Source: Thermoleophilia bacterium UBA6103
GTDB lineage: Bacteria > Actinomycetota > Thermoleophilia > UBA2241
DNA: 64,000 nucleotides
Reading direction: 5' to 3'
Assembly (NCBI GenBank): GCA_002423545.1
Contig: DIWP01000001.1
Coordinates: forward strand, 25,171 to 89,170
A program made the position numbers and the translations under genes. Below, piece after piece: positions 1 to 64,000 of the stretch; within the stretch, counting starts at the first letter, position 1; each line of letters begins with the position of its first letter. Below the pieces are notes generated by a model, which saw nothing but the letters and a program-made list of their open reading frames with translations, ran no database searches and had not been told where the DNA came from.

Positions 1-252
1 GTACTGCTCGACGGTGATCAGCGGGTGGTCGCTGAGCTCGAGGTTCTCGCCGTACGGACGCCCCTTCATGAACTGGCCGACATAGACACGCTTGCCGTGG
101 CCGGCGGCCCGCACCGCCAGACCGAAGGCGGCCGTGGTCTTTCCCTTCCCGTCACCTGTGTAGAGGTGGACGTACCCCCTTCCGGCGCTCTCGGTGGCGC
201 CGCGTCCCCCGGCCTCAGCGCCCGGTCGTGGTGATGTCCTGGTGTCGGTCAC
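1..252 (-). CDS. cobO: cob(I)yrinic acid a,c-diamide / corrinoid adenosyltransferase (CobO/BtuR), 5' part only; gene runs off the window edge
   Basis: Minus-strand translation gives ...GRGYVHLYTGDGKGKTTAAFGLAVRAAGHGKRVYVGQFMKGRPYGENLELSDHPLITVEQY, the P-loop signature of BtuR/CobO. Probable GTG start at 250-252, preceded by AGGAGG (RC of 256-261). Not in the ORF track because it is truncated. Confidence 0.6.
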   Translation of the reverse strand, partial: MTDTRTSPRPGAEAGGRGATESAGRGYVHLYTGDGKGKTTAAFGLAVRAAGHGKRVYVGQFMKGRPYGENLELSDHPLITVEQY

Positions 253-357
253 CGGTCCTCCTGTCGTGACAGGGTGGAGTGGGGTCGTCGTCAAGTCGGG
301 TAGCGTCACGTCGGTTCGCTGCCCGGCCGGCAGCCGCCGGCAGATCGTCGACCAGCA

Positions 358-1383
358 TCACAGCGGCAGCTTCTTGTTCTTGAGTCCCATCACGGCATAG
401 GACGTCGCCAGAAGGGGCGTGGCCGAGATGCGACCGAGATGGTAGAAGGAGCCGTTCCTCGCCTGCATGGTGCAGAGGTAGTACACGGGAGATTTGCCGC
501 CTCTGCGCCAGGCGGCTCCCGCCGGGTCTTGACCGGCTGCGACGATACCCTGGATCGCGAGGGCGCTCGACTCGAGCACGGAGCCGCCGAAGTCGTAGGC
601 GAAGCCGCCGTCGCGCTGCTGCTTGGCCTTCATGAACTTCAGTGCGCCGCGGATGACACCGGAGGAACTGCTCACGCCGCCGGCCCGCAGCGCCTGGATG
701 GCGGCGCCGGTGGAATCGACATCGGGGCTGCCACCCGGATTCCACGAGAAGCCGCCGCTGCTGTGCGCCTGCGTCCGCAGCCACTGCACCGCCCGGGAGC
801 GGGCGGCGGATGCGCGCCCGGCGGCTTTGAGGGCCAGGACGGCATAGGTGGTGGTGCTGATAGCAGCGTAGCTGCCCTTGCCGCCGGCCGCGGTGGTGAA
901 GCGGCCGCTGGCGGCATCCTGGTAGGCGAGCAGCTTGACGACGAGATCGACTCGCTTCCTGCCGGCGCGTCGGATCAGGCTGGTCTTGCGCGCCGCCTTG
1001 TAGGCGAGGATGTACTTGGAGTACGTCGCGGCGGGGTTCTTGGGCGTCGTGCCGTCGGCCAACCGCTCGATGTCGAGTCCCTGCATGTACTGGATCGGGG
1101 TCTTGCCGCCCGCGCGCCGCCACTTGGCGGGATCCTGTCCGGCAGCACGGACGGCCATGACCACCCAGGGCGTAGCGGCCGATTGGCTCATCCCCTTGGC
1201 GCTGAAGCCGCCGGACCTGGTCTGACGGCTCTTCAGGTACTTGAGGGCGTTCTTCACCGCCGTCGAGGTCGACGGCAAGGCGGTCGCGTCCGGGGGCGCG
1301 GCGGCGGCTGCGAGGGTCAGAGACAGGGCCGCGCCGATAGCTGCGCCACAGAGCATCAGTGCGACGAGGCGCTTTGTCAGCAT
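358..1383 (-). CDS. secreted prenyltransferase/squalene-oxidase-repeat (alpha/alpha-toroid) protein
   Basis: Real start is the internal ATG giving MLTKRLVALMLCGAAIGAALSLTLAAAAAP (signal peptide). Five repeats with Q..GGF/GSF motifs (SGGFSAKG, SGRFTTAAGG, SGGFSWNPGG, DGGFAYDFGG, NGSFYHLG), typical of PFTB/SQHop cyclase repeats. Overlaps the upstream S-component stop (ATGnnnTGA-type coupling). Confidence 0.75.
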   Translation of the reverse strand: MLTKRLVALMLCGAAIGAALSLTLAAAAAPPDATALPSTSTAVKNALKYLKSRQTRSGGFSAKGMSQSAATPWVVMAVRAAGQDPAKWRRAGGKTPIQYMQGLDIERLADGTTPKNPAATYSKYILAYKAARKTSLIRRAGRKRVDLVVKLLAYQDAASGRFTTAAGGKGSYAAISTTTYAVLALKAAGRASAARSRAVQWLRTQAHSSGGFSWNPGGSPDVDSTGAAIQALRAGGVSSSSGVIRGALKFMKAKQQRDGGFAYDFGGSVLESSALAIQGIVAAGQDPAGAAWRRGGKSPVYYLCTMQARNGSFYHLGRISATPLLATSYAVMGLKNKKLPL

Positions 1384-2264
1384 GTCGCCTCCTTGTTGTC
1401 GTTGACTGGATCGTCGAGGAGCCGCACCTGGGTGCGGGTGCGATAGCGGGTCACGATCTTCACGGCCTGGGGGCCGAAGAGGAGCGCGCAGAGCACGGTG
1501 GCGGCCACATGGGCGGCGTCGAAGAAAGCGCCCTGAGCGTAGAGCGCGATGAACGCCGGCCACGTGTGCGCAGAGAACGTGATGTACATCCACAGCGTCA
1601 TGAACCAGCCGAACGCCAGCGACAGGGCGCCACCGACGAGGGCCAGCTCGCAGCGACCGGGTCGCCGACCGTGCCGGCCCATGAGGCCGCCGGCGAAGCC
1701 GACGGCACCCCAGGCGACCATCTGCCAGGGTGTCCAGGGCCCTTGCCCGAAGAAGAAATTGGACACGAGCGCCGTGGTGGCTCCGATCATGAAGCCGGCG
1801 CTGGGTCCGAACCCGATGCCGCCCACCAGGACGATGAAGGTCACCGGCTTGAAGTTGGGCAGCGAGGCGAAGAGGATGCGGCCTGCCGTGGCGAGCGCGG
1901 CGACGGCGGCGACGATGGCGATCTCCTGGGCGGGCACGGCGCGCAGGCCGTAGAGGGCAACGCCCAGCGCCACCACCGCCGCCACGAGTCCGAACGACAC
2001 CGCCCCCCAGTTCACGCCGCCGGGGTCGATGATCGTCCAGACGATGAGACCGGCCACCGTGCAGGCGGCAGCGGCGACGACCATTACGCCGGCGGGCGAT
2101 CGGCCGGACCCGGTGACGCGCCATCGTGAGGCGAGCGATGGAGGAGACGCTGTGAGGGCGGCTGCGAGCGGGGTCGCCGCGGCGCCGGACGGACGGGGCA
2201 TCTGATCCGTGAGCGTCGGTTGTTCGACGTCGCGACACGACGGAGAAGCGGTCGCTGCCGTCAT
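1377..2264 (-). CDS. ECF transporter substrate-specific (S) component
   Basis: Multi-TM protein with LPNFKPVTFIVLVGGIGFGPSAGFMIGATTALVSNFFFGQGPWTPWQMVAWG, characteristic of ECF S components. Start uncertain: ATG at 2264 (MTAATASPS...) or ATG at 2201 (MPRPSG...). Confidence 0.65.
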   Translation of the reverse strand: MTAATASPSCRDVEQPTLTDQMPRPSGAAATPLAAALTASPPSLASRWRVTGSGRSPAGVMVVAAAACTVAGLIVWTIIDPGGVNWGAVSFGLVAAVVALGVALYGLRAVPAQEIAIVAAVAALATAGRILFASLPNFKPVTFIVLVGGIGFGPSAGFMIGATTALVSNFFFGQGPWTPWQMVAWGAVGFAGGLMGRHGRRPGRCELALVGGALSLAFGWFMTLWMYITFSAHTWPAFIALYAQGAFFDAAHVAATVLCALLFGPQAVKIVTRYRTRTQVRLLDDPVNDNKEATC

Positions 2265-2290
2265 GTCTGTGCCGTATGGCGTCACGCGGC

Positions 2291-4027
2291 TCACAGGGCG
2301 GTCCAGACGACGTCGTCTTCGGTGAGTGCGCCCGGCAGATCGCGACGCAGGAGCCGGTTGATCTGTGTCGAGAAGAAGAGCGAGCCGTGCAGCGCCTCTC
2401 GAACCGGCGCGTCGGCCAGTATGCCGCCGTCGCCGAGCACCACGACACGGTCGGCGGTACGGGCCGCGAACTCCACGTCGTGCGTGACCACCACGACGCA
2501 GCGGCCGGCGCCGGCCCAACGACGCAGAAGGGCGGCAAGGTCGTTCTTGTGCGCCGGGTCCATGCCCCGCGTCGGCTCGTCCAGCACCACGACCGCAGGA
2601 TCGCCGCAGGAGACGATGGCCAGCGCCACGCGTGTCCGTTCGCCGCCGGACAGGTCGCGGGGGTCGCGGCCGAGCAGCGCTCCGAGGTCCAGATCCGAGA
2701 CCAGCATCGACCTCGTCGCCTCGGCCTCGGCAGGCGGGATGCCCAGTGTCGAGAACGAGAAGTCGAGTTCATCGGCGACGCTGTCCCGCACGAAGTAGGC
2801 GCCCGGGTTCTGGCCGAGGAAAGCACAGGTGCGTGCCGCTTCGGCGACGGACATCGACGTCACCTCGGTACCGGTCAGGAGGACCTTGCCGGTGAGGGGC
2901 CTGGCCATGCCGTTGAAGTGACGGACGAGGGTCGACTTGCCGGCGCCGTTCTCTCCCATGATGGCCACCAGGTCACCCGGCCACAGCGCCAGGTCGACCT
3001 CGTCGAGGACGGGCCGATCCGGCGGGTAGCCGGCCGTGAGGCGCCGGACCTCCACCGCGGCCATCGGCCGGCGTCGGAACATCCCGCGAGAGGACGGGCC
3101 CGCACCCTCCGTCGTAACCGCGGCGCTCGCGCTCGCGGTCGGTCCCGGCTCTCGGGTGGCGGCGGAGGCGAGGACGTCCGATCCGGCGAGCGCCAGCCTG
3201 CGACGCGCGTCCTTGACGGTCATGGGAAGCGCGACCAGGTCCTCTGCGGAGGCCGCTCCGTTGAGCCGACCGGCGAACAGCCGCGCCACCGGCGGCAGCA
3301 GCTCGCGGCGTCCCCGGGCGGCCCAGGCGGCAAAGCTCTGGGGGTCGGTATCCTGCAGGATGGCCCCGTCCTCCATGTAGAGCACGCGCGTCGCCAGGTA
3401 GAGGCATCGCTCGATGCGGTGTTCGGCGAGCACGATGGTCGAACCGGTGTCTTCAGACAGGCGTCGGACGGCGGCGAGGAGGTCTTCGGAGCTGACCGGA
3501 TCGAGCTGGGACGTCGGTTCGTCGAGCAGCAGAAGCTGCGGCTGCATCGCCAGGACGGCGGCGAGGGCCACCTTCTGGAGCTCTCCGCCCGAGAGCGTGG
3601 CCAGCTCGGCATGCCGCAGCCGCGAGAGGCCGAGAGAGAGCAGTGACTCCTCGACGAGTCGCGAGATCGCCGGGCCCGCCAATCCCAGGTTCTCGAGGCC
3701 GAACGCCAGCTCGCGCTCCACGCTGACCATGACGGCCTGGTTCTCCGGATCCTGGAAGACCATGCCGACGTGTTCGGCGAGGTCCCGCGGGTCGGTGGTG
3801 CGGGTGTCGAGACCGGCGATCACCGCATGCCCGGAGAACGTACCGCCATGGAAGTGCGGGACCAGCCCGCACAGGGCGCGCAGGAGCGTCGACTTGCCGC
3901 TGCCGGACCCGCCGATCACAAGGACGACCTCCGCCGGTCGCAGGGCGAGCGTCGCGTCACGCAATGCCGGCGACTGCCTTTCCGGGTAGGTGTAGGTGAC
4001 GTGTTCGAGTCGGGCGACCGGTTCCAT
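2291..4027 (-). CDS. ecfA: ECF transporter ATPase, fused tandem EcfA1-EcfA2 (two ABC domains)
   Basis: Two Walker A motifs (GGSGSGKST, GENGAGKST), two ABC signatures (LSGGELQKVALA, LSGGERTRVALA) and two Walker B/D-loops (LLLLDEPTSQLD, VVVLDEPTRGMD). Start MEPVARLEHVTYTY at 4027 overlaps the EcfT stop (TGATG). Confidence 0.9.
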   Translation of the reverse strand: MEPVARLEHVTYTYPERQSPALRDATLALRPAEVVLVIGGSGSGKSTLLRALCGLVPHFHGGTFSGHAVIAGLDTRTTDPRDLAEHVGMVFQDPENQAVMVSVERELAFGLENLGLAGPAISRLVEESLLSLGLSRLRHAELATLSGGELQKVALAAVLAMQPQLLLLDEPTSQLDPVSSEDLLAAVRRLSEDTGSTIVLAEHRIERCLYLATRVLYMEDGAILQDTDPQSFAAWAARGRRELLPPVARLFAGRLNGAASAEDLVALPMTVKDARRRLALAGSDVLASAATREPGPTASASAAVTTEGAGPSSRGMFRRRPMAAVEVRRLTAGYPPDRPVLDEVDLALWPGDLVAIMGENGAGKSTLVRHFNGMARPLTGKVLLTGTEVTSMSVAEAARTCAFLGQNPGAYFVRDSVADELDFSFSTLGIPPAEAEATRSMLVSDLDLGALLGRDPRDLSGGERTRVALAIVSCGDPAVVVLDEPTRGMDPAHKNDLAALLRRWAGAGRCVVVVTHDVEFAARTADRVVVLGDGGILADAPVREALHGSLFFSTQINRLLRRDLPGALTEDDVVWTAL

Positions 4028-4923
4028 CACGGCTCTGCCGGCTGCAGGGGGGTACCGCCGGTGGGGCGCAGCAGCGCCGCGTCGTGGGCTCGCCGTCGGA
4101 TCGCCAGGCGCGTGTCGACGACGCCCGGCAGCACCAGGGTCGCTGCGACGAGCGCTGCGGCCGTGACGAGCCACGATGGGTCGCTCAGGTCCGGGAAGGG
4201 GTCGTCGGTGAGCGGGAAGTAGTTGAACGACGCGATCCCCGTCGCCAGTCCGGCAAGCACTGCGGCGACGGCGCCCGCGGCACAGAGCACGATGAGCACG
4301 TCGGCCGCCCGCCAGCGGCGGCCGCGGTGCCACGCCCGCCGGCCGGGACGTCCGTAGCCCCGCGCCTCCATCGACTCGGCGACGTCGGTGGCACGCTCCA
4401 GGCTGCGCGATATCAACGCTCCGAGGAGCGGTAGGCGTCGCGTCGCCTTCTGTCGCCAGCTGCCGCGATCGAGCTCCACGCCGCGCGCGCGCTGAGCGTC
4501 GGAGATCCGTGCCGCATCCCGTGAGAGCACCGGGAACATGCGTGTCGCCAGTGAGACCACCAGACCGGAACGGAACGACACGCGGCTCATGATCGCGAGC
4601 TGTTCGTCCTGGTCGAGCAGTGTGGTGTAGAGCGCGAAGGCGGCGACGACGGCGACCAGCCTGACCGCCATGCCGACGGCGAAGTAGATGCCCTGGATGG
4701 AGATGGCGATGTGCAGCGGCCCGAGCTCGGCCTGCCAGAGCACGTCGAGCCCCGCCTGGCTCACCAGAGGGTTGACGATGAACAGGAAGACGGTGATGTA
4801 GAGGCCGAAGCGGAGGTACGGCCAGGCGGCGCGTAGACGACGCGAGAGGACCAGGACGAGAAGGATGACAGCGAGGACGACGGCCACCTGGATGGGGTTG
4901 GCGATCACGATCGATGCCACCAT
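4027..4923 (-). CDS. ecfT: ECF transporter transmembrane (T) component (EcfT/CbiQ family)
   Basis: Start MVASIVIANPIQVAVVLAVILLV...; hydrophobic EcfT-like core with ...LDEQLAIMSRVSF...RGYG... Stop overlaps the ecfA start. Confidence 0.8.
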   Translation of the reverse strand: MVASIVIANPIQVAVVLAVILLVLVLSRRLRAAWPYLRFGLYITVFLFIVNPLVSQAGLDVLWQAELGPLHIAISIQGIYFAVGMAVRLVAVVAAFALYTTLLDQDEQLAIMSRVSFRSGLVVSLATRMFPVLSRDAARISDAQRARGVELDRGSWRQKATRRLPLLGALISRSLERATDVAESMEARGYGRPGRRAWHRGRRWRAADVLIVLCAAGAVAAVLAGLATGIASFNYFPLTDDPFPDLSDPSWLVTAAALVAATLVLPGVVDTRLAIRRRAHDAALLRPTGGTPLQPAEP

Positions 4924-5086
4924 GAGAGCGGCGATGCCGGCCAGAGCCGCCGCCGGCTGAGCCGCGGCCAGGCCGTGGGTGGGCGGTCGCCCTGCCCAGC
5001 GATCGCGACGGACACCGCCGGCTGCCGATCGGCCGCCGGGTCCGACCGCCGAGGATCGTCCCTGCTGTGCCGTGTCAGAGGGCACG

Positions 5087-6025
5087 TCAGTCTTCTCCGC
5101 CGGCCTGCTGTGGGAGGCGCACGAGCTCGTCGCCACGCAGGCCGATCGCCACGTAGGCGCCCGGTATCCCGTCGCCGAGTCGCTCGATGAGCGTGCCGAT
5201 GGCCCGTGCGTCGCGGCCGATGAAGACCAGCAGCGTCGCCTCGGCGTCCTCCGGGTGCGGCGCGCCGAGCACGGCCGCGTCGAGTTCGCCTCGCGGCGTG
5301 CCGGTGTAGTCCAGAGCCAGCAATGTCGGGCCGTCGATGGCGACGAAGATGCCGGCCTGTGCGCCGGGATCCAGCAACGCGGACAGCCATGTGTCCCCCT
5401 GCAGCTCCGCGACGGTCGCCACGACCAGCGACGGATCGGACGGCAAAGGCGAGAGCGGTCGCGCAGCATCGACCGTGAGTCCCTGTGCCGTAGCCCACGC
5501 CGCGACAGCGTCGGCCTCAGCGTCCGCAAGCAGCGCCAGTGAGCTGTCCTGCCAGGGCTGCGGGAAGGCCTGCAGCACCACCGGCATGAAGCCCGAGCCC
5601 TGCCAGGCGTGGTGGTCCCACCAGATCGTCTCACCGCCGGTCAGGCGCTGGTCGGCGGCGCCGACCTGCCCCATCCGGCCGGCGACCCAGTAGAACCAGT
5701 CGCGGGGCTCGCCGGTGGCGCCGAAGGTACTCTCGATGCCGTCGATGGCGTTCACGAAGCCACCACCGTAGGCTGTCTTGACCTCAGCCTGAGTGGCCAG
5801 GACCTCCATCACATCGGTCTCGTCCTCGAAGTCGACCAGGACGTCACGCAGGACGTCGGCACCGAAGCCCGTGGAGATCACGAGCCGGATCTTGTCGGCT
5901 GGGACTGCCGCGGCCGCGGGAGAGGCGTCGTCGCGGGCCGACGAGGCAGTGCTCGAGGTCCCGTCCTCCTCACTGCGGACGCCGGCGCAGCCGGTCACCG
6001 ACACGAGCAGCAGGCCAAAGACCAT
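5087..6025 (-). CDS. secreted lipoprotein, DUF4430-like (transcobalamin/intrinsic-factor beta-domain-like)
   Basis: Start MVFGLLLVSVTGCAG (lipobox VTGC). Contains DWFYWVAGRMGQVGAADQRLTGGETIWWDH, matching the W.Y.VNG....GA....GD.V.W DUF4430 pattern. DUF4430 assignment is from memory of that family, not a search. Confidence 0.65.
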   Translation of the reverse strand: MVFGLLLVSVTGCAGVRSEEDGTSSTASSARDDASPAAAAVPADKIRLVISTGFGADVLRDVLVDFEDETDVMEVLATQAEVKTAYGGGFVNAIDGIESTFGATGEPRDWFYWVAGRMGQVGAADQRLTGGETIWWDHHAWQGSGFMPVVLQAFPQPWQDSSLALLADAEADAVAAWATAQGLTVDAARPLSPLPSDPSLVVATVAELQGDTWLSALLDPGAQAGIFVAIDGPTLLALDYTGTPRGELDAAVLGAPHPEDAEATLLVFIGRDARAIGTLIERLGDGIPGAYVAIGLRGDELVRLPQQAGGED

Positions 6026-6287
6026 GACTATCCCCGGCAAAGCGGCCGCTGGGGCCACGGAGCCTGCGCCTTCACGCCGCCACTGCGGCGTGATGACGCG
6101 TCGTAGCCGGAGCTGTAGACTGCGCAGAGCAGCGCTCCAGGGGCGTGCGACGGGTGCGACCGCGGGAATCGGGGGGACTCGGTCGCTCACTCGCACGCCC
6201 CTGCAGCGTTGCTCTCGTGTGTTCGTCTGGTCTCCATCTCGACGCTCTTGACCCTTCAACAGGTCCGTCCTCTTGTGTTGGTGGGAG

Positions 6288-6330
6288 GCCGGCACCCGAC
6301 GGCCGTGAAGGGGACCGCCGGGTGCCGGCT
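6288..6330 (-). terminator. GC-rich hairpin just after the stop of the 6348-7493 gene (possible weak terminator or attenuator; no U-tract)
   Basis: Minus-strand GCCGGCACCCG-(20 nt)-CGGGUGCCGGC, 11-bp perfect stem, followed by CUCCCACCAACAC (not U-rich). Confidence 0.3.
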
Positions 6331-6347
6331 CATCGCAGGCCGTGCGA

Positions 6348-7493
6348 CTACTTGCGGACGCTGACGTTGTGCATCTTGACCGTCGAGACGCGGCCCCACT
6401 CGTCCCAGGCCTTCAGGTAGACCGTGACCCGCTTGCCGATCCGTTTGCCTGTCCTGCCCGTCCAGGTGAAGCCCTGCCGGCCGCCGCTTGCGTGGGTCCT
6501 CCAGCCGCGGGCGAGCGTCGTGCTGCCGCTCTTGATCCACCACTGGACGCGGGCGGCCTTGTTGATCTTGTACCGCACCGTCAGAGCACGATTGCGCCGG
6601 AACTTCTTCGGTGTGGCCGTCACGCCGCTGAACGCCGGCTTGCTGCCCACATTGACGATGACCGTGTCGGAGCGTGCGTACACGGTGCCGTCCATGGCCT
6701 TCTCGGCCCAGACGTAGTACGTGCCGTTGCCGAGGTTCGGCAGGTCAAGCCGCTTGTTGGAGCGACTGGCCTTGAACCTGACCTTGGCGCCCGCCAGCTT
6801 GAGGCCCTTGGAGCGCGAGCCGGTCAGGACGCTGGCCCGGTTACCGACGTAGACGGTCGCGCCGGACACCTCGGGGAACTGGTCCGGCGTCTGGATCATG
6901 CTCGGATCGCTGATGCCGAAACGGGTGGCGTCGGCCTGGCTGTTGACCTTGGCCAGGTCGTCACCCTTGATCGTCAGGTCCAATGCCTGTCCCGGTGTCA
7001 GGGCGCGCACCGGCGAGCCGTCGATGACGAGCAGCGTGCTCGGCTTCGAGAACGTGTTGTCGGGGTTCTGGAACCAGAGGTAGTCGTCATCGGCGACGCT
7101 CGGCAGGTTGGCGGCTCCCAAAGGCGAGCTATAGCCGTTGACGGCGAACGACCACCAGTCCGCGTAGGTCACCGGGTCCATAGCCTGGCGGGAGAACCAG
7201 CCGACGAACGGCCCCATACCGAAGACATCGAAGTCCCAGGTGACGCCGGCCATCTCGGTGGCAAGGGCGGTCGCTCCGAAGGCCGTGGCCTCCGTCGAGG
7301 TGTACTCGGTCCCCTCGCTGTCGTAGTAGGTCCCGCCTCCGGCGGCTTCCTCGACCCACGTCTGCGGCAGGGCGGTGAAGCCCTTGGCCTCGACTCTGAC
7401 GCTGGTCTCGACGGCGAGCGCCGCCGGGGCGGCGAGGAGCACGGTCAACAGGACGAGCCCCAACGCCAGTGGCACGGACATCCGCTTCTTCAC
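6348..7493 (-). CDS. secreted two-domain protein: N-terminal DUF4430-like domain + C-terminal Ig-like (FlgD-Ig-like) basic domain
   Basis: GTG start (MKKRMSVPLALGLVLLTVLLAAPAALA signal peptide) preceded by AAAGGAGGA RBS. Contains WWSFAVNGYSSPLGAANLPSVADDDYLWF (DUF4430-like). C-terminal K/R-rich beta-rich domain. First gene after the B12 riboswitch. Confidence 0.7.
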   Translation of the reverse strand: MKKRMSVPLALGLVLLTVLLAAPAALAVETSVRVEAKGFTALPQTWVEEAAGGGTYYDSEGTEYTSTEATAFGATALATEMAGVTWDFDVFGMGPFVGWFSRQAMDPVTYADWWSFAVNGYSSPLGAANLPSVADDDYLWFQNPDNTFSKPSTLLVIDGSPVRALTPGQALDLTIKGDDLAKVNSQADATRFGISDPSMIQTPDQFPEVSGATVYVGNRASVLTGSRSKGLKLAGAKVRFKASRSNKRLDLPNLGNGTYYVWAEKAMDGTVYARSDTVIVNVGSKPAFSGVTATPKKFRRNRALTVRYKINKAARVQWWIKSGSTTLARGWRTHASGGRQGFTWTGRTGKRIGKRVTVYLKAWDEWGRVSTVKMHNVSVRK

Positions 7494-7544
7494 GGATCCT
7501 CCTTTCCGGCGCCGGTCGCATTCCCCCCTGCTTCGCGAAGCTGC

Positions 7545-7583
7545 CCGAAGAAAAGGACCCCGTCGCTTCCGCTACGGGGTCCG
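7545..7583 (-). terminator. intrinsic terminator / riboswitch expression platform
   Basis: Minus-strand GGACCCCGU-agcggaagcg-ACGGGGUCC (9-bp perfect stem) followed by UUUUCUUC. Located between the B12 box and the RBS/GTG of the 7493 gene. Confidence 0.7.
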
Positions 7584-7639
7584 GCAAGGCTCGAAACGAA
7601 CAGAGCCCCCATCCGCGTGGGAAGCAGCTTCACGTAAGC

Positions 7640-7812
7640 GGCTCGCTCGGTTTTCTGACTTCCGGTCGATTGCCTGGCCGTCGCTGCCTTCCCGGGCCTC
7701 TGCCCAGTGGCTCTCCTAAAGGAGACCGCGACGGTCGCGACCGGTCACAGCGGCGGGACCGTGCCGGAGTTGCACCGACTTCCCGTTGGGCGCTACAGCC
7801 GCGCGCCATCGG
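7640..7812 (-). ncRNA. cobalamin (B12) riboswitch
   Basis: Minus-strand RNA reads ...GUAGCGCCcaacGGGAAgucGGUGcaAcUCCggcaCGGUCCCGCCGCUGUGAccgg ... GCCACUGggcagaggcccGGGAAGGCagcgacggccaggcaaucgACCGGAAGUCAGAAAACCgaGC. This matches the conserved core (GGGAA..GGUG.A.UCC...CGGUCCCGCC.CUGU.A), the GCCACUG element and a B12-box-like AGUCAGaaaACC. It lies directly upstream of the ECF/DUF4430 operon. Confidence 0.75.
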
Positions 7813-7918
7813 TAGATGAACGAGTGCATGCTAGCGCAGCGAGCAGGGTGTGTCCAGTGGGAGATTTTCTCGTCTCAGCGGGATGCTGCGGTGATGAGCG
7901 GGGCGGTCGCTGCGCCGG

Positions 7919-8419
7919 CTACTTGGGCAGCTCTTCCCGAACGTCCCAGAGGACGTCTCCGCTGCGGTAGTCGAGCATGGCGATGATCAGGTCCTGGCCG
8001 CTGCGGCGCACAGTGCCCTCGATCTGCCAGACGAAGCGGAAGGGCGGCACGATCGTGGCCGCCTGATCGAGATCGGCGGGAAGGCCGGTGAGGTCGGCAC
8101 CATCGGGCAGCGGCTCGAAGGTGTGGGCAGCGCCCGGACTCAGGTAGAGCAGCCGGGCCGCCACGACCTCGAAGTCACTGCCGCGGAACAGCTGATCGGC
8201 CTCCTGGTACGCGGCGCCGGAGGTCTTCAGACGCGAGTCGCCGGGGACGGTGAGGCCTGCCACCAGGAACCGCCAGCTCCGCCACGGATGCGTGAGGAAG
8301 CTCGCGTTCTGACTCCCGGCAGTGTACCGATACGCCACGAGCGAGGGCAGATAGAAGACGACCAGCGCCGCGACGAGCGCCACCAGCGCCCAGAACAGCT
8401 TCGATCTGCCTCTCAGCAT
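7919..8419 (-). CDS. hypothetical membrane-anchored protein
   Basis: ORF with N-terminal TM helix (LFWALVALVAALVVFYLPSLV) and good GC3. Immediately downstream of the MBL hydrolase gene. Confidence 0.45.
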   Translation of the reverse strand: MLRGRSKLFWALVALVAALVVFYLPSLVAYRYTAGSQNASFLTHPWRSWRFLVAGLTVPGDSRLKTSGAAYQEADQLFRGSDFEVVAARLLYLSPGAAHTFEPLPDGADLTGLPADLDQAATIVPPFRFVWQIEGTVRRSGQDLIIAMLDYRSGDVLWDVREELPK

Positions 8420-8452
8420 GGTGCCGCCGCGCCTCCTCCCGTCCGCTGGTCG

Positions 8453-9304
8453 TCAGTAGCGCGCAAGCTCACGCACATGCAGGTCATCGGGCACCGTCGT
8501 GCGTGGGAAAAGCGCTCTCGCCGACCTTCCCTGCTCGGCATAGTAGTCCTCATCGAAGAGCGGGTTGAGGTGCACCAGCAGCAGCTCCTCGACTCCGGCT
8601 CGCGCAGCCAGCTGCGCCGCCTGTCTGGCCGACGTGTGCGACGCATACGCATGGCGGACCATGTCTTCCCAGCCGGGCTCGCCCTCCTCCTTGCCGTCGA
8701 TCCAGGCCTCGTGGATCAGCACCTCGGCTCCCGCGGCAAAGGCTGCCGTCGCCTCGTCGTACACCGTGTCGGTGGCCAGCACGAAATGGTCGACGACCCT
8801 GTACGCGACGCTGACGTCGGCGTGAGACTGAGCCCGCACCATGACGCGAAGCCCGGCGATGTCGTTCTCACCGGCGCACACGGTGCTCAGGCTCACCCGC
8901 TTCTGACTGGCCCAAGCCTCGGGAAAGAACGGTGGCCGGATGAGGGACGGCACCCCGTCCGGCGGCTCGACACCGTTGACCGCGGCCTCCGGGACGTGGA
9001 CGGTGACACGAAGCCGGGGAAAGACCCCGGAGAGGTAGCTGAGGCCGACTGTATGGTCGAGGTGATAGTGCGTCAGCAGAAGATGCACCTCGTCGACGCC
9101 GTCGAGCAGGCTCGCGGCCGGTGGGCGCAGGAAGCGGCCGAGCCCGGTACCGGCGTCCAGCACCAGCAGCGTGGCGCCATCACGGTAGGCCAGACACGTG
9201 GTGGCTCGTCGTGGCGTGGGGATCCAACCCTGGGTGCCGAGGATCATGAGGAGGGGCCTGTCATCGCGCCCTTCGGGGTCGTACCGGTGGGTGTCGGATG
9301 CCAT
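8453..9304 (-). CDS. MBL-fold metallo-hydrolase
   Basis: HYHLDH (HxHxDH) motif, LLVLDAGTG. Start taken at MASDTHRYDPEG... Confidence 0.8.
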   Translation of the reverse strand: MASDTHRYDPEGRDDRPLLMILGTQGWIPTPRRATTCLAYRDGATLLVLDAGTGLGRFLRPPAASLLDGVDEVHLLLTHYHLDHTVGLSYLSGVFPRLRVTVHVPEAAVNGVEPPDGVPSLIRPPFFPEAWASQKRVSLSTVCAGENDIAGLRVMVRAQSHADVSVAYRVVDHFVLATDTVYDEATAAFAAGAEVLIHEAWIDGKEEGEPGWEDMVRHAYASHTSARQAAQLAARAGVEELLLVHLNPLFDEDYYAEQGRSARALFPRTTVPDDLHVRELARY

Positions 9305-9561
9305 GCTCCTCCCGTCCGTGGTCGAGGGTTGCTGCCACGCGGCCATCGCCGTCCGGCCTGCGGGCACCTGCATTCTAACGCCGGTCCGGGTCGCCCCGCC
9401 GGGCCGCCGAGGTACGCACTGCGGCGCGAGCCCTGTCCCATGCGCGGGATGCCCGCTCGCTCGTCTGCCGGTCGACGCGTGTGATATAGGTTGGAGCCAT
9501 CGTGCGCGGCTCCGGGTGTGGCGTGAGGGGCCTGTACGGCAAAGGGAGGTCGCCGGGCATC

Positions 9562-11826
9562 ATGTTCGCTGCGCTGGGCCGGTTCACATACCGCTGCCGC
9601 TGGTACATCATCGCCGTCTGGGTGGTGGTGCTGCCGTTCGGCATCTACGGCGCCACGCATGTGCAGAACGTGCTCCAGGGCGGCGGCTTCTCGATCGCCG
9701 GCTCGCCCTCGGACCTGGCTCTCAAGGAGGCCAACAAGCACCTCACGCTCGGCGAGTCGGCTCTCTACGTCGTGTTCGAGAGCGAGGACCTCGACGCCCG
9801 CGGCGACGAGTTCATCGAGCTGCAGAAGGAAGCGCTCTCGCGCTTCGTCCCGGGCGAGTTCCCCTATCTGCAACGGGTCGAGACCTTCGCCTCGGTGCGC
9901 GATCCCAACCTCGTCTCGCGCGATGGACGCGCCTCGGTGGCCATCCTGGCGTTCGACGAACCGTTCGACAAGGTGCAGGCCATGATGCCCCGCATCCGTT
10001 CCGCCGTGCGAGACTCCGGCCTGAAGCACTACATCACCGGGGAGCCGGCCGTCTTCGAGGAGATCGAGGCCGTCTCCACCGAAGATGCGGCCCGGGCCGA
10101 GTACTACACGTTGCCGGTGGCGCTGGTCGTGCTCGTCCTGGTGTTCGGCAGCCTGGTCGCGGCCGGTCTGCCGATCATCGGCGGCATCGTCGCGGTCAGC
10201 ACCACCCTCGGCTTCCTGTTCCTGTTCGCGCGCGCCGTCGACCTCTCGATCTACACGCTGAACGTGACGACCATGCTTGGTCTGGCGGTGGGCATCGACT
10301 ACTCGCTGCTCATGGTGGGACGCTTCCGCGAGCAGCTGCACGCCGGCGACAGCGTGGCCAGGGCGGTCGAGGTAACGGTCTCGCGGGCCGGCCAGTCGAT
10401 CTTCTACTCGGGCCTGGCGGTCATGGTCGGCCTCACCGGCCTCCTCATCTTCCAGTTCATGGCCCTGCGCTCGATGGGGCTGGGGGGCTGCTTCGTCGTG
10501 TTCTTCTCGATGGTCGTGGCGCTGACCCTGCTGCCGGCGCTGCTGGGCGTGCTCGGACCGCGTGTCGACCGGCTGCGGCTCTGGCGCTCGCGCGGCACGG
10601 AGGGGACGTTCTGGCTGCGCTGGTCGGCCTGGGTCATGCGCCATCCGGTCTGGATCATGGTGGCGGTGACGGCAGTCATCGTCACGCTGTCGATCCCGGC
10701 GTTCCGCATGGAGACCGGTGTCTCGACATCGGAGGTACTGCCACCGACCGCCGAGGCTCGTCAGGGAGACAGGATCCTCAACGAGCGCTTCAATCCTTCA
10801 CTGGCCACCGGCATCCTCGTCCTCGTCACCTGGGACGACGAGTCGTCGCCGTTCGCGCTCACCAACATCATCAAGCTCTGGAACTTCGGGCAGGAGCTGA
10901 AGCGTCAGCCCGGGGTCAGCGAGGTCTCGAGCGCCGTCACGCCACCCGATCTGAGCCGCTTCGGGTCGCCGGCCGAGTTCTTCGGCGCGCTCGCCGGCGA
11001 GGCGGCCGGATCCGGCGGTCTTGAAGACAGCCTGTCGGGTGACGCCTACCTTGAGATCAAGGCGATGATGAGCGCCACCGCCGGACCTGGAGCGCTGCTG
11101 TACGTGGTGGTACCGAAATGGAAGGACAACGCGCCGCAGTCCCGGGAGCTGGCGCTCAAGCTCGCCGGACTGGAGCCGCCGGCCGGTACGACGATCTGGG
11201 TCGCCGGTGTGGCGGCGGGCCTCAACGACTTCCTCGACGGGCTGTACGGGCGCTTTCCGTGGGTGGTCCTGTATGTGATCGTCGCCACTTCGCTGGTCTT
11301 CCTCGTCATGCTCCGCAGCCTGCTGCTGCCGCTCAAGGCCGTCGTGGTGAACGCGTTGTCGATCTTCGTGAGCTTCGGCGCCCTCGTCTTCGTGTTCCAG
11401 GAGGGGCACTTCTCCAGTGTCCTTGACTTCGAGGCGCCGGGCTGGGTGGAGGCCACCCTGCCGGTCATCCTCTTCTGCGTCCTGTTCGGCGTGTCGATGG
11501 ACTACGAGGTCTTCCTGCTGACCCGCATCCGCGAATACTGGCTCGAGACGCACGACAACGTGGAGAGCGTCGGCCTCGGTCTGGCCAAGACGGGGCGTAT
11601 CATCACCAGCGCGGCGATGATCATCGTGATCGTCGGGGGCGCCTTCGCCTTCACGAGCATCATCGTGACCAAGGCGCTGGGTCTGGGGCTCGCCATGGCT
11701 GTGGCGATCGATGCCACGATCATCCGCGTCCTCCTCGTGCCGGCCGCGATGCGTCTGTTCGGCGACTGGAACTGGTGGCTGCCGAAGTGGCTCGACAAGC
11801 TGCTCCCGCATGTGCAGACACGCTGA
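9562..11826 (+). CDS. MMPL-family (RND superfamily) membrane transporter
   Basis: Start MFAALGRFTYRCRWYIIAVWVVVLPFG with AAAGGGAGG RBS about 12 nt upstream. Two 6-TM bundles with periplasmic domains; MmpL-like motifs (GIDYSLLMVGRFREQL, GVSMDYEVFLLTRIREY). Confidence 0.85.
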   Translation: MFAALGRFTYRCRWYIIAVWVVVLPFGIYGATHVQNVLQGGGFSIAGSPSDLALKEANKHLTLGESALYVVFESEDLDARGDEFIELQKEALSRFVPGEFPYLQRVETFASVRDPNLVSRDGRASVAILAFDEPFDKVQAMMPRIRSAVRDSGLKHYITGEPAVFEEIEAVSTEDAARAEYYTLPVALVVLVLVFGSLVAAGLPIIGGIVAVSTTLGFLFLFARAVDLSIYTLNVTTMLGLAVGIDYSLLMVGRFREQLHAGDSVARAVEVTVSRAGQSIFYSGLAVMVGLTGLLIFQFMALRSMGLGGCFVVFFSMVVALTLLPALLGVLGPRVDRLRLWRSRGTEGTFWLRWSAWVMRHPVWIMVAVTAVIVTLSIPAFRMETGVSTSEVLPPTAEARQGDRILNERFNPSLATGILVLVTWDDESSPFALTNIIKLWNFGQELKRQPGVSEVSSAVTPPDLSRFGSPAEFFGALAGEAAGSGGLEDSLSGDAYLEIKAMMSATAGPGALLYVVVPKWKDNAPQSRELALKLAGLEPPAGTTIWVAGVAAGLNDFLDGLYGRFPWVVLYVIVATSLVFLVMLRSLLLPLKAVVVNALSIFVSFGALVFVFQEGHFSSVLDFEAPGWVEATLPVILFCVLFGVSMDYEVFLLTRIREYWLETHDNVESVGLGLAKTGRIITSAAMIIVIVGGAFAFTSIIVTKALGLGLAMAVAIDATIIRVLLVPAAMRLFGDWNWWLPKWLDKLLPHVQTR

Positions 11827-11864
11827 GCCGGGACTCGGGGAAGGCACCGCATGGGCAGAGCGGC

Positions 11865-12416
11865 ATGACTGAGCAGGGCAAAGGAAGCCCGACGTCGCAG
11901 AAGCGCACGGCCGGCAAGGGACTCGGCGGCATCCTCGGCACCCGCTTCGGTGAGTTGCCGGGTGGTCCCATCCGGCCCCGAAGTCGGCGCCGGCCGATCG
12001 GACGGACGCTCCTGCTGACGGTGGCCGCGCTGCCCCTGGGGGTCGGCGCCGTCGCCTGCGTCGCTCTGGTGGTGCAGACGGTCAAGGAGCTGCGCGGGCC
12101 GGCCAGCGCCACCGGCAGCGCCGACTGGGTCCTCATCCTGGCGGCGGCCTTCTTCGCGGTCATGGTGGCAGCGCTGGTCGTCGCCGCGGTGATGGTCCTG
12201 CGGTCGCGACCGACCTGGTGGCCGGCCTGGGCGGCCACGCTCGTCATCGGCCTCGGCGGCACGGTGCTCGGCGCGCAACAGCTGGCGGCGGCCGACTGGC
12301 GTGCCTTCTCGGCCGCCGGTAGCGGCGCCGCCATCTTCCTCGTCCTCTCCGTCTACCTCTCGGGCGTCAGCGCCGCCGGCGTCTGGCTCAAGGCCCGGCG
12401 CGAGCTGTTCGACTGA
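11865..12416 (+). CDS. hypothetical membrane protein
   Basis: ORF starting MTEQGKGSPTSQKR... with 4 predicted TM helices. Downstream of the MMPL gene. Confidence 0.45.
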   Translation: MTEQGKGSPTSQKRTAGKGLGGILGTRFGELPGGPIRPRSRRRPIGRTLLLTVAALPLGVGAVACVALVVQTVKELRGPASATGSADWVLILAAAFFAVMVAALVVAAVMVLRSRPTWWPAWAATLVIGLGGTVLGAQQLAAADWRAFSAAGSGAAIFLVLSVYLSGVSAAGVWLKARRELFD

Positions 12417-12523
12417 CCGGCGGCCGGGCGAGCCGCCTGCCTGCAGCTGGACGGGGCGGACCGCCGGCCGCGGCTCTACAGAGGGCAGGTGGGCGGCGGC
12501 GCAGGGCGAAGAATCGGCACAGC

Positions 12524-13711
12524 ATGCGCATGCTCCTCGCTTGGATGAAGGCCCGCGCCGTCCAGAACGGACGCATCGCCGTGCAGGCAGGGCGCCGGAT
12601 GTGGGATACCGGCGGGACCAACCTGGCGGCGACGCTTGCGTTCTACGCCATGCTCTCGGTCTATCCGCTCCTGCTTCTGGTGATCGCCCTGATCAGCAGG
12701 CTGGCCGACTTCCCGGCCTCGGTCGAAGAGTTCCTCACGACGCTGGAGGAGTTCGCGCCCGACTACGTGGTCGAGACCGTGCGCGGTCCGCTGGAGAGCG
12801 TCGTGAGCAGTCGTGGCGGCTCCTCGCTCATCTTCGGCATCGGCATCGTCCTCGTGATCTGGTCCGCCTCCGGGTATGTGGGCGCCTTCGGCTGGGCCGC
12901 AAACCAGGTCCGCCGGGTGCAGGAGCGGCGCCGGTACTTTCCTCGTCTGCTGCTGAGGATGGGTGTGGCTCTCCTGGTCGCGATCGTGCTTGTACTCGCC
13001 CTGGCGACCGTGGGTCTCACCGAGAACGCGGCAGCGTGGGTCGGCCGGCAGATCGCGGCGCTCGGGGGTACGCTCGACGTCTGGTCCACGATCCGCTGGC
13101 CGTTGTTCGCGATCGGCGCGGCGCTGCTCCTGTCCATCCTTTTCGGCGCTGGACCCTATTGGGACAGGCTCACGTTCAGGCGAGTCGTGCCGGGGATCGT
13201 GCTGAGCGTGGCGCTGTGGGGACTCGCATCCTGGGGTTTCGGCGTCTATCTGGATTCGATCAGCCAGTACGGCCGCATCTATGGTTCGCTGGCCGCGGTC
13301 ATCGTCTTCCTGATGTGGCTCTGGCTCTTCAATTTGGCGCTGCTCTATGGGGTGGCCGTGAACGCCGAGCTGCAGGAAGCGCGACAAGAGAGACGGACGA
13401 GCGCGTCCGGTGGGATCGCGGAGCGGGCCGGCGGTCCCGACGCGGCGGCGGTGCAGGCGGCGGAGGAGGATGCCGACGCGGCAGCGCCGGAGCGCGTCGT
13501 GGACCTCCCTCGTCGATCGCCCGGCGACGCAGCCGAGTGGGCCGGGCCCGCCGGCTCGGACGGCCCCGCAGCAAGGACGGAGCCCGGGATGGATCTCGCC
13601 GAGGCCGCCGAGCTGGAGGGACCGGCCGCAGCCGGCGAGGATGAGGGCCTCGGCGATACTGCCCCGGCGCGGGACCAGGATCGGCCTCTCGCTTCGGACA
13701 GCGTAGACTGA
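12524..13711 (+). CDS. YihY/BrkB (virulence factor BrkB / RNase BN-like) family membrane protein
   Basis: LAFYAMLSVYPLLLLVIAL, IWSASGYVGAF, LLYGVAVNAEL motifs. Alanine/acidic low-complexity C-terminal tail. Confidence 0.8.
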   Translation: MRMLLAWMKARAVQNGRIAVQAGRRMWDTGGTNLAATLAFYAMLSVYPLLLLVIALISRLADFPASVEEFLTTLEEFAPDYVVETVRGPLESVVSSRGGSSLIFGIGIVLVIWSASGYVGAFGWAANQVRRVQERRRYFPRLLLRMGVALLVAIVLVLALATVGLTENAAAWVGRQIAALGGTLDVWSTIRWPLFAIGAALLLSILFGAGPYWDRLTFRRVVPGIVLSVALWGLASWGFGVYLDSISQYGRIYGSLAAVIVFLMWLWLFNLALLYGVAVNAELQEARQERRTSASGGIAERAGGPDAAAVQAAEEDADAAAPERVVDLPRRSPGDAAEWAGPAGSDGPAARTEPGMDLAEAAELEGPAAAGEDEGLGDTAPARDQDRPLASDSVD

Positions 13712-13908
13712 CACCTCTCTCTCCGTCATCTCGTCGGCCGACGCCGCGCCGGCCGCTTCAGACGATCCCGGAGAACCCGCACCGAGGTACGCATGTCTTC
13801 GCGAGCACGCCACCCGCAGAAACGCCGTCCGGGAGCACACCTCTCGGCACAGCGGTCTGCCATGAGCGTGGCGTCTGCCACACCGCTTCGTCCGGCGGGT
13901 GAGCGGCA

Positions 13909-15162
13909 GTGAGCTGGTCGCAGGCTTCGCTGGCGCCGCTGCACGAACGACAGTTCCGCCTGCTCTTCCTTGGGCAGGCGATCTCGGTAGTCGGCACGTT
14001 GCTGAGCGTGGTCGCCCTGCCGTTCGCGGTACTTTCGATCGGTGGCTCGGCGACCGATATCGGGATCGTCGAAGCCGCCTATCTCGTTCCCCTCGCGGCC
14101 ATGCTGCTTTTCGGCGGCGTCTGGGCCGACCGTCTGCCCCGCAGGCTGGTCATGCTGGTCGCCGACCTGGTGCGTGCGGCGGCGCAGGTGGGCGTAGCGA
14201 CGCTGCTGCTGACCGGTCAGGCCCGCATCTGGCACCTGGTCCTGCTGCAGGTGGCGATGGGGGCCGGCGAGGCGTTCTTCCGACCGGCCTACTTCGGCCT
14301 GCTGCCGCAGATCGTCCCTGCGCACCACCTGCAGCAGGCGAACGCTCTCAACGGACTGGTCGCGAGCGGCTCGATCACCGTCGGCTCCATCGGTGGCGGG
14401 CTTCTAGTGGCGGCAGTGGGGCCGGGCTGGGCGATCGGCATCGACGCCATCACGTATCTCGCCAGCGCTGTGTTCCTGGGGCTCATGCAGCCGCTGGCGC
14501 GGGTGCAGAGGACCGCCGGGCAGCGCCTGATCGCCGACCTGCGGGCGGGCTGGACCGAGTTCCGCAGTCACCGCTGGCTCTGGGTCATGGTCGTGGGCGC
14601 CGCCGCCTTCCTTTTCGCGACGCAGGCGCCGTACTCGGTCCTCGGCCCGGTCGTGACGCAGGAGTTCTACGAAGGAGCCCGCACCTGGGGCTTCATGGCG
14701 GCCGCCCTCGGTGTGGGCCAGATCGCTGGGGGTCTGCTGGCCCTGCGCTGGCGGCCGCGCAGGCCACTGCTCGTAGTGGCAGCCGGTCTCTCGCTGAGCG
14801 CTCTTCCACCGGCGCTTCTTGCCGTGCATGCTCCGACGCCGGCGTTGCTGGCAGCGGCGGTCATCCTGGGTGTGGAGTGGGGTCTCTACCACCCCTTCTG
14901 GATGACCGCGCTGCAGCAGCGTATCGCTCCGGAGATGCTCAGTCGCGTGTCCTCCTACGACTACCTCGGGTCGCTGGCCATCTTCCCCCTCGGTCTGGCG
15001 GTGGCGGGGCCCCTCGGCGACGGCTTCGGCGTCTCGGCGACGCTGGTGGCGGCGGCCGTCGCGGCGGTCGTGATCAGCGGCGTCCTGGTGAGTACGCGGG
15101 GCGTCCGCGAGCTGCGCCGCATCGACGATGGCTGCGAGGCGGTCCCGCAAGCCGAGGGATGA
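13909..15162 (+). CDS. MFS transporter (EntS/enterobactin-exporter-like family)
   Basis: GTG start. 12-TM MFS architecture; N-terminus LHERQFRLLFLGQAISVVG and GVWADRLPRR motif. Paralog of 52531-53865. Confidence 0.8.
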   Translation: MSWSQASLAPLHERQFRLLFLGQAISVVGTLLSVVALPFAVLSIGGSATDIGIVEAAYLVPLAAMLLFGGVWADRLPRRLVMLVADLVRAAAQVGVATLLLTGQARIWHLVLLQVAMGAGEAFFRPAYFGLLPQIVPAHHLQQANALNGLVASGSITVGSIGGGLLVAAVGPGWAIGIDAITYLASAVFLGLMQPLARVQRTAGQRLIADLRAGWTEFRSHRWLWVMVVGAAAFLFATQAPYSVLGPVVTQEFYEGARTWGFMAAALGVGQIAGGLLALRWRPRRPLLVVAAGLSLSALPPALLAVHAPTPALLAAAVILGVEWGLYHPFWMTALQQRIAPEMLSRVSSYDYLGSLAIFPLGLAVAGPLGDGFGVSATLVAAAVAAVVISGVLVSTRGVRELRRIDDGCEAVPQAEG

Positions 15163-15223
15163 GGGCGGCCGGGAGGCGTACAGATCCCGGCGGGTCGCTC
15201 GGGCCGACGCGCCAACGAGAGGC

Positions 15224-17050
15224 TCACAGCGCCTGTCCGGTCCGCTCCCAGTCGGTGTAGAGGCGACGGTAGCGGCCGCCGGCTGCGAGCAGCTCGTCGT
15301 GGGTGCCCTGCTCGACGATGCGGCCGCCGTCGACCACGAAGATGACGTCGGCGTAGCGCACGGTGCTGAGGCGGTGCGCCACGACCACCGACGTGCGGCC
15401 GGTGAACAGGACTCTCATCGCCTGCTCGATGCGCCGCTCGCTCTCGGCATCGACGCTGCTGGTGGCCTCATCGAGGATGAGGATGCGCGGGTCGGCCAGC
15501 AGGGCGCGGGCGAACGAGACAAGCTGTCGCTGCCCGGTCGACAGGCCCGATCCGCCCTCCTTGACGTCCGTGTCGTAGCCCTCCGGCGACTCCTCGATGA
15601 AGGTGTGAGCGCCGACGATGCGGGCGACGCGGTGCACCTCTTCAGTCGTCGCCTCAGGTCTGGCGAAACGGATGTTGTCCATGATGGAGCCGGTGAACAG
15701 GAACGCCTCCTGCGGGACGACCGCGAGCTGCTCGCGCAGCGATGCGGTGGTCACCGTCCGCAGATCGTGACCATCGATCGTCACGGCACCGGCATCGGGA
15801 TCGTAGAAGCGCGCCAGTAGCTTGATGAGGGTCGACTTGCCGGCTCCAGTAGGGCCTACGATCGCCACGGTGGCGCCGGCCGGCACGACGAAGTCGACGT
15901 CGTGGATCACGTCGGTCTGTTTGTCGTAGGAGAACGTCAGATGGTGGAAGCCCACCTCGCCGCGCACGTCGGTGAGCGGCACGGCCCCCGGTGCGTCCAT
16001 GAGATCGGGCTCGGTGTCGAGCACCGTGAAGACCTTCCTGACCGCCGCCATCGAGGCCTGGAACGTGTTGTAGAGCTGGCTGAGCTGCTGCACGGGGTCG
16101 AAGAACATGCTCAGATAGCCGATGAACGCCACCAGCACGCCGACCTGCAGGCGCTGGCCGGTGACGAGCCAGCCGCCGAACCACAGGACGATCACCAAAG
16201 CGATGGCCGACAGCAGCTCCACGAGTGGGAAGTAGATGCCGCTCTGGACCACCGTCTCCATGTTGGCATCGCGATACTCCGCGTTGAGCTCGTGGAGCTC
16301 GGCGACGTCGGCGTCTTCGCGCCGGAAGGCCTGCACGGTGCGGACGCCGGAGATCGACTCCTGGAGATGGGCGCTCACATCGGCGATGCGCTCACGCACC
16401 TTGGCGTAGCTGCGCGCCGAGTGGGTGCGGAAGACCAGGGTGGCGATCAGCAGGAACGGCATCACCGTCAGGGTCGCCAGAGCCAGTCGCCAGTCGAGGA
16501 CGAAGAGCAGCACGGTGGCGCCTATGAGCGTCAGGCCGTTGGTGACGAGCGAGGCGACGCCGTCGGTCACGAGCTGGTCGAGAGCGTCGATGTCGTTGGT
16601 CAGCCGGCTCACGATCCAGCCGGTCTTCTGGCGGCTGAAGAAGTCGAGCGTGAGCTTCTGGATGTGGGCGAACAGGGTGCGACGCAGATCGAAGATGGTG
16701 CGCTGGCCCACCAGGCTGACCAGGTACGTCTGTACGTAGCTGGCGCCCAGGTTGACGGCGGCGACCGCCACGAAGGCGACGATGACCCATGTGAGCACGT
16801 CGAGGTCGCCCGCGTCGATACCCTGGTCGATGGCGATCTTGACCAGGTACGGCACGGTGAGACTGCTGCCCGTATAGATGAGCATGGCGACCACGGCGAG
16901 GGCGGCGCGCCGCTTGTAGGGCATCATGAACTGCGCCAGCCGCGCGAGCTGCAGCTCGCTGGCCAGGTGCAGCAGAGCGCCCCAGCCGCGCAGCTCCTCC
17001 AGCTCGGCGCCACCGCCGTGCGGGCCCGAGTGCCTAGACGTCCACGACAT
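15224..17050 (-). CDS. ABC exporter, fused permease-ATPase (MsbA/MdlB type), half 2 of heterodimer
   Basis: 6-TM domain followed by an NBD: Walker A GPTGAGKST, signature LSTGQRQLVSFARAL, Walker B ILILDEATSSVD. ATG at 17050 overlaps the upstream partner by 17 nt; alternative start MMPYKRR at 16927. Confidence 0.85.
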   Translation of the reverse strand: MSWTSRHSGPHGGGAELEELRGWGALLHLASELQLARLAQFMMPYKRRAALAVVAMLIYTGSSLTVPYLVKIAIDQGIDAGDLDVLTWVIVAFVAVAAVNLGASYVQTYLVSLVGQRTIFDLRRTLFAHIQKLTLDFFSRQKTGWIVSRLTNDIDALDQLVTDGVASLVTNGLTLIGATVLLFVLDWRLALATLTVMPFLLIATLVFRTHSARSYAKVRERIADVSAHLQESISGVRTVQAFRREDADVAELHELNAEYRDANMETVVQSGIYFPLVELLSAIALVIVLWFGGWLVTGQRLQVGVLVAFIGYLSMFFDPVQQLSQLYNTFQASMAAVRKVFTVLDTEPDLMDAPGAVPLTDVRGEVGFHHLTFSYDKQTDVIHDVDFVVPAGATVAIVGPTGAGKSTLIKLLARFYDPDAGAVTIDGHDLRTVTTASLREQLAVVPQEAFLFTGSIMDNIRFARPEATTEEVHRVARIVGAHTFIEESPEGYDTDVKEGGSGLSTGQRQLVSFARALLADPRILILDEATSSVDAESERRIEQAMRVLFTGRTSVVVAHRLSTVRYADVIFVVDGGRIVEQGTHDELLAAGGRYRRLYTDWERTGQAL

Positions 17051-18902
17051 CCATGGTCCTTCCCTCGCGCTCGGCGCGACCGAACATGCCGGCGTAGTGA
17101 CCGCCGGCCGCCAGAAGCTCGTCGTGGGTGCCCTGCTCGACGATGCGGCCGTGGTCCAGGACGACCACGTGCTGCGCCAGGGCGATAGTCGACGGGCGGT
17201 GCGCGATGATGAACGTGGTCCGCTCGCTCATCACGTCGAGCAGGGCGCTGCGGATGCGCAGCTCTGTCTCGACGTCGACGCTCGACATGGCGTCGTCGAG
17301 GATGAGGATGCGCGGGTCCATGATGAGGGCGCGAGCTATGGCCAGACGCTGCCGCTGGCCGCCGGAGAGGCTCAGTCCGCGCTCTCCCACGACCGTCTCA
17401 TAGCCGTCCGGAAGCGCCGCGATGAAGTCGGTGGCCTGCGCCCGCTTCGCCGCCGCCTTTACTTCGGCATCGGTCGCGTCCGGCCGGCCGAAGCGGATGT
17501 TCCGGGCGACCGTGGCACTGAACAGGAAGGGGTCCTGGGTCACGACGCCGATGCGCGACCGCAGGCTCTGCAGGCGCAGATCCCGCACATCGACGTCGTC
17601 TATCAGGACCCGCCCGGCGGTCGCGTCGTAGAAGCGCGGCACGAGATTGGCGAGGGTCGTCTTGCCGCAGCCGGTGTGACCTACAAGGGCGACCGCCGAG
17701 CCGGCCGGCACCTCAAGCTCGACATCTGTGAGCACATCGTGGTCGTCGTAGGCGAAGCCGACTCGCTCGAATCGGACGGTGGCGCCCTTCACTTCCCCGT
17801 CGGGGCACTCGTAGGCGACGAGCGGATCCCTCTTCGTTCGGTCCGGAACGGCGGTGCCGGCGGCCTGAGCGCTGGTGGCGTCTGTCCCGGTGACCGGCGT
17901 GGCGGGTCGGCAGGCCGGCAGCTCGCGGGCAGCCGGGCTGTCTGTCATGGCGATGGGAGTGTCGAGGATCTCGTACACGCGCTTGGCCGAGGCGATGGCC
18001 CGTTGTGCCAGGCCGGTGAGCCAGCCGATGACCTGGGCCGGGAAGATCAGGAGCATGAGGTAGCTGTAGAAGGCGACCAGGGCTCCAAGCGTCAGGTCGC
18101 CGTCGATGACCTGGCGCCCGCCGAAATACAGCAGCACCGCGACCGCCACGTTCGGCAGGAAGGTGATGAGCGGGATGTAGACCGCGCGCAGGCGCGCTGC
18201 CGCCAGGCTGGCCTCGAACACGGCCATGCTGCGGGAGCTGAACTTGGCCAGCTCCTCCTCCTCACGAGCGAAGATGCGCACCACGCGGCTGCCGACGACG
18301 TTCTCCTCGGCCGCTGCCGTCACGTCTGCGATCCTCTGCTGGACGTCGCGGAGCACCGGCTGCAGCCGCCTGCCGAAGCGGGTGGTGGCGATCACCAGGA
18401 AGGGCAGGAACGAGAGCGAGACCAGCGCGAGCTGCCAGTCGATGACAAACAGCAGCACCGCTACGGCGACCATGGTGAGCAGGTTGGCGGTGAAGAAGAT
18501 GAGGCCGTAACCGAGGAACATCCGCACGCTCTGGATGTCGCTCATGGCGCGCGACATCAGCTGGCCGGTGGCCCAGCGGTCGAAATACGCGTAGGGCTGC
18601 CGGATCAGATGACGCCAGAAGCGGTCGCGGAGGTCGTACTCGATGCCCAGGCTCACCTTGCCGGTGACGAGCCGTCTGGCGATCGCCACGACCAGCCGCA
18701 CGGCGCCGATGCCGAGCAGGGCCACTCCGTAGACGTACAGCAGGCGCGTCTCGTCGCCCATCAGGGCATCGTCGATGATCTGCTGCGTGATCCTCGGTAC
18801 GGTGAGGCTGAGCCCCATCTGGATGAGGGCGAAGGCGAAGCCGGCGGCGATGAGCAGGCCGTAGCCGCGTGTGAGCGTGAGTATGCGCCAGAGGGTCTTC
18901 AC
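17034..18902 (-). CDS. ABC exporter, fused permease-ATPase, half 1 of heterodimer
   Basis: GTG start giving MKTLWRILTLTRGYGLL..., with GGAGGT upstream. NBD with GHTGCGKTT, LSGGQRQRLAIARAL, ILILDDAMSSVD. The long N-terminal extension in the ORF track is a probable artefact. Confidence 0.8.
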   Translation of the reverse strand: MKTLWRILTLTRGYGLLIAAGFAFALIQMGLSLTVPRITQQIIDDALMGDETRLLYVYGVALLGIGAVRLVVAIARRLVTGKVSLGIEYDLRDRFWRHLIRQPYAYFDRWATGQLMSRAMSDIQSVRMFLGYGLIFFTANLLTMVAVAVLLFVIDWQLALVSLSFLPFLVIATTRFGRRLQPVLRDVQQRIADVTAAAEENVVGSRVVRIFAREEEELAKFSSRSMAVFEASLAAARLRAVYIPLITFLPNVAVAVLLYFGGRQVIDGDLTLGALVAFYSYLMLLIFPAQVIGWLTGLAQRAIASAKRVYEILDTPIAMTDSPAARELPACRPATPVTGTDATSAQAAGTAVPDRTKRDPLVAYECPDGEVKGATVRFERVGFAYDDHDVLTDVELEVPAGSAVALVGHTGCGKTTLANLVPRFYDATAGRVLIDDVDVRDLRLQSLRSRIGVVTQDPFLFSATVARNIRFGRPDATDAEVKAAAKRAQATDFIAALPDGYETVVGERGLSLSGGQRQRLAIARALIMDPRILILDDAMSSVDVETELRIRSALLDVMSERTTFIIAHRPSTIALAQHVVVLDHGRIVEQGTHDELLAAGGHYAGMFGRAEREGRTMDVVDV

Positions 18903-19125
18903 GACACCTGAGGATACCTCCGGCGCGGGAGCGCGGTCGCCCCGCCGACGTGATGGAAGGGGCCTGCCGCGGGCTTCCTGCGACGCCGCCCGCCGACGCG
19001 CCGCTGCCAAACGGAGTAGAGTGCCCGTCACATGCCTGCGGATCGCGCCGGCTGCATTGTCGGGGCGGATCCTGCCCTGCAGCCCGGCACCTGTCTCTGT
19101 GCGGCATGCAACCTTTTGTGACCTG

Positions 19126-19728
19126 ATGACGTCTAACATTCCAAGCACCGAAGACGGCGCTCCGCGTCTGCCGCGTACCGAACCACCCGAGCCCGGGCTG
19201 TTGCGGCGTGCCGCGGAGGGCGAGCGCGACGCGTGCCGACGTCTGGTGGAGACCCACCAGGATCTCGTCTTCGGGGTCGCCTGCAAGGTCCTCGGCGACC
19301 CCTGTGAGGCTGAGGACGCTGCCCAGGAGGCGTTCCTGCGGATGTTCCGGGCCTTGCCGGGCTATCGTGGGGAGTGTGCCTTCGCGACGTGGCTCTTCCG
19401 CATCGCCGCCAGCGCGGCGGTCGACCAGGGTCGGCGCCGACGACGGCTGAGCCGGGGGGTGGCCGATCCGACTGCCGCGCTGCCGCGTCTGGCCGCCGGT
19501 CCGGAGGTGGCCGTCGAGCAGACCGAGCGCTGCCGTGACGTGCTGCGGGCGATGGCGGAGCTGCGGCCGGCACTGCGCGGGCCGCTCGTCTTGCGGGAGG
19601 TGTACGGCTTGCCGTACGAGGAGATCGGCGTGCTTCTGGGTCGCCGGCTGGGAACGGTCAAGGCGGCCGTGCATCGTGGCCGCGCTGCCGTGGCAGCCGC
19701 GCTGGACGGCGGAGAGGTGAGTGGATGA
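19126..19728 (+). CDS. ECF-family RNA polymerase sigma factor (sigma-70 regions 2 and 4)
   Basis: Start MTSNIPSTEDG...; LLRRAAEGERDACRRLVETHQDLV (region 2.1/2.2) and YEEIGVLLGRRLGTVKAAVHRGR (region 4 HTH). Confidence 0.85.
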   Translation: MTSNIPSTEDGAPRLPRTEPPEPGLLRRAAEGERDACRRLVETHQDLVFGVACKVLGDPCEAEDAAQEAFLRMFRALPGYRGECAFATWLFRIAASAAVDQGRRRRRLSRGVADPTAALPRLAAGPEVAVEQTERCRDVLRAMAELRPALRGPLVLREVYGLPYEEIGVLLGRRLGTVKAAVHRGRAAVAAALDGGEVSG

Positions 19729-20051
19729 ACAGCGATGATCTGAGCAGCGTCCTCGACACTCTGGCGTTCGTCGAGGTCGAGACGCCCCAGGACTTCGCCG
19801 AGCGTGTCCTGCTGGCGCTCGATGCGCGCTCGCGGGAGCGACGGCGGACCCTGCGGCTCGCCGTCCTGAGCGTCAGGACGGACCTCTGGCGGCGCGGCCG
19901 GGAGGGGACGCAGCGGGCCGGTGAGTGGCTGGACGCGCGGGGCGGCTTCGGGCGCAGCGCGCTGGCGGGCTCGGCGATCGTGATCGGCGCCGTTGCCATC
20001 GGACTGGAGACCCGCCATCTGCGGCGCTCGAGGGAGGTGACGTCGGCATGA
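19725..20051 (+). CDS. putative anti-sigma factor (small, single C-terminal TM)
   Basis: ATGA overlap with the sigma stop; 108 aa; TM helix SALAGSAIVIGAVAIGL near the C-terminus. Its stop overlaps the fabZ start. Confidence 0.5.
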   Translation: MNSDDLSSVLDTLAFVEVETPQDFAERVLLALDARSRERRRTLRLAVLSVRTDLWRRGREGTQRAGEWLDARGGFGRSALAGSAIVIGAVAIGLETRHLRRSREVTSA

Positions 20052-20551
20052 GTGAGAGTATCGTGATGGACCGGACGGCGATCGAGGCCGTGCTGCCTCA
20101 CCGGGCGCCGTTCCTCCTGGTCGACGAGGTGCTTGAGCTGGAGCCCGGCATACGGTGCCGCGCGCGCCGCGCTCTGCGACCGGACGAGTTCTGGTTCGCC
20201 GGCCACTTCCCGGGCAATCCAGTCATGCCCGGAGTCCTGGTCGTGGAGGCTCTGGCCCAGACCGGGGCCATCGCGGCCCTGAGTCAGCCTGGCTCCCAGG
20301 ACCGGATCGTGCTGTTCGCCGGCATCGACAAGGTGCGGTTCAAGCGTGTGGTGCGCCCCGGCGACACGTTGGAGCTGGCCTGCGAGGTCACCGCGCTGCG
20401 CGCCGGTGTCGGTCGCGGCAACGTGAAGGCCACCGTCGACGGCGAGCTTGTCTGTCGCGGCGAGCTGATGTTCGCGCTGGCCGACGCCGAGGCCGCGGCA
20501 GCCGGTCAGCCGACCATGAGCACGGCTCCCGACCGCGAGCGTCCGGCGTGA
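20048..20551 (+). CDS. fabZ: 3-hydroxyacyl-ACP dehydratase FabZ
   Basis: LPHRAPFLLVDEV...GHFPGNPVMPGVL hot-dog motifs. ATG overlaps the anti-sigma stop. Confidence 0.85.
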   Translation: MSESIVMDRTAIEAVLPHRAPFLLVDEVLELEPGIRCRARRALRPDEFWFAGHFPGNPVMPGVLVVEALAQTGAIAALSQPGSQDRIVLFAGIDKVRFKRVVRPGDTLELACEVTALRAGVGRGNVKATVDGELVCRGELMFALADAEAAAAGQPTMSTAPDRERPA

Positions 20552-21612
20552 CTCAGGCACCCCGGGACGGGGGGGTCGTCCGCGGCGTGCGCATCTCCGG
20601 GATCGGCGTGCACGTGCCGCAACGCATCCTCACCAACGACGACATCTCGCAGTTCCTGGACACCTCAGACGACTGGATCCGATCGCGTACCGGGATCCGG
20701 GAACGGCGCATCGCGACGGCCGCCGAGGCGCCGAGTGACCTCGGCGTGCTGGCTGCCGTACGGGCGCTCGACATGGCCGGCGTGTCTCCGCGGGAGATCG
20801 AGCTGGTCATCTCGTCGAGCCTCATCCCGGACATGGTCTTCCCCGCCACGGCGGCGGTGATCGCCGAGCGGATCGGCGCCCGCGAGGCCGGCGCCTTCGA
20901 CGTCCAGGCCGGCTGCACCGGCTTTGTCTACGCGCTGGCGGCCGCCGCCGCGTTCATCGGCGCCGGCATGTACCGTCGTGTACTGGTCGTCGGCGCCGAG
21001 ACGGTCTCCAAGGGCCTTGACTGGGAGGATCGGCGCACCTGCGTGCTGTTCGGAGACGGCGCCGGCGCAGTGGTCGTGGAGCGTTCGGCGGACCACGAGC
21101 TCTTCACGTTCGATCTCGGCAACGACGGCTCCGGCGCCGGCAAGCTGAACATGCCGGCCGGGGGTGCCCGCCTACCGGCCACGCACGACTCGGTCTCTCG
21201 CCGCGAGCACTTTCTCAAGATGGACGGACCGGAGGTGTTCCGCTTCGCCACGCGGACGGTCGCCGAATCGTGTCTGAGGGTGCTGCAGAACGCAGACCTC
21301 ACGGTGGATGACGTCGATCTCTTCGTGCCGCACCAGGCCAACCAGCGCATCATCGCTTCGGCGGTGCGCAGGCTGGGGATCGCCGAGGACCGTGTGTTCA
21401 CCAACCTCGAGCGCTACGGCAATACCTCGTGCGCCTCGATCCCGTTGTGCCTCGAGGAGGCCATGGAGAGCGGACGTCTGGCAGCCGGGCAACGCCTGCT
21501 GCTGGCGGGCTTCGGCGCCGGTCTCAGCTGGGGGTCGGCGGTCATCACGTGGAGCCTGGATGGTGCGCCGGACGGCGATCCCGGTCGCGACGCACGGGGG
21601 TCAGATACGTGA
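20548..21612 (+). CDS. fabH: 3-oxoacyl-ACP synthase III FabH
   Basis: GTG start overlapping the fabZ stop (GTGA). DDWIRSRTGIRER, active-site AGCTGFVYAL, VPHQANQRI, GNTSCASIP. Confidence 0.9.
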   Translation: MTQAPRDGGVVRGVRISGIGVHVPQRILTNDDISQFLDTSDDWIRSRTGIRERRIATAAEAPSDLGVLAAVRALDMAGVSPREIELVISSSLIPDMVFPATAAVIAERIGAREAGAFDVQAGCTGFVYALAAAAAFIGAGMYRRVLVVGAETVSKGLDWEDRRTCVLFGDGAGAVVVERSADHELFTFDLGNDGSGAGKLNMPAGGARLPATHDSVSRREHFLKMDGPEVFRFATRTVAESCLRVLQNADLTVDDVDLFVPHQANQRIIASAVRRLGIAEDRVFTNLERYGNTSCASIPLCLEEAMESGRLAAGQRLLLAGFGAGLSWGSAVITWSLDGAPDGDPGRDARGSDT

Positions 21613-22538
21613 AGACGCTGGTGTTCCCGGGCCAGGGCTCGCAGTCTGTGGGCATGTGCCGCGACCTCTACGAGGCAGTGCCGACGGTGCGCGACACGTA
21701 CAGCGAGGCCGCGGCGGTGCTGGGCTACGACATCGCCACGCCTTCGTTCGAGGGACCGGTCGAGCAGCTCTCCCAGACCGATGTGACGCAGCCGGCGCTG
21801 CTGGTCGCCGAGGTGGCGACGCTGCGGGCGGCGCGCGAGCGCGGCCTCGTCTTCGACTGCGCGCTCGGCCACAGTCTGGGCGAGTACTCGGCTCTGGTCG
21901 CCGTCGGCGCGCTGTCCTTCGGCGCCGCGGTAGACCTGGTCCGGCGTCGCGGCGCCGCCATGCAGACGGCGGCGGCCCGCCACCCCGGCGGGATGCTGGC
22001 CGTGCTCGGCCTCGACGACGAGATCGTGGAACAGCTGTGCGACGCTGTCGACGGTACGTGGCCGGCCAACTACAACTGCCCCGGCCAAGTCGTCGTGAGC
22101 GGCACGCCTGAAGGGCTCGACGCGCTGGCCGACAAGGCTGCCGAAGCGGGCGCCCGCAAGGTGATCCGCCTGCCGGTCAGCGGCGCCTTCCACTCGCCGC
22201 ATATGGCAGCCGCCGCCGCCGAGCTGACGCCGGCGTTGGAGCGGACCCGATGGTCTGTCCCGACGTGCCGGTTCTTCTCCGTGAGCACGGTAGGCTTCTG
22301 CGACGGCGGCCGGCCGCCGTCGTTCGCCGGCGTGCTCACCGAGCAGATCACGGCGCCGGTGCGTTTCACGCAGGCCGTCCAGACGCTGATGGCGGCCGGC
22401 TGTGACGCTTTCCTCGAGGTCGGGCCGGGAGCGGTGCTCAGCGGCCTGATCAAGCGGATCACCGGCGACGCCACCGTGAGCCGCATCGGCGATGTCGAGA
22501 CGCTGGCGGCGCTGGCTGAAAAATGGGTCGAGACATGA
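21609..22538 (+). CDS. fabD: malonyl-CoA:ACP transacylase FabD
   Basis: GTG start overlapping the fabH stop. FPGQGSQ and GHSLGEYSAL motifs. Confidence 0.9.
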   Translation: MKTLVFPGQGSQSVGMCRDLYEAVPTVRDTYSEAAAVLGYDIATPSFEGPVEQLSQTDVTQPALLVAEVATLRAARERGLVFDCALGHSLGEYSALVAVGALSFGAAVDLVRRRGAAMQTAAARHPGGMLAVLGLDDEIVEQLCDAVDGTWPANYNCPGQVVVSGTPEGLDALADKAAEAGARKVIRLPVSGAFHSPHMAAAAAELTPALERTRWSVPTCRFFSVSTVGFCDGGRPPSFAGVLTEQITAPVRFTQAVQTLMAAGCDAFLEVGPGAVLSGLIKRITGDATVSRIGDVETLAALAEKWVET

Positions 22539-22676
22539 CTGCGCGGGGCCTCGACGGACTCCAGAGACGATCCGGCACGGCCGTCGGATGCAGGACGAAC
22601 GCCGGCGCCCGGGCCGTCGGGAGCAGAGAGGCGGCCGAGCGTCCTACGCCGGCCTTGGGACAGGAGTGACCGAAGC

Positions 22677-23432
22677 ATGAGCATGACGATCGAACTGGAC
22701 GGCACGGTGGCGCTGGTGACCGGCGCCGGTCGCGGCATCGGTCGCGAGATCGTCCTGGCGCTGGCCGCGGCCGGCGCAGACGTGGCGATCAACGACTTCG
22801 CCGGCGAAGAGGCCTGCGAGGAGGTCGCGCGGCTTGTGCGCGAGCTCGATCGCAAGGCGATCGTGGTCATGGCGGACGTCGGCGACGAAGAGGCGGTCGC
22901 GGCGATGGTCGAGCGGATCGAGCAGGAGCTGGGGCCGCTGGGAATCGTCGTCAACAACGCGGGCATCACGCGTGACAACGTCGTGATGCTCATCGACAGC
23001 GCCGACTTCGACGCCGTGATCCGCACACATCTGCGCGGGACGTTCCTGCTGAGCAAGGCGGCGGCACGCAAGATGTTCCGCCGCCGTAGCGGCGTCATCA
23101 TCAACATGTCGAGCGTGGTCGGACGTCGCGGCAACGCCGGGCAGGCCAACTACGCGGCCGCCAAGGCGGGCATCATCGGCCTCACCAAGTCGCTGGCCAA
23201 GGAGCTCGGCGCCCGCGGGGTGCGCGTCAACGCCATCGCTCCGGGGTACATCGACACGGCCATGACGCAGGCGCTCGGTGACGATGTGCGCGCAGCTATC
23301 GTCGAGGCCACTCCGCTGCGCGCCATCGGTACGCCGGGGGACGTCGCCGATGCCGTGGTCTTCCTGGCCTCGGACAGGGCGCGCTTCCTGACCGGGGTCG
23401 TGCTGCCGGTCGATGGGGGACTCGGCACATGA
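22677..23432 (+). CDS. fabG: 3-oxoacyl-ACP reductase FabG (SDR)
   Basis: TGAGRGIGREI, NNAGI, S...YAAAKAG catalytic triad context. Confidence 0.9.
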   Translation: MSMTIELDGTVALVTGAGRGIGREIVLALAAAGADVAINDFAGEEACEEVARLVRELDRKAIVVMADVGDEEAVAAMVERIEQELGPLGIVVNNAGITRDNVVMLIDSADFDAVIRTHLRGTFLLSKAAARKMFRRRSGVIINMSSVVGRRGNAGQANYAAAKAGIIGLTKSLAKELGARGVRVNAIAPGYIDTAMTQALGDDVRAAIVEATPLRAIGTPGDVADAVVFLASDRARFLTGVVLPVDGGLGT

Positions 23433-23508
23433 TGGTCATGGATGCTGCAGAGACGCAGGCAAAAAGTCGACTCGGCAGCTGTCGACGCAGAGTCCGGGAG
23501 GGTTCGAG

Positions 23509-24759
23509 ATGAGCGACACGCCGAGACGCGTGGTGGTCACCGGATCGGGGATGCTGTCCCCGCTGGGCCACGATGTGCCGTCAACGTGGCGACGCCTCAT
23601 CGCCGGAGAGAGCGGCATCACGTCGATCACCGGGTTCGACGCCTCGCGCATCGCATCGCGCGTCGCCGGCGAGGTCAAGGACTTCGACCCTGTGGAGCAT
23701 CTCGACAAGCGCGCCGCACGACGCATGGATCCCTACGCGCAGTTCGCCGTCTTCGCGGCACGTCAGGCGTTGACCGATGCCGGTCTGGAGATCACGCCTC
23801 AGGCGGCGCTGCGGACCGGGGCTGTCGTGGGCAGCGGCGTCGGCGGCCTGCTGACGTTTCAGGAGCAGACCCGCGTCCTGCTCGCGAAGGGGCCCGAGCG
23901 GGTCAATCCCCTCTTCATCCCGATGATGATCCCCAACATGGCCGCGGCGCACGTCTCGCTCGATCTGGGGCTCAAGGGTCCGGTCACCGCGGTGTGTACC
24001 GCGTGCGCGGCGGGATCCAACGCCATCGGCGACGCCTTCGAGATCATCCGGCGCGGGGCCGCCGACGTCATGCTGGCCGGCGGCAGCGAGGCGGCGGTCA
24101 ACGAGACCGGCGTGGCCGCCTTCGCCGCCATGCGGGCGCTGAGCACGCGCAACGACGCGCCGGAAGAGGCCTCGCGTCCGTTCGACGCCGGCCGCGACGG
24201 ATTCGTCATAGGCGAGGGCGCCGGCATCCTGGTGCTGGAGGAGCTGGAGCACGCCCGCGCTCGCGGCGCCCGCATCGTCGCCGAGGTGGTGGGGTACGGC
24301 ATGAGCGCCGACGCGTTCCACCTCACCCTGCCCGACGAGACCGGCGAGGCCCAGGCGCGGGCCATGACGCTCGCCCTCGAGCAGGCCGGTCTTGCGCCGG
24401 CCGACGTCGACTACGTGAACGCCCACGGCACGGCGACCATCTCCGGTGACATCGCCGAGACACGGGCCGTCAAGCTCGCGTTCGGAGAGTATGCCGCACG
24501 CGTGCCGGTCTCGTCGACGAAATCGATGACCGGCCACCTTCTCGGTGGCGCCGGCGCCATCGAGGCGGTCTTCTGCATCCGTACGATCACCGACGGCGTC
24601 ATCCCGCCGACCACCAACCTGACCGATCCCGATCCCGAGTGCGACCTCGACTACGTGCCCAACGAAGCCAGGAAGGCTGACGTACGCGTCGCCATGTCCA
24701 ACTCGTTCGGCTTCGGCGGTCACGACATCTCGGTCATCTTCAGGCGCTTCGAGGAGTGA
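23509..24759 (+). CDS. fabF: 3-oxoacyl-ACP synthase II FabF
   Basis: Start MSDTPRRVVVTGSG with GGGAGGG RBS. Active-site Cys (AVCTACAAGSNAIG), HGTAT, GHLLGGAG. Confidence 0.9.
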   Translation: MSDTPRRVVVTGSGMLSPLGHDVPSTWRRLIAGESGITSITGFDASRIASRVAGEVKDFDPVEHLDKRAARRMDPYAQFAVFAARQALTDAGLEITPQAALRTGAVVGSGVGGLLTFQEQTRVLLAKGPERVNPLFIPMMIPNMAAAHVSLDLGLKGPVTAVCTACAAGSNAIGDAFEIIRRGAADVMLAGGSEAAVNETGVAAFAAMRALSTRNDAPEEASRPFDAGRDGFVIGEGAGILVLEELEHARARGARIVAEVVGYGMSADAFHLTLPDETGEAQARAMTLALEQAGLAPADVDYVNAHGTATISGDIAETRAVKLAFGEYAARVPVSSTKSMTGHLLGGAGAIEAVFCIRTITDGVIPPTTNLTDPDPECDLDYVPNEARKADVRVAMSNSFGFGGHDISVIFRRFEE

Positions 24760-25646
24760 CAGTGAGCGCCTGCACGATGAGAGTCGGCCGACCTCTCGCC
24801 GGGACGGAGGCGTCGTGACGCCGGTGGAGGTCCAGATCGAGTCGCGTAACGGTGCGCAGGCGCCGTCCGGCTGGTGCTGTCCCGAATGCGGCGCATTGAC
24901 AGAGCGCGGGGAGTGGCGGGCCCGATCCTGCGTGTGCCCGGCGTGCGGTCACCACGCGCGGATCGGTGCCCGCGACCGCATCGCTCAGCTTGCCGACCCG
25001 GGCAGCTTCTCAGAGGAGTGGTCTCACCTCCGGACGCTCGATCCGCTGCAGTTCGTGGATCTCGAGGCCTACCCGGAGAGGACGCGCACGGCTCAGGCAG
25101 CCACCGGCCTCACCGAGGCCATCGTCGCCGGCCGGGCGCGGATCGAGAACGTGGCCTGCGTACTGGCCGTCATGGACTTCGGCTTCATGGGCGGCAGCAT
25201 GGGCAGCGTGGTGGGCGAGCGCTTCTTCCGCGCCGCCGAGGCGGCCGTCGCCGATCGAGTGCCGCTGGTGGCCGTCTGCAGCTCCGGCGGCGCCCGCATG
25301 CAGGAGGGTGTCCTGTCGCTCATGCAGATGGCCAAGACCACGCTGGCCGTCGACATGCTCAACGAGACCCGCACGCCGTACGTCGCGGTGCTGGTCGACC
25401 CCTGTACCGGCGGCGTCGTGGCAAGCTTCGCCACGCTGGCCGACATCTGCGTCGCCGAGCCGGGTGCGCGCCTCTACTTTTCGGGGCCGCGCGTGATCAA
25501 GGAGACAACGCGGGAAGAGCTGCCGGATGGCTTCAGCAGCGCCGAGCGCAACATGGCGCTCGGTCATCTCGATGCCGTGGTCCCGCGTGCCGAGCTGCGC
25601 GGTCGGCTTGCCTCGTACCTGCGACTGCTGAAGGGAGGTGCACGAG

Positions 25647-26735
<1,089 letters not shown>

Positions 26736-26990
26736 GGACCCATCCCGATAGGCACGCGCGTTCGGGGCGGTCGTGGACCGTGCGGGGCGGTCACGAGACG
26801 GTCTCTTCGTTGCCGAGCTGCGGGGAACCGGGGAAGGACCGCAACCGCGACGTGTCCACAGGCGCATCCGGGCGTGCAGACCTGGAGGGACAGGTCCTGA
26901 GGATCGCCGGTCGGTCGGGCGCCTCGTCCCGGCGCCTCGTCCCGCCGTCGGGTGCGGACCGGCGCGCCCCGACCCCGACCCCGGTGTCGC

Positions 26991-28202
26991 TCAGTCGATG
27001 TGGAACGAGTCGACGATGCGGCTCAGCACGGCCCAGTCGGCCTTCCAGTCGTCGCTCCGGCCACGGACGATGACGCTGTACACGGAGCTGTTGTGCCAGA
27101 TGTCGTAGGTGCGCGTGCGCAGCTCCGTGCCGTCGCTCTGTCGTCGGGTGACGTCGATGACCCAGGCGGTGCTGCCGTTGAGCTTCACCGCCTGCGGCGA
27201 ACGCACCTTCACGACCGCCGGCTCGTCGCGGAGCTGCTCGGCAGCGGTGCGGTAGAACGTCTCCAGCAGACGCGACTGGCTGTTGCCGATGCCCTCCGGC
27301 GCCTCTGCGACGCCGACCGCCGCCGCCACCAGCGGCGAGGCGGCGAAGTCGCTGAACTCGGCCCCGAACTCAAGCTGTGACGTCGGGTCCTCCGACTGGG
27401 CGACAACGGGGAACGCGGCCGGCAGCTCGAGCGAGAAGGAGTAGCGGGCGTTCTCGTAGAGGACGTTGCGCGGCTGCAGACCATCCATGCCGGCCAGCGG
27501 CTGCAGCTCGATGCTCTGCACGACGGCGTCCAGGGCCGCCTCGGTCTTGTCCCACTGATCACGTGGTGCGTACTCCCGGATGGTGTAGACGAAACGCCCC
27601 AGCACCGCGACCGACAGGCGCACGTGCAGCTCGGTGGCGGCCGCCTGGTCGTAGCCGACGGCGTCGACGCTGACGGCATCCACGGAGCCGCCCAGCGCCG
27701 AGAGCAGCGGCTCGTCCCATAACGCTCCGTCCCAGGCGCGATCCAGCTCGGCGAGCTGGACATCGAGAGCGTAGCGTGCCAGACCGATGCCCTCTTCGCC
27801 GTTCGAGAAGTCGAGCTGCTGCACGGTGACGCCGACGCCGGGCGAGGCGGCAAGGCTGTCGGCGTCGGTCCTGGTCAGGTTCACGTCGAGCGTCTTGAGG
27901 CCCTTGAGCTCCAGCTCGCGCCCGGTGAGCAGCGAAGGCGAGAGCGGCAGGCTCGACGTGCTCTCCGTGCTTTCCAGCCGGAAGTCACCGGCATCATAGG
28001 TGAGCGAGAAGCCCCAGCGCTCGGCCTCGTAGGCCGTCGGCTGACCGGCGTCTGCCGTCGGCGACGCTGTGACCCGCTGTACGGCGGGCTCGACCGGATC
28101 GTCGCCGCCGCAGGCGCCGATCGACACGGCCGGAAAGGCCAGCAGCAGCGCGAGCACGACGCTCACAAGAAGCCTTGGGAAGGGTCCGGGAAGAAGTCGC
28201 AT
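26991..28202 (-). CDS. secreted lipoprotein of unknown function
   Basis: MRLLPGPFPRLLVSVVLALLLAFPAVSIGACGG (lipobox SIGAC). 403 aa with good GC3. Divergent from the ABC transporter at 28287. Confidence 0.55.
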   Translation of the reverse strand: MRLLPGPFPRLLVSVVLALLLAFPAVSIGACGGDDPVEPAVQRVTASPTADAGQPTAYEAERWGFSLTYDAGDFRLESTESTSSLPLSPSLLTGRELELKGLKTLDVNLTRTDADSLAASPGVGVTVQQLDFSNGEEGIGLARYALDVQLAELDRAWDGALWDEPLLSALGGSVDAVSVDAVGYDQAAATELHVRLSVAVLGRFVYTIREYAPRDQWDKTEAALDAVVQSIELQPLAGMDGLQPRNVLYENARYSFSLELPAAFPVVAQSEDPTSQLEFGAEFSDFAASPLVAAAVGVAEAPEGIGNSQSRLLETFYRTAAEQLRDEPAVVKVRSPQAVKLNGSTAWVIDVTRRQSDGTELRTRTYDIWHNSSVYSVIVRGRSDDWKADWAVLSRIVDSFHID

Positions 28203-28286
28203 GCCCCCGATGATAGCAGCCGTCCGGTTGAGACGGCGTTGAGCCGGGAAGCATGTGCACGTCGTACGTCTCTGCGAGGGGGCCGC

Positions 28287-29252
28287 ATGCCGGGACCACC
28301 AGCGTCCGCCGCGATCGTGGCACCGCCCGTGGCGCAGGACCTCCACGAGGACGTCATCGAAGTCCGCGGGTTGCACAAGACGTACGGCGGTGTGCCGGCG
28401 GTGCGGGATGCCACGTTCTCCGTTCGGCGGGGCGAGATCTTCGGGCTTCTGGGCCCCAACGGGGCCGGCAAGACCACGACTGTGGAGTGTCTGCAGGGGC
28501 TGCGGTCGGCGGACGGCGGCTCCATCAGCGTCCTGGGGCTCGACCCGCGCCGGCAGTCGGGCAAGCTGAGACGTCGCATCGGCAGTCAGCTCCAGCAGTC
28601 GGCGCTGCCCGATCACATCAAGGTCTGGGAGGCGCTCGATCTCTTCAGCACGCTGATGCACACCGGGACCGACTGGCGCGTCCTGATGGAGCAGTGGGGG
28701 CTGTCCGCGGTCCGGAGCCGGCGTTTCCACCATCTGTCCGGCGGTCAGCGGCAGCGGCTCTTCGTGGCCCTGGCGCTCGTCAACGGGCCGGAGCTGGTCT
28801 TTCTCGACGAGATGACGACCGGCCTGGACCCGGCGGCCCGGCGCGACGCCTGGGAGCTGATCCGGGAGATCCGCGACCGCGGTGCCACAGTGGTCCTGGT
28901 GACGCACTTCATGGACGAGGCGGAGCGGCTGTGCGACCGGCTGGCGGTCGTCGAGGCCGGTCGCGTGGTGGCCGTGGCATCGCCGCAGGAGCTGATCGCC
29001 GCACATGCCGGCCGTGTGCGCGTGGTCTTCACCTGTACGGAGTGCGACCTGTCCTGGCTCGACCGCGTGCCGCACGTGCACGGCGTCGAGCGTCACGGCG
29101 CCCGGGTCGAAGTGGACGGCGACGGGCCGGTGCTGGCGATGGTGGCCCATGCCCTGGTGGCACACGGCCTGGAGCCGGCCGACCTTCATCTCGAGGAGCC
29201 GACCCTGGAGGACGCCTACCTGCATCTCACCGGCCACCTGATCAGGGAATGA
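28287..29252 (+). CDS. ABC transporter ATP-binding protein (ABC-2 / DrrA-like)
   Basis: Start MPGPPASAAIV with GAGGGGG RBS. Walker A GPNGAGKTT, signature LSGGQRQRLFVALAL, Walker B LVFLDEMTTGLD. Confidence 0.85.
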   Translation: MPGPPASAAIVAPPVAQDLHEDVIEVRGLHKTYGGVPAVRDATFSVRRGEIFGLLGPNGAGKTTTVECLQGLRSADGGSISVLGLDPRRQSGKLRRRIGSQLQQSALPDHIKVWEALDLFSTLMHTGTDWRVLMEQWGLSAVRSRRFHHLSGGQRQRLFVALALVNGPELVFLDEMTTGLDPAARRDAWELIREIRDRGATVVLVTHFMDEAERLCDRLAVVEAGRVVAVASPQELIAAHAGRVRVVFTCTECDLSWLDRVPHVHGVERHGARVEVDGDGPVLAMVAHALVAHGLEPADLHLEEPTLEDAYLHLTGHLIRE

Positions 29253-29268
29253 AGGGCGGCGAACGGCG

Positions 29269-30012
29269 ATGAAGATGCTGCTGCGCCTCACCTGGGTCGA
29301 GATCAAGCTGCTGACACGCGAACCGCTGACCCTGATCTTCACGTTCGGACTGCCGTTGCTCATCCTGCTGGTGCTGGGCGGCATCTTCCGGACGTCGGAC
29401 GTTCTGGACGACGTCCTCGTCGGCCGGCAGCCGATCGACTGGTACGTGCCGGCGTACATGGGTCTGGTGACGGCATCGATCGGCCTCATCTCGCTGCCGG
29501 TCCATCTGGCCAGCTATCGGGAGCGCGGCGTCCTGCGGCGCTTTCGCGCGTCCGGGGTCTCGGAGCTGAGCGTCTTCGGGTCACAGCTCCTGGTCAGCCT
29601 CGGCATCGCCCTCATCGGGTCGGGGTTGCTCTATCTGCTTGGGGCACTGGTCTACGGAGCCGCCCCGCCGCTCGACCCGCTGCGCTTTGTCCTCGCGTTC
29701 ATCGTGAGCGTCGCCATGTTCGCCGCCATCGGCATCCTGCTGGCCGCGGTGATACCGACGGCACGTGCCGTCCAGGGTCTGGGGCTCATCCTCTGGTTCG
29801 TGATGCTGTTTGTCTCGGGTACATCATCGCCTCTGCAGCTTCTGCCGGTCTGGTTGCAGCGCGTCGGGCAGGCCCTGCCGCTCTACCACGTGGTGCAGGC
29901 TCTCGAGCGTCCCTGGAACGGCCGAGGCACCGATCTGGTCCACCTGAGCATCGTCGCCGCCGTCTGTGTGGGGGCGTCGCTCCTGGCGGCGCGCCTCTTC
30001 CGCTGGGATTGA
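29269..30012 (+). CDS. ABC-2 family transporter permease
   Basis: 6-TM protein directly downstream of the ATPase gene. Confidence 0.8.
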   Translation: MKMLLRLTWVEIKLLTREPLTLIFTFGLPLLILLVLGGIFRTSDVLDDVLVGRQPIDWYVPAYMGLVTASIGLISLPVHLASYRERGVLRRFRASGVSELSVFGSQLLVSLGIALIGSGLLYLLGALVYGAAPPLDPLRFVLAFIVSVAMFAAIGILLAAVIPTARAVQGLGLILWFVMLFVSGTSSPLQLLPVWLQRVGQALPLYHVVQALERPWNGRGTDLVHLSIVAAVCVGASLLAARLFRWD

Positions 30013-30085
30013 CAGCCGCCGGTCGCGGCGACGCGGCATCCCGCGACGTCCCGGACCAGACTCGATTGTCGTGGCAGCCGATCCG

Positions 30086-30787
30086 TCAGAGAGCGTCGAA
30101 GACCTTCTTGACACGCTCGCGCAGCTTGCGGTCGGCCATGAGCGTCTCGGGACGGCCGGTCAGCCAGGCGCCGGCGACCGGGTCGATGACGCTGACCGCG
30201 CAGCCTTGCTCGGTGGGCCACAGACCGATCTGGACCGTCAGGGCCCCGACCGTCGCCGGGTCGGTGGCGGCGACGCTCTTGACCACGACCGGTGAGGCGA
30301 CCTGCAGCAGGTGGTACTCACCCGCGTCGCCGGCCGGCAGGCGTGCCTCCGAGACGGTGGCAAGCCGGTTCTCGATGAGCGACTCGCGTAGGCGTCTGAG
30401 CGTGTCTTCGAGACCCGCCGCACTCTCCTTGACGTAGCGGAACGTTCCGCCCCTGGCTTGTCGCTCGGAGTACGGCGTGGCCGCGAAGGTGCTGCGCAGG
30501 TGGGCGATGATGGCGTCGGAGCCGACGATGGCCAGGCCCCCGTCGGTCAGGACCGGCACCTGGTCCTGACCGCTCACCTCCAGCAGCATGGCACGTCCCT
30601 CCTTGCTGGGAGCGACATTGACGCACGTGTACGTGATGCACAGCTCTGTCATGACCTGGCGCACCCTGTGGCTGTAGGCGCACCACTCCGTCTGGTACAA
30701 GGTGAGAGAGCGCTCGGCGGCGGCCCGGCGGCCGTCGGCAGCGGCGGTCCCGTCCGTCAGCGGGCCGCAGCCGTCACCGGCGGTCAT
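30086..30787 (-). CDS. monothiol glutaredoxin-like domain fused to a DUF302-like C-terminal domain
   Basis: Start MTAGDGCGPL... (ATGA coupled to the upstream YyaL gene). LTLYQTEWCAYSHRVRQVM...VPVLTDGGLAIVGSDAII is a Grx/NrdH-like fold with a single active-site Cys. C-terminal domain guess is from memory. Confidence 0.55.
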   Translation of the reverse strand: MTAGDGCGPLTDGTAAADGRRAAAERSLTLYQTEWCAYSHRVRQVMTELCITYTCVNVAPSKEGRAMLLEVSGQDQVPVLTDGGLAIVGSDAIIAHLRSTFAATPYSERQARGGTFRYVKESAAGLEDTLRRLRESLIENRLATVSEARLPAGDAGEYHLLQVASPVVVKSVAATDPATVGALTVQIGLWPTEQGCAVSVIDPVAGAWLTGRPETLMADRKLRERVKKVFDAL

Positions 30788-32937
30788 GCGGGATCGTCCG
30801 CGTCGCCGGAAGCGTCGGCCTCTTCGTCGGTGGCGGCGGCGGCCGGAGAAGTGTCGTCTGCCGCGCCGGTGGCGGTCGGCTCCGCCGCCCCGTCGGACGC
30901 CGCGCCCGAGTCCGCGACTTCGAAGGCGCCATCGTCGGACGGCGCGCACACAGCGGAGGCGCCGACCGTTCGTTCGTCGGAAGCAGCGAACGTCGCCACG
31001 ACCGCCGCGATCCCATCGGCGTCGGTGGTGGGCGCCTGGCAGGTCGTGCCGCGACAGACAAAGGCCTGCGGCGGGCCGTCGAGGGCGAAGCCGTCGCGCA
31101 CCAGACGCTCGAGGTCGTGGTCGGCGTCGAGCACCTGCACGGTGCGCTGGGGTGTCGCGAGGCGCAGCGCCGCGCGGCGCAACGCTTGTGTCTCGGCCGC
31201 TGCCCCGTCTCCCACGACGATCACATGGATCTGCGGCTCGAGGAATCGGGTCAGCGTGGCAGCGACCGGCGCCGCGAGCAGGCCGTAACGGTCCACGAGC
31301 GAACGCAGGCTGGCCAGCAGCCGTGCCGCCCGGCGTCGGTGCCGCCGGTCGCCGGTGTACGCGGCCAGACGCAGCCAGACGTCGGCCATGGCGGCGCTTT
31401 CGTCGAGGGCCACCCGCGGTAGCGCCAGAAGGCCGGCGGCATCGACCGACCGCAGGCGGTCGAACAGGGCGCCGCCGGGCGCACTCAGGTGCTCATCGAC
31501 CCAGTCGGAGAGCAGTTCCGCCCGGGCGAGGTGGGTCCGCCTCCCCGACCACTCGTAGGCGTCAAGCAGGGCTGCCGCGACGCTCGCCTGGTCGCCGAGC
31601 ATGCCGTCGACCGGGCCTCCCACCAGCTCACCGCTTTGGGGCATGAGATAGTGGCCCATTGCGCGGCGGCCGTGAGCAGCATCCCACAGGGTGTCAAGCA
31701 GTCCGTCGGCGCGCTCGGCGTGGTCTGGGCGGTCGAGGACGATCGCCGCTTTGACCAGCGCTCTGGCGGCGAGCGCGTTCCAGTCGGTGTAGACGGTCGG
31801 GTCGACGAAGGGGGTCGTGCCGAGCTCGCGACGGGCGTCGAGATCGAGGCTGTAGTAGTGCTCGTCTGCGTCCTGGCTGCCGGCGTAGGCTCCGACCTCC
31901 GGCGACCAGAGCACGGTGTCCAGATACTCGAGGACACCACGAGCCACGTCCGCGTAGTGTTCGGCTGCAGCGGCGTGATCGCCGCCGCGCTCGCGGTGGA
32001 GCGCCGCCGCGTCGAGGTACACGCGAGCCAGACGCGCGTTGTCCTCGAGCATCTTCTCGTAGTGGGGCGCCGTCCAGTCGCGCTGGGTGGCGTAGCGGAA
32101 GAAGCCGTTCTCGGCCCGGTCGTACATGTCGCCGTCGGCCATGTGGTCGAGGGTGGTGGTGACGATCTCATCGAGACGCTCGTCGGTGGCACCGCAGAGC
32201 CGCAGCAAGAGAAACGAGAGCACCTCAGCTTGCGGGAACTTGGGCTCAGATCCGAATCCACCGTTGGCGGCGTCGAAGGCCAGCGAGGCCTGTTCGCGCA
32301 CGTCCGCCACCACTCCCGTGGCCCATTCGAGCTCTTCCGGCTCCAGTCCCAGCGTGTCCGCCAGCGGGCTGCGCGGTCCCGCGGCCGGCTCCGTATCGGC
32401 AGCGGCCGTCTCGGCATCGAGCTCGGGCGGCGCCGCGTCCATGCGCTCGCGCTCCTCCGCCTGCGCCGCGGCACGAAGCTGGCGCAGTGTCGCCGCCCGC
32501 TGCGCCGCACCGCGCTGCACGAGCTCCTGACGCTGCTTACCGTAGACCTCATCGACGCGCCGCAGGGCATCGAGCATGTTCTCCGCCGGCAGGTAGGTCG
32601 CTCCGGTGATCACGTCGCCGGTCTCGGTGAGGAACGCGGTGGTCGGCCAGCCGCCCATGTTGTAGCGGCGGTTGACGTCGGGCCGGCGGTCGTTGTCGAC
32701 GCGCGTGGGGATGAAGCGGTTGTTGATGAGCTCGATGATGCGCCGATCCGAGTAGGTGGTCTCGTCCATCACGTGACACCAGTGACACCAGACCGCGGAG
32801 AGCGAGAGCAGGACGGGCTTGCCGGCCGTCTGGGCCTCGCGGAAGACCTCGTCGCCCCAGCTGCGCCAGCGGATCTCATCGGCGCGGTTGGGGCGGGGCG
32901 AGAAGCGGAAGTCGGCGGTCTGGCCGGTAGAGCTCAT
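30784..32937 (-). CDS. thioredoxin-domain protein YyaL (DUF255; thioredoxin + six-hairpin alpha/alpha-toroid domain)
   Basis: N-terminal KPVLLSLSAVWCHWCHVMD (CxxC thioredoxin-like); long alpha-helical toroid-like body; acidic low-complexity C-terminal tail. Confidence 0.8.
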   Translation of the reverse strand: MSSTGQTADFRFSPRPNRADEIRWRSWGDEVFREAQTAGKPVLLSLSAVWCHWCHVMDETTYSDRRIIELINNRFIPTRVDNDRRPDVNRRYNMGGWPTTAFLTETGDVITGATYLPAENMLDALRRVDEVYGKQRQELVQRGAAQRAATLRQLRAAAQAEERERMDAAPPELDAETAAADTEPAAGPRSPLADTLGLEPEELEWATGVVADVREQASLAFDAANGGFGSEPKFPQAEVLSFLLLRLCGATDERLDEIVTTTLDHMADGDMYDRAENGFFRYATQRDWTAPHYEKMLEDNARLARVYLDAAALHRERGGDHAAAAEHYADVARGVLEYLDTVLWSPEVGAYAGSQDADEHYYSLDLDARRELGTTPFVDPTVYTDWNALAARALVKAAIVLDRPDHAERADGLLDTLWDAAHGRRAMGHYLMPQSGELVGGPVDGMLGDQASVAAALLDAYEWSGRRTHLARAELLSDWVDEHLSAPGGALFDRLRSVDAAGLLALPRVALDESAAMADVWLRLAAYTGDRRHRRRAARLLASLRSLVDRYGLLAAPVAATLTRFLEPQIHVIVVGDGAAAETQALRRAALRLATPQRTVQVLDADHDLERLVRDGFALDGPPQAFVCRGTTCQAPTTDADGIAAVVATFAASDERTVGASAVCAPSDDGAFEVADSGAASDGAAEPTATGAADDTSPAAAATDEEADASGDADDPA

Positions 32938-33171
32938 GCAGACTCCTGAGTGTCGTGGGCGACCGGACGAGCGGCCTCTCGGTGATCGTGGACTCGTGTG
33001 ATGCCACCAAACGGCATCGGCATCGTGTCACGTAGGGTGACGATGCGCGAGACATACCCGGCCGCACGGCCGCTGGAAACGCCGACCGGCGGTGTCCCGA
33101 CAGGTCCGGACCGGCGAGGGGCGCAGCGGGTACACTGGATCGCAGATCCCGTTCCCGTGAGAGGGGGTCAC

Positions 33172-33414
33172 ATGAGCCCTGCCATCCTGGGTGGCATCCT
33201 GCTCGGTGCGTTCCTGGCGCTGTGCTTCTGGCGCATCCTGTCCAGGGTCGGGTATACGCCGTGGGCGGCGTTCCTGGTGTTCGTGCCGGTCGTCGGCCAG
33301 ATCATCCTGGTCGTCTGGCTGGCCTTCGGCCATTGGCCGCTGCTGCAGTACATGGAAGCGTGGCGCCGCTGGTCCGAGCAGGACCGGCCCGGCCACGGAG
33401 ACGACTGGGCATAG
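33172..33414 (+). CDS. small hypothetical membrane protein (80 aa, 2 TM)
   Basis: ATG preceded by GAGGGGGT RBS; MSPAILGGILLGAFLALCFWRIL... Confidence 0.4.
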   Translation: MSPAILGGILLGAFLALCFWRILSRVGYTPWAAFLVFVPVVGQIILVVWLAFGHWPLLQYMEAWRRWSEQDRPGHGDDWA

Positions 33415-33520
33415 CGGGGCCGTGGCAGAGACGGCCCGGTGTCAGTGACGCCGGCCCGGGTGCATGGCGGGCTGTGCGAGGGCGCGACGTGGCCGACGTC
33501 GATGAGAGAGGAGGGCCGAG

Positions 33521-34159
33521 ATGGCGTATGCGGAGCCCGGCAGGTTCGAGATCCTTGCTGAGACGCTGATGCTCAACGCGTTGCTGAGCTCGATGTACCG
33601 CACGTACGTTGCGGACATGGGGTTGCACGGCGATGAGCGGGTGCTGGAGCTGGGCCCCGGTTCGGGCGCCCTGACGAAGCATCTGGCGCCGCTGCTTCGC
33701 GACCGTGGCCACCTGACCGAGGTCGACGTGACGCAGGCCTGGATCGAACGTCTGCGGCGCCGGTACGGCGACGGTGGGTGGATCGACGTCATCCACGCGG
33801 ATGTGCGCGCGGCGCCGCTCGTCGCCGACTCCTACGATGTCGTGCTGGTGCACTGGATGCTCCATGACGTGGAGGCGCCCGACAGGCAGGGTGTGATCAC
33901 GGCCCTGGCGCGGCTGCTGCGTCCCGCCGGCCGGCTCTTCCTGCGCGAGCCGACCAAAGAGAAGCACGGTATGAGCGCCGACGAAGTGCGCCGCCTGACG
34001 GCCGCCGCGGGACTGCAGGAAGAGGCTGCCGGGCACGGGAAGACCCTGTTCGCCGGTCGATACTTCGCCGGCCGCTACGTCAAGCCCGAGAGGGCCGGTG
34101 ACGACGGCCTCACCGGGTCTGGCGAGCTCGCGCCCAGTCGGGGTCGTCGCGCCAGATGA
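33521..34159 (+). CDS. class I SAM-dependent methyltransferase
   Basis: VLELGPGSGALT (motif I) and other Rossmann-fold methyltransferase features. Confidence 0.75.
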   Translation: MAYAEPGRFEILAETLMLNALLSSMYRTYVADMGLHGDERVLELGPGSGALTKHLAPLLRDRGHLTEVDVTQAWIERLRRRYGDGGWIDVIHADVRAAPLVADSYDVVLVHWMLHDVEAPDRQGVITALARLLRPAGRLFLREPTKEKHGMSADEVRRLTAAAGLQEEAAGHGKTLFAGRYFAGRYVKPERAGDDGLTGSGELAPSRGRRAR

Positions 34160-35033
34160 ACTCGTCGCGGCGCAGGTCGGTCAGGGCGCGGCGTATCTCG
34201 TCGTCGGTGTTCATGACGAACGGGCCGTAGCGGGCGATGGGCTCGTTGAGCGGCGCGCCGCTGATCAGCAGGTAGCGCACCCCTTCGGCGAACGTCCGCA
34301 CCCGCACTTCGTCGCCGTCATCGAAGACGACGAGCTGCGGGGCCCGCACGAGCTCGCCGTCGAGCTCGCCGCGGTAGTCAAGCTCGCAGCCGACGCCGAA
34401 GGTGCCGGAGCCCTCGAAGACGTACGCGAGACAGGTGTGGCCCGACGGCACGGCCTGCGCGAAGCGGCCGTCGGCGGGCATGGTGACGTCGAGGTACTCC
34501 GGCTCGGCGTAGATCTCGCCGACCGGACCGCGGACGCCGCCGGCTTCGCCGGCCACGACACGTGCGATCACGCCGCCGTCCAGCTCGGCCGCCGGGATGT
34601 CGGCGGCGGCGATCTCCTGGTAGCGGGGCCGCGACATCTTGAGCTCGGCCGGCATGTTCACCCAGAGCTGGAAGCCGTACATGCGGCCGTCGCGCGGCCG
34701 CGGCATCTCCGAGTGCATGATGCCGCCGCCGGCGGTCATCCACTGCACGTCGCCGGGACCGATGACGCCACTGTGGCCCAGGGTGTCACCGTGCTCCACC
34801 TCGCCGGCCAGCATGTACGTGACGGTCTCGATGCCGCGGTGCGGATGCAGCGGAAAGCCGGCCAGGTAGTCGGCCGGATCATCAGAGCCGAAGTGGTCGA
34901 GCAGCAGGAAGGGGTCCAGGTAGTCGAGCGCCCGGCCGCCGATACTGCGCTTGAGCTTGACACCGGCCCCCTCCAGGGTCGGCTGCGGCTCGACGATCCG
35001 TCCGACGCCTCGTGGTCGCAGCTCGGCGCTCAT
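34110..35033 (-). CDS. pirin family protein (bicupin)
   Basis: HPHRGIETVTYMLAGEVEHGD, GDVQWMTAGGGIMHSE; typical pirin cupin motifs. Confidence 0.85.
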   Translation of the reverse strand: MSAELRPRGVGRIVEPQPTLEGAGVKLKRSIGGRALDYLDPFLLLDHFGSDDPADYLAGFPLHPHRGIETVTYMLAGEVEHGDTLGHSGVIGPGDVQWMTAGGGIMHSEMPRPRDGRMYGFQLWVNMPAELKMSRPRYQEIAAADIPAAELDGGVIARVVAGEAGGVRGPVGEIYAEPEYLDVTMPADGRFAQAVPSGHTCLAYVFEGSGTFGVGCELDYRGELDGELVRAPQLVVFDDGDEVRVRTFAEGVRYLLISGAPLNEPIARYGPFVMNTDDEIRRALTDLRRDEFIWRDDPDWARARQTR

Positions 35034-35168
35034 GCGGTTCCTCCAGTCGTCCCCGTTCAGGGCGCCGGTCGTCCCGGTGCCGGTTCCGGCGCGACTATCG
35101 GACCGCCAGCCCCGCTCCGGCGCCTGGCCGGGTGGTACCCGCTGCGCCCGGTCCTACTCCCGGCGGCG

Positions 35169-36023
35169 TTAGGCCTGTGCCTTCGTGGCGGCGCAGATGA
35201 GCTCGGCCATACCGGGCCGGACCTTCTCGAAGGTCGCGCTGAAGCGGGGATCGGTCACATACATGCGTCCCAGCTCCGCGTGCATGGTCCGGGAGCACGG
35301 GTAGAACCAGCGGTCGATGAGCAGGCGGTGCCGTTCGACCGCCTCCAGAGTGCGGGGATGGTCCGGCGCCAGACCCTCGTCCATCACGGCCGCGATCCCG
35401 GCGTTCACTTCGTCGCTCTCGCTCTTGAACCGCTTCCAGTCCTCCGCGGTGTAGTCGGCGCAGCGGCGGGCGGACTCCCGGTAGGCGTCGGTGTCGCCCC
35501 AGCGTCGGCGTGTCTCGTCTGCGTGCTCGGCGGGGTCGAAGTCTCCGAAGACGTCGAACAGCTCTTCCTTGCTCATGCGTATCACTCCGCGTCGGGATGC
35601 CATGGTCCTGTCGATGAGGGCGAGCAGCGCCCGCAGGCGATCGATCCGGGCGGCCACCAGGCCGCGTTGCTCCAGCAGGGCCTCGCCGGGGTCGAAGGCG
35701 GGATCGGCCATCAGGTCGCGGATGCGCTGGAGGCTGAAGCCCAGCTCCCGGTAGAAGAGGATCTGCTGCAGTCGCTCCAGGTCCTCAGGTGTGTACAGAC
35801 GGTAGCCGGCGTCTGATCGCATGCTCGGCACGAGCAGGCCGATCTCGTCGTAGTGGTGCAGCGTCCGGACGCTCACGTGGGCGAGCCGCGACACATCACC
35901 GACCGTGCAGGTGGAGTGGCCCACCTGCATGCCGTCGTCGGCCGGCACGATGGCGGTCGGCCTGCCGCCGGAGCCGACGTCGTCCTTGACGGCCGCAGCG
36001 ATCTGTCGCCTGCCCCTGCGCAT
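35169..36023 (-). CDS. MerR-family transcriptional regulator, TipAL-like (HTH + TipAS antibiotic-recognition domain)
   Basis: CTVGDVSRLAHVSVRTLHHYDEIGLLVPSMRSDAGYRLY (MerR HTH) plus a TipAS-like C-terminal domain. ATG at 36023 has a strong AAGGAG RBS and gives a 31-aa N-terminal extension; alternative ATG at 35930 (MQVGHS...). Confidence 0.75.
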   Translation of the reverse strand: MRRGRRQIAAAVKDDVGSGGRPTAIVPADDGMQVGHSTCTVGDVSRLAHVSVRTLHHYDEIGLLVPSMRSDAGYRLYTPEDLERLQQILFYRELGFSLQRIRDLMADPAFDPGEALLEQRGLVAARIDRLRALLALIDRTMASRRGVIRMSKEELFDVFGDFDPAEHADETRRRWGDTDAYRESARRCADYTAEDWKRFKSESDEVNAGIAAVMDEGLAPDHPRTLEAVERHRLLIDRWFYPCSRTMHAELGRMYVTDPRFSATFEKVRPGMAELICAATKAQA

Positions 36024-36059
36024 GCTGCTCCTTCGTTCCTCACCGGCCCCCATGCTCGA

Positions 36060-36096
36060 GAAGAGGGTAGACCCTGACGTAACGTGAGAGTCAAGC
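36060..36096 (-). promoter_or_regulatory. MerR-type promoter with 19-bp spacer (TTGACT-N19-TACCCT) containing pseudo-palindromic ACGTtACGT operator
   Basis: Minus strand: cTTGACTctcacgttacgtcagggtcTACCCT. The long spacer is typical of MerR-activated promoters. Positioned upstream of the TipAL-like gene. Confidence 0.45.
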
Positions 36097-36331
36097 GTAC
36101 TCTGCCCTTTGAGTGCCAGGACATGCGTGCGCGCACGACAAGGGCCGCGCGGACAGATGCGCCGTGGCGCGGACAGATGTGCCGGTCGGCAGCGATGGTG
36201 TATCATCCTGCCGCATCCCGACGGAAAGGAGGCGACGCAGATGACAGCCCCGGCGCCCAGAGCGCGCACAGCGTTCACATCCACGTTCGTCTCCATTCCG
36301 GTGCGCCGCGACTGACACACTCGCGGGCACC

Positions 36332-37477
36332 TTGTCGGAAGGACCCGCGTTGTCTCACACCATACCCGGCGAGCCGCTCGGCTCCGCCGATGGATCTCAG
36401 CTCTCAGACCTCGAGCCACTCGGCTTCTCACCGCGCTGGCAGGCGCTGTTCGCGACTCTTGCCGGCCCCGACACCGTGCCCGCGCGCGTGATCCGCGCCG
36501 ATCGGGGCAGCACTCTCGTAGCGGGCGTCTCCGGCGTACTGCGGGCCCGGCCGACGGCCGCTCTCCTCAAGGACGCGGCCGGGTCGGCCGACCTGCCCAC
36601 CGTCGGCGACTGGGTCGTCGTCGCGGCGCCGCCCGATCACGACACGCCGCTCATCGAAGCCGTGCTTCCGCGCACCAGCGCGATCACGCGCGGAGACCCC
36701 GGAGACCAGTCCCAGGTACAGGTGCTGGCCGCCAACATCGACACGGTCTTCGTCGTCCACCCCATCGACGGGCCTCCCAACGTGCGCCGCATCGAGCGCG
36801 AGCTGTCGCTGGCGTGGGACTCGGGCGCCATACCGGTGGTGGTACTCACCAAGGCCGATGCCTCGCCGTCGCCTGACGAGGCGCGCGCCGAGGTGGAGGC
36901 GAGCGCCTTCGGCGTCGACGTTCTGCTTACAAGCGCGGTGCGCGGGCTCGGTGTCGACGACCTGCTCAAGTACCTGGCCGAGCATCGCACGGCGGCATTG
37001 ATCGGTCCCTCGGGTTCGGGCAAGTCGACGCTCACGAACGCACTGCTGGGTGAGGATCGTCAGGCCACCAGGGAGGTCCGGGAACACGACCGCCGCGGTC
37101 GCCATACTACGGTCGCCCGCGAGCTCATCGCGCTGCCGAAAGGCGGCCTCATCATCGATACGCCCGGGTTGCGCGCACTGGCGCTGACCGGCTCTGAGGC
37201 CGGCATCTCCAGCACCTTCCCGGACATCGAGGAAGCCGCTCTGGAGTGCCGTTTCCGCGACTGTACCCACACGGCCGAGCCGGGCTGCGGCGTGCAGGCG
37301 GCGGTCGAAGAGGGCACCATCCCGGCAGGTCGCCTGGAGAGCTACCGCAAGCTCCTGCGCGAGGCGGAGGTGGCCGCCATGAAGACCGACCCCCGTCTGC
37401 GCGCCGCGGAGGTCCGCAAGTGGAAGATCATTCACAAGTCGGTGAAGGACCACTATCGGCTGACCGGTCGGGGATGA
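36332..37477 (+). CDS. rsgA: ribosome small-subunit-dependent GTPase A (RsgA/YjeQ)
   Basis: Circularly permuted GTPase: VVLTKADA (G4), GPSGSGKSTL (G1), DTPG (G3); C-terminal Zn-finger CRFRDCTHTAEPGC. Confidence 0.85.
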   Translation: MSEGPALSHTIPGEPLGSADGSQLSDLEPLGFSPRWQALFATLAGPDTVPARVIRADRGSTLVAGVSGVLRARPTAALLKDAAGSADLPTVGDWVVVAAPPDHDTPLIEAVLPRTSAITRGDPGDQSQVQVLAANIDTVFVVHPIDGPPNVRRIERELSLAWDSGAIPVVVLTKADASPSPDEARAEVEASAFGVDVLLTSAVRGLGVDDLLKYLAEHRTAALIGPSGSGKSTLTNALLGEDRQATREVREHDRRGRHTTVARELIALPKGGLIIDTPGLRALALTGSEAGISSTFPDIEEAALECRFRDCTHTAEPGCGVQAAVEEGTIPAGRLESYRKLLREAEVAAMKTDPRLRAAEVRKWKIIHKSVKDHYRLTGRG

Positions 37478-37685
37478 GCCTCAGGGCGACGTCTGTGCAG
37501 CGAGCCGGGTTTCCAGTGCCACCCGCTGGTGAACACCGGTACGCTGGTACGGAGCAGAGAGGTTCTGCGGTGGTTCCTGGCGTTCACCACTCACGAGCCG
37601 ACCATCATGGCGGCGGCGCCGGGCGAAGGCCGGGCTGCGACCGGCGAAGACGGCGGACTGCCGCCGGACGGGAGGAGAGCGAGCG

Positions 37686-38441
37686 ATGAAGATCCGCGGT
37701 GAAGGACTCGAGCTGGCGCTCCGGGTCGTACTGAGCTGCCCGTGTCCCGTGACGCCCGACCAGGAGCGTCGCATCTTCGAGCTGGCGCAGGCCATGGCGC
37801 CCGACGAAGTCGGCGACTACGCGCGCGTCCTGGCGGTCTTCGATCAGGCGGGCACGCCGTTCCATCGGCTGGCCGACTTCGTCCGCTGGATGACCCCCGT
37901 CGACACCGAGGCGATCATCGAGCGCGAGCACGTGCTGCGAGCCAACGCGTCCTCGTACCACTGGGAGCATGCCATCTCCACGCTCCCTGGCGCCGTGAGC
38001 CGCGTCTCGTCGCTGTCGAGCTGGCTGCTGGCTCACATGATCCTGCCGGTCCGGCTTCAGGCCGGCGCCGACGGCGACGTGCGGGCCATCTACGCATACG
38101 GGTGTGGCGACCGCTTCGTCGAGCTGCGCCACGTCTTCCTGCCGCCCGAGCTTGCGCTGGCGTCCGGTCTGGAGCCCGCCGCAGCCGCCGCCGCCGGTTC
38201 GTCTGAGGCGGCTGCCCCGGCGTCCGCCGCCGACGGGCGGCTGTGGGCGATCCATTTCGCCGCCGCGCTCGGGCCGCTGCGGCCCGGTGAGGACCGTCTG
38301 CTGGTGGATCTGCTCGACGCCAACCGGCAGCTCACGATGCACCGCGAACGCGTCGTCTCGATCGACTATCGCGACTTCGAGCTGCAGGGCGACAACGCGG
38401 ACTTCTGCCGCCGTCGTCACGCGGCGTACTGGGGCAGCTGA
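37686..38441 (+). CDS. hypothetical protein
   Basis: 251-aa ORF with strong GC3 bias; no recognisable motif. Confidence 0.45.
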   Translation: MKIRGEGLELALRVVLSCPCPVTPDQERRIFELAQAMAPDEVGDYARVLAVFDQAGTPFHRLADFVRWMTPVDTEAIIEREHVLRANASSYHWEHAISTLPGAVSRVSSLSSWLLAHMILPVRLQAGADGDVRAIYAYGCGDRFVELRHVFLPPELALASGLEPAAAAAAGSSEAAAPASAADGRLWAIHFAAALGPLRPGEDRLLVDLLDANRQLTMHRERVVSIDYRDFELQGDNADFCRRRHAAYWGS

Positions 38442-38498
38442 CGACCTGAGACCGGCGTGGCACGGCGACGACAGCAGAGGATCCCTGGAGGTGGTGGG

Positions 38499-39290
38499 GT
38501 GCGCGCAAGGACCTTCGAGATCGCCCGTGGTGTCCACTGGCTGCCCATGCGCGGCGCCAACGTCTACCTCGTGGACTCAGGCGGGTCATGGGTGCTGATC
38601 GACGCCGGCTATCCGGGCTCCGCGGCGACCATAGAGGGGGTGGTCGGACGGCTCTGTCGCGGGGGCCGGCCGCGATCGATCCTCCTCACGCACGGTCATC
38701 CCGATCACGCCGGGGCGGCGGTGCGTCTGGCGGCGGACTGGGACGTGCCGATCCTTCTCCCCGAAGGTGAGGCCCCGTTCGTCAACGGTACGTCGCTCTA
38801 TCCCGAGCCGCTGGTCTTCTGGCTGGCGCGGCTGTTGCCGCGGCGGGCCATGGAGGCGCTCGCCCGGGGCAGTGACCTGGGTGGTGACGTGCGACCCTTC
38901 GATCCTCAGACGGGTGCGCCCGGCATGCCGGACTGGACCGTGGTCGCCACACCGGGCCATACGCCGGGCCACGTCGCCCTCTTCAGGCCCGGCGACAGGA
39001 CGCTGATCAGCGGCGACGCCGTCCTGACGCTCGCCTGGCACAGTCGCCTCGGCAGCCGGGGGGTCGGCTGGCTGTGGGACCTGGCGCGCTGCAGGCCGCG
39101 GCTCTGCGGTCCGCCGACGGTCTTCACCTGCGACTGGCGCGCCGCGGCCACGTCGATCGCCACTCTGGCAGATCTGGAGCCCTGGGTCCTCGCGGCGGGC
39201 CACGGCGTCCCGCTCGCCGGCCGGCACGTCGCTCCGGCACTTCGCGACCTCGCTTCGCGCGTCTCCCCACCGTCTCTCGCCGGAGACTGA
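38499..39290 (+). CDS. MBL-fold metallo-hydrolase
   Basis: GTG start after GGAGGTGGTGGG. ILLTHGHPDHAG (HxHxDH), VVATPGHTPGH. Confidence 0.8.
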   Translation: MRARTFEIARGVHWLPMRGANVYLVDSGGSWVLIDAGYPGSAATIEGVVGRLCRGGRPRSILLTHGHPDHAGAAVRLAADWDVPILLPEGEAPFVNGTSLYPEPLVFWLARLLPRRAMEALARGSDLGGDVRPFDPQTGAPGMPDWTVVATPGHTPGHVALFRPGDRTLISGDAVLTLAWHSRLGSRGVGWLWDLARCRPRLCGPPTVFTCDWRAAATSIATLADLEPWVLAAGHGVPLAGRHVAPALRDLASRVSPPSLAGD

Positions 39291-39409
39291 GGCATCTGCC
39301 GGGCGGGTACGGTCGTATGACCGAAATGCCGCATGTGGCTGTCGAGGTCCCGCGGAAGCTTCGGTCACCGCGGTGCTCGCCGGATCCAGCAGCCTTGAGA
39401 CGATCGGAG

Positions 39410-39898
39410 ATGACGATGGAGGCACCCCAGCAGATCACACCGAACGGACTGCCCGACTACCTGGAGGTGATCACCAGAGCGATCTTCCAGGCCGGCATGT
39501 CGTGGCGGGTCATCGCGGCCAAGTGGGACGGATTCCGCGAGGCCTTCCAGGGCTTCGACCCGGGGAAGGTGGCAGCCTTCACGCTGGACGACATCGAACG
39601 GCTGGCGGCGGATCCGCGGATCGTCCGCAACCGCCGCAAGATCGAGGCGACGGTGCTCAACGCACAGGAACTGCTCGAGTTCGACCGTGAGCCCGACGGG
39701 TTCAAGGCCTACCTGCAGTCGCACGGCGGGTTCGACGCCACCGTGGCCGACCTGCGCCGGCACTTCAGGTTCCTCGGCGACACCGGCGCGTACTACTTCC
39801 TCTACGTCGTCGGCGAGCCGGTGCCGCCGCACGAGGAGTGGATGGCGGCCCATCCGGGCGCCGGCCGGGGTACGGCGAAGCGGAGCCGCCAGGCCTGA
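39410..39898 (+). CDS. tag: DNA-3-methyladenine glycosylase I (Tag)
   Basis: IFQAGMSWRVIAAKWDGFREAF, RIVRNRRKIEA, GDTGAYYFLYVVG are Tag family signatures. Start ATG 39410 or 39416. Confidence 0.8.
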   Translation: MTMEAPQQITPNGLPDYLEVITRAIFQAGMSWRVIAAKWDGFREAFQGFDPGKVAAFTLDDIERLAADPRIVRNRRKIEATVLNAQELLEFDREPDGFKAYLQSHGGFDATVADLRRHFRFLGDTGAYYFLYVVGEPVPPHEEWMAAHPGAGRGTAKRSRQA

Positions 39899-40068
39899 GC
39901 GGTCCCGAGGTCGCCGGGCCTTCGCCTTCGACGGTCCGGAGATCCAAGACCGCCGCCTCCCGCCGGCAACGTTCTTCCTGCATTCCTGCAGAAACGGCGG
40001 ATGATGACCGGTCTCCGTCGTGTTGTCGTCCCGCTCGTCCCTCTTGTCGCTCCGGTATCATTCAAGGC

Positions 40069-41238
40069 ATGGATGACGAGGTGCTGCCAAGGCGTCTGTG
40101 GCCCGTCATCGGCGCCGACCCGGTGCCTTCGCTGCTGGCCGCCGATGAGCCTGCAGCCCGCTGGGTCACGCTTCGGCGCGTGCTCGGCCGGCCGGAAGAC
40201 GATGCCGACGTTCGGAAGGCACGCCGCGAGGTGCTCGCCGACCCGGGCGTGCAGGATCTGCTGGAGCGGATCCCGGACTGGGAGGCGGCAGACAAGGTCG
40301 GCGGGCACGACAGCCCGCGCTACGCGCCCAACCTCCTCCACCTCCTGGCGGACATGGGCGTCCGGCCCGGCGACGACGACCGTTTCGACGACCTGCTCGA
40401 CGCGTTCGCTCGTCACGAAGACGGTGGCCGGTTCGCGTGCTTCACGCAGTGGCGGCAGATGCCACAGCCGGTCTGGTGCACCCTGCCGTGCGACATGCAC
40501 ATCATCGCCGACATCATGGCGCGTTGCGGCCGCGCCGGTCAGGCCTCGGTGCGCCGTTCGCTGCGGCGGATCCTCGACGATTTCACCGAGACGACACAGG
40601 GCCCGGGCTGGAAGTGCATCCCCGATCCGGTCGTCAAGTTCCGAGGGCCGGGCCGGGTCGGGGACGTGTGTCCGCTGGTCACGCTTGAGGCGCTGCGTCT
40701 GTTCGCGCGGCTCATCGAGCAGCCCGCGGGTGTGACGGCTGCCGGCGCGGACGGGCTTCGCCACGTGACTCCGGCCGTCCGCACCGTGCTCGGCGTCTGG
40801 CGTGACCGTGGCGCCCACAGGCCGTACATGTTCGGTCACGGCCGCAGCTTCAAGACGGTCAAGTGGCCGACGACCTGGTACAGCGTGGCGCTGGTGCTCG
40901 ACGCGGTCGGGCGCTACCCACAGGTGTGGAGCGCCGCTTCGCCCGTTGCCACCGAGGAGGACCGCCGCTCGGTCGCCGAGCTCGCCGCCTCTCTGATCGC
41001 GTACAATGTCGCACTCGACGGCAGCGTGACGCCGCAATCGTGCTACAAGGGTTTCGAGCGCTTCTCGTTCGGTCAGAAGAGGCGGCCCTCGCCGTTCGCC
41101 GCCGCCCGTCTGTTCGCCATCCTGAAACCGTTCGAGGAGCTCGCCGGCGAGATCGCGGCCGTCGACGTCGCGGCGCTTGCCAGCTCGCGCGGTGGCAGCG
41201 GCACCGCCCGCCCTCCGCGCGTTCCGGGCCGTCCGTAG
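40069..41238 (+). CDS. hypothetical protein (389 aa, cytoplasmic, Trp/Cys-containing)
   Basis: Start MDDEVLPRRLWPVIG; good GC3; preceded by an AT-richer 170-nt region. No confident family assignment. Confidence 0.45.
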   Translation: MDDEVLPRRLWPVIGADPVPSLLAADEPAARWVTLRRVLGRPEDDADVRKARREVLADPGVQDLLERIPDWEAADKVGGHDSPRYAPNLLHLLADMGVRPGDDDRFDDLLDAFARHEDGGRFACFTQWRQMPQPVWCTLPCDMHIIADIMARCGRAGQASVRRSLRRILDDFTETTQGPGWKCIPDPVVKFRGPGRVGDVCPLVTLEALRLFARLIEQPAGVTAAGADGLRHVTPAVRTVLGVWRDRGAHRPYMFGHGRSFKTVKWPTTWYSVALVLDAVGRYPQVWSAASPVATEEDRRSVAELAASLIAYNVALDGSVTPQSCYKGFERFSFGQKRRPSPFAAARLFAILKPFEELAGEIAAVDVAALASSRGGSGTARPPRVPGRP

Positions 41239-41305
41239 AGCCGGTCGTCAGATGCGTGGTCGTGGACGCCCTGCGCTCCGGGTCGGACCCGTTCGCCTTG
41301 CCGGG

Positions 41306-43021
41306 TCAGCTCCGCCGGCCGCGTCGCCGGCGGTGCCCGCGGCGGTTGTCGCGGATGGCCTGGCGGGCGGCCTGCCAGCCGGGGATGCCGCTGACCCCGC
41401 CGCCGCCGTGCGCTCCCGCCGAGCCGTTGTAGAGTCCGGTGACCGGTGTGCGGTAGTCGGCGTAGCCGGCTGCCGGACGCATATGGAAGAGCTGGTCGAC
41501 CGAGAGCTCGCCGCCGTAGACGTTGCCGCCGACCAGTCCCAGCTCGCGCTCGAGCTCCCACGGTCCGATCACCTGGCGGGCGAGGACGGCGTTCGGCAGG
41601 TTCGGCGCCATCTCGCCGAGGGCGGCGATGACGCGGTCGGCAAAGGCCTCGACGTCGTCGCGATGCGGCTCACGGTGCCACTCGTGCGGCACCCACTGCG
41701 AGTAGATCGACATGCAGTGGAGTCCCTCAGGCATGAGCGTGTCGTCGGAGACAGACGGGATCGTCACGTCTGCGATGGGATGCTCGGCGGGGCGCCCGGC
41801 GGTAGCGTCGTCGAACGCCGCCTGGACGTACGCTGGTGAGACTGCCAGCTCGATCGAGCCGCGGTGGTACTCTGCCGCGACGTGACTCGCATCGCCACGG
41901 CCGGGGCCTCCGGCGTCCGCCGGCACGCCGCAGGGCGCGCCGGAGAAGCGCGGCAGCTCGGCGATCGCAAGGTTGATCTTGACCGCTCCGCCGCGACACT
42001 TGAAGCGCCGGATGTCTTCGACGAAGTCCGGTGGCAGCGTCGCCGGGTCCAGCAGTCGGAGGAAGGTGAGCCTGGGGTGGACGGTGCTCACCACCACCGG
42101 TGCCCGCAGCTCGCTGCCGTCGGCGAGGACGACGCCGGTGACACGCTCTGAGATCGTACCGATGCGCATGACTTCGGCACCGGTGCGTACCTCGGCTCCA
42201 CCAGCCTCGGCGGCGCGGCGACAGGCAGCAGCCAGACCGCCCATACCGCCACGGGCGAATCCCCAGCCGCCGACATGCCCGTCGCCCGGGTCGCCCATGG
42301 AGAGGTGCAGGAGGACATACGCGGTCCCCGGGGTGTCTGGTCCCGCCCAGGCGCCGACCGCGGCCGTCATCGCCATGAGCGCCTTGAGCTCCTCACTCTC
42401 GAACCAGTCGTCGAGGATCTCATTGATGCTGGCCGTGAAGAGTCGTGTGACGTCGGCCACCCCGCGGACCCCGAGCCTGCGGGCCCGCCAGGCGATCTCC
42501 AGCGTGCCGGCCAGGTCGCTCGGCTTCAGCGAGCCCAGGCACGGCGGTATCTGCGTGAAGATCGGCCAGACGACGTCGGCGATCTGCCCCAGCCATTCCT
42601 CCCAGCGAGCGTAGGCCTCGGCGTCACGACGCGAGACACGCGCGATGCTCGGGTAGCTGCGCTCGGGATCCTCGCTGAGCATCAGACAGCGCCCGTCGGG
42701 GAACGGCACCAAGTAGGGCCCCATGGGGTGGATGCGCAGGCCGTGACGGTGGAGGTCCAGGTCGCGGATGATGCGTTGCGGCATCAGGCCGGCTACGTAG
42801 GAGTACGTGTTGACGCGCCAGTCCGGGTGCTCGGGCCAGGGGGACGACGTGTCGGTACAGCCACCGACGCGCTCACGGCGCTCCAGAACGAGGACTCTGG
42901 CGCCGGCCCCGGCCAGCTTGGCGGCGCAGATCAGCCCGTTGTGGCCGCCACCGATGACGATGACGTCGTACTGATCGCGGGGCACGTGGCCTCCCTCAGT
43001 CGGCCGACCTGTCGTCGCCAC
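41306..43021 (-). CDS. FAD/NAD(P)-dependent oxidoreductase (phytoene-desaturase / amine-oxidase superfamily)
   Basis: N-terminal YDVIVIGGGHNGLICAAKLAGAGARVLVLERRERVGG dinucleotide-binding motif; 571 aa. Confidence 0.8.
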   Translation of the reverse strand: MATTGRPTEGGHVPRDQYDVIVIGGGHNGLICAAKLAGAGARVLVLERRERVGGCTDTSSPWPEHPDWRVNTYSYVAGLMPQRIIRDLDLHRHGLRIHPMGPYLVPFPDGRCLMLSEDPERSYPSIARVSRRDAEAYARWEEWLGQIADVVWPIFTQIPPCLGSLKPSDLAGTLEIAWRARRLGVRGVADVTRLFTASINEILDDWFESEELKALMAMTAAVGAWAGPDTPGTAYVLLHLSMGDPGDGHVGGWGFARGGMGGLAAACRRAAEAGGAEVRTGAEVMRIGTISERVTGVVLADGSELRAPVVVSTVHPRLTFLRLLDPATLPPDFVEDIRRFKCRGGAVKINLAIAELPRFSGAPCGVPADAGGPGRGDASHVAAEYHRGSIELAVSPAYVQAAFDDATAGRPAEHPIADVTIPSVSDDTLMPEGLHCMSIYSQWVPHEWHREPHRDDVEAFADRVIAALGEMAPNLPNAVLARQVIGPWELERELGLVGGNVYGGELSVDQLFHMRPAAGYADYRTPVTGLYNGSAGAHGGGGVSGIPGWQAARQAIRDNRRGHRRRRGRRS

Positions 43022-43188
43022 GGTCGCAGCCTGGTCCGCCCGGCACGTGCGTGTGCTGTCGCTCAGCAGGCTACTTCGTAGGCTAGACAGCGGGCGGACT
43101 GTCCGTCAAGGGTGCCCTGAGCGCTCTGGTGGTCCGCGACAGCCTGGCCGGCGGTCTCGGGGCAGCGTGGGGCATCCGGCCGAACGTG

Positions 43189-44400
43189 TCAGCCGTGGCG
43201 GAACTCCCCGAGTCGGCGGTAGGCGGTCTCGGTGAGCAGATCGCGGATGCCGGCGAGCTTGTCGGAGGTGGACGGTGCCAGCTGCAGACCGGGGAATTCG
43301 GGGACCGCGCGGCCGCCCAGTCGGCGCAGCCACGTCCGGCCACGCAGCACCGGCCGCTTGACACGATACGTTGCGGATTGCGAGGCGACCATCTCCTCAG
43401 GTGAGGCCTCCATCAGCGTGAGGCGTGCGGGGGCAAGCCGCTCGATCAGGTCATAGCCGACGGAGGTCCGGGCGATCAGGTCCGAGACTCCCGGGGACCC
43501 GTAGAAGCGCTCCAGCCACGTGTCGCCGAGTGCGATGTCGGCCGGCTCCACCAGGGCGTCTGCGCAGGTGCGACAACGCGGCTGGATCCAGGCGGCGACG
43601 TAGTGGTCGTAGTAGTCGGCAAAGGACGCCGTGTGCAGGGCGCCGGAGCGTGTGTGGAGGCGCAGCTCGCCGGGCCAGTCCGGGCCGCGGTAGCCCACCA
43701 GGGTCAGCTCGGCGGGGTCGACGCCGATGCGGCGAGCCGCGACGCAGGTGGCACGCGGCAGCATGTTGAAGCCGCAGAAGACGCCGACGGTGAGCGGCAC
43801 GCGTTCACGCAGCACTTGGCTGCGTCGCTGCGCAAGCCGCAGTCCCTGGATGTGGCACGGGAGCCCGACGAAGGCGTAGCGGCCGGGCGAGGCGCGCACC
43901 TCACGCAGCGCCTCGCCGACGGCGACCATGCTGTACTTGGAGCCGCGCAGGGCCGCGACCTCGGCGGTCGAGCGAGCGATCGCCGGCTCGGCCGCCAGTG
44001 GCGTGGCGCGGCTCATGCGGACGCCGATGACGGCATCGACGTCGCCCTGTTCCAGCGCGCCCTGCAGCAGTGCCGTCGCGATGCCCCCTGAGGCGCCGGC
44101 GAAGCGCGTGTCAGGATCGCTGGCCCACCCGTACCACAGCCCGCGATACGGACCGAGGAAGTCGCGGAACGGGGCGTCGCCGTTCCGCTCACGCCACCAC
44201 GCCCCGGAGCCGTAGTCGAATCCGTCGCCGGGGCAGACCTCGTCGCAGACGCCGCAGTCGGTGCAGCGTGCGTGATCGATCTCCGGCAGCCAGCCGTCGC
44301 GCAGCGTCCAGCGCATGCGCAGGGCATCCTGAGGGCACACGCCTGCACAGGTGCCGCACTGGGTGCAGAGCCCGTCGCGGACCACGTGCTCGATCGTCAT
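43189..44400 (-). CDS. coenzyme F420 hydrogenase/dehydrogenase beta-subunit-like (FrhB/FdhB family) Fe-S flavoprotein
   Basis: N-terminal 2x[4Fe-4S] ferredoxin motifs (CTQCGTCAGVCP, CTDCGVCDEVCP) followed by an FrhB-like domain (GASGGIATALL). Confidence 0.7.
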   Translation of the reverse strand: MTIEHVVRDGLCTQCGTCAGVCPQDALRMRWTLRDGWLPEIDHARCTDCGVCDEVCPGDGFDYGSGAWWRERNGDAPFRDFLGPYRGLWYGWASDPDTRFAGASGGIATALLQGALEQGDVDAVIGVRMSRATPLAAEPAIARSTAEVAALRGSKYSMVAVGEALREVRASPGRYAFVGLPCHIQGLRLAQRRSQVLRERVPLTVGVFCGFNMLPRATCVAARRIGVDPAELTLVGYRGPDWPGELRLHTRSGALHTASFADYYDHYVAAWIQPRCRTCADALVEPADIALGDTWLERFYGSPGVSDLIARTSVGYDLIERLAPARLTLMEASPEEMVASQSATYRVKRPVLRGRTWLRRLGGRAVPEFPGLQLAPSTSDKLAGIRDLLTETAYRRLGEFRHG

Positions 44401-44649
44401 GACATGTCACTCCCGGGTCGGGCCACCTGCCTCCCGTCCATGTGAGCGGAGCCTATCGCAGGTGGCCGACGGCGGGCACGCCGGCTCAGGGCGTCGGTCC
44501 TGGGGACGCTCGACCGGCTACCCGCCGTCAGCTATCGTTCGGCCGTCGTGCAGATCGGTGCCCCCGGCCGGTCGACCGGCCCGACAGCGGCGAGCGGACG
44601 GACGCTTCAGCACCGACCATTCTGCAGAGACCGACCCCGGAGCGTGCAG

Positions 44650-45036
44650 ATGAGCGTCACCGCCGCCGTCATCATGATCGCGATCGGGCTGGCCATGGCC
44701 GGGATCTGGACCAGGGACATCGTCGCCGGCGCCGAGGTCGACCGCTCGGCGGGCCTGTTCCGAGCCCGTGAAGCCGGCACCGACTCTCTCTTCTGGCTGC
44801 ACTGGCTGGCCGAGTACGGCACCGCGGCGGCGCTGATGACGGCCGCTGCCGCGCTGCTGGCCGGTGCCGGGTGGGGCCGGCCGCTCGCCTTCCTGGCTAT
44901 CGGCGCGCTGGTCTACTCAGCGACGAACGCCCTTGGCTGGGCCTTCGGACGCCGTGAACGGTACCCGTATGCTGCCCCCATGCTCGTCAGTCTCGTCGGG
45001 GCGATCGCCGTCCTGGTCCTGGTGCTCGCATCCTGA
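44650..45036 (+). CDS. hypothetical membrane protein (4 TM)
   Basis: MSVTAAVIMIAIGLAMAGIW...; hydrophobic, good GC3. Confidence 0.4.
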   Translation: MSVTAAVIMIAIGLAMAGIWTRDIVAGAEVDRSAGLFRAREAGTDSLFWLHWLAEYGTAAALMTAAAALLAGAGWGRPLAFLAIGALVYSATNALGWAFGRRERYPYAAPMLVSLVGAIAVLVLVLAS

Positions 45037-45081
45037 CGGCGTGATCATGGCGATCGACGATGGATCGTCTGTGGCGTCGCT

Positions 45082-45552
45082 TCAAAGCCCGCAGGACAGC
45101 AGCCCCTGCCGCTCGAGGTAGCGCTGGTGGTAGTCCTCGGCGGGCCACCAGGGGCCGGCCGGCACGATCTCGGTGACGATCGGCCGTCTGAAGGCGTCTG
45201 AAGCCTCGAGACGGTCCTTGACGGCGCGTGCCGCCGCCTCCTGCTCCGGTGAGTGGAAGAAGATGACGGAGCGGTACTGGGAGCCGATGTCGGGGCCCTG
45301 CCGGTCCTTCGTGGTCGGATCGTGCAGAGCGAAGAACGTCTCGACGAGCCGTTCGTAGCTCACCGCGTCGGGGTCGAACTCCACCTTGACCGCTTCGGCG
45401 TGGCCCGTCTTGCTGCGGCAGACCTGACGGTACGTCGGTTCCTCCTTGGTGCCACCGGTGTAGCCGACCTCCGTGTCCATGACGCCGGGGACGGTGCGGA
45501 AGCGCGCTTCGACGCCCCAGAAGCACCCGGCGGCGAACGTAGCGATAGCCAT
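45082..45552 (-). CDS. msrA: peptide-methionine (S)-S-oxide reductase MsrA
   Basis: [18 protein letters not shown] (GCFWG active site), YHQRYL. Confidence 0.9.
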
Positions 45553-45829
45553 CTGCGGCCTTTCGTTGCTGTCGAGTCCAGTCAGTCCGTGGTTGCGTGC
45601 GCCCAAATGCTCTCAAGGTGCGTGTTCCCGCGAACGGCCGCTGCCAAGCCTGCCGATCCCGCATCGCCGGCGCGCGGCGTGGATGGAGCGTGCCGAGGGG
45701 TGTACAGTGTGCGGCGTCGCGTGATGTGGAAGTCGGGCGTCGCCCAGTGTCTGGGCGGGACCGGCTCACGCGGCCGGCCGGTCCGCACAGGACGAAACGG
45801 TCGCTCAGCACAGGAGACGCGAGCCCTCC

Positions 45830-47656
45830 ATGCCCAGCAGCCGACGACGCACCATCCCGGCACCGCTCGCCACGATCGGCTCACTCAAGGCTGCTCCCGG
45901 CCAGCTGCGGGTGCCGCCGGCGGCCAACCTGTTCCTCATGCGCTACCTGCGCTCCTTCCCCGTCCGCAGCGTCGGCGGCAACTGGATCGTCCACTCGCAT
46001 CTGCCGCCGCTCAACAGTCCGGCCTACCGGCGCTTCGTCTCGCTCCACCTGGTGCAGCGGGTCGCCGGTCCATCTCACGCGCAGGTCGGCCTCACCAACG
46101 CCTGTCCGCAGGACTGTGTCTACTGTTACAACAAGCAGCGTCGCGGCCGGTCGCTGGACACCGCCACGATCCTGGACGTCATCGACAGGCTGCAGGACAT
46201 GGGCGTGGTCTGGCTCGGCTTCACCGGCGGCGAGCCGCTGCTCAATCGCGACATCGTGCGCATCACCGAGCGCGCCGCTCGAGGCTGTGCCGTCAAGCTG
46301 TTCACCACCGGGTGCGGGCTCACCACACAGCTGGCGCACGACCTGGTCTCGGCCGGACTCTTCTCGGCGGCCGTCAGCCTCGACAGCCGGGACGCGGCCG
46401 AGCACGACGCGGGTCGCCGCTACCCCGGAGCCTTCGCCGAGGCGTTGCGCGCCATCGAGACCATGAAGCGGACCGAGGGCCTTCATGTGAGCGTCTCGGC
46501 GGTATTCTCGCGGCAGGCCATCGCCGGCGGAGAGGTCGAGCCCTTTCTCGCGTTCCTGGAGGACCTGGGGGTCGACGAGGCATGGCTCAGCGAGGTGAAG
46601 CCTTCGGTGCCCGCCTGCTGCGATGCGACGCAGGTCATCGGTACGCAGGAGCACCGCGACCTCTGCGCGCTGCAAGACAGCTGGAACCGCCGCCGGCCCT
46701 CATCTCTGACCGTCAACTACCTGGGGCACTTCGAGGACGGCTCGACGTTCGGCTGCAACGCCGGGGTCAAGATGGTCTACGTCGACGCGTTCGGAGAGGT
46801 CAGTCCCTGTGTTTTCACACCCATGACGTTCGGCAACGTCACGGAACGGCCGCTGGAGGAGCTCATCGAGGAGATGCGCGGCCACTTCTCCCCCGGCGAC
46901 AGTTGCTGGATCAACGAGCACTACGATGTCCTGCACGAGCTGGCCGGCGATGCGATGATGCTCGATGCGCGACTGAGCGCGGCCGCGGCCGAACGGGCCG
47001 GCGCGGTGTCGCCCCCGGCGTTCGACCGGATCCTCTACGGAAGCGGCGGGGCGGCGGCCGTCGCCCGAGCGGGATCCAAGAGCGGGCGGTCGCCCTGGGG
47101 GGCGCGCTCGACCACGGCGGATGGCGAAGCGTCGGGCGGCGGGCCGGCGAACGGGCGAGGAAGGGGACGGTCGATGACGGCGATCGACAGGGGCGGAGGC
47201 GCCGGCGCGGCCGGCGACCGAGATGCCGCCGGCGCCGACGGCCGGGAACGGCTCATCAGGCTGACCGGTCATCTTCTGGCGGGCACGTTCGCCGCCGTCG
47301 GACTCATCTTCCTGATCCTGCCCGGACGGGTGCTGGCGGCGTTCAACCGGCTTTCGACCGGCATCGGTCTGCCGGCCGCGCCGACTCGGGGCTATGCCTT
47401 CTATCTCGCGCTGGCGGTGGCGTACATGTACGTCGTCACGCTGCTGGCCTGGATGATGGCTCGTCGCCCGTCCGAGCGCGTCTATCCGTGGCTGCTGGTG
47501 CACGCCAAGGCAGCCAGCTCGCTGCTGTCGCTGCTGCTGTTCGCGGTCGATCAGCAGTACCTCATCTACATCGCCAACTTCGTCGTCGACGGCGCCATCG
47601 CCCTGCTGGTCGCCGGTCTGTGTCTGCGACGGGGCGCGCACCGCGATCCGGCATGA
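45830..47656 (+). CDS. radical SAM / SPASM-domain enzyme with C-terminal 4-TM membrane domain
   Basis: GLTNACPQDCVYCYN (CxxxCxxC), GFTGGEPLL, downstream Cys-rich SPASM-like region (PACCD..., FGCNAG..., SPCVF). Residues ~440-608 form 4 TM helices in the same frame. AGGAGA RBS 11 nt upstream of the ATG. Confidence 0.75.
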   Translation: MPSSRRRTIPAPLATIGSLKAAPGQLRVPPAANLFLMRYLRSFPVRSVGGNWIVHSHLPPLNSPAYRRFVSLHLVQRVAGPSHAQVGLTNACPQDCVYCYNKQRRGRSLDTATILDVIDRLQDMGVVWLGFTGGEPLLNRDIVRITERAARGCAVKLFTTGCGLTTQLAHDLVSAGLFSAAVSLDSRDAAEHDAGRRYPGAFAEALRAIETMKRTEGLHVSVSAVFSRQAIAGGEVEPFLAFLEDLGVDEAWLSEVKPSVPACCDATQVIGTQEHRDLCALQDSWNRRRPSSLTVNYLGHFEDGSTFGCNAGVKMVYVDAFGEVSPCVFTPMTFGNVTERPLEELIEEMRGHFSPGDSCWINEHYDVLHELAGDAMMLDARLSAAAAERAGAVSPPAFDRILYGSGGAAAVARAGSKSGRSPWGARSTTADGEASGGGPANGRGRGRSMTAIDRGGGAGAAGDRDAAGADGRERLIRLTGHLLAGTFAAVGLIFLILPGRVLAAFNRLSTGIGLPAAPTRGYAFYLALAVAYMYVVTLLAWMMARRPSERVYPWLLVHAKAASSLLSLLLFAVDQQYLIYIANFVVDGAIALLVAGLCLRRGAHRDPA

Positions 47657-49605
47657 GTGTCCGGCTGGCCGCCCTCGAACGCTGGACCCCCGGCGCACTG
47701 AGCCGGCGCACGCTCGACGAGCTCACAGAGCGGGTGGCGGGCGCATTCGGCGTGCCGCCGCCGGCATGGCCGTCCCGTCGCATGGAAGCGCGCCTGGAGG
47801 AGTTCGCGCGCTTCACGGCGACCGCCGCCGGCTGTACCCGGGAGACTACGGCCGGGGCGACGGCCGGACGCCTGCGGCTGGCAGCCTGTGGGCTCGGCGC
47901 CGATCTGCGCCGTCGGTTGGGCGTGCGGAGTCCGGACGAGGCGCGGCGGGCGCTCCAGCTGCTCTATCGCGAGCTCGGCATCGCGCTGCGCGCCGGGGCC
48001 GACGGGACAGTGACCGTGAGTCGCTGCCGGTTCAGTCGCCACTACTCGCCGGGAGCCTGCCGGCTCATGTGCGCCGTCGACGAGGGGATCGCCGCCGGGC
48101 TCACCGGCGGATGGCGGCTCAGCTTCGACGACCGTCTCACGGAGGGCGCCGCCGCCTGCCGCGGACGTCTGGAGCCACCGCTCCCGGACGCGCACGAGCT
48201 CACCGTTCCGCCGCCCGAGCCCGTCGCAGAACAGCCGATGCCGGGCGGTCCGCCGCCGGCTTCGCGCGCTCGGCGGGGCAGGCCGGTGCGCGCTGTGGTC
48301 GTGGGCAGCGGCGCCGGCGGCGCCACCATGGCTCGCGAGCTCGCCGGGCTCGACGGCGTGCAGGTCACGGTGCTCGAGGCCGGCCGGCGCTTCCGCCCGT
48401 TCACGCTGGACCGTGAGCCGCTGGAACGCGTGCGGTCCAGCGGCCTCTTCTTCGACGAGCGGCTGATCACGGCGCTGTTTCCGGCGATGCGGGTGCAGCG
48501 CGCCGCCGACGGACTGGTGCTGGTCCGCGGCGTGGCTACCGGTGGTACCACGACGCTGGCGACCGGGAACGCGATGCGGCTCGATGCCGGCTTGTCGACC
48601 CTCGGGATCGATCTCACTTCCGAGTACCGGGCGCTGGAGACGGAGCTGGGTGTCACATCGGCCCATCGGGGACGCTGGCGGCCGAGCACTCAGGTCCTCT
48701 GGGACGCCTGTCGACAGGCCGGCCTCGCTCCGCAGCCGACGCCCAAGATGGTCGACTACCGCCGATGCGTGCGCTGCGGTCGCTGCGTGCTCGGCTGCCG
48801 GACCGGGGCGCGCTGGGATGCGCGACGCTTCCTCGACGACGCGTTGGCGCGTGGCGCCACCGTGCTCACCGGAGCGCGGGTGGAGCGGCTGCAGCCGGCC
48901 GGCGACCGCAGCGGCCGGGCCGGCGGTGTCCTCGTGCGCCGGCACGGCCGTCGCGAGCTGGTGTCGGCCGATGTCATCGTGCTGGCGGCCGGTGGTCTGG
49001 GCACGCCCGCCATCCTGGCGCGGTCGGGCGTCGCCACGGAGAACCGCCTGTTCGTCGACCCGGTCCTGTGCGTCGCCGGGCCGTGGCCCGGCGCCGATCA
49101 GGACCGTGAGGTCCCGATGCCGTTCGTCGTCGAGCTCGAGGGCAGCATCGTCTCGCCGTACTTCGATCACCTCAGCTTCTTCTTCGATCGGCGCTGGCGG
49201 CGAGAAGCGTCCGGCCTCGCGTCGCTGATGATCAAGCTGGCGGACAGCGAGGTGGGCGATGTCGGTCGCGGCTCAGTGGCCCGCGGCGGCGTCCGCAAGG
49301 CTCTCACGCCGCGCGATCGCCGACGCCTGAAGGTCGCCGTCGATGCCTGCCGGGATGTCCTCGCGATCGCCGGTATCCCGCCTGAAGAGACCTTTCTCGG
49401 TACCCTGAACGCCGGTCACCCCGGCGGTATGGTGCCACTCACCTCGGAGTCCGTAGCGACCATGCACCCGCGGTCGCTGCCGGCGAACGTGTTCGTCGCC
49501 GACGCCTCACTGCTCCCCGAGTCATTGGGAGCGGCCCCGATGCTGACCATCATGGCGCTGGCCCGTCGCCTGGCCGGGGTGCTGCGCGAGCGCGATGTCG
49601 TCTGA
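47653..49605 (+). CDS. two-domain flavoprotein: N-terminal Cys-containing (V4R-like?) domain + GMC-type FAD oxidoreductase
   Basis: ATGA overlap with the rSAM stop. N-domain ~180 aa with CRFSRHYSPGACRLMCAVDEG. Then VVVGSGAGGATMARELAG (FAD GxGxxG), YRRCVRCGRCVLGCRTGARWDA and C-terminal GTLNAGHPGGMVPL (GMC-like). The V4R assignment is tentative. Confidence 0.7.
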   Translation: MSVRLAALERWTPGALSRRTLDELTERVAGAFGVPPPAWPSRRMEARLEEFARFTATAAGCTRETTAGATAGRLRLAACGLGADLRRRLGVRSPDEARRALQLLYRELGIALRAGADGTVTVSRCRFSRHYSPGACRLMCAVDEGIAAGLTGGWRLSFDDRLTEGAAACRGRLEPPLPDAHELTVPPPEPVAEQPMPGGPPPASRARRGRPVRAVVVGSGAGGATMARELAGLDGVQVTVLEAGRRFRPFTLDREPLERVRSSGLFFDERLITALFPAMRVQRAADGLVLVRGVATGGTTTLATGNAMRLDAGLSTLGIDLTSEYRALETELGVTSAHRGRWRPSTQVLWDACRQAGLAPQPTPKMVDYRRCVRCGRCVLGCRTGARWDARRFLDDALARGATVLTGARVERLQPAGDRSGRAGGVLVRRHGRRELVSADVIVLAAGGLGTPAILARSGVATENRLFVDPVLCVAGPWPGADQDREVPMPFVVELEGSIVSPYFDHLSFFFDRRWRREASGLASLMIKLADSEVGDVGRGSVARGGVRKALTPRDRRRLKVAVDACRDVLAIAGIPPEETFLGTLNAGHPGGMVPLTSESVATMHPRSLPANVFVADASLLPESLGAAPMLTIMALARRLAGVLRERDVV

Positions 49606-51055
49606 CCTGGGACCCGGGGCGAGCGAGGCGCCGTCCTCGGGCGTCTCGCGCTACCGCTTCGTCATCCTCGCGGTCGTCTGGCTGTCCTACGTGATGGTCT
49701 TTCTCGCCAGGCTGAGCGTCGGCCCCCTGTCGCCGTACCTCAAGTCCTCGTTCGAACTGTCGCTGGCGCAGGTGGGGGGTCTCATGGGGGCGACCGCCGT
49801 CGCCTACGCGCCGACGCTCATCGTCGCCGGATGGCTCGTAGATCGCGTCGGGGTACGCCGCATGCTCGTGGCCGGCACGTTCATCACCGGGATCTGCGTG
49901 GGTGCGATGTCCCTGGCGCCGTCGTATGCGTGGCTGCTGGCGTTGCTGGCGATCTCGGGGTTGGGCGCCGGATGCATCTACCCTTGTGCGGTCAAGGCGG
50001 TGATGACGTGGTTCCCGCTGCGCGAGCGCGCCACCGCGATCGGCTTCAATCAGACGGGGGTGAACCTGAGCGGCATCGTCGGCGCCGCGACTCTGCCGAC
50101 CGTGGCCGAGCGTTACGGCTGGCAGTACGGCTTCCTGGCCGTCGGTGCCCTCGGGCTCGTCATCTGCCTGCTGGCGGCGGTGCTCTACCGGGACCGCGAG
50201 CAGCCGCTGCCGGCCCTGGGACCGGTGGCTCCGCGGCGGGGGGCCACGCCGGCCGGCGGGTCGCAGGTGACGGCACCGGCCGGCCGGTCGCTGTCGCCAC
50301 CGGGCGCGGGCGCACAGACGATCGCTCGCGACACGTGGACGGCCGGCAGCTCCGCCTCCTTCGACTGTCCGCTGACGGCGGACGGCCCGGCCGCCGGATC
50401 GCCTGGATCGACCTCCGGTTCGCAGTCCGTCACGCGCCGGCTTCTCGCCTCCCGGGACATCTGGATCCTCGGCGTGGCCGGACTCTTCCTCGGCGTCGTC
50501 GAGTTCTCCGGTCTGGCGCATCTGGTCGTCTATCTGCAGGAAGAGTGGCTGTACACGGCGGTAGCGGCCGGCGGCCTGCTGGCGCTCTGTGAGGCAGCCG
50601 GCGGCGTCGCCAAGCCGGCCAGCGGCGTCATCAGCGACCGTCTGCTGGGCGGACGCCGTCGCCCGGCGCTGCTGGTGCTTTGCGCGCTGGCGGCGGCAAG
50701 CTGCCTGGCGCTCGCCCTGGCCGGTCCGGCGCTCGGCTGGCTGCTCTACGTCGTACTGGCGCTGTTCGGCGTCGCCGCGGTCGGCTGGGGCGGCCTCTTC
50801 GGCACGACTGCCGGGGAGCTGGGTGGCCGGCCGGCGGCCGGCGTCGCGGCCGGCCTCACCGCCGCCATCGTCAACGTCGGCATCCTCTTCGGACCTCCGG
50901 TCTTCGGCGCCATCGTCGACGCCACAGGCAGCTACGGGACGGCCTGGCTGGCCATGACCGTTGCCGCAGTGGCGGCGCTCGTCTGCATCGCTCTCGTCCG
51001 CGAGCCGAGCTGTCACACCATGAGCCTCTCGCCGGAGAGCCTCAGCGAGACTTGA
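49595..51055 (+). CDS. MFS transporter
   Basis: 12-TM MFS, overlaps the preceding gene by 11 nt; [25 protein letters not shown] motifs. Confidence 0.8.
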
Positions 51056-51182
51056 GCCGTGGTGTGCATGTCCCGCGGACCGGGCACACCATGAGCACGG
51101 AGCACCGGCGCAGGACGCCGGGATGCATGGGAGACGAGCGCGTCGGCGGCCGACGTCGCCGCGCGGCGAGAAAGGCACTATC

Positions 51183-51713
51183 GTGATCGGCAGGAAGGCA
51201 CGCAGGAGCGGCGACCGGGAGCGGCGAGAGGACTTGCCCAGTGCGGAGGAGCTGCGACAGAGGCTCACGGAGCTGCAGTACGCGGTGACCCAGCAGGACG
51301 GTACCGAGCCGCCGTTCGACAACGAGTACTGGGACGAGCATCACGACGGCATCTACGTCGACGTGGTGTCCGGCGAGCCGCTCTTCAGCTCGCACGACAA
51401 GTACGACTCCGGCACCGGCTGGCCGAGCTTCTCGCGACCGGTCCGTCCGCAGGCGGTCACCACTCGCACCGACTTCAAGCTGCTGTACCCACGCACCGAG
51501 GTCCGCAGCGCCGACGCCGATTCGCATCTGGGGCACCTGTTCCGCGACGGTCCGCAGCCGTCCGGCGAGCGCTACTGCATGAACTCCGCCGCCTTGCGGT
51601 TCATCCCCAGGGAGCACCTGGAGCGCGAAGGCTACGGCGAATACCTGGCTCTGTTCGAGCGTGTGGCGGGTGACGATGCCGATCGCTGTGAGGCCGGCGA
51701 CGAGGATCGCTGA
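51183..51713 (+). CDS. msrB: peptide-methionine (R)-S-oxide reductase MsrB
   Basis: GTG start (alternative ATG at 51123). [57 protein letters not shown] (CxxC...RxCxN SelR signature). Confidence 0.85.
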
Positions 51714-51778
51714 ACCGCCAGGCAACGGTCTCTCGACCGGCCCGGCCCCTCGCGAGCGCGCGACCCGAAGGGCGCCGC

Positions 51779-52149
51779 CTACAGCGCCGCGCCGACGATC
51801 AGCAGGACGGCCGCGGACGTGTCGGTGGTCGCCGGCGGGATCGAGCGCGGTCCGGAGGGGGGCCGGTGGGACGCGAGCCTGACGATTGCAGAGAGCAGCA
51901 GGAGGGCGGCCGAGACGTAGCAGGCCGTCCGTACCGCGCCCGGCTCGACGCCGTCGGGCAGCACGAGCACCACGATCAGGATAGCGAGGAACGACCCGAC
52001 AAGGATCTCCCCGAGCAGGGCCCGCGTCAGAGTCGCGCGGTTGCCCGGCGTCAGGACGCCGAAGCGTTGCAGAGAGGCGGGCAGGCGGACCAGTCGGAGC
52101 AGCGCCGAGAGTGCGAGCAGGCCGGCGGCGATGTAGACGAGGAGAGGCA
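51779..52149 (-). CDS. small hypothetical membrane protein (3-4 TM)
   Basis: Probable GTG start after GAGGTGG; LLVYIAAGLLALSALL..., ILVGSFLAILIVVLVL..., YVSAALLLLSAIV... Confidence 0.35.
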
Positions 52150-52167
52150 CGCCGGCCGACCGCCACC

Positions 52168-52401
52168 TCAGGTGACGGCGCGCATGAAGTCGTCGTCGGT
52201 AGGCGGCGGCGCTGCCCGCCACGGCTGTCGTCCGTAGACCCGCTCGTACGAGCGGCAGTTCGGGCAGACAAAACGACCGATGTGGACGACGTACCAGCGC
52301 GTGAGGCTGCGCGGCCTGGTCCGTGCCCGCGCGCAGGTGGCACAGCGCGCGCAACGCTCAGCCCGCAGGCGATCGCCCTCCGTGACCCTCCTGAACCCCA
52401 T
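52168..52401 (-). CDS. small zinc-ribbon protein (77 aa)
   Basis: MGFRRVTEGDRLRAERCARCATCAR...FVCPNCRSY: two CxxC pairs. Upstream of and adjacent to a small membrane protein gene. Confidence 0.35.
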   Translation of the reverse strand: MGFRRVTEGDRLRAERCARCATCARARTRPRSLTRWYVVHIGRFVCPNCRSYERVYGRQPWRAAPPPTDDDFMRAVT

Positions 52402-52530
52402 GGTCGCCTCCGACTGAGAAGTCGTATCCTTCCCCGGCGGCGCGATCGTGTGCCGCTCCCCGAATGTCGCCGGGAACGGTGGCAATGCTCTGTAACCGGC
52501 GTGAACCGCCGGTCAGGACGTGATGAGCTG

Positions 52531-53865
52531 TCAGTGAGAAGGCGACGTTGCGCGCTCCCTGGCGGCGGCCTTCGGGTCTCCGGAGGGTCCGGATGGGCCG
52601 CCGTCCGGACCATGGGGCGGTGCGGAGCCGACGCGGTGGTCCTCTGGCGATCGTGCCTGCATGCCGCGCACGCTCGGCACCAGGAACACCCAGCCGGCCG
52701 CCAGCACGCCGAGTCCGGCGGCCAGTGCGCAGGCCGTACGCACGCCGACGGCGTCGGCGAGGGGACCGGCGATCGCCAGGCCGGCCGGCCAGAGCGCCAT
52801 CGATGCCATCCAATCCCAGGCGGTGACGCGGGAGAGGGCTTCTTCGGGGATCTCCCGCTGCAAGGTGGTCATCCAGACGGCGACCAGCACACCGACGGCG
52901 ACGCCGCGGCCGGCCTGCACCAGCACGAGCGGCAGGGCGCCACCGCCGACCGCGAGCACGAACGGCGCCGCGGCGGCCGTGGCGCCGGTCAGAGCCACCA
53001 CGAGCATGGGGTGACGGGGACTGTAGCGCAGGGCGACGATGCTGCCGACGATCATGCCGGCGCTGAGCGCGGCCATCGCGAGGCCCCAGGCGCCGGCGCC
53101 CTGGCCGAGCGCGCGCAGCGCCAGCGGGCCGAGCACCTGGAACGGCGCCACCACGATGAACAGCACCAGCATGGCGCGCAGCAGCATGACCCAGAGCCAC
53201 GTGCGTGAACGGACTTCGCGCCAGCCGGCCAGGAGCTCGCCGACGAAGCTGCGCTGGACTGTGACGCGCGCACGGGGCGGCACGCGCAGACTGAGCAGGA
53301 AGCCGATGCTGGCGAGGAACGTCCCGGCGTCAAGAGCGATCGCCACGCCGGGGCCGACGCCCGCCACCATCAGGCCGGCCAGGGCGGGGCCGACGAACCA
53401 GCCGGCGTTCTCGGAGAGGCCCAGGAGCGCGTTGGCCTGCTGCAGCTTGACGGCCGGCACGATCTGCGGGACCAGGCCGCCCAGCGCCGGGCGAAAGAAC
53501 GCCTCGGCGGCTCCGTAGGCGGCGCCGACCAGCGCCAGGCTCCAGATCTGTGCCCAGCCGCCGATCAGCAGCGCGGCCGCCGTGGCGACGACGAGCATCC
53601 GGACGACGTCGGAGGCGATCATGACCCACTCGCGACGCAGACGGTCGGCCCAGACGCCGCCGACCAGCGCGAAGGCGACCAGCCCGAAGCTCTGGGCTGC
53701 CAGAACCAGGCCGAGGTCGGTCGCCGAGCCGGTCAGGTCCAGCACGGCGTAGGTGATGGCGATCGGCGTGATGCCGTCGCCGATCACCGATACCGACTGA
53801 CCGAGGAACAGGCGCAGGAAGTCGCGCTCGCGGAGGACCGCAAGGTCGGAGAGCCACCGTCTCAC
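52531..53865 (-). CDS. MFS transporter (EntS-like; paralog of 13909-15162)
   Basis: GTG start; LRERDFLRLFLGQSVSVIGDGI, GGVWADRLRRE; 12 TM. Confidence 0.8.
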   Translation of the reverse strand: MRRWLSDLAVLRERDFLRLFLGQSVSVIGDGITPIAITYAVLDLTGSATDLGLVLAAQSFGLVAFALVGGVWADRLRREWVMIASDVVRMLVVATAAALLIGGWAQIWSLALVGAAYGAAEAFFRPALGGLVPQIVPAVKLQQANALLGLSENAGWFVGPALAGLMVAGVGPGVAIALDAGTFLASIGFLLSLRVPPRARVTVQRSFVGELLAGWREVRSRTWLWVMLLRAMLVLFIVVAPFQVLGPLALRALGQGAGAWGLAMAALSAGMIVGSIVALRYSPRHPMLVVALTGATAAAAPFVLAVGGGALPLVLVQAGRGVAVGVLVAVWMTTLQREIPEEALSRVTAWDWMASMALWPAGLAIAGPLADAVGVRTACALAAGLGVLAAGWVFLVPSVRGMQARSPEDHRVGSAPPHGPDGGPSGPSGDPKAAARERATSPSH

Positions 53866-53871
53866 GAGCGG

Positions 53872-54858
53872 TCAGCTGTCGGTCGGCGGCACGGGAGCTC
53901 GGGCGCCGTGCGACGCGAGGGCCGCCGGCACGTGCTGCTCCAGGGCCGTCAGATGCGGCATCTCGACACCCAGCTCGCGCCCGGTCGCGACGACGTCGAG
54001 GAAGACCTGCGCGCGATCCGGGTGCCGGTCGTAGAGCTCGATCATGCGCTCTGCCACCTGGTTGCGCTTCAGCGTCGCCGGGATGAGGCGGGAGGCGAGG
54101 CGGCTCGAGAGGTAGAAGGGCATGACCTCCCGGAAGGCGCGCACGTCCACGCCCAGGCGTTCGCAGACCAGCAGCGCATCGCGGACGGCCAGGACGGCCT
54201 GACGCATGGAGGCGGGATCGCGTTCGAGCCGATCGATCCCGCCCGACTTGAAGCTCGCGCCGATGAGCCCGGCGGCGATGGCGAACACCACCTGAGACCA
54301 GTGCTCCATCTCATGACGAACGCGGGGCTTGAGGTCTGCCGACGCGAGAGCGACTGTCACCCGGTCCAGAGGGTCCGACGCAGAGGCGGTGAGGGAGCCT
54401 ACCGCGACGGCCGGGAGCAGGGCCGCCTGCAGGGAGCGTCCGTCGGGAGAGAGCGTCCCGCCGGCCGCGGGCATGCCCCACACATACTGGGACCGAGGCA
54501 GGGCGGCATCGACGTCGTGGGCGCCGGTCCAGAGGCTCATCAGGAACAGGACCGGCGCGTCGGCGGCCAGGTCGGCCACCTGTGGGAGCGCCGCCGGCAG
54601 CTCGTTGTGCGTGACGCTGACCAGCATCAGTTCGTGACCTGGGAGCGGGTCGCCATGCATCATGACCCGCGGCGCGTACCTCTCGCGGCGCGTGACAGCC
54701 GGCCGGTGGCGGCCGTCAAGGACATCCAGCGCCAGGCCGTCGGTGAGTTCGGCGGCCCGGCGCCGCCGGACGAAGTGTGTGACCTCATGGCCGGCTTCGG
54801 TGAGCACCCATCCGTAGAGGCTGCCCATGGCACCGGCGCCGAACACGAGGATCCTCAT
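53872..54858 (-). CDS. 2-dehydropantoate 2-reductase family (ApbA/PanE-like) NAD(P)-dependent oxidoreductase
   Basis: MRILVFGAGAMGSLYG (N-terminal Rossmann GxGxxG). Size and layout typical of the ketopantoate reductase family. Confidence 0.7.
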   Translation of the reverse strand: MRILVFGAGAMGSLYGWVLTEAGHEVTHFVRRRRAAELTDGLALDVLDGRHRPAVTRRERYAPRVMMHGDPLPGHELMLVSVTHNELPAALPQVADLAADAPVLFLMSLWTGAHDVDAALPRSQYVWGMPAAGGTLSPDGRSLQAALLPAVAVGSLTASASDPLDRVTVALASADLKPRVRHEMEHWSQVVFAIAAGLIGASFKSGGIDRLERDPASMRQAVLAVRDALLVCERLGVDVRAFREVMPFYLSSRLASRLIPATLKRNQVAERMIELYDRHPDRAQVFLDVVATGRELGVEMPHLTALEQHVPAALASHGARAPVPPTDS

Positions 54859-55049
54859 CGTCCCTCCACCTGCGTGGTCTTCTGTGGATGGTCTTCACAG
54901 TAGGGTGATAGTGTACCTTCCCCCCGGACAAGCGCTGCCCGGTGAGGAGGCGGCCGTCGGCCGCCGACACGAGTGAGCTCGGGGCCGAGATGCCGGTGCC
55001 TGCGGGCGGTCTGCACGGTACAGGCGGCCCAGGATCGGGGTGAGGCGTC

Positions 55050-55763
55050 GTGGAACAGCACGCGACCGTGCCAAGCGCGGACGGCGCCGATCCGGTACGG
55101 ATCGGTGTGCTGTCGGACACACACGGCCGGGTCGATCCGGCGGTCCTGAGCGCCTTTGCCGGCGTGACCCACATCATCCACGCCGGCGACGTCGGCAAGC
55201 GCAGCGTCCTTCGCCGTCTTGAGGCGGTCGCACCGGTCACCGCCGTGGCCGGCAACGCCGACAGCGGCCGGCTGGCAAAGGAGCTCCCGGCTCAGGCGAT
55301 GGGCGAGGCCGGCGGTGTCCGCTTCCTCGTCGCCCACAAGCCCAAGCAGCTCAAGAAGCTCCTGCGCCGTGGCGTCCCGGAGGGTGTCGATCTGATCGTC
55401 ACCGGACATCTCCACGAGCCTTCGGCGGCGTGGGAAGACGGCGCCCTGCATCTCAACCCCGGCACCGCCAGCGCGCCGGAGGAAGGCGACCCCGCGCCGA
55501 CCATCGCCGTGGTGAGCCGCTTCGGCGACAGCCTGTCGGTGACGTTCATCCCCGTGCTGCCCGGCCGGGAAGACGGCGGTGCGCAGCCGGCAGGGTCCGC
55601 CGCCGAAGATGCCCGGCGGGACGAGAAGGGAACGCACCCGGTATCCGTCGCCGATGTACAAGGCGACGATGTCGTGCCGGCGCACGGAGAGACCGCCGTC
55701 ACGGGCCCTGCCGCCACCGGTCCGGCCGCCGCCGTTTCAGCCGCCGCCGGCGCGGTCACGTAG
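55050..55763 (+). CDS. metallophosphoesterase (YfcE / MJ0936-like phosphodiesterase)
   Basis: RIGVLSDTHGR, HAGDVG, GNAD, VTGHLHEP metallophosphatase motifs. Ala/Pro-rich C-terminal tail. GTG start. Confidence 0.75.
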   Translation: MEQHATVPSADGADPVRIGVLSDTHGRVDPAVLSAFAGVTHIIHAGDVGKRSVLRRLEAVAPVTAVAGNADSGRLAKELPAQAMGEAGGVRFLVAHKPKQLKKLLRRGVPEGVDLIVTGHLHEPSAAWEDGALHLNPGTASAPEEGDPAPTIAVVSRFGDSLSVTFIPVLPGREDGGAQPAGSAAEDARRDEKGTHPVSVADVQGDDVVPAHGETAVTGPAATGPAAAVSAAAGAVT

Positions 55764-55962
55764 CGGGCCGCTTCGACCCGTCGGTCTCGGGTCACCGCTC
55801 CAGCTCGAGCCGCTCGCCTACTCTCGTCCGCAGGTCGGTGATGTCCTGCATCGTCTCGTGCCGGGCACAGAGTGTGCGGCACGCGGTATCATCGCTCGAA
55901 CCCGCCGCAGCGCTCCGGTGCCCGGGTGCGCACTCCGCGACGGACCGATCGAGGCGCATGTC

Positions 55963-56913
55963 ATGAGCACGTCCGGACAGACCGGCCACGAGTCGACCAT
56001 CGCCGTCGTGGCCGCCATCGTCGGCAATCTGGCCATCGCCGTCGTCAAGTTCATCGCCGCGGCACTCACCGGCAGCTCGGCCATGATCTCCGAGGGTATC
56101 CACTCGGTGGTCGACACCGGCAACGGCGGCCTGCTGCTGCTCGGCATCCGCAAGGCCGGCCGGCCGGCCGACGGCTCGCACCCGTTCGGCTACGGCAAGG
56201 AGCTCTACTTCTGGAGCCTGATCGTCGCCATCAGCATCTTCGGCATCGGTGGCGGCATGTCGATCTACGAAGGCATCCTGCACATCCAGCACCCCAGCCC
56301 GCTCAAGGATCCGCTCATCAACTACATCGTCCTCGGCGTCGCCATGCTGTTCGAGGCCGGTTCGTTCACAGTGGCCTACCGGCAGTTCCGCAAGGTCAAG
56401 GGTTCGCGCAGCACCATCCGCGCCGTGCACGAGGGCAAGGACCCGAGCATGTTCACGGTCGTCTTCGAGGACACCGCCGCCCTGCTCGGCCTCATCATCG
56501 CGTTCTTCGGCGTGCTGCTCGGTCACGAGCTGGAGAACCCCTACTTCGACGGCGGCGCGTCGGTGCTCATCGGCGTGCTGCTGTGCAGCGTGGCCGTGTG
56601 GCTGGCGGCGGAGAGCAAGGCGCTGCTCGTCGGTGAGAGCGCCGACCCCGAGACGGTGAGCGCGTTCCGGTGCGTCGCGCTGGAGGAACCGGACGTGCAG
56701 CGCGTCGGCGACACACTCACGATGCATCTGGGCCCGCGCGACGTGCTGCTCAATGTGGGCATCGAGTTCGCTCCCGGCACCACCGTTGAAGCGGCGCACG
56801 CCGCCATCCACCGCATCGAGCGCCGCCTGGCCGACGACCACCCGGAGGTCAGACGGGTGTTCATCGAGGTGGAGCAGTTCGACGAGGACGGACGGGTGAT
56901 GGACCCGTCGTGA
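55963..56913 (+). CDS. cation diffusion facilitator (CDF) family metal efflux transporter
   Basis: Start MSTSGQTGHESTIAVVAAIVGNLAIAVVKF; SAMISEGIHSVVDTGN (TM2 HxxxD metal site); C-terminal cytoplasmic domain. Confidence 0.85.
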   Translation: MSTSGQTGHESTIAVVAAIVGNLAIAVVKFIAAALTGSSAMISEGIHSVVDTGNGGLLLLGIRKAGRPADGSHPFGYGKELYFWSLIVAISIFGIGGGMSIYEGILHIQHPSPLKDPLINYIVLGVAMLFEAGSFTVAYRQFRKVKGSRSTIRAVHEGKDPSMFTVVFEDTAALLGLIIAFFGVLLGHELENPYFDGGASVLIGVLLCSVAVWLAAESKALLVGESADPETVSAFRCVALEEPDVQRVGDTLTMHLGPRDVLLNVGIEFAPGTTVEAAHAAIHRIERRLADDHPEVRRVFIEVEQFDEDGRVMDPS

Positions 56914-56950
56914 CACCTCAGGTCATGGTCGAGCAGGAGGAGGAGTCACC

Positions 56951-57412
56951 ATGTACGAGGTCGCCGTCAAGGAGGTGCCTGAGCAGCCGGTCCTGAGGGT
57001 GCGCAGGCAGACCACGATGGATGGCGTCGGCGACGCCATGGGCGAGGCGTTCGACGCGATCATGGGCTACATGGGCCGGGCCGGGATCGCCTGGGCCGGA
57101 CCGCCCCTCTGTCTGTACTCGGAGGATTTCGATCCCGAGGCAGGCGGCGAGATGCAGGTCTGCATGCCGGTGGCGCCGGGCACGGCAGGCGAAGGCGCCG
57201 TCGAGGCCGCGGTGCTGCCCGGTGGCCGCATGGCGAGCACGATGCACCGCGGTCCCTACGACGCGCTGGGCCAGGCCTATGCGGCCGTCTTCGGCTGGAT
57301 GGAGGAGCACGGACACCGTCCGGCCGGACCGTTGCGCGACGTCTATCTGACCGACCCGGAGCACACGCCGCCGGAGGAGTACCTTACCGAGGTGCTCTGG
57401 CCGATCGCCTGA
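56951..57412 (+). CDS. GyrI-like / AraC effector-binding-domain small-molecule-binding protein
   Basis: Strong RBS GGAGGAGGAG. 153 aa with the GyrI-like fold pattern (…LPGGRMASTMHRGPYDALGQAY…). Confidence 0.65.
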   Translation: MYEVAVKEVPEQPVLRVRRQTTMDGVGDAMGEAFDAIMGYMGRAGIAWAGPPLCLYSEDFDPEAGGEMQVCMPVAPGTAGEGAVEAAVLPGGRMASTMHRGPYDALGQAYAAVFGWMEEHGHRPAGPLRDVYLTDPEHTPPEEYLTEVLWPIA

Positions 57413-57442
57413 GGCCGCGCCCGCTTCGGGTCGCGGCTGCGC

Positions 57443-58468
57443 TCATGTGGCGCAGTGTCCGGCGACGCAGAGCCGTGGATGCTGCTGGGTGACGCAGTGC
57501 ACACCGCCGTCGGAGCGTGCCAGCGGCCAGCCGTCCACGGTCAGCACCTGGTGGGACGGGAAGGCGGCGCCGATGGACGCCACGGCCGGCCCATCCATGG
57601 CATCGCCGAACACCGGCATCACGATGCCCCCGTTGGCGATGTAGAAGTTGATGTACGAGGGCGAGAGCACGCGACCGGCGTACTCCCGCCGCAGCGGCTG
57701 ACGTACAGGTACGACCTGGAGGCGACGACCCCGAGCGTCGCGAGCCGTCCGCAGTCGTTCGAGGTTCTCCTGCAGACAGCCGTACTGGCTGTCGGCGGGA
57801 TCATCTTCGGCGAGCGCCAGTACCGTCGCTCGCCCGGCGAAACAGGCGAGGTTGTCGACGTGGCCGCCGGTGTTGTCGGCATCGAGGCGTCCGGTCAGCC
57901 AGATGACCTTGCGCGCGCCCAGGCAGTCGCACAGCAGCCTTTCTGCCTCCGCGCGCTCCAAGCCGGGATTGCGGCACGGGTCCAGTACCACCTCTTCGGT
58001 GGTCAGGACGGTACCCTCCCCATCGACATGCAGGGCACCGCCTTCCAGTGTGAGACCGGCGACGAGGTGGCGAGCTCCGGTGAGAGAGCAGACTCGCCGG
58101 GCCATCTGCGCGGTCTGTGCGTACTCCCGGTAGATGCCGCCGTAGGCGTTGAATCGCCAGTCGATGCCCACCAGCCGGCGTCGGTCGCCGAAGACGAACG
58201 TCGGCGCCGTGTCGCGTGTCCACGAGTCGTCGATCGGCAAAGGCACGAGCGTGACCGGCCACGTCGTCTGATCGCAGGTCTTCGTCAGCAGCTTGCGGGC
58301 CTGGGTCACAAGGTCCGGCGACACGATCAGGCGCACGGGCTCGAACCGGGCCACCGCGGCGGCGATGGACACGGTCGCGCGGCGCGCCTCGTCCAGATCC
58401 CAGGCGGGCAGGGGCCGACACGGCCAGGCCATCCAGCAGCAGTCGTGCGCCTCCCACTCGGCGGGCAT
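57443..58468 (-). CDS. aguA: agmatine deiminase (AguA; porphyranyl/peptidyl-arginine deiminase family)
   Basis: Start MPAEWEAHDCCWMAWP; DDSWTRDTAP; C-terminal GGVHCVTQQ catalytic Cys context. Confidence 0.8.
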   Translation of the reverse strand: MPAEWEAHDCCWMAWPCRPLPAWDLDEARRATVSIAAAVARFEPVRLIVSPDLVTQARKLLTKTCDQTTWPVTLVPLPIDDSWTRDTAPTFVFGDRRRLVGIDWRFNAYGGIYREYAQTAQMARRVCSLTGARHLVAGLTLEGGALHVDGEGTVLTTEEVVLDPCRNPGLERAEAERLLCDCLGARKVIWLTGRLDADNTGGHVDNLACFAGRATVLALAEDDPADSQYGCLQENLERLRTARDARGRRLQVVPVRQPLRREYAGRVLSPSYINFYIANGGIVMPVFGDAMDGPAVASIGAAFPSHQVLTVDGWPLARSDGGVHCVTQQHPRLCVAGHCAT

Positions 58469-58564
58469 GCGCAGACCCGACACGGCAAGCGATCGATCAG
58501 GCGGCACGGATGGCCTGCGGCACTCCACGGGGATCGTCCGGCTCGGACGGGGACGGCGTCGCCC

Positions 58565-60163
58565 TCACGATGCTGAGCCGCGCGTCCGTAGTCGTTGCGC
58601 CAGGTCCAGCTCAGGGTCGGTGCGCAGCTCGTCGGCGGTCGGCAGACTGTCGCGGCGCATCAGCTCGGCGAAGGCGGCGATCTGCGTGTCGCGGGTGCCC
58701 AGGATGCCGCACGGACGGTCGCTCGCGGCTCCGCCCGGGAAGTAGTAGACGAGGAAGTCGCGGTCCTGTGGCCGGCCGGCGATGATCGCGCCGGCGGGAT
58801 CGCCGGCGTAGCCGGCGTAGCCCAGGCGGGTGTCGTACTGCTGCGTCCAGAAGAACGGTACTCCTGCGAAGGGCGCGCCGCGGCCGGCGATGTCGAAGGC
58901 GGCGGCGCGCCCGTGCTGCAGCGCCAGCCGCCAGTGCTCGATGCGGACCCGCAGGCCGGTGTGCGCGGCCGGCCAGGCGGCGATGTCGCCGGCCGCCCAG
59001 ACGCCCGGCGCCACGCGCAGGTGCGCGTCGACGCTGAGCGCGCCGTCGGAGAGCGTCAGTGCGCCGTCGACGAAGCCGGTGGCCGGCTGTACGCCGATGC
59101 CGACGACGACGATGTCGGCCGGCAACTCGCTGCCGTCGTCCAGTGTCACGCCGTGTACCCGGCCGTCGCCGTCCAGGGCGGTGACCGTACGGCCGAGACG
59201 GAAGCCGACGCCGTGCTCTTCATGCAGCGTTCGCAGCGCGGTGCCGACGCCGGGTCCGAAGAGCCGCGCGAACGGGACCTCCTCGAGCGCCACCACGGTG
59301 ACGTCGAGGTCGCGGTGGCGCAGGCTCGCCGCGACCTCCAGCCCGATGAAGCTGGCGCCGATCACCACGGCCGAGCGTGCCCCCTCCAGCGCCGCCACGA
59401 TCGACTCGCAGTCATCCCACGAGCGCAGCGTGAAGACCCCGTCGAGCTCGGCGCCGGGTACGCTGAGTCGCCGCGGTGCACCACCGGGCGCCAGAAGCAG
59501 AGCGTCGCCGGTCAGCACGACGCCGTCTTCGAGCGTGAGGGTCCTGCTCCGGACGTCTGCGGCAGTCACTCGACCGTGCAGACGCTCGATGCCGCGCTTC
59601 TCGTAGAAGGCGGCCGAGCGCAGCGGCATCCATGACGCGGGCATGGCGCCGGAGAGCAGGTCCTTGCTGCAGTTGGGCCGGTCGTAGGGCAGCCGGTCTT
59701 CGGCGCTGATCATGACGATTCGACCGGCGAAGCCGGCCTGCCGCAGCGCTTCCGCAGCGCCGGCGCCGGCCGCTCCGGCGCCGAGGATGAGCACCGTACG
59801 CCGGTCGGCTTGAAGGTCGAGGTCGGTCATCGGCATCGCCCGCGTGCCGCGGTCGTCATCGGGCACCGTCACGTAGACGTCGTCGCCGTCTCTCCGGACC
59901 TGATAGCTCGGCAGACCGAAGAACGAGGGCGGTTCCAGCAGGTCGCCGTCCTCGGCGGAGAAGACTGCCTGGTGCCAGGGGCACACGAGCCGCTCGCCGT
60001 CGAGTACGCCGAGTTCCAGAGGCCCGTGGTAGTGCGGGCACTGTGCGGGGTAGGCGTGAAAGCCGGTAGCAGTCTTGACGAGCAGGCAGGACCGGTCCCC
60101 GACGGCGACCTTCCGCATGGTCCCGACGGCGAGGTCGTGGACTCCGGCGACGCGAGCTTCCAT
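58565..60163 (-). CDS. Rieske [2Fe-2S] domain fused to FAD/NAD(P)-dependent pyridine-nucleotide-disulfide (ferredoxin-reductase-like) oxidoreductase
   Basis: Start MEARVAGVHDL with GGAGG RBS. Rieske CPHYHGPL...CPWH; then ILGAGAAGAGAAEAL (FAD) and VIGASFIGLEVAASL (NAD) Rossmann motifs. Confidence 0.8.
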   Translation of the reverse strand: MEARVAGVHDLAVGTMRKVAVGDRSCLLVKTATGFHAYPAQCPHYHGPLELGVLDGERLVCPWHQAVFSAEDGDLLEPPSFFGLPSYQVRRDGDDVYVTVPDDDRGTRAMPMTDLDLQADRRTVLILGAGAAGAGAAEALRQAGFAGRIVMISAEDRLPYDRPNCSKDLLSGAMPASWMPLRSAAFYEKRGIERLHGRVTAADVRSRTLTLEDGVVLTGDALLLAPGGAPRRLSVPGAELDGVFTLRSWDDCESIVAALEGARSAVVIGASFIGLEVAASLRHRDLDVTVVALEEVPFARLFGPGVGTALRTLHEEHGVGFRLGRTVTALDGDGRVHGVTLDDGSELPADIVVVGIGVQPATGFVDGALTLSDGALSVDAHLRVAPGVWAAGDIAAWPAAHTGLRVRIEHWRLALQHGRAAAFDIAGRGAPFAGVPFFWTQQYDTRLGYAGYAGDPAGAIIAGRPQDRDFLVYYFPGGAASDRPCGILGTRDTQIAAFAELMRRDSLPTADELRTDPELDLAQRLRTRGSAS

Positions 60164-60354
60164 GGTGTCCTCCACAGACTCGGCGGCTGGTCTTGCCGCC
60201 ATCCTATCGGATGGTCGCAGGCGTTCTGGTCCGTAGAGCTCGCCTGCGACCCCCCCGGCATGTCGTCGGTCTGCCCAGGGTCGTCCACAGCCGCGCGTCC
60301 GGAGTGGGGCCGCGGTGCGCCGAGGCCGCCGCGGGACCCTCGTGGCAGGCCGAG

Positions 60355-61218
60355 CTACGGTGTGCCGGTGGGGTCCGCGAGGTCGACAAGGAAATCGTCG
60401 ACTGCGCGACGAAACGGGACCGGAGCGCTCCACATGAGCGGATGGGCGCCCTCCGGCCAGAGGAACAGCCGGCAGTCGGGGACCGTGAGGGCCATCTCTT
60501 CGAGTCGCGCTCCCAGGTCGCCTATCACGTCGTCCTCCAGAGAGCCGCTCAGGAGCACCGGACAGCGGACCTGGTCCAGGTGTCCGCCGAAGGGGTCATG
60601 GTCCCCGTCCCGGACCAGCCGTTCAAGAAAGTCCGTGTCGGCCTCTATCACAGCCGGCCAGTCGGGACCGTGAGCCCTCCGCCAGAACCACGTCAGCGAC
60701 TGCCTGCGCATGAAGCCTCCGAGTGAGTCCGCCGATCGCGGATGCTGGACGGCGGCCGACTCGTCGCGTCGTCTGTCGAGAAGCTCCCGGCGGGCAGCGA
60801 TCTGCGCGCGGAGGTCGGCCGTCCGAAGCTGTGGCGGGCAGCTGTCGGCAACGACGCCCGTGACCAGATCGGACCGCTCGAGTGCCAGCAGGAGCGCGAC
60901 GATGCCGCCGCCGCTGCTGCCCACCAGGACGGCGGGGCCGAGGTCGAGGCGCTCCATCAGCGCGGCGACCACGCCGGCGGTGAGCATCCACCAGTCGGCG
61001 GGCCAGACGGTCAGCCGCGCGGAGCGCCCGGTGCCGGGTGGGTCGAGGGCAAGGCAGCGGAAGCGATGCCCAAAGTAGCGCAGCTCGGAGCCGAGATTGG
61101 CGGACGACGCCGTGTTGCCCGGCAGGAAGATGAGCGCCGGACGACCGCCGGCGGCTCGCCGTGGCGGCCGTTCCTCGCGGTAGTAGATGTGGAGTCCGTG
61201 GTGGATGAGCGTCGGCAT
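60355..61218 (-). CDS. alpha/beta-fold hydrolase
   Basis: LVGSSGGGIVAL (GxSxG nucleophile elbow), ALIFLPGN, C-terminal EGAHPLMW (catalytic His). Confidence 0.75.
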   Translation of the reverse strand: MPTLIHHGLHIYYREERPPRRAAGGRPALIFLPGNTASSANLGSELRYFGHRFRCLALDPPGTGRSARLTVWPADWWMLTAGVVAALMERLDLGPAVLVGSSGGGIVALLLALERSDLVTGVVADSCPPQLRTADLRAQIAARRELLDRRRDESAAVQHPRSADSLGGFMRRQSLTWFWRRAHGPDWPAVIEADTDFLERLVRDGDHDPFGGHLDQVRCPVLLSGSLEDDVIGDLGARLEEMALTVPDCRLFLWPEGAHPLMWSAPVPFRRAVDDFLVDLADPTGTP

Positions 61219-61366
61219 GCGGCTTTCCCGTCATCCTACAATGCCGGACCTCTTCAAGCGGTACCCCCGGGACCATGCGATCGCACGAACGGCGTCCGCT
61301 GCCGGAACGTCATCGGGGAAGGGGGATCGCCGTCCGTGACGGTCCGACTGTCGCTGCCCGGGAGGC

Positions 61367-61870
61367 TCAGATGAGGAACAGGGCGCCGAACAGGTGGTAG
61401 GCCACGATGGCGGCGAAGAGGCCGAGCGTGAGCAGTGCGACGCCGAGCATGGACCGGTAGCGGCGCAGCAGGTACACGAGCACGGAGACGCCGGCGACAA
61501 GAGCGATCTTGACGATCACCGCCTGTGCCGGGTCGTCGGCGATGAGGGTGCGCATGAGGGGGTTGACCTCGATGGCGCCCTGCTCAAGCGCGCGGAGCGT
61601 GAAGGCCAGATCGAGGATGCTCAGAAGGTTCGCCAGCGCAAGGAGCAGGACCAGCGCCAGAGGGTTGTCGCGCAGAAAGACGAGCGTACCCTCCCACGCC
61701 GAGCCGACCCGTGAGGTCGACCGATGACGGCGGTCGAAGCCGGTGCGTCGCTCGCGCCAGACCCAGGTGCGACGGCTTCGTCGGTCCTCGGCTCGACGCT
61801 CGAGCGATGTCCGTCCTGGTACCCCTGTGTCCATGTCCCGTCCGCTTCTGTGGAGGTGCTCCACGTTCAC
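61367..61870 (-). CDS. hypothetical membrane protein with Arg-rich N-terminus
   Basis: GTG start; N-terminal RRAEDRRSRRTWVWRERRTGFDRRHR followed by 3-4 TM helices. Confidence 0.45.
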   Translation of the reverse strand: MNVEHLHRSGRDMDTGVPGRTSLERRAEDRRSRRTWVWRERRTGFDRRHRSTSRVGSAWEGTLVFLRDNPLALVLLLALANLLSILDLAFTLRALEQGAIEVNPLMRTLIADDPAQAVIVKIALVAGVSVLVYLLRRYRSMLGVALLTLGLFAAIVAYHLFGALFLI

Positions 61871-61994
61871 GCCTGATGCCTGGGGCTTTCCCGCGGCACA
61901 CCGCCGGCAATCCTATGGGGGCGCCGAGGCCTGTACAATCGCGTCGGCGTCGTGCGCGTCGCCTGCCTGGACAACACGCGGAGGGAGCGTACGC

Positions 61995-63836
61995 ATGAGG
62001 CTCAGACCGCCATCGGGAGTGTCGGTGCATATCGCGCGCGTGGCGCTGGCTGTGATGATCACGGCGACCATCCTGCTCGGAGTGGCTTCGTCCGCCTCGG
62101 CCAAGAGCTACTCGATCGACGACGTCTCGATCGATGCACGCGTGCTCGAGGACGGGGCCATGGTCGTGAGCGAACGCCGTACCATGAGCTTCAACGGCGA
62201 TTTCACCCGTGTGTTCTGGTATCTGGACAAGACGGGGTCCCAGGGTATCGAGGTCACGCAGGTGCTGGGACCCGATGGTGAGCCGCTGCAGTGGACCGAC
62301 GAGCCCTGGGCGCGACCGGCCGGCACGTACAACGTCACCGATGAAGGGTCGCGCCTGTTCGTCCAGGCGTTCTGGCGCTACAGCGACACCACCGTGCAGC
62401 TCACCCTCGACTATCGGGCGCTCGGCGCCGCCCGGCGCTGGCAGGACACGGCCGAGCTCTACTGGCAGTTCGTCGGCACCGGCTGGGACGTGCCCACCGA
62501 CCGCGTCGGCATCCTCATCACGCTGCCGGAGGGCGTCACCCGCAAGGAGGTACGGGCCTGGGGCCATGGACCGCTCAGCGGGCTGGTCACGCGTGAGCCC
62601 GACGGGACGGTGCGACTCACCGTCGTCGACTTGCCGCCCGAGACCTTCGTCGAGGCGCGGGTGCTGTTCCCGGCGGCGGCTCTGTCCGAGGCCCCGGAGG
62701 CCGGCGGTCCGCGCCTGGCGGCGGTGCTGGCGGAGGAGCAGCGCTGGGCCGACGAGGCCAACCGCATCCGCCGCAACCGCCGGCTGCAGCAGGCCGCAGG
62801 CTGGGTCCTGGGGCTGGGCTTCCCGGCGGCCGCTCTCGTCGTCGCCCTCGTGCTCTTCTTCCGCTACGGCCGGGAGCACCGCGCCGGCTTCACCGGGCAG
62901 TACTACCGCGAGCTGCCCGACCCCGATCTGCCGCCGGCCGTGGTCGGGGCGCTCTGGCGCATGGGCACGGTCACCAACGCCGATGTCTCGGCGACCATCC
63001 TCGATCTCGCCGACCGCGGCGTGGTGACCGTCTCACAGGTGGTCCGCCAGAAGCGCGGCCTCTTCGGCAGCAAGGACGACGAGACCTACGAGATCGTCTG
63101 GGACCGTGAGAAAGATGCGAACCTGCGCGGTATCGAAAGCAAGCTGCTGAGGCTCATCTTCGACGATCTGGCCAAGGGCGATCGGATCGGCATCGACGAG
63201 CTGCGCGACCGGGCCAAGAAGCAGCGCTCGACGTTCAGCCAGGGGATGAAGAGCTGGCGCGAGGCTGTCGCCGCGTATGCCAAGGATCGGGGCTTTCTCG
63301 AGAAGACCGGCGGTCGCGCGATGGGCGTGACCATGACGCTGGGCATCCTGTCGATCGCCGCCGGCGTCTTCGGCTTCATGCTGGCCGAGAGCCTCTGGCC
63401 GCTCGCCGGTGCTGCGGTGGGCGGCATCGTGGCGGCTCTGGCCCCCGCCATGCGCCGCCGCTCACCCCAGGCGAACGAGCTGTACGCCAGATACAAGGGA
63501 CTGCGCAACTACATGCGCGACTTCGGACGCATGGACGAGAAGCCGCCGACCTCGGTCGTCCTCTGGGAGCACTTCCTTGTCCTGGCTGTGGTGTTCGGCA
63601 TCGCCGACGAGGTCATCAAGAGCCTGGAGGTCAAGGCGCCTGAGGTCGTGCGTGACGCCGGCTTCGCGACGACCCATTACTGGGTGGCGGGCGGCTCCCA
63701 CTCACCTCTGGGCTCGTTCAGCACCGGCTTCTCCGCCGCGGTGGGAGCCACGTCGTCGTCGGGCAGCGGCGGCGGGGGCGGCTTCTCAGGCGGCGGTGGG
63801 GGCGGCGGCGGCGGTGGTGGCGGCGGCGCCGACTGA
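61995..63836 (+). CDS. DUF2207-family membrane protein with poly-glycine C-terminal tail
   Basis: Start MRLRPPSGVSVHIARVALAVMITATILL (signal/TM) with GGAGGGAG RBS. Large extracytoplasmic domain, then TM helices, ending ...SSGSGGGGGFSGGGGGGGGGGGGGAD. Confidence 0.65.
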   Translation: MRLRPPSGVSVHIARVALAVMITATILLGVASSASAKSYSIDDVSIDARVLEDGAMVVSERRTMSFNGDFTRVFWYLDKTGSQGIEVTQVLGPDGEPLQWTDEPWARPAGTYNVTDEGSRLFVQAFWRYSDTTVQLTLDYRALGAARRWQDTAELYWQFVGTGWDVPTDRVGILITLPEGVTRKEVRAWGHGPLSGLVTREPDGTVRLTVVDLPPETFVEARVLFPAAALSEAPEAGGPRLAAVLAEEQRWADEANRIRRNRRLQQAAGWVLGLGFPAAALVVALVLFFRYGREHRAGFTGQYYRELPDPDLPPAVVGALWRMGTVTNADVSATILDLADRGVVTVSQVVRQKRGLFGSKDDETYEIVWDREKDANLRGIESKLLRLIFDDLAKGDRIGIDELRDRAKKQRSTFSQGMKSWREAVAAYAKDRGFLEKTGGRAMGVTMTLGILSIAAGVFGFMLAESLWPLAGAAVGGIVAALAPAMRRRSPQANELYARYKGLRNYMRDFGRMDEKPPTSVVLWEHFLVLAVVFGIADEVIKSLEVKAPEVVRDAGFATTHYWVAGGSHSPLGSFSTGFSAAVGATSSSGSGGGGGFSGGGGGGGGGGGGGAD

Positions 63837-64000
63837 CGACCGGCCCCCGCCGGTCAGTCGCGAGGGCCGTGCGCGGATCCTGACCGGCACGTGCGTCCCG
63901 GCGTCGTCGATGTGGCCGGTTGGGACGGTGGTCAGAAGCCTCCGACCCGTCGCACGGCGCGTGGGATGGTCGTGAGAAAGGCGACGCAGCAGACCGCGGT

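Follow-up and report, generated by a model that had tools for sequence, protein, structure and literature searches.

Gene content and regulatory leader

Seven genes, all on the minus strand and running in the same direction, lie behind a cobalamin riboswitch and a terminator-like hairpin near the start of a 64 kb window, i.e. the whole stretch of DNA analysed, from Thermoleophilia bacterium UBA6103 (GCA_002423545.1 DIWP01000001.1:25171-89170). According to assignments made with Pfam and NCBIfam, they are predicted to encode a secreted protein with Ig-like domains (g1), a lipoprotein (g2), the T component, fused ATPases and S component of an ECF transporter (g3, g4 and g5), an exported toroid protein (g6) and a corrinoid adenosyltransferase (g7). 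The first-pass annotation had described a B12-riboswitch-controlled ECF importer locus, in which riboswitch and terminator precede seven co-directional genes, and every one of these elements was recovered (Table 1). Nothing related to B12 turned up in the remainder of the window, whose genes include those for fatty-acid synthesis, MMPL proteins, ABC exporters and radical SAM proteins.

Table 1. Features of the locus in the order of transcription
Feature	Position	Strand	Evidence
Candidate sigma-70-like promoter, TGGACA-17-TAGCAT	7828..7856	-	consensus match only; 0.0 expected in shuffles
Cobalamin riboswitch aptamer, RF00174	7628..7820	-	75.5 bits (gathering score 31.5), E 8.4e-17
Putative expression platform, with a terminator-like hairpin, GGACCCCGU/ACGGGGUCC then UUUUCUUC	7547..7582	-	sequence read directly; minimum-free-energy (MFE) folds
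g1, secreted, N-terminal SLBB/DUF4430-like domain and two Ig-like beta-sandwich domains	6348..7493	-	Pfam matches of homologues, hhalign, AlphaFold2
Conserved long hairpin, g1-g2 intercistronic spacer	6126..6215	-	-65.9 kcal/mol, z -5.2
g2, lipoprotein, DUF4430/SLBB domain	5087..6025	-	PF14478 41.9 bits (cut-off 23.8), E 1.4e-10; lipobox VTGC
g3, EcfT, CbiQ-family T component	4027..5085	-	PF02361 E 5.5e-24, 85.4 bits (cut-off 25)
g4, fused EcfA-EcfA' ATPase, 578 aa	2291..4027	-	two ABC_tran domains; TIGR04520
g5, CbrT-like S component	1377..2294	-	PF12822 36.8 bits (cut-off 30.7)
g6, exported single-domain alpha/alpha-toroid, ~300 aa	358..1383	-	PF00432 and PF13243
g7, cobO/btuR ATP:corrinoid adenosyltransferase	1..252	-	PF02572 E 3.2e-21

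A B12 riboswitch had been suspected between 7550 and 7830 on the minus strand, where the significant RF00174 match now found spans the full model (positions 1-189 of 189) and is the sole gathering-level Rfam match in the 64 kb window. The terminator-like hairpin and its U-tract follow 46 nt past the aptamer; the hairpin has 9 G+C-rich base pairs (7582..7555), UUUUCUUC occupies 7554..7547, and the structure is retained in the MFE folds, having escaped a pattern scan because its loop measures 10 nt. A pattern scan for promoters found one candidate site, 8 nt upstream of the riboswitch.

From g2 to g6, neighbouring genes abut or overlap. The start of g3, whose product has 352 or 298 aa depending on the gene caller, lies 1 nt past the g2 stop, the g4 start and the g3 stop share TGATG, and g5 begins either at GTG 2294, overlapping the g4 stop by GTGA, or at ATG 2084 as called. 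For g2, gene calling on the parent contig gives a product of 312 aa, GTG 6058 being another possible start. The gap between g6 and cobO is 105 nt and no terminator was found in it; cobO itself has GGAGG ahead of a GTG start and is cut by the window edge after its first 84 codons, the full 194 aa being present on the parent contig (L001). The gap between g1 and g2 is wider (about 320 nt) and contains a long hairpin that occupies the equivalent place in two related loci (L007 and L020), 7 of its 38 pairs preserving pairing with changes on both sides. No further copy of it occurs within the 64 kb window, and a permissive Rfam search of the spacer returned only meaningless microRNA-precursor matches, attributable to the long hairpin.

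In sequence terms, all the constituents of an ECF transporter, namely a T component, two EcfA-type ATPase domains and an S component, are present, the fused ATPase g4 exceeding, with 337.4 bits, the TIGR04520 (ECF_ATPase_1) cut-off of 315. The S component announced by the first reading turned out to be a homologue of CbrT: the sole solved structure matched by g5, no other PDB chain having an E of 1 or less, is 6FNP_A, the Lactobacillus delbrueckii CbrT (E 1.2e-11, residues 123-273), while the NCBIfam folT-family model reaches only E 0.008. Hence g5 is closer to the characterised CbrT than to other S components, and the core is therefore probably a dedicated ECF-CbrT-type corrinoid importer; that g5 would transport cobalamin or cobinamide is suggested by the riboswitch, cobO and this homology.

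The exported proteins and their relatives

Two exported DUF4430 proteins related to the beta-domain family of transcobalamin had been proposed, and the comparison of the two families upholds this, yet with a different standing for each protein: g2 exceeds the PF14478 cut-off directly, whereas g1 (381 aa, signal peptide ...AALA/VE) reaches no Pfam threshold itself. PF14478 is matched by 24 of 30 members of the g1 family, and FlgD_ig (PF13860) by 12 of the 30; moreover, hhalign aligns the g1 and g2 families over 53 columns with a probability of 89% (E 2.2e-6) and a common core SLBB motif. It is on the matches of its homologues and on this alignment that the SLBB assignment of g1 is founded. The AlphaFold2 model of g1 (pLDDT 87) retrieves tandem Ig/FN3 structures with Foldseek, and these swamped the search, which returned nothing for the N-terminal domain. 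The g2 family alignment extends to Firmicutes, and the C-terminal domain of g2, of about 160 aa, is conserved and has no family match. A beta domain of the DUF4430/SLBB family is thus recognised in g2 from its own sequence and in g1 through its homologues.

As the first-pass annotation had supposed, g6 belongs to the prenyltransferase-repeat proteins, and it has the alpha/alpha toroid fold with the family repeats. Its best matches, by sequence and by structure, are squalene-hopene cyclase, drimenyl diphosphate synthase and MstE, and its DVDS motif aligns to the DxDD region of the cyclases. On these grounds g6 could be taken for an extracytoplasmic isoprenoid enzyme of the class II terpene cyclase or prenyltransferase type, or for a binder of isoprenoid-like ligands, a possibility that is very improbable given the remaining evidence. 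Neither the DxDD nor the zinc-site residues are conserved over 55 toroid homologues: in the DVDS region 25 of them have Asn in place of the middle Asp, while at the third position 47 carry Ser or Thr and just 2 carry Asp. As no Cys or His is conserved to 60%, the family has no prenyltransferase zinc site. Moreover, g6 consists of one exported toroid, some 300 aa long, and the toroid is always tied to an ECF module or to a B12 riboswitch. Identity as a terpene cyclase or prenyltransferase was rejected on the grounds of the absent motifs and the exported location.

We propose that g6 corresponds instead to the alpha domain of transcobalamin and intrinsic factor, and the DUF4430 proteins to the beta domain. 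In these carriers the corrin ring is described as sandwiched between the alpha6/alpha6 and the beta domains (PMC1796856; PMC6257451). A toroid recognising an isoprenoid-like tail or the lower ligand, as initially imagined, is a less simple explanation than a stand-in for the alpha6/alpha6 domain, the catalytic motifs of isoprenoid enzymes not being conserved. The Pfam family Cobalamin_bind (PF01122) is matched by 10 of the 55 toroid family members (best E 8.2e-7), g6 itself falling outside it; a profile of the 55 homologues, run against PDB sequences with E up to 10, retrieved no transcobalamin, intrinsic factor or haptocorrin, and specific sequence membership in the carrier family can therefore not be claimed.

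Related loci were searched with the alignment A2 and the closer subset A6 as queries. The gene set recurs in all ECF-type contigs of sufficient length, among them 11 Thermoleophilia/Actinomycetota loci, one locus named as Anaerolineae and one archaeal-looking locus; Actinomycetota, Chloroflexota-type and archaeal contigs are represented. A same-strand RF00174 immediately precedes the genes in 12 of the 19 informative loci; it is absent from this place in the other seven, and in L009 and L010 the intergenic regions yielded no hidden riboswitch even when Rfam was searched permissively. Neighbourhood and riboswitch are thus conserved in related genomes, as the first-pass annotation required. Relatives carry RF00174, cobO or pduO, genes for corrinoid proteins, or a neighbouring gene for a ribonucleotide reductase with a TSCPD domain, which, from its domain content, we take to be of the B12-dependent class II type. 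A second cluster, of non-ECF type and likewise controlled by RF00174, also contains toroid homologues.

Whereas in this locus the alpha-like and beta-like domains are on separate polypeptides (g6 versus g1 and g2), they are joined in two homologues, P0038 and P0044, which are fusions of toroid, DUF4430 domain and anchor. In a third protein, P0053, a CbrT-like S component is fused to a toroid, and its operon comprises two DUF4430 genes, T and AA' genes, an upstream RF00174 and an adjoining PduO-type adenosyltransferase gene. In the Anaerolineae locus L015 and in L018 and L019, which have the same layout, the gene adjoining the toroid has no Pfam match, and for L015 the hhalign comparison with the g2 family was negative; no SLBB identity could be established for this neighbour, and therefore the pairing of alpha and beta proteins is not universal.

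Probable corrinoid capture and the alternatives

The interpretation that we consider probable is that of a dedicated (group I) ECF-CbrT-type corrinoid importer, repressed by adenosylcobalamin through a riboswitch that terminates transcription, and equipped with a capture unit resembling a split transcobalamin or intrinsic factor. At low B12, the aptamer would stay empty, the terminator hairpin would not form and the seven genes would be transcribed. Outside the membrane, the secreted g1, with its SLBB and two Ig-like domains, the SLBB lipoprotein g2 and the exported toroid g6 would be available to capture the corrinoid, the toroid and either g1 or g2 possibly forming the clamp, and would hand it to the CbrT-like S component, which, powered by EcfT together with the fused EcfAA' ATPase, would bring it into the cell. 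CobO would then adenosylate the corrinoid and, in making the riboswitch ligand, close the feedback loop. A precedent for a split binder is given by the IF30 and IF20 fragments of intrinsic factor, which together still bind cyanocobalamin tightly (PMC6257451), and cobalamin and cobinamide are both transported by ECF-CbrT (PMC5997447). Points on the other side of the balance are the sub-threshold Pfam scores of g1, the 7 of 19 loci lacking an adjacent riboswitch and the non-universal pairing, as well as the link to heme uptake of the one operon of this layout studied experimentally, that of Latilactobacillus sakei, and the activity of the L. delbrueckii transporter unaided by helpers.

The core may alternatively be a B12-regulated ECF-CbrT transporter to which the three exported proteins hand over no substrate, their role being storage or sequestration at the wall, selection among cobamide analogues or tethering of the complex in the envelope. 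We regard this as unlikely. In its favour, the ECF-CbrT of L. delbrueckii transports B12 without helper proteins (PMC5997447), the Ig-like domains of g1 would fit the wall tethering suggested for such fusions by Burroughs et al. (PMC1796856), and the structured 320-nt spacer parts g1 from the coupled block g2-g6. What speaks for hand-off is that the P0053 fusion places the toroid physically on the transporter and that, across phyla, toroid and SLBB genes adjoin the ECF genes or are translationally coupled to them.

Other substrates fare worse. Heme or another tetrapyrrole was proposed for the L. sakei operon lsa1836-1840, whose deletion reduced heme uptake and for which heme was modelled between the alpha-like and beta-like proteins (bioRxiv 10.1101/864751); here it is improbable in view of the strong cobalamin riboswitch ahead of the operon, the corrinoid adenosyltransferase at its end, the match of the S component to CbrT and, in relatives, the presence of RF00174, cobO/pduO, the TSCPD ribonucleotide reductase or corrinoid-protein genes. 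A cobalt or nickel importer of the CbiMNQO type feeding B12 synthesis can, for its part, draw on the match of the T component to the Pfam CbiQ family and on several "cobalt transporter" ATPase models that also match. Cobalt transporters are, moreover, often controlled by B12 riboswitches. Even so, no CbiM or CbiN family match was found, TIGR02454 (CbiQ), at 49 bits, remains below its cut-off of 111.8, and exported proteins resembling B12 carriers would make no sense for a metal ion; since the S component matches CbrT and PF12822, the reading was rejected, and scarcely any credence is left to it.

Returning to the importer with a split capture unit, a bolder proposal may be tentatively built upon it, for which the balance is not quite even: the toroid and SLBB proteins would assemble round the corrinoid in the manner of an intrinsic factor that is naturally split, and would dock on CbrT, thereby making an ECF transporter that depends on extracytoplasmic binding proteins; the CbrT-toroid and toroid-SLBB fusions would mark the docking order, and the bacterial two-gene form might be ancestral to the animal B12 carriers. 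ECF importers are usually described as needing no soluble or extracytoplasmic binding proteins. A B12 importer with transcobalamin-like capture proteins would, if true, qualify this rule; it would also illustrate the competition of monoderm bacteria for scarce corrinoids and bear on the bacterial origin of the animal carriers.

Comparison with known systems

The prediction of B12 scavenging by bacterial SLBB proteins dates from 2007 and predates the definition of both ECF transporters and CbrT. Burroughs, Balaji, Iyer and Aravind reported transcobalamin-like SLBB proteins in bacteria, noting that SLBB may be fused to an alpha/alpha toroid or an Ig domain, that the operon can hold two SLBB paralogues and that CbiO/CbiQ genes are linked (PMC1796856). 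The present locus fits this description point by point: a secreted or anchored SLBB (DUF4430) protein, a toroid, an Ig fold, a second paralogue and CbiO/CbiQ-like components. It differs in having toroid and SLBB on separate genes and in its host, an uncultured actinobacterium related to Thermoleophilia, and the passages describing such operons mention neither riboswitch nor S component. The roles of the accessory proteins, which the first-pass annotation had called uncharacterised, have thus been addressed before, by the scavenging proposal of 2007 (PMC1796856) and by the layout described in L. sakei (bioRxiv 10.1101/864751). Any claim to novelty is weak, since the same type of operon was predicted to be a B12 scavenger in 2007; the locus is a clean example of a computationally predicted kind, and neither a new system nor a discovery in itself. 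It does offer an unusually clean ligand assignment, because a strong riboswitch, a CbrT homologue and cobO are found in one operon; as the three accessory types are, in addition, separate and expressible genes, it is a good candidate for the missing biochemistry.

The closest characterised core is the ECF-CbrT of L. delbrueckii (6FNP; Santos et al. 2018, PMC5997447), with which the locus shares a homologous S component (E 1.2e-11 over about 150 residues), EcfT with two EcfA-type ATPase domains, and a linked adenosyltransferase gene, pduO there and cobO here. That CbrT uses a general shared ECF module (group II), whereas the module found here is dedicated and its ATPases are fused, and no toroid or riboswitch was reported for the nrdJ-cbrS-cbrT-pduO cluster (PMC5997447). 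The S component described here has, in addition, an N-terminal extension of 40-110 residues, and three exported accessory proteins are co-transcribed with it.

Along the same line, the five genes lsa1836-1840 that Verplaetse et al. [quoted passage not shown] Unlike the present locus, that operon was assigned to heme, by deletion phenotypes and docking, has one beta-like protein and not two, and was described without a riboswitch or an adenosyltransferase (bioRxiv 10.1101/864751). This heme assignment has muddied the idea of 2007. Finally, mammalian transcobalamin, intrinsic factor and haptocorrin are single soluble chains taken up by receptor-mediated endocytosis, whereas here each protein is a polypeptide of its own, g2 carries a lipid anchor, and the set is coupled to an ABC-type importer; in sequence, the toroid g6 is closer to terpene cyclases than to those carriers.

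Regulation and gene content of the operon

The first-pass annotation had placed a B12 riboswitch and a terminator ahead of the first gene, g1, and both are borne out, the latter as a terminator-like hairpin. The cobalamin riboswitch RF00174 matches over the full Rfam model at 75.5 bits (gathering score 31.5, E 8.4e-17), the sole RNA family match at gathering level in the whole 64 kb window. It lies behind a sigma-70-like hexamer pair (TGGACA-17-TAGCAT; 0 expected by chance), and 3' of the aptamer a 9-bp G+C hairpin (GGACCCCGU...ACGGGGUCC) is directly followed by UUUUCUUC; this hairpin is retained in minimum-free-energy folds, its absence from the pattern-scan output being due to its 10-nt loop. 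A GGAGG ribosome-binding site stands 5' of the g1 start. Further 5' of the riboswitch lie a 166-aa ORF of no family, a metallo-beta-lactamase-fold protein and a divergent MMPL transporter, a trio with no evident B12 link whose synteny is kept in two related loci (L020, L021).

All seven genes are co-directional, as first described, and every label given to them is matched by Pfam or NCBIfam, that of g1 via homologues only. The lipoprotein g2 carries DUF4430, the SLBB family, behind its lipobox (41.9 bits, cut-off 23.8); g3 is EcfT/CbiQ, g4 a fused double ABC ATPase (TIGR04520, ECF_ATPase_1, 337 bits, cut-off 315), g5 an ECF S component, g6 a prenyltransferase/squalene-cyclase-repeat protein (hereafter the toroid) with an N-terminal signal sequence, and g7 cobO, interrupted by the window edge. 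No Pfam family matches g1 itself; among 30 homologues, 24 carry DUF4430 and 12 a FlgD Ig-like domain, the SLBB core motif is aligned when the g1 and g2 family profiles are compared (probability 89%, E 2.2e-6), and an AlphaFold2 model (pLDDT 87) has an N-terminal alpha/beta domain, then two beta-sandwich domains. The closest genomes with g1 homologues are Thermoleophilia and other Actinomycetota MAGs.

From g2 to g6 the genes abut or overlap (1-nt spacer, TGATG, GTGA, 7-nt overlap), which suggests translational coupling. The identical locus is found on a 213-kb JGI metagenome contig (3300002498, TOLCLC_10004862), where the complete cobO (194 aa) faces parB-parA-rsmG head-on, and the operon therefore ends with cobO. 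DUF4430 in g2 is followed by a C-terminal domain of ~160 aa that is kept in homologues ranging from Thermoleophilia to Clostridium and Aneurinibacillus, with no match in Pfam or PDB.

A long hairpin (-65.9 kcal/mol, z -5.2) lies in the 320 nt between g1 and g2. Two relatives (L007, L020), with g1 proteins 55% and 64% identical, have it in the corresponding position; over the three sequences, compensatory double changes maintain 7 of 38 pairs, and the apical sequence is conserved too. It matches no Rfam family and has no second copy in the window, as a dispersed repeat would. It may be an RNase III/processing or stabilising element that sets how much secreted g1 is made relative to the membrane parts. 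Immediately after the g1 stop comes another, shorter hairpin, which both relatives also have. Elsewhere in the window, two ORFs (832 and 466 aa) with coding-like GC3 match no Pfam family at E 1e-5 or better, the sole match of the longer being PsbP (E 0.007).

Positions of features in the window and in related loci (L numbers)
Feature	Sequence	Position	Strand
Hexamer pair	Window	7856..7828	
RF00174	Window	7820..7628	-
9-bp hairpin	Window	7582..7555	
UUUUCUUC	Window	7554..7547	
g1 start	Window	7493	
g1-g2 spacer	Window	6026-6347	
Long spacer hairpin	Window	6126..6215	-
Long spacer hairpin	L007	6761-6852	
Long spacer hairpin	L020	7273-7350	
Shorter hairpin	Window	6288-6329	
g2 C-terminal half	Window	5087-5590	-
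g5	Window	1377-2294	-
g5 alternative starts	Window	GTG 2294; ATG 2084	
Upstream trio	Window	7919-9373; 9502-11826	-; +
832-aa ORF	Window	26991-29489	-
466-aa ORF	Window	39838-41238	+
P0053, S component-toroid fusion	L016	7393-9141	
Beta-propeller locus	L014	1-2910	
Archaeal-looking locus	L017	4635-11331	
ECF-free toroid cluster	L033	4484-11023	
ECF-free toroid cluster	L032	488-6990	

The transporter core and its neighbourhood

Searched against all PDB chains, g5 has a sole match, 6FNP chain A (E 1.2e-11, ~150 aligned residues), that is, CbrT of Lactobacillus delbrueckii ECF-CbrT, a transporter of cobalamin and cobinamide (PMC5997447). Given this match, the riboswitch 5' of the operon and the corrinoid adenosyltransferase at its end, the core is read as a corrinoid importer, very probably a dedicated one of ECF-CbrT type; no metal S component of CbiM/CbiN type was found at the locus, and g3 scores far under the cut-off of the NCBIfam CbiQ equivalog model. 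Relative to CbrT (182 aa), g5 has an N-terminal extension: in the 305-aa reading the CbrT-like part begins at residue 123, after one or two additional hydrophobic helices, and the start is ambiguous between a GTG overlapping the g4 stop and an ATG picked by gene callers.

Loci gathered via g1 homologues in genomes, toroid homologues on long contigs and a metagenome scan were scored by tblastn with the window's proteins. The toroid, T, fused AA' and CbrT-like S occur together in every ECF-type contig long enough to show them, joined by SLBB genes in 11 actinobacterial loci and one archaeal-looking locus; in some genomes the set is split into two divergent units, g2-T-AA'-S and g1-toroid, close to cobO. 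Of 19 informative loci, 12 have RF00174 immediately 5' of the genes on the same strand, 3 have it ahead of a neighbouring cobO and 1 on the opposite strand; it is absent from the other 3, one of them archaeal. The gene set thus recurs beside B12 riboswitches in related genomes, and together with the RF00174, DUF4430 and prenyltransferase-repeat matches this upholds the first-pass annotation of the locus.

In an actinobacterial MAG (L014), a cobalamin riboswitch truncated by the locus end, with its 3' part remaining, precedes a 701-aa PQQ-like beta-propeller/DUF5719 protein, which would be a further accessory type; DUF4430-T-AA'-S-toroid come after it. The archaeal-looking contig L017, filed at NCBI as [Eubacterium] cellulosolvens, encodes a toroid-DUF4430 fusion, a second DUF4430 protein and an S component, with neither T or A genes adjacent nor a riboswitch; the set adjoins a corrinoid (B12-binding) protein and a RACo-type activase, and a divergent small HTH protein matches DUF4430 weakly. 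Toroid homologues of ~505 aa, 35% identical to g6, stand on two metagenome contigs (L033, Ga0190265_10000297; L032, Ga0075325_1000274) in a cluster with two RF00174 riboswitches and no ECF genes, a link between the toroid family and B12 that does not depend on ECF transporters. The order is a 371/400-aa ORF, an 860/867-aa ORF (both without Pfam match), the toroid, a MotA/ExbB-like protein and DUF2149. Such a cluster could encode an uncharacterised B12 system with the ExbB-like protein as its energy source.

A putative split corrinoid binder

The first-pass suggestion that the toroid might recognise an isoprenoid-like tail is not supported: across 55 homologues the region of the cyclase DxDD motif is D-x-(D/N)-(S/T), and no Cys or His position is as much as 60% conserved, while 10 of the 55 match Pfam Cobalamin_bind (PF01122; best E 8.2e-7). 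Fusions among the homologues say most about the exported proteins. In P0038 and P0044 a single chain combines toroid, DUF4430 and membrane anchor, as in the transcobalamin architecture. In P0053 the toroid is fused without intermediary to a CbrT-like S component; the operon has two DUF4430 genes, EcfT and EcfAA', with RF00174 5' of it and, alongside, a PduO-type adenosyltransferase gene that is divergent. According to PMC1796856 and PMC6257451, transcobalamin and intrinsic factor clamp the corrinoid between a toroid (alpha) and a beta-grasp SLBB domain (beta), and cleaved intrinsic factor (IF30 + IF20) retains tight B12 binding. Taken with the fusions, this makes a split binder the most economical reading: the exported toroid and SLBB proteins would form a surface-located, transcobalamin-like binder that would feed corrinoid to the CbrT-like S component.

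Such a clamp-and-deliver role is only modestly favoured. Every score places the toroid closer to terpene cyclases than to B12 carriers, which a PDB sequence-profile search with the toroid family did not find; in L015 (Anaerolineae) and in L018 and L019, two loci that share its layout, the toroid's neighbour matches nothing in Pfam, that of L015 being also negative against the g2 family by hhalign; and L. delbrueckii ECF-CbrT works without helper proteins (PMC5997447). The main rival, in which the exported helpers bind or hold corrinoids without delivering them, is rather unlikely. Import of heme, the substrate assigned to a Latilactobacillus sakei system from deletion phenotypes and docking (Verplaetse et al., bioRxiv 10.1101/864751), is highly improbable here, as the riboswitch, cobO and the CbrT match favour corrinoids.

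Comparison with described systems

The claim that the accessory proteins are uncharacterised appears to stand as regards experiment, no experimental B12 work on them having been found in the literature searched, but their role had already been proposed. Burroughs, Balaji, Iyer and Aravind (2007; PMC1796856) reported transcobalamin-like SLBB proteins of bacteria that carry signal peptides and can be fused to alpha/alpha toroids or Ig domains, noted that their operons encode another SLBB paralogue and are linked to CbiO/CbiQ genes, and predicted B12 scavenging; the window locus agrees with this account point by point. The system type is therefore not new, having been predicted computationally, and the value of the locus lies in its being a clean test case. 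In L. sakei, Verplaetse et al. likewise described S, fused AA', T and beta-like and alpha-like exported proteins, and proposed extracellular capture and hand-off; the two systems part at the substrate, heme there and, on the evidence of the window locus, probably corrinoids here.

Follow-up and report, generated by a model that had tools for sequence, protein, structure and literature searches.

There is ample documentation of cobalamin riboswitches that precede genes for transporters of B12 and cobalt (PMC3766115). Regulated terminators constitute the standard platform of transcriptional riboswitches and are predicted to dominate in Firmicutes, whereas riboswitches outside this phylum are mostly predicted to act on translation (PMC2258182). 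Within the cobalamin family, a large P6 extension is the mark of the adenosylcobalamin-binding Cbl-I class, whose definition also includes a loop-stem-loop P2 arm lying between P1 and P3 (PMC7367189). A detailed precedent for the expression platform is the metE riboswitch of Priestia megaterium, a repressing corrinoid riboswitch with an established scheme of kissing loop, P13 hairpin, antiterminator and terminator, in which the C-C-G of L5 kisses the C-G-G of L13 and thereby stabilises P13, as compensatory mutations proved (PMC10327014). On the protein side, the vitamin B12 transporter ECF-CbrT, whose structure is PDB entry 6FNP, has been shown to take up both cobalamin and cobinamide (PMC5997447), and vertebrate transcobalamins carry DUF4430 as their C-terminal domain (PMC4350170).

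The locus compared here with these systems lies on the minus strand of the window, by which we mean the whole 64-kb stretch of DNA that was analysed. We consider it somewhat probable that this locus encodes a cobalamin OFF switch acting mainly through regulated intrinsic termination and controlling a B12-uptake operon. The analysis shows to which family the aptamer belongs, that the terminator hairpin is conserved and covaries, that U-rich tails follow it across the leaders, that the segments named below are complementary and what kind of transporter is encoded; for this switch we infer which ligand is bound, that a kissing loop and an antiterminator form, that termination takes place and where the transcript starts.

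The cobalamin aptamer, its relatives and the downstream operon

Searching the window against Rfam with cmscan placed RF00174 (Cobalamin) at 7820–7628 on the minus strand, where it scored 75.5 bits (E = 8.4e-17), well above the gathering score of 31.5. The match is full length, spanning model positions 1–189 of 189, and RF00174 is the sole Rfam family reaching its gathering score within the 64-kb window. The sequence-only reading had proposed a B12 riboswitch at 7545–7812 and a search with RF00174 as its check; the proposal holds, and the same aptamer stands upstream of gene 1 orthologues. All the parts it described are present, but it left the strand (minus) unstated and the aptamer runs 8 nt beyond 7812. 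The ribosome-binding site (RBS) AAAGGAGGA (7505–7497) and the GTG start codon (7493–7491) that it also named exist on the minus strand as well, but outside that interval.

The consensus fold computed with RNAalifold from 51 related leaders recovered helices P1 and P3–P6 of the aptamer. P1 pairs GCGGCU (7802–7797) with AGCCGC (7643–7638), the L5 loop UCCCG (7758–7754) is invariant across the 51 leaders, and the B12-box region lies at approximately 7662–7645. The large P6 extension (approximately 7737–7671) covaries in the same alignment, several of its pairs occurring as multiple pair types. The columns of the P2 hairpin are mostly deleted in the window and aligned to the model with low posterior probability, the distance from P1 to P3 on the 5' side being only 11 nt; some relatives (L040, L053 and L072) carry an insertion at the place of P2. 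The ligand would be a corrinoid, probably adenosylcobalamin. Since the P2 arm is nearly absent in the window despite the Cbl-I-like P6 extension, selectivity for adenosylcobalamin is something that we infer only, from the size of that extension.

Comparative material was assembled from the protein encoded by the first gene of the operon, for which 31 homologues, none of them named, were found in a large protein collection. Scanning genomes with a 12-sequence protein alignment gave eight loci, each in a Thermoleophilia or Actinomycetota genome assembled from metagenomes, and look-ups of single homologues added 14 further loci. A metagenome scan with a pattern comprising the L5 region and the small hairpin after P1 contributed another 50. 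Removal of duplicates left 51 distinct leaders, which were aligned from the region of the transcript start to the start codon (alignment A3); 12 of them had been chosen by protein homology and 39 through the pattern that includes P13. Three loci (L004, L005 and L008), in which the riboswitch lies ~7 kb from the homologue and has a different platform, were excluded. At every locus where the homologue is the first gene and upstream DNA is present, an RF00174 aptamer lies directly upstream. On A3, 92.5% of the cells in the platform helices are standard-paired, compared with 32–51% when the 3' partners are slid by 1–3 columns, and 12 platform pairs show two-sided changes, a number that no more than 2 of 500 shuffles attained. 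In a close relative, the same leader is reused in front of cbiM.

A consensus scan detected a promoter-like site on the minus strand at 7856–7828, consisting of TGGACA (7856–7851), a 17-nt spacer and TAGCAT (7833–7828); one such site was found against 0.0 expected from shuffles. In 43 of the 51 leaders a −10-like TANNNT hexamer lies 23–29 nt upstream of P0, the leader helix described below, and the transcript is predicted to start at about 7821.

The leader precedes six genes on the minus strand. Gene 1 (7493–6348) encodes a secreted protein of 381 aa; besides its signal peptide, it has a DUF4430-like domain in the N-terminal part as well as Ig-like domains. The protein itself gave no Pfam match, and its assignment draws on its family, in which 15 of 26 members match PF14478 (DUF4430) and 10 of 26 an Ig-like domain. 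Its AF2 model is mostly beta (pLDDT 86.9), and a Foldseek comparison of that model with the PDB returned generic Ig-like matches only, which are uninformative on B12 binding. Gene 2 (6058–5087, starting at 6058 or 6025) encodes a DUF4430 lipoprotein (PF14478, E = 2e-10), gene 3 (5085–4027) an ECF T component of the CbiQ family (PF02361, E = 1.7e-23) and gene 4 (4029–2291) a fused double ABC ATPase with two ABC_tran (PF00005) stretches (E = 8.5e-52), corresponding to the ECF A components. Gene 5 (2285–1377) encodes an ECF S component (PF12822) homologous to CbrT (6FNP chain A, E = 7.8e-12), and gene 6 (1383–358), the last of the cluster, a secreted alpha/alpha-toroid protein with prenyltransferase/squalene-cyclase-like repeats.

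Genes 2–6 abut or overlap each other. The spacer between genes 1 and 2 measures ~300 nt and opens with a very stable hairpin that lacks a U tail, and no promoter-like site was found between positions 200 and 6500 of the window. Because the S component matches CbrT, the B12-specific subunit, import of B12 by this operon is supported, and the cluster is predicted to be a B12-uptake system; the sequence-only reading had deduced B12 import from the riboswitch, and the CbrT match lends that deduction weight. No B12 synthesis genes were found among the 30 large ORFs scanned in the window.

Terminator hairpin and putative switching elements

Folding and conservation in the 51 leaders define a predicted terminator hairpin on the minus strand at 7582–7555, GGACCCCGU-AGCGGAAGCG-ACGGGGUCC, whose 9-bp GC stem pairs GGACCCCGU (7582–7574) with ACGGGGUCC (7563–7555). 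Within its 10-nt loop lie an inner GC/GC pair (two extra pairs) and a GGAA tetraloop, and the predicted energy of the hairpin is −21.3 kcal/mol. A gap of 55 nt separates the end of P1 (7638) from the stem (7582), and the U-rich tail UUUUCUUC (7554–7547) follows directly after the stem. In the plus-strand orientation, an A-run precedes the hairpin and no T follows it, and the plus-strand ORFs there are artefacts of high G+C (~69% in the window); this orientation was rejected.

A consensus terminator scan found no site at the GC hairpin, which it missed because its loop limit is 8 nt and the hairpin loop measures 10 nt. A looser scan of both strands of the window returned 26 candidates combining a hairpin with a T-rich octamer; two of them are compact, the GC hairpin at 7582–7555 being one, and no other candidate has four U immediately after its stem. 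Given 26 candidates in a loose scan, the hairpin taken alone is suggestive, and it is raised above chance by its conservation in relatives. It is kept in 49 of the 51 distinct leaders, with two-sided changes at six of ten pairs; at one of them, for instance, 20 leaders have U-A and 19 have C-G. A clear counterpart of the hairpin is missing from L020, and in the L016/L017 lineage a 43-nt deletion has removed the hairpin; segment A', the 3' strand of a long-range helix, is lost there too, and the aptamer, P0 and the RBS are kept. Within the 9 nt following the stem, 28 of 50 leaders have at least five U, 17 have three or four and five have at most two, which puts 45 of 50 leaders at three U or more, the expectation being 1.4. 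With a U background of 15.4% in the window, the probability of at least five U of nine is 0.006 per site.

The sequence-only reading had called for a 9-bp GC stem with a U-tract about 55 nt downstream of the aptamer core, and stem, gap and tail all have this form. Its further assignment of a terminator-type platform is corroborated by the conservation of the hairpin, the compensated pairs, the U-rich tails and a layout like that of the P. megaterium riboswitch (PMC10327014). Its suggestion to fold the region with and without an antiterminator met with a divided outcome: the energies of the alternative folds are ordered as such a device would need, but the energy gain is not above that of shuffled sequences, as detailed below.

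Between the aptamer and the terminator, a P13-like hairpin CCCA-CGCGGA-UGGG (7621–7608, minus strand) lies 15 nt after P1 and has its precedent in P. megaterium (PMC10327014). All 12 leaders selected through protein homology carry it unchanged in the form CCCA-CGNGGA-UGGG, and its constancy in the other 39 is uninformative because P13 was part of their search pattern. Folded alone, its 4-bp stem has a computed energy of −3.4 kcal/mol. The P13 loop CGG (7615–7613) is complementary to L5 CCG (7756–7754). At the middle base of the loop 29 leaders have C, 21 have U and one has A, and as either C or U can pair with the G of L5, the pairing is kept in 50 of 51. By analogy, the P13 loop is a plausible candidate for the kissing partner of L5. 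The terminator loop was also considered for this role and rejected, as its sequences vary and offer no consistent complement to UCCCG. Between P13 and the terminator lies a variable hairpin, GGCUC-(10 nt)-GAGCC (7607–7588, minus strand), whose place is taken in related leaders by a hairpin of differing sequence.

A candidate antiterminator arises from the complementarity of AUGGGG (7612–7607) to CCCCGU (7579–7574). At the stage before the 3' strand of the terminator exists, the minimum-energy fold pairs the loop and 3' side of P13 with the terminator's 5' side (−19.1 kcal/mol), and enforcing P13 at the same stage gives a less stable fold (−15.9 kcal/mol). A similar pre-terminator fold recurs in most clades. 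For each leader, 60 dinucleotide shuffles served as the control for the energy gained when the 5' half and loop of the terminator pair with the upstream A/P13 region, and the gain showed no excess (mean z −0.3; +0.39 for the window). As the gain is no better than that of shuffled terminator halves, we do not claim a specific antiterminator; an antiterminator in the window is plausible by analogy. There is hardly any variation in P13, L5 or the C-run of the terminator, and the kissing loop and the antiterminator therefore have no covariation support.

Taken together, these elements would operate as follows. Transcription would start near 7821 at the promoter-like site, and the aptamer (7820–7628) would bind a corrinoid, probably adenosylcobalamin. 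In the bound state, L5 CCG would kiss the CGG of the P13 loop and lock the weak 4-bp P13; the G-run on the 3' side of P13 would then be occupied, the GC hairpin could form and RNA polymerase would terminate in the UUUUCUUC tail. Without ligand, P13 would open, the terminator would fail and polymerase would read through into the operon, allowing expression of gene 1, the DUF4430 lipoprotein, the ECF T component, the fused A-A component and the CbrT-like S component.

Long-range helices and competing mechanisms

Two further conserved helices, returned by RNAalifold on the full leaders and absent from the sequence-only reading, reach across the platform. Segment A, CGUGAAGCUGCUU (7634–7622, minus strand), lies just 5' of P13 and pairs with segment A', GGGCAGCUUCGCG (7546–7534), just 3' of the U tail; owing to these positions, helix A:A' brackets P13, the variable hairpin and the terminator. 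Across the 51 leaders its 12 pairs are formed in 93% of cells, with two-sided changes at four pairs; L002, for instance, carries the compensatory variant GCGAUGCCGA/UCGGCGUCGU where most leaders have GCGAAGCUGC/GCAGCUUCGC. Helix P0 joins UGGCGC (7808–7803), directly 5' of the P1 strand and contiguous with it (7808–7797), to GCGCCG (7512–7507), which ends 4 nt upstream of the core GGAGG (7502–7498) and shares one nucleotide, the first G, with the purine run GGAAAGGAGG. In the 51 leaders P0 is paired in 94% of cells, and one pair shows a two-sided change, C-G to U-A, giving GGUGC/GCACC in L040 and L060. L051, a same-lineage riboswitch that precedes another gene, has GGCGCG/CGCGCC at both P0 places. 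Because both 3' strands lie downstream of the terminator, A:A' and P0 exist only in read-through RNA. Together they could loop out the termination module and dock the RBS-proximal segment at the base of P1; their role could be an added translational control, or only leader organisation, folding, stability or insulation.

The RBS region itself carries a motif, CCGGAAAGGAG, that is conserved in related leaders, and the RBS is unpaired in the RNAalifold consensus fold of the full leaders. No conserved anti-RBS segment emerged from sliding-window duplex energies across the 51 leaders; the peaks of this search were G-runs and the U-rich tail, which are unspecific in that they would pair with any purine- or C-rich sequence. 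CUUCC beside segment A was considered as an anti-RBS, with the GGAAG of the terminator loop as an RBS mimic, and neither showed clean covariation with the RBS; L002 and L019 have neither motif, and the proposal stands as an idea only.

Termination may not be the whole mechanism, in view of the conserved A:A' and P0 and of the natural terminator deletion in L016/L017. That deletion counts against the favoured model, as do the five of 50 leaders having at most two U in the 9-nt tail, the outcome of the shuffle comparison for the antiterminator and the prediction that riboswitches outside Firmicutes act mostly on translation (PMC2258182). A tentative alternative, to which we assign a minor share of our belief, is that control is nested: the inner module of P13, antiterminator and terminator would decide termination, and of the outer helices, A:A' would loop that module out and P0 would prolong the ligand-stabilised P1 to within 4 nt of the Shine-Dalgarno core, the B12-bound aptamer then also lowering the translation of messages that escape. 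The compensatory changes in both helices (L002 for A:A'; L040 and L060 for P0) fit this arrangement, as do the continuity of P0 with P1 on the 5' strand, the position of its 3' strand within 4 nt of GGAGG and the P0-like pairing of L051 upstream of another gene. The L016/L017 deletion fits a translational reading as well, because P0 and the RBS persist where the terminator and A' are gone. A published study reportedly describes a riboswitch that still regulates translation while lying apart from the RBS (PMC10018353). Against such layering, the RBS is unpaired in the consensus fold and the search of the 51 leaders for a conserved anti-RBS segment found none, P0 rests on a single compensatory event, and both helices could serve folding, stability or insulation only. 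If nested control were true, the loss of the terminator in L016/L017 and the reuse of the leader before cbiM would fit separable, portable modules.

It appears improbable that B12 acts on ribosome access alone, the GC hairpin being structural and its U-rich tail incidental. This would accord with the predominance of translational control outside Firmicutes (PMC2258182), with the few relatives whose tails are not U-rich, with an antiterminator signal that does not rise above shuffles and with conserved helices extending to the RBS; yet the enrichment of U after the hairpin is family-wide (45 of 50 leaders have at least three of nine, with 1.4 expected), four U adjoin the stem end in the window, and no RBS-sequestering helix was found. 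Rho-dependent termination, or a hairpin serving as a processing or stability site instead of an intrinsic terminator, strikes us as very improbable. Actinobacterial terminators often have poor U tails, and Rho-dependent control has reportedly been described in a study of Mycobacterium tuberculosis dealing with atypical B12 riboswitches and translation of upstream ORFs, but the window has a canonical hairpin and U tail, and its sequence gives no call for Rho. We accordingly retain regulated intrinsic termination as the main mode of the switch, at the modest confidence given at the outset.

Significance and relation to known systems

The riboswitch class is textbook matter, as are regulated terminators and the control of B12 transporters by B12, so that for the most part the finding is an ordinary one. 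Its use is, first, that it marks an unannotated operon of an uncultured member of the Thermoleophilia as a predicted B12-uptake system, combining a CbrT-like ECF transporter with secreted DUF4430-type proteins, and this annotation is of value since B12 exchange shapes microbial communities. The 51 leaders provide a comparative set for what would be a cobalamin riboswitch of terminator type, from an actinobacterial lineage of high G+C content in which one would usually expect translational control, and A:A' with P0 offers a testable lead towards one aptamer possibly controlling both transcription and translation.

In its aptamer, the window conforms to RF00174 of the Cbl-I-like kind, with a four-way junction P3–P6, a B12 box, a C-rich L5 and a large covarying P6 extension, located in the 5' leader of a predicted B12 transport operon; it departs from that description in the near absence of the P2 hairpin arm. 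With the P. megaterium metE riboswitch, as portrayed in the passages compared, it shares the order of aptamer, short P13, spacer and terminator with U tail, an L5 CCG facing an L13 CGG, and an antiterminator fold calculated to be more stable than P13, as the published model requires (PMC10327014). In contrast to metE, the RNA of the window comes from a different phylum, has a high G+C content and is known from sequence alone, and the complementarity of its candidate antiterminator is no better than that of shuffled controls. It also differs from those metE passages in having A:A' around the termination module and P0 near the RBS (PMC10327014), and these two helices are the only features of the locus that appear to have no counterpart in the portions of the literature compared. 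The transporter resembles ECF-CbrT of Lactobacillus delbrueckii (6FNP) in its CbrT-homologous S component and in the presence of EcfT (CbiQ) and ABC ATPases. Unlike in ECF-CbrT, the operon itself encodes a dedicated energising module, in which the two ATPases are fused, and it further comprises genes for two secreted proteins of DUF4430 type and for a secreted alpha/alpha-toroid protein.

The leader in related loci

Two metagenome contigs, L032 (positions 1-576) and L052, share 91-96% identity with window positions 8069-7495, a span that begins within the upstream 166-aa gene, crosses the entire leader and ends ~2 nt before the start codon, after which the sequences part company with the window. 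The first ORFs on these contigs, judged by eye, are CbiM-like (VHIMEGYLP...) and CbiN-like, and the 381-aa protein is not found in that place. These loci thus represent the same leader with different cargo, joined at the start codon.

A natural deletion of 43 nt distinguishes two further related loci, L016 (998-1284) and L017, which, compared with L019 (334-663), have lost segment A' as well as the whole terminator, both hairpin and tail. Both loci retain the aptamer, the P13 hairpin, P0 and the RBS, with an intact orthologue downstream. In three genomes, a cobalamin riboswitch (L004:775-974, L005:1077-1278 and L008:902-1075) carries a different expression platform, and the gene 1 homologue follows only ~7 kb further downstream; these genomes either arrange the genes of the cluster in another order or have the riboswitch in a separate operon.

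Hairpins in the leader, the operon and the wider window

The P6 extension of the aptamer includes a conserved hairpin, UCUCC-UUUA-GGAGA (7725-7712, minus strand), which is replaced by a CCCC/GGGG variant in some relatives and therefore covaries. Within this hairpin, an RBS-like sequence is accompanied by its exact complement; a connection with the real RBS was sought, and none could be demonstrated.

Directly 3' of the gene 1 stop codon lies a 19-bp GC hairpin (6330-6284, minus strand) without a U tail, and the segment that includes it (6347-6270) folds at -44.8 kcal/mol. No Rfam family matches the ~300-nt spacer that separates gene 1 from gene 2 (6347-6059, minus strand). The hairpin could determine how strongly gene 1 is expressed relative to the transporter genes.

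Besides the terminator hairpin of the leader, the sole compact GC hairpin in the window followed by a T-rich tail (TCTTCTTC) is found at ~48418-48453 on the plus strand (28 nt, -19.1 kcal/mol) and is possibly an ordinary terminator.

Gene 1 and a possible transcobalamin parallel

The family to which gene 1 (6348-7493, minus strand) belongs is small, its 31 proteins being found only in metagenomes and metagenome-assembled genomes. Gene 1 combines an N-terminal DUF4430-like domain with Ig-like domains, and its AF2 model is confident (pLDDT 86.9). Its product is a candidate extracellular B12 binder.

The operon encodes DUF4430 proteins (e.g. 5087-6058, minus strand) and, separately, a secreted alpha/alpha-toroid protein (358-1383, minus strand). 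Transcobalamin consists of an alpha6-alpha6 barrel and a small domain of the DUF4430 type, the type found at the C-terminus of transcobalamins. The operon may thus, as a lead only, encode a split analogue of transcobalamin.

Follow-up and report, generated by a model that had tools for sequence, protein, structure and literature searches.

A doubly fused copy of a recurrent radical-SAM and GMC-flavoprotein cassette in a Thermoleophilia genome

Organization of the locus

The region described here lies in a 64,000-nucleotide stretch of DNA from Thermoleophilia bacterium UBA6103, which we refer to at its full length as the window. Three genes at 45830-51055 are translationally coupled, the first two through an ATGA overlap and the second and third through an overlap of 11 nt, and they are flanked by msrA and msrB. 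The features, coordinates, overlaps and flanking genes given in the original prediction are all present, and are listed here together with the modules into which the first two products divide.

45082-45606, minus strand: msrA (PF01625, 216.8 bits); divergent neighbor, outside the cassette
45830-47656, plus strand: gene 1, radical-SAM enzyme with membrane domain (modules A and B), 608 aa
45830-46084, plus strand: N-terminal domain of module A (aa 1-85), with invariant H55-S-H57-L-P59 and P81-x-H83-A-Q85
46085-47065, plus strand: radical-SAM core and twitch-like auxiliary-cluster domain of module A (aa 86-412; PF04055, PF13186)
47066-47224, plus strand: A-B fusion linker, low-complexity and rich in G/A/R (aa 413-465), from composition and pLDDT
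47225-47656, plus strand: module B, 4-TM membrane domain (aa 466-608), from homology to separate genes and hydropathy
47653-49605, plus strand: gene 2, Cys domain and GMC flavoprotein (modules C and D), 650 aa, starting at the ATG within ATGA
47653-48192, plus strand: module C, alpha/beta domain of ~180 aa (gene 2 aa 1-180), from homology to separate genes
48193-48273, plus strand: C-D fusion linker, Pro-rich and disordered (gene 2 aa 181-207; pLDDT <50)
48274-49605, plus strand: module D, predicted GMC-fold FAD dehydrogenase (GMC_oxred_N, GMC_oxred_C)
49595-51055, plus strand: gene 3, MFS transporter (PF07690 MFS_1, 173.7 bits), overlapping gene 2 by 11 nt
51123-51713, plus strand: msrB (PF01641, 157.6 bits); downstream neighbor, outside the cassette

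A scan of 45000-52000 for promoters and terminators gave no sites.

A recurrent cassette of four modules

The order A-B-C-D is shared by all 86 loci that were fetched, as far as the contigs reach, with A present in 86, B in 85, C in 83 and D in 80 of them. The modules are encoded by four separate genes in 75 of the 78 complete loci, and among the complete loci compared only the window has both the A-B and the C-D fusion. C-D fusions are common, an independent A-B fusion is found in Clostridia, and B and C are joined in the proteins P0321 and P0327; because each adjacent pair is thus fused in some lineage, the four modules are likely to form a single complex at the cytoplasmic face of the membrane. 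The locus had been viewed as a three-gene module, but since the membrane tail of gene 1 and the N-terminal Cys domain of gene 2 are usually separate genes, the unit is one of four modules, and gene 3 is not part of it. Judged by sequence comparison, the segment 45830-49605 is a doubly fused, two-gene copy of a widespread and self-contained four-module cassette, compact both in its usual four-gene form and in the window.

The spread of the cassette was measured on the best 80 genome loci (49-69% identity), which derive from Thermoleophilia, Aminicenantes, Bacteroidota, KSB1, Calditrichota, Ignavibacteriota, Dehalococcoidia, Clostridia, Spirochaetes, Zixibacteria, Fermentibacteria and WOR-3. It recurs in dozens of bacterial lineages, mostly anaerobic, and its cultivated or enriched carriers include Dehalobacter sp. 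4CP, Candidatus Formimonas warabiya DCMF and Calditrichales MX18-03. Module C alone is represented by 318 representative clusters at E<=1e-10. The fixed order and the 50-60% identity retained across many phyla indicate a strongly selected, shared function. We found no description of the cassette in the full-text literature, nor of a radical-SAM enzyme combined with an Fe-S GMC dehydrogenase at the membrane, and it appears to be undescribed, as originally proposed; neither B nor C matches a curated family significantly, and the radical-SAM enzyme and the flavoprotein reach no named one.

The radical-SAM enzyme and its membrane module

Module A belongs to the radical-SAM superfamily (PF04055, 66.5 bits against a cut-off of 29.5), with an invariant CxxxCxxC motif (C92/C96/C99, at 46103-46126) that is preceded by an N-terminal extension of ~85 aa. 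This extension is kept across 19-41 homologues of different phyla and has a predicted structure with pLDDT ~90, and a Pfam search gave no match to it, PqqD/RRE included. C-terminal to the core there is a SPASM match (PF13186, 26.3 bits against a cut-off of 21.5), as the original prediction of a SPASM-like region implied, although it covers only model positions 1-44 of 67. The only invariant auxiliary cysteines are C309 and C327, in a CX12GX4C arrangement, and C359 (within 46754-46906), and the CX2CX5CX3C block of the full seven-cysteine SPASM motif (CX9-15GX4C...CX2CX5CX3C...C) is absent. With three cysteines and this block missing, the region is twitch-like rather than a full SPASM domain, and probably holds a single auxiliary Fe-S site with one ligand open or provided by a residue other than Cys.

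The closest folds to A are those of SkfB, PqqE, SuiB, BlsE and MoaA, with DesII, BtrN and AbmM also among the fold matches. Matches by sequence in the PDB are generic, the best being BlsE (E 1.9e-14). The top NCBIfam models are AhbD, NirJ2, NirJ, AhbC and NirJ1, at 57-87 bits against cut-offs of 500-650, and the equivalog scores all fall far short (in bits against cut-off, AhbD 87/500, PqqE 79/381, NirJ 72/515, MftC [TIGR03962] 67.9/265, MoaA 63/284 and BlsE 61/400), so that the enzyme lies outside the known radical-SAM families, the PqqE, AhbD, NirJ, anSME and MoaA equivalogs included, in line with the original suggestion of an undescribed module. No B12 domain was found in A with Pfam.

Module B follows in the same frame, with hydrophobic segments at residues 478-508, 521-544, 555-573 and 576-600 of the gene 1 product. 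It is separated from A by a linker (aa 413-464 with pLDDT <50) that is missing where A and B are separate genes, and it is 49-54% identical by blastp to the separate ~140-aa genes of two other loci (L001 and L003). A conserved polar set lies inside its TM helices (Y532/M533, K560, N583 and D587, the K/N/D/Y being invariant), and sequence and profile searches of Pfam, NCBIfam and the PDB gave no significant relative. The same fusion is present in 90-94%-identical relatives from independent metagenomes, so that a frameshift artefact can be rejected as the origin of the membrane tail. The tail had been predicted as an unusual feature of the radical-SAM enzyme itself; its position in the same frame and its four TM segments hold, but it is a module that is normally a separate gene.

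The Cys domain and the flavoprotein

Module C is homologous by blastp to separate genes of ~180 aa elsewhere, and its predicted structure has pLDDT >90. Residues C125, C136, D143, G145 and G149 are invariant and C169 nearly so. Residues 1-180 of gene 2 gave no Pfam match above threshold and no significant curated family, but PF14196 (ATC_hydrolase) is matched weakly by 27 of the 45 C modules (best E 5.6e-5; 14.5 bits for the window and 17.1 bits for locus L005, against a gathering score of 28.1), a recurrence that argues for remote homology and not for membership. By contrast, PF02830 (V4R), to which this domain had been likened, is matched by 0 of the 45 C modules at E<=1. A profile of C against the PDB gave only noise (E=0.26-0.93, including a Thorarchaeota TRAPPC3), and the matches in both fold searches with a two-domain C+D model were dominated by D. 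ATC hydrolase is related to the phenol-binding V4R and heme-binding HNOB domains, forming one superfamily (PMC5847659). These weak but recurrent matches suggest that C is a ligand-binding domain of the ATC-hydrolase/V4R/HNOB superfamily, and it is at this level that the original V4R-like assignment stands.

Module D is a member of the GMC superfamily, with GMC_oxred_N and GMC_oxred_C matches of 83.9 and 26.4 bits. It has an N-terminal GxGxxG FAD motif (48298-48321), an Fe-S motif C372-x2-C375-x2-C378-x3-C382 (CvrCgrCvlgC, 48766-48798) and an invariant H589 (49417-49419) that corresponds to the conserved catalytic His near the C-terminus; the Asn partner of this His is not conserved and is Ala in the window. 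A Fer4 match falls on the same four cysteines, and both elements of the predicted GMC-like oxidoreductase with a Cys motif are thus borne out. The MftG models TIGR03970 and TIGR04542 score 36.9 and 48.3 bits against cut-offs of 387 and 400. Sequence matches to D in the PDB are generic; the best structural matches are the sugar dehydrogenases/oxidases 7w2j, 8qve and 8grj. Its Cys motif aligns with CcgnnnCmpiC of 6a2u_B/8hdd_A, from residue 212 of the chain, and the cluster is adjacent to the FAD at the position homologous to that of fructose dehydrogenase (FDH) and FAD-dependent glucose dehydrogenase (FAD-GDH). From the sequence and the predicted model, D would be a cytoplasmic GMC-fold FAD dehydrogenase with an Fe-S cluster where the sugar dehydrogenases hold 3Fe-4S.

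Genomic context

Clustering of the flanking ORFs at 83 loci gave no fifth conserved gene, and a Pfam census of 120 immediate neighbors showed no enrichment, with a maximum of 4 in 120. Rfam scans, run on the window and on 19 loci, revealed no riboswitch, and the genomic context of the cassette provided no hint of a pathway. No small ORF is conserved near the 80+ cassettes and no plausible precursor ORF was found in 45607-45829, as the original prediction had it; with a precursor peptide missing both here and elsewhere, a small molecule or lipid is a likelier substrate than a RiPP, the preference expressed there too.

Gene 3 is an MFS transporter (173.7 bits against the PF07690 cut-off of 33.4) and is nearest to models of the anion:cation symporter/organophosphate type, although under all equivalog cut-offs. 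An MFS gene lies near the cassette in 0 of the 86 loci and is present only in two ~90%-identical relatives fetched later (L087 and L088); it is a lineage-specific addition, co-transcribed in the window but outside the cassette. Similarly, msrA is near the cassette in 1 of the 86 loci (L007, the nearest Thermoleophilia genome) as well as in these two relatives, and msrB in 1 of the 86 (L039, ~4.5 kb downstream of D); in L087, one of the close relatives, msrB is the next gene after the MFS gene. Because neither the MFS gene nor the msr genes are conserved across the 86 loci, we reject both the inclusion of the former in the module and the functional hint that had been drawn from the latter; msrA and msrB are bystanders, keeping company with the cassette only in a genus-level lineage. 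The local msrA/msrB/MFS context is thus misleading for annotation of the cassette.

Proposed function and alternatives

We put at about even the chance that the cassette encodes an autonomous complex, associated with the membrane, which modifies a small hydrophobic molecule, and not a peptide, without O2. In such a complex B and C would bind and present the substrate, and A would cleave SAM and abstract a hydrogen atom from an unactivated position, its auxiliary cluster either binding the substrate or taking up the radical electron. D could then, in a coupled reaction, oxidize a hydroxyl or similar group by two electrons through its FAD and conserved His, and its Fe-S cluster might wire it electronically to the clusters of A or to the membrane, a step that we propose by pure inference. 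The net effect would be the O2-independent functionalization of a lipid-like molecule, whose substrate or product may be moved by the MFS transporter appended in the lineage of the window. Membrane association could also serve localization alone.

A more specific version, possible but rather unlikely, is that ABCD is a widespread unrecognized pathway by which anaerobic bacteria of sediments and digesters (Aminicenantes, Bacteroidota, KSB1, Calditrichota, Dehalococcoidia, Clostridia and Thermoleophilia) functionalize a core lipid of their membrane by radical chemistry without O2, for example by adding a keto or hydroxy function, a branch or a cross-link. If true, the cassette would be a candidate genetic source of some of the orphan bacterial lipids of anoxic environments. 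Because D-like GMC enzymes oxidize sugars, not lipids, and A lies near BlsE and AhbD/NirJ by sequence, an acyl or isoprenoid lipid is hardly a better fit than a sugar, a glycolipid or a tetrapyrrole.

It is unlikely that D is simply an electron supply or sink for the radical-SAM enzyme, leaving one chemical step, performed by A, with C as carrier and B as anchor. Radical-SAM enzymes require a one-electron donor, the Fe-S site of D occupies the place of the electron-relay 3Fe-4S cluster of FDH/GDH, and the GMC His/Asn pair lacks a conserved Asn; however, GMC enzymes are not known to accept electrons from NAD(P)H, a generic flavodoxin or ferredoxin is normally enough, and the invariant His589 and intact substrate-domain fold favor a bound organic substrate. 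That the substrate is the head group of a glycolipid, or a sugar linked to a lipid or a nucleotide, seems distinctly unlikely. D would then oxidize a hydroxyl of the sugar in the manner of pyranose, fructose and C-glycoside oxidoreductases, and A would catalyze radical dehydration, deoxygenation, decarboxylation or epimerization, as do BlsE, DesII and BtrN; consistent with this, BlsE is the top PDB sequence match of A, DesII, BlsE, BtrN and AbmM are fold matches, 7w2j, 8qve and 8grj are structurally nearest to D, and the conserved Lys/Asp of B could bind a polyprenyl-phosphate head group. These likenesses nonetheless go no further than the superfamily in general (61 bits for BlsE, where the cut-off is 400), and glycosyltransferase, sugar-nucleotide and polysaccharide genes are not enriched in the 120-neighbor census.

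We consider very unlikely a heme-, siroheme- or bilin-type tetrapyrrole as substrate, with A acting like AhbD/NirJ, C as a BchJ/V4R-like carrier and D as the dehydrogenase. The top NCBIfam models of A are of this kind, and the superfamily of C includes heme-binding HNOB domains and V4R proteins tied to tetrapyrrole/bilin clusters, but the 57-87 bits against cut-offs of 500-650 are about level with PqqE or MoaA, heme or cobalamin biosynthesis neighbors are absent beyond three B12-binding proteins among the 120, and the strictly conserved membrane subunit is left without explanation. A peptide-derived cofactor of the mycofactocin/PQQ type, or another RiPP whose precursor is encoded elsewhere in the genome, is very improbable indeed, even though peptide maturation is a common role of SPASM/twitch enzymes, the structures most like A are SkfB, PqqE and SuiB, and the pairing of radical-SAM and GMC proteins resembles MftC/MftG. 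Against it are the lack of a precursor ORF in the window and of a conserved small ORF near the 80+ cassettes, an N-terminal domain without a PqqD/RRE match, the three-Cys auxiliary site in place of a full SPASM domain, and the absence of conserved peptidase, mft or pqq genes nearby, with the MftC, MftG and PqqE models far under cut-off. Lastly, a tie to msrA/msrB and thioether or sulfoxide chemistry has a next to negligible probability: the two genes stand on either side of the cassette both in the window and in 90%-identical relatives, msrA adjoins it in L007, and ATC hydrolase, of the family nearest C, cleaves a C-S bond, but with msrA and msrB each at 1 of 86, msrA divergent, and the synteny confined to close relatives, it is essentially refuted by the comparative data.

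Comparison with known systems

The complex proposed here for a hydrophobic small molecule has likenesses to several known systems. As in mycofactocin biosynthesis, a SPASM/twitch-class radical-SAM enzyme is paired with a GMC-fold flavoprotein. Unlike that system, the cassette has no MftA precursor, MftB (RRE), MftD, MftE or MftF; its flavoprotein bears an Fe-S cluster and has C as a fused or separate partner; it has a dedicated membrane subunit; and it is found mainly in anaerobes outside the mycobacteria. Membership in the mycofactocin or PQQ systems is rejected on the low model scores and missing partner genes. The original prediction had drawn the mycofactocin parallel while observing that mftB/D/E/F are absent; the absence holds, but the analogy is superficial (MftC 68/265, MftG 37-48/387-400).

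With BlsE, BtrN, DesII, MoaA, SkfB and PqqE, module A shares the partial TIM-barrel radical-SAM core and, C-terminal to it, an auxiliary-cluster domain containing CX12GX4C. It differs from twitch/SPASM enzymes in its low identity to them (16-23%), in an 85-aa N-terminal domain with HSHLPP that is present only in the A family, in having only three conserved auxiliary cysteines, and in its obligatory membrane partner. Module C resembles the ATC hydrolase/V4R/HNOB superfamily in its recurrent weak PF14196 matches and three-Cys cluster, but its pattern of conservation is its own and its genomic context is fixed.

Module D compares with the large subunit of Gluconobacter fructose dehydrogenase (7w2j/8jej) and the alpha subunit of Burkholderia cepacia FAD-GDH (6a2u/8grj). 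Membrane-bound FAD/3Fe-4S sugar dehydrogenases are periplasmic and are associated with a small Tat-signal subunit and a multi-heme cytochrome c subunit, both defining for FDH/FAD-GDH complexes. No cytochrome c or Tat-signal subunit was found beside D, the conserved partners being A, B and C only. In contrast to FDH/FAD-GDH, D has a fourth Cys (CxxCxxCxxxC, a 4Fe-4S-type motif), no signal peptide or cytochrome partner, and is coupled to a radical-SAM enzyme.

As functional analogues of the cassette we propose the radical-SAM enzymes that modify lipids (Tes, Mss, Gms, GrsA/B, Cds and HpnH/J/P/R), with which it would have in common a radical attack on inert lipids of the membrane, for the most part in anaerobes. 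Several of these enzymes depend on B12, for which A lacks a domain, and the solved Tes homologue was not found among the sequence or fold matches of A. As relatives, Mss, Tes, Gms and Ted are rejected, having different domain sets and no FAD partner and several being B12-dependent. None of the lipid radical-SAM enzymes is described in a 2026 review with a GMC/FAD, V4R-like or small-TM partner, and if the core-lipid reading were true, A would be the first radical-SAM enzyme to work only in complex with a GMC flavoprotein that bears an Fe-S cluster, a carrier of the V4R/ATC type and a membrane subunit of its own.

Gene organization in the window

Three plus-strand genes occupy positions 45830-51055 of the window, which is about 70% G+C throughout. 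All of the genes were confirmed where the original prediction had placed them, with an ATGA overlap at the junction of genes 1 and 2, an 11-nt overlap between genes 2 and 3, and msrA and msrB genes on either flank:

45082-45606 (-), msrA, upstream flank of gene 1
45830-47656 (+), gene 1, 608 aa, PF04055, partial PF13186 and four hydrophobic helices
47653-49605 (+), gene 2, 650 aa, Cys domain and GMC flavoprotein (PF00732, PF05199)
49595-51055 (+), gene 3, 486 aa, MFS transporter
51123-51713, msrB, downstream flank of gene 3

The gene 1 product matches the Pfam Radical_SAM core PF04055 (66.5 bits), with its CxxxCxxC motif formed by C92, C96 and C99, and partially matches the SPASM profile PF13186 (26.3 bits, covering positions 1-44 of 67). 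A G/A/R-rich stretch at residues 413-465 (pLDDT <50) is followed by hydrophobic helices at 478-508, 521-544, 555-573 and 576-600. In the gene 2 product a Cys-containing domain of about 180 aa and a disordered linker (residues 181-207) precede a GMC-type flavoprotein (PF00732, 83.9 bits; PF05199, 26.4 bits) that carries a ferredoxin-like insert, C372xxC375xxC378xxxC382. The gene 2 frame is open for a further 2.4 kb upstream, through gene 1, and the resulting mechanical 1450-aa 'ORF' at 45253-49605 (+) is a high-GC artefact; the N-termini of homologues place the true start at 47653. Simple scans of 45000-52000 revealed neither a sigma-70-like promoter nor an intrinsic terminator.

To the left of msrA (41306-44400, -) lies a pair of genes, one for a CrtO-like FAD protein (NF045689, 241 bits, far under the cut-off of 1000) and one for an FrhB/FdhB-like protein with an N-terminal 2x[4Fe-4S] ferredoxin. 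This pair also adjoins msrA in L087, a relative of 90% identity, and in the nearest genome (L007) the CrtO-like gene does so too. A candidate gene at 44548-45036 (+), between msrA and the FrhB-like gene, is a hydrophobic ORF of 162 aa that matches nothing in Pfam or NCBIfam.

A conserved four-module cassette

Searches with gene 1 returned more than 1000 proteins, and the best 120 (all E<1e-132) are mostly about 400 aa long, with 55-63% identity to the radical-SAM part only. Their neighbourhoods contain a recurring row of four genes, encoding a radical-SAM protein of about 400 aa (module A), proteins of about 140 aa (B) and 180 aa (C) without Pfam matches, and a GMC-like protein of about 430 aa (D). 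By blastp, B is the counterpart of the membrane tail of gene 1 (49-54% identity) and C that of the N-terminal domain of gene 2 (33-47%). The predicted transmembrane tail in the radical-SAM frame is present in gene 1, but elsewhere it is normally a separate gene, with four separate genes in 75 of the 78 complete loci.

When one genome per GTDB species was scanned, tblastn confirmed at least 397 relatives, at a lenient threshold that may admit other radical-SAM proteins. The best 80, with 49-69% identity, are distributed over Thermoleophilia and other Actinomycetota, Aminicenantes, Bacteroidota, Ignavibacteriota, KSB1, Calditrichota, Kryptoniota, Zixibacteria, Fermentibacteria, WOR-3, Spirochaetes, Dehalococcoidia, Anaerolineae, Coprothermobacterota and many Clostridia. 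Clostridial members include Dethiobacter alkaliphilus and Syntrophomonas, as well as Dehalobacter sp. 4CP and Candidatus Formimonas warabiya DCMF, whose four-gene cassettes lie within NZ_CP157399 at ~2.007-2.022 Mb and NZ_CP017634 at ~233-248 kb, respectively. Among 86 loci the order is A-B-C-D on one strand wherever the contig continues (A in 86, B in 85, C in 83 and D in 80). The C family comprises 446 clusters at E<=1e-3 (318 at E<=1e-10) among 1.84 billion representatives, mostly stand-alone proteins of about 180 aa.

Among the complete loci, one has only the A-B fusion (L005), another only the C-D fusion (L068), and the window alone has both; it is an unusually compact, doubly fused member. 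C-D fusions of about 630 aa are frequent in protein databases, and two database proteins are B-C fusions (P0321, 328 aa; P0327, 313 aa). A-B, B-C and C-D are each fused somewhere, a pattern that is classically read as evidence that the parts form one physical complex. Topology agrees: A is necessarily cytoplasmic, the number of transmembrane helices in B is even, the B-C fusions place C after B, and proteins consisting of D alone start straight at the FAD-binding fold without a signal peptide. We also note a chimeric-looking database protein (P0369, 315 aa) in which the ~180 N-terminal residues of A run straight into the ~130 C-terminal residues of C; it may be a pseudogene, a product of deletion or an error of assembly.

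Genes flanking the cassette

The original prediction included the MFS transporter in the module and saw a hint of a functional link in the msr genes, and neither proposal survives the comparison. By tblastn the MFS gene is found at none of the 86 loci, and msrA and msrB at one each (msrA in L007; msrB in L039, about 4.5 kb downstream of D). The full arrangement of CrtO-like, FrhB-like, msrA, A-B, C-D, MFS and msrB genes is shared only with two 90%-identical relatives from outside this set (L087 and L088). All-against-all clustering of flanking ORFs did not reveal a conserved fifth gene; the cluster next in rank spans seven loci and looks antisense. No family was enriched in a Pfam census of the 120 genes directly adjoining the cassette, before A or after D (phosphofructokinase leads with 4/120). 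The predicted absence of a precursor peptide gene holds both in the window, where the 223 nt separating msrA from gene 1 contain no credible short ORF, and across homologous loci, where no family of 18-100 aa ORFs lying up to 900 nt from either end of the cassette extends beyond four closely related loci; the few that are shared at all run antisense to a conserved neighbour. No riboswitch precedes the cassette in the window or 19 loci (Rfam). Together these counts and null results indicate that the cassette is autonomous. The MFS gene is a lineage-specific addition, though translationally coupled in the window, and the msr genes are bystanders. We are highly confident of this architecture: four modules, autonomous, with msr and MFS genes outside.

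In an actinobacterial locus of 59% identity (L089) the four genes are separate and MFS and msr genes are lacking; an MMPL gene, of a lipid-exporter family, lies directly upstream on the same strand (4566-6893, +). Seen alongside the MFS gene of the window, it suggests a tendency among Actinomycetota to add transporters to the cassette. Near, though not directly before, the cassette are c-di-GMP-I riboswitches in Dehalobacter and Calditrichales loci (L072 4613-4704, +; L064 14430-14515, +), and a tandem glycine riboswitch lies about 2.7 kb downstream in Formimonas (L083 13169-13603, +); these are probably unrelated to it.

Other features of the window

A full-length cobalamin riboswitch (RF00174, 75.5 bits) lies upstream of a 381-aa ORF without a Pfam match at E<=1e-5, which may be an unannotated B12-related gene. 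The window is exporter-rich across 9502-19286 and 52531-53865.

6348-7493 (-), 381-aa ORF
7628-7820 (-), cobalamin riboswitch
9502-11826, MMPL
13909-15162 (+), MFS_3
15224-19286 (-), pair of fused ABC exporters
23413-24759, FabF-like KAS
25638-26735, AccA
52531-53865 (-), MFS_3

Properties of the four modules

The model of module A is confident (AlphaFold, pLDDT 86). Its closest solved folds are SkfB, PqqE, SuiB, BlsE, MoaA, DesII, anSME and viperin, at 14-23% identity, and only BlsE, PqqE and SkfB are matched in the PDB by sequence. All NCBIfam equivalogs score far under cut-off, which places the enzyme outside the well-characterised families, as had been suggested. In alignments of 19 and 41 homologues the invariant cysteines are C92, C96 and C99, with only C309, C327 (CX12GX4C) and C359 in the C-terminal domain; the CX2CX5CX3C block of the second SPASM auxiliary cluster is absent. 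The SPASM-like region is therefore an auxiliary-cluster domain but not a full SPASM domain; it is twitch-like, with three cysteines for one auxiliary cluster. One iron of this cluster may be open or bound by a ligand other than Cys, for which H300, invariant within YLGHFE nine residues ahead of C309, is a candidate. The N-terminal 85-aa domain, with its HSHLPP and PSHAQ motifs, is strongly conserved and specific to this family; it matches nothing in Pfam, PqqD/RRE included.

Module B consists of four transmembrane helices and an interfacial helix; searches of Pfam, NCBIfam and the PDB gave it no significant relative. Its invariant residues (gene 1 numbering) are F, G and F in TM1, Y532 and M533 in TM2, K560 in TM3, and N583 and D587 in TM4; this buried polar set would mark a putative binding site, not a mere anchor.

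The combined C and D protein model is confident (pLDDT ~89 overall). Foldseek ranks fructose dehydrogenase and the alpha subunit of Burkholderia FAD-glucose dehydrogenase highest for D. In a pairwise alignment C372, C378 and C382 correspond to three cysteines of glucose dehydrogenase starting at residue 212, which are its 3Fe-4S ligands, and the additional C375 gives D a classic 4Fe-4S-type motif. Among 48 sequences the FAD-binding GxGxxG and H589, at the position of the GMC catalytic His (NAGHPGG), are invariant; the Asn partner of this His is not, and is Ala in the window.

Module C is modelled (pLDDT >90) as five helices and then a beta-beta-alpha-beta-beta unit; C125, C136, D143, G145 and G149 are invariant and R161, T163, G165 and C169 nearly so. 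None of 45 members matches V4R (PF02830), 27 weakly match the ATC_hydrolase family PF14196 (best E 5.6e-5) and one matches MetOD1. The MetOD1, V4R, HNOB and ATC-hydrolase domains are related, and a three-Cys cluster is common to MetOD1, V4R (phenol sensors PoxR and MopR) and ATC hydrolase (Galperin et al., PMC5847659). The suggested V4R likeness thus stands at the superfamily level but not as family membership.

Possible function

The cassette encodes a conserved, self-contained, membrane-attached assembly of a one-auxiliary-cluster radical-SAM enzyme, a predicted ligand-binding domain and an FAD/Fe-S dehydrogenase, and lacks a peptide substrate gene. We propose that B and C would capture a membrane-resident or hydrophobic small molecule, on which A would generate a substrate radical, its auxiliary cluster binding the substrate or accepting an electron. 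D would oxidise a hydroxyl or similar group, and its Fe-S cluster could exchange electrons with A or the membrane, for a net O2-independent functionalisation. We give this general model about an even chance of being correct; its more specific form, a widespread anaerobic lipid-modification pathway, is tentative and clearly less likely than not.

Other readings differ in the role of D or in the substrate. It is rather unlikely that D is an electron module only. A sugar or glycolipid head group as substrate would fit the BlsE/DesII-like and sugar-dehydrogenase-like similarities, and seems unlikely; a tetrapyrrole, which would fit the AhbD/NirJ top matches and the HNOB/V4R relatives of C, is improbable. 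A RiPP or cofactor system with a remotely encoded precursor is decidedly improbable, and sulfur chemistry linked to the msr genes is hardly credible.

Comparison with known systems

No description of the cassette was found in the literature. A 2026 review of lipid-modifying radical-SAM enzymes covers Tes, Mss, Gms, GrsA/B, Gmm, Cds, HpnH/J/P/R, Jaw5 and the ladderane enzymes and mentions no FAD, GMC or flavoprotein partner; the newer archaeal lipid enzymes are B12-dependent. The mycofactocin parallel drawn in the original prediction extends only to the pairing of a radical-SAM enzyme with a GMC protein, and every other defining feature tested fails. The Fe-S GMC dehydrogenases resemble D in fold and cluster site, but their partners and cellular location differ from those of D. 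The cassette belongs among the radical-SAM small-molecule modification systems, and it is less a surprise than a solid lead for experiments aimed at discovery.
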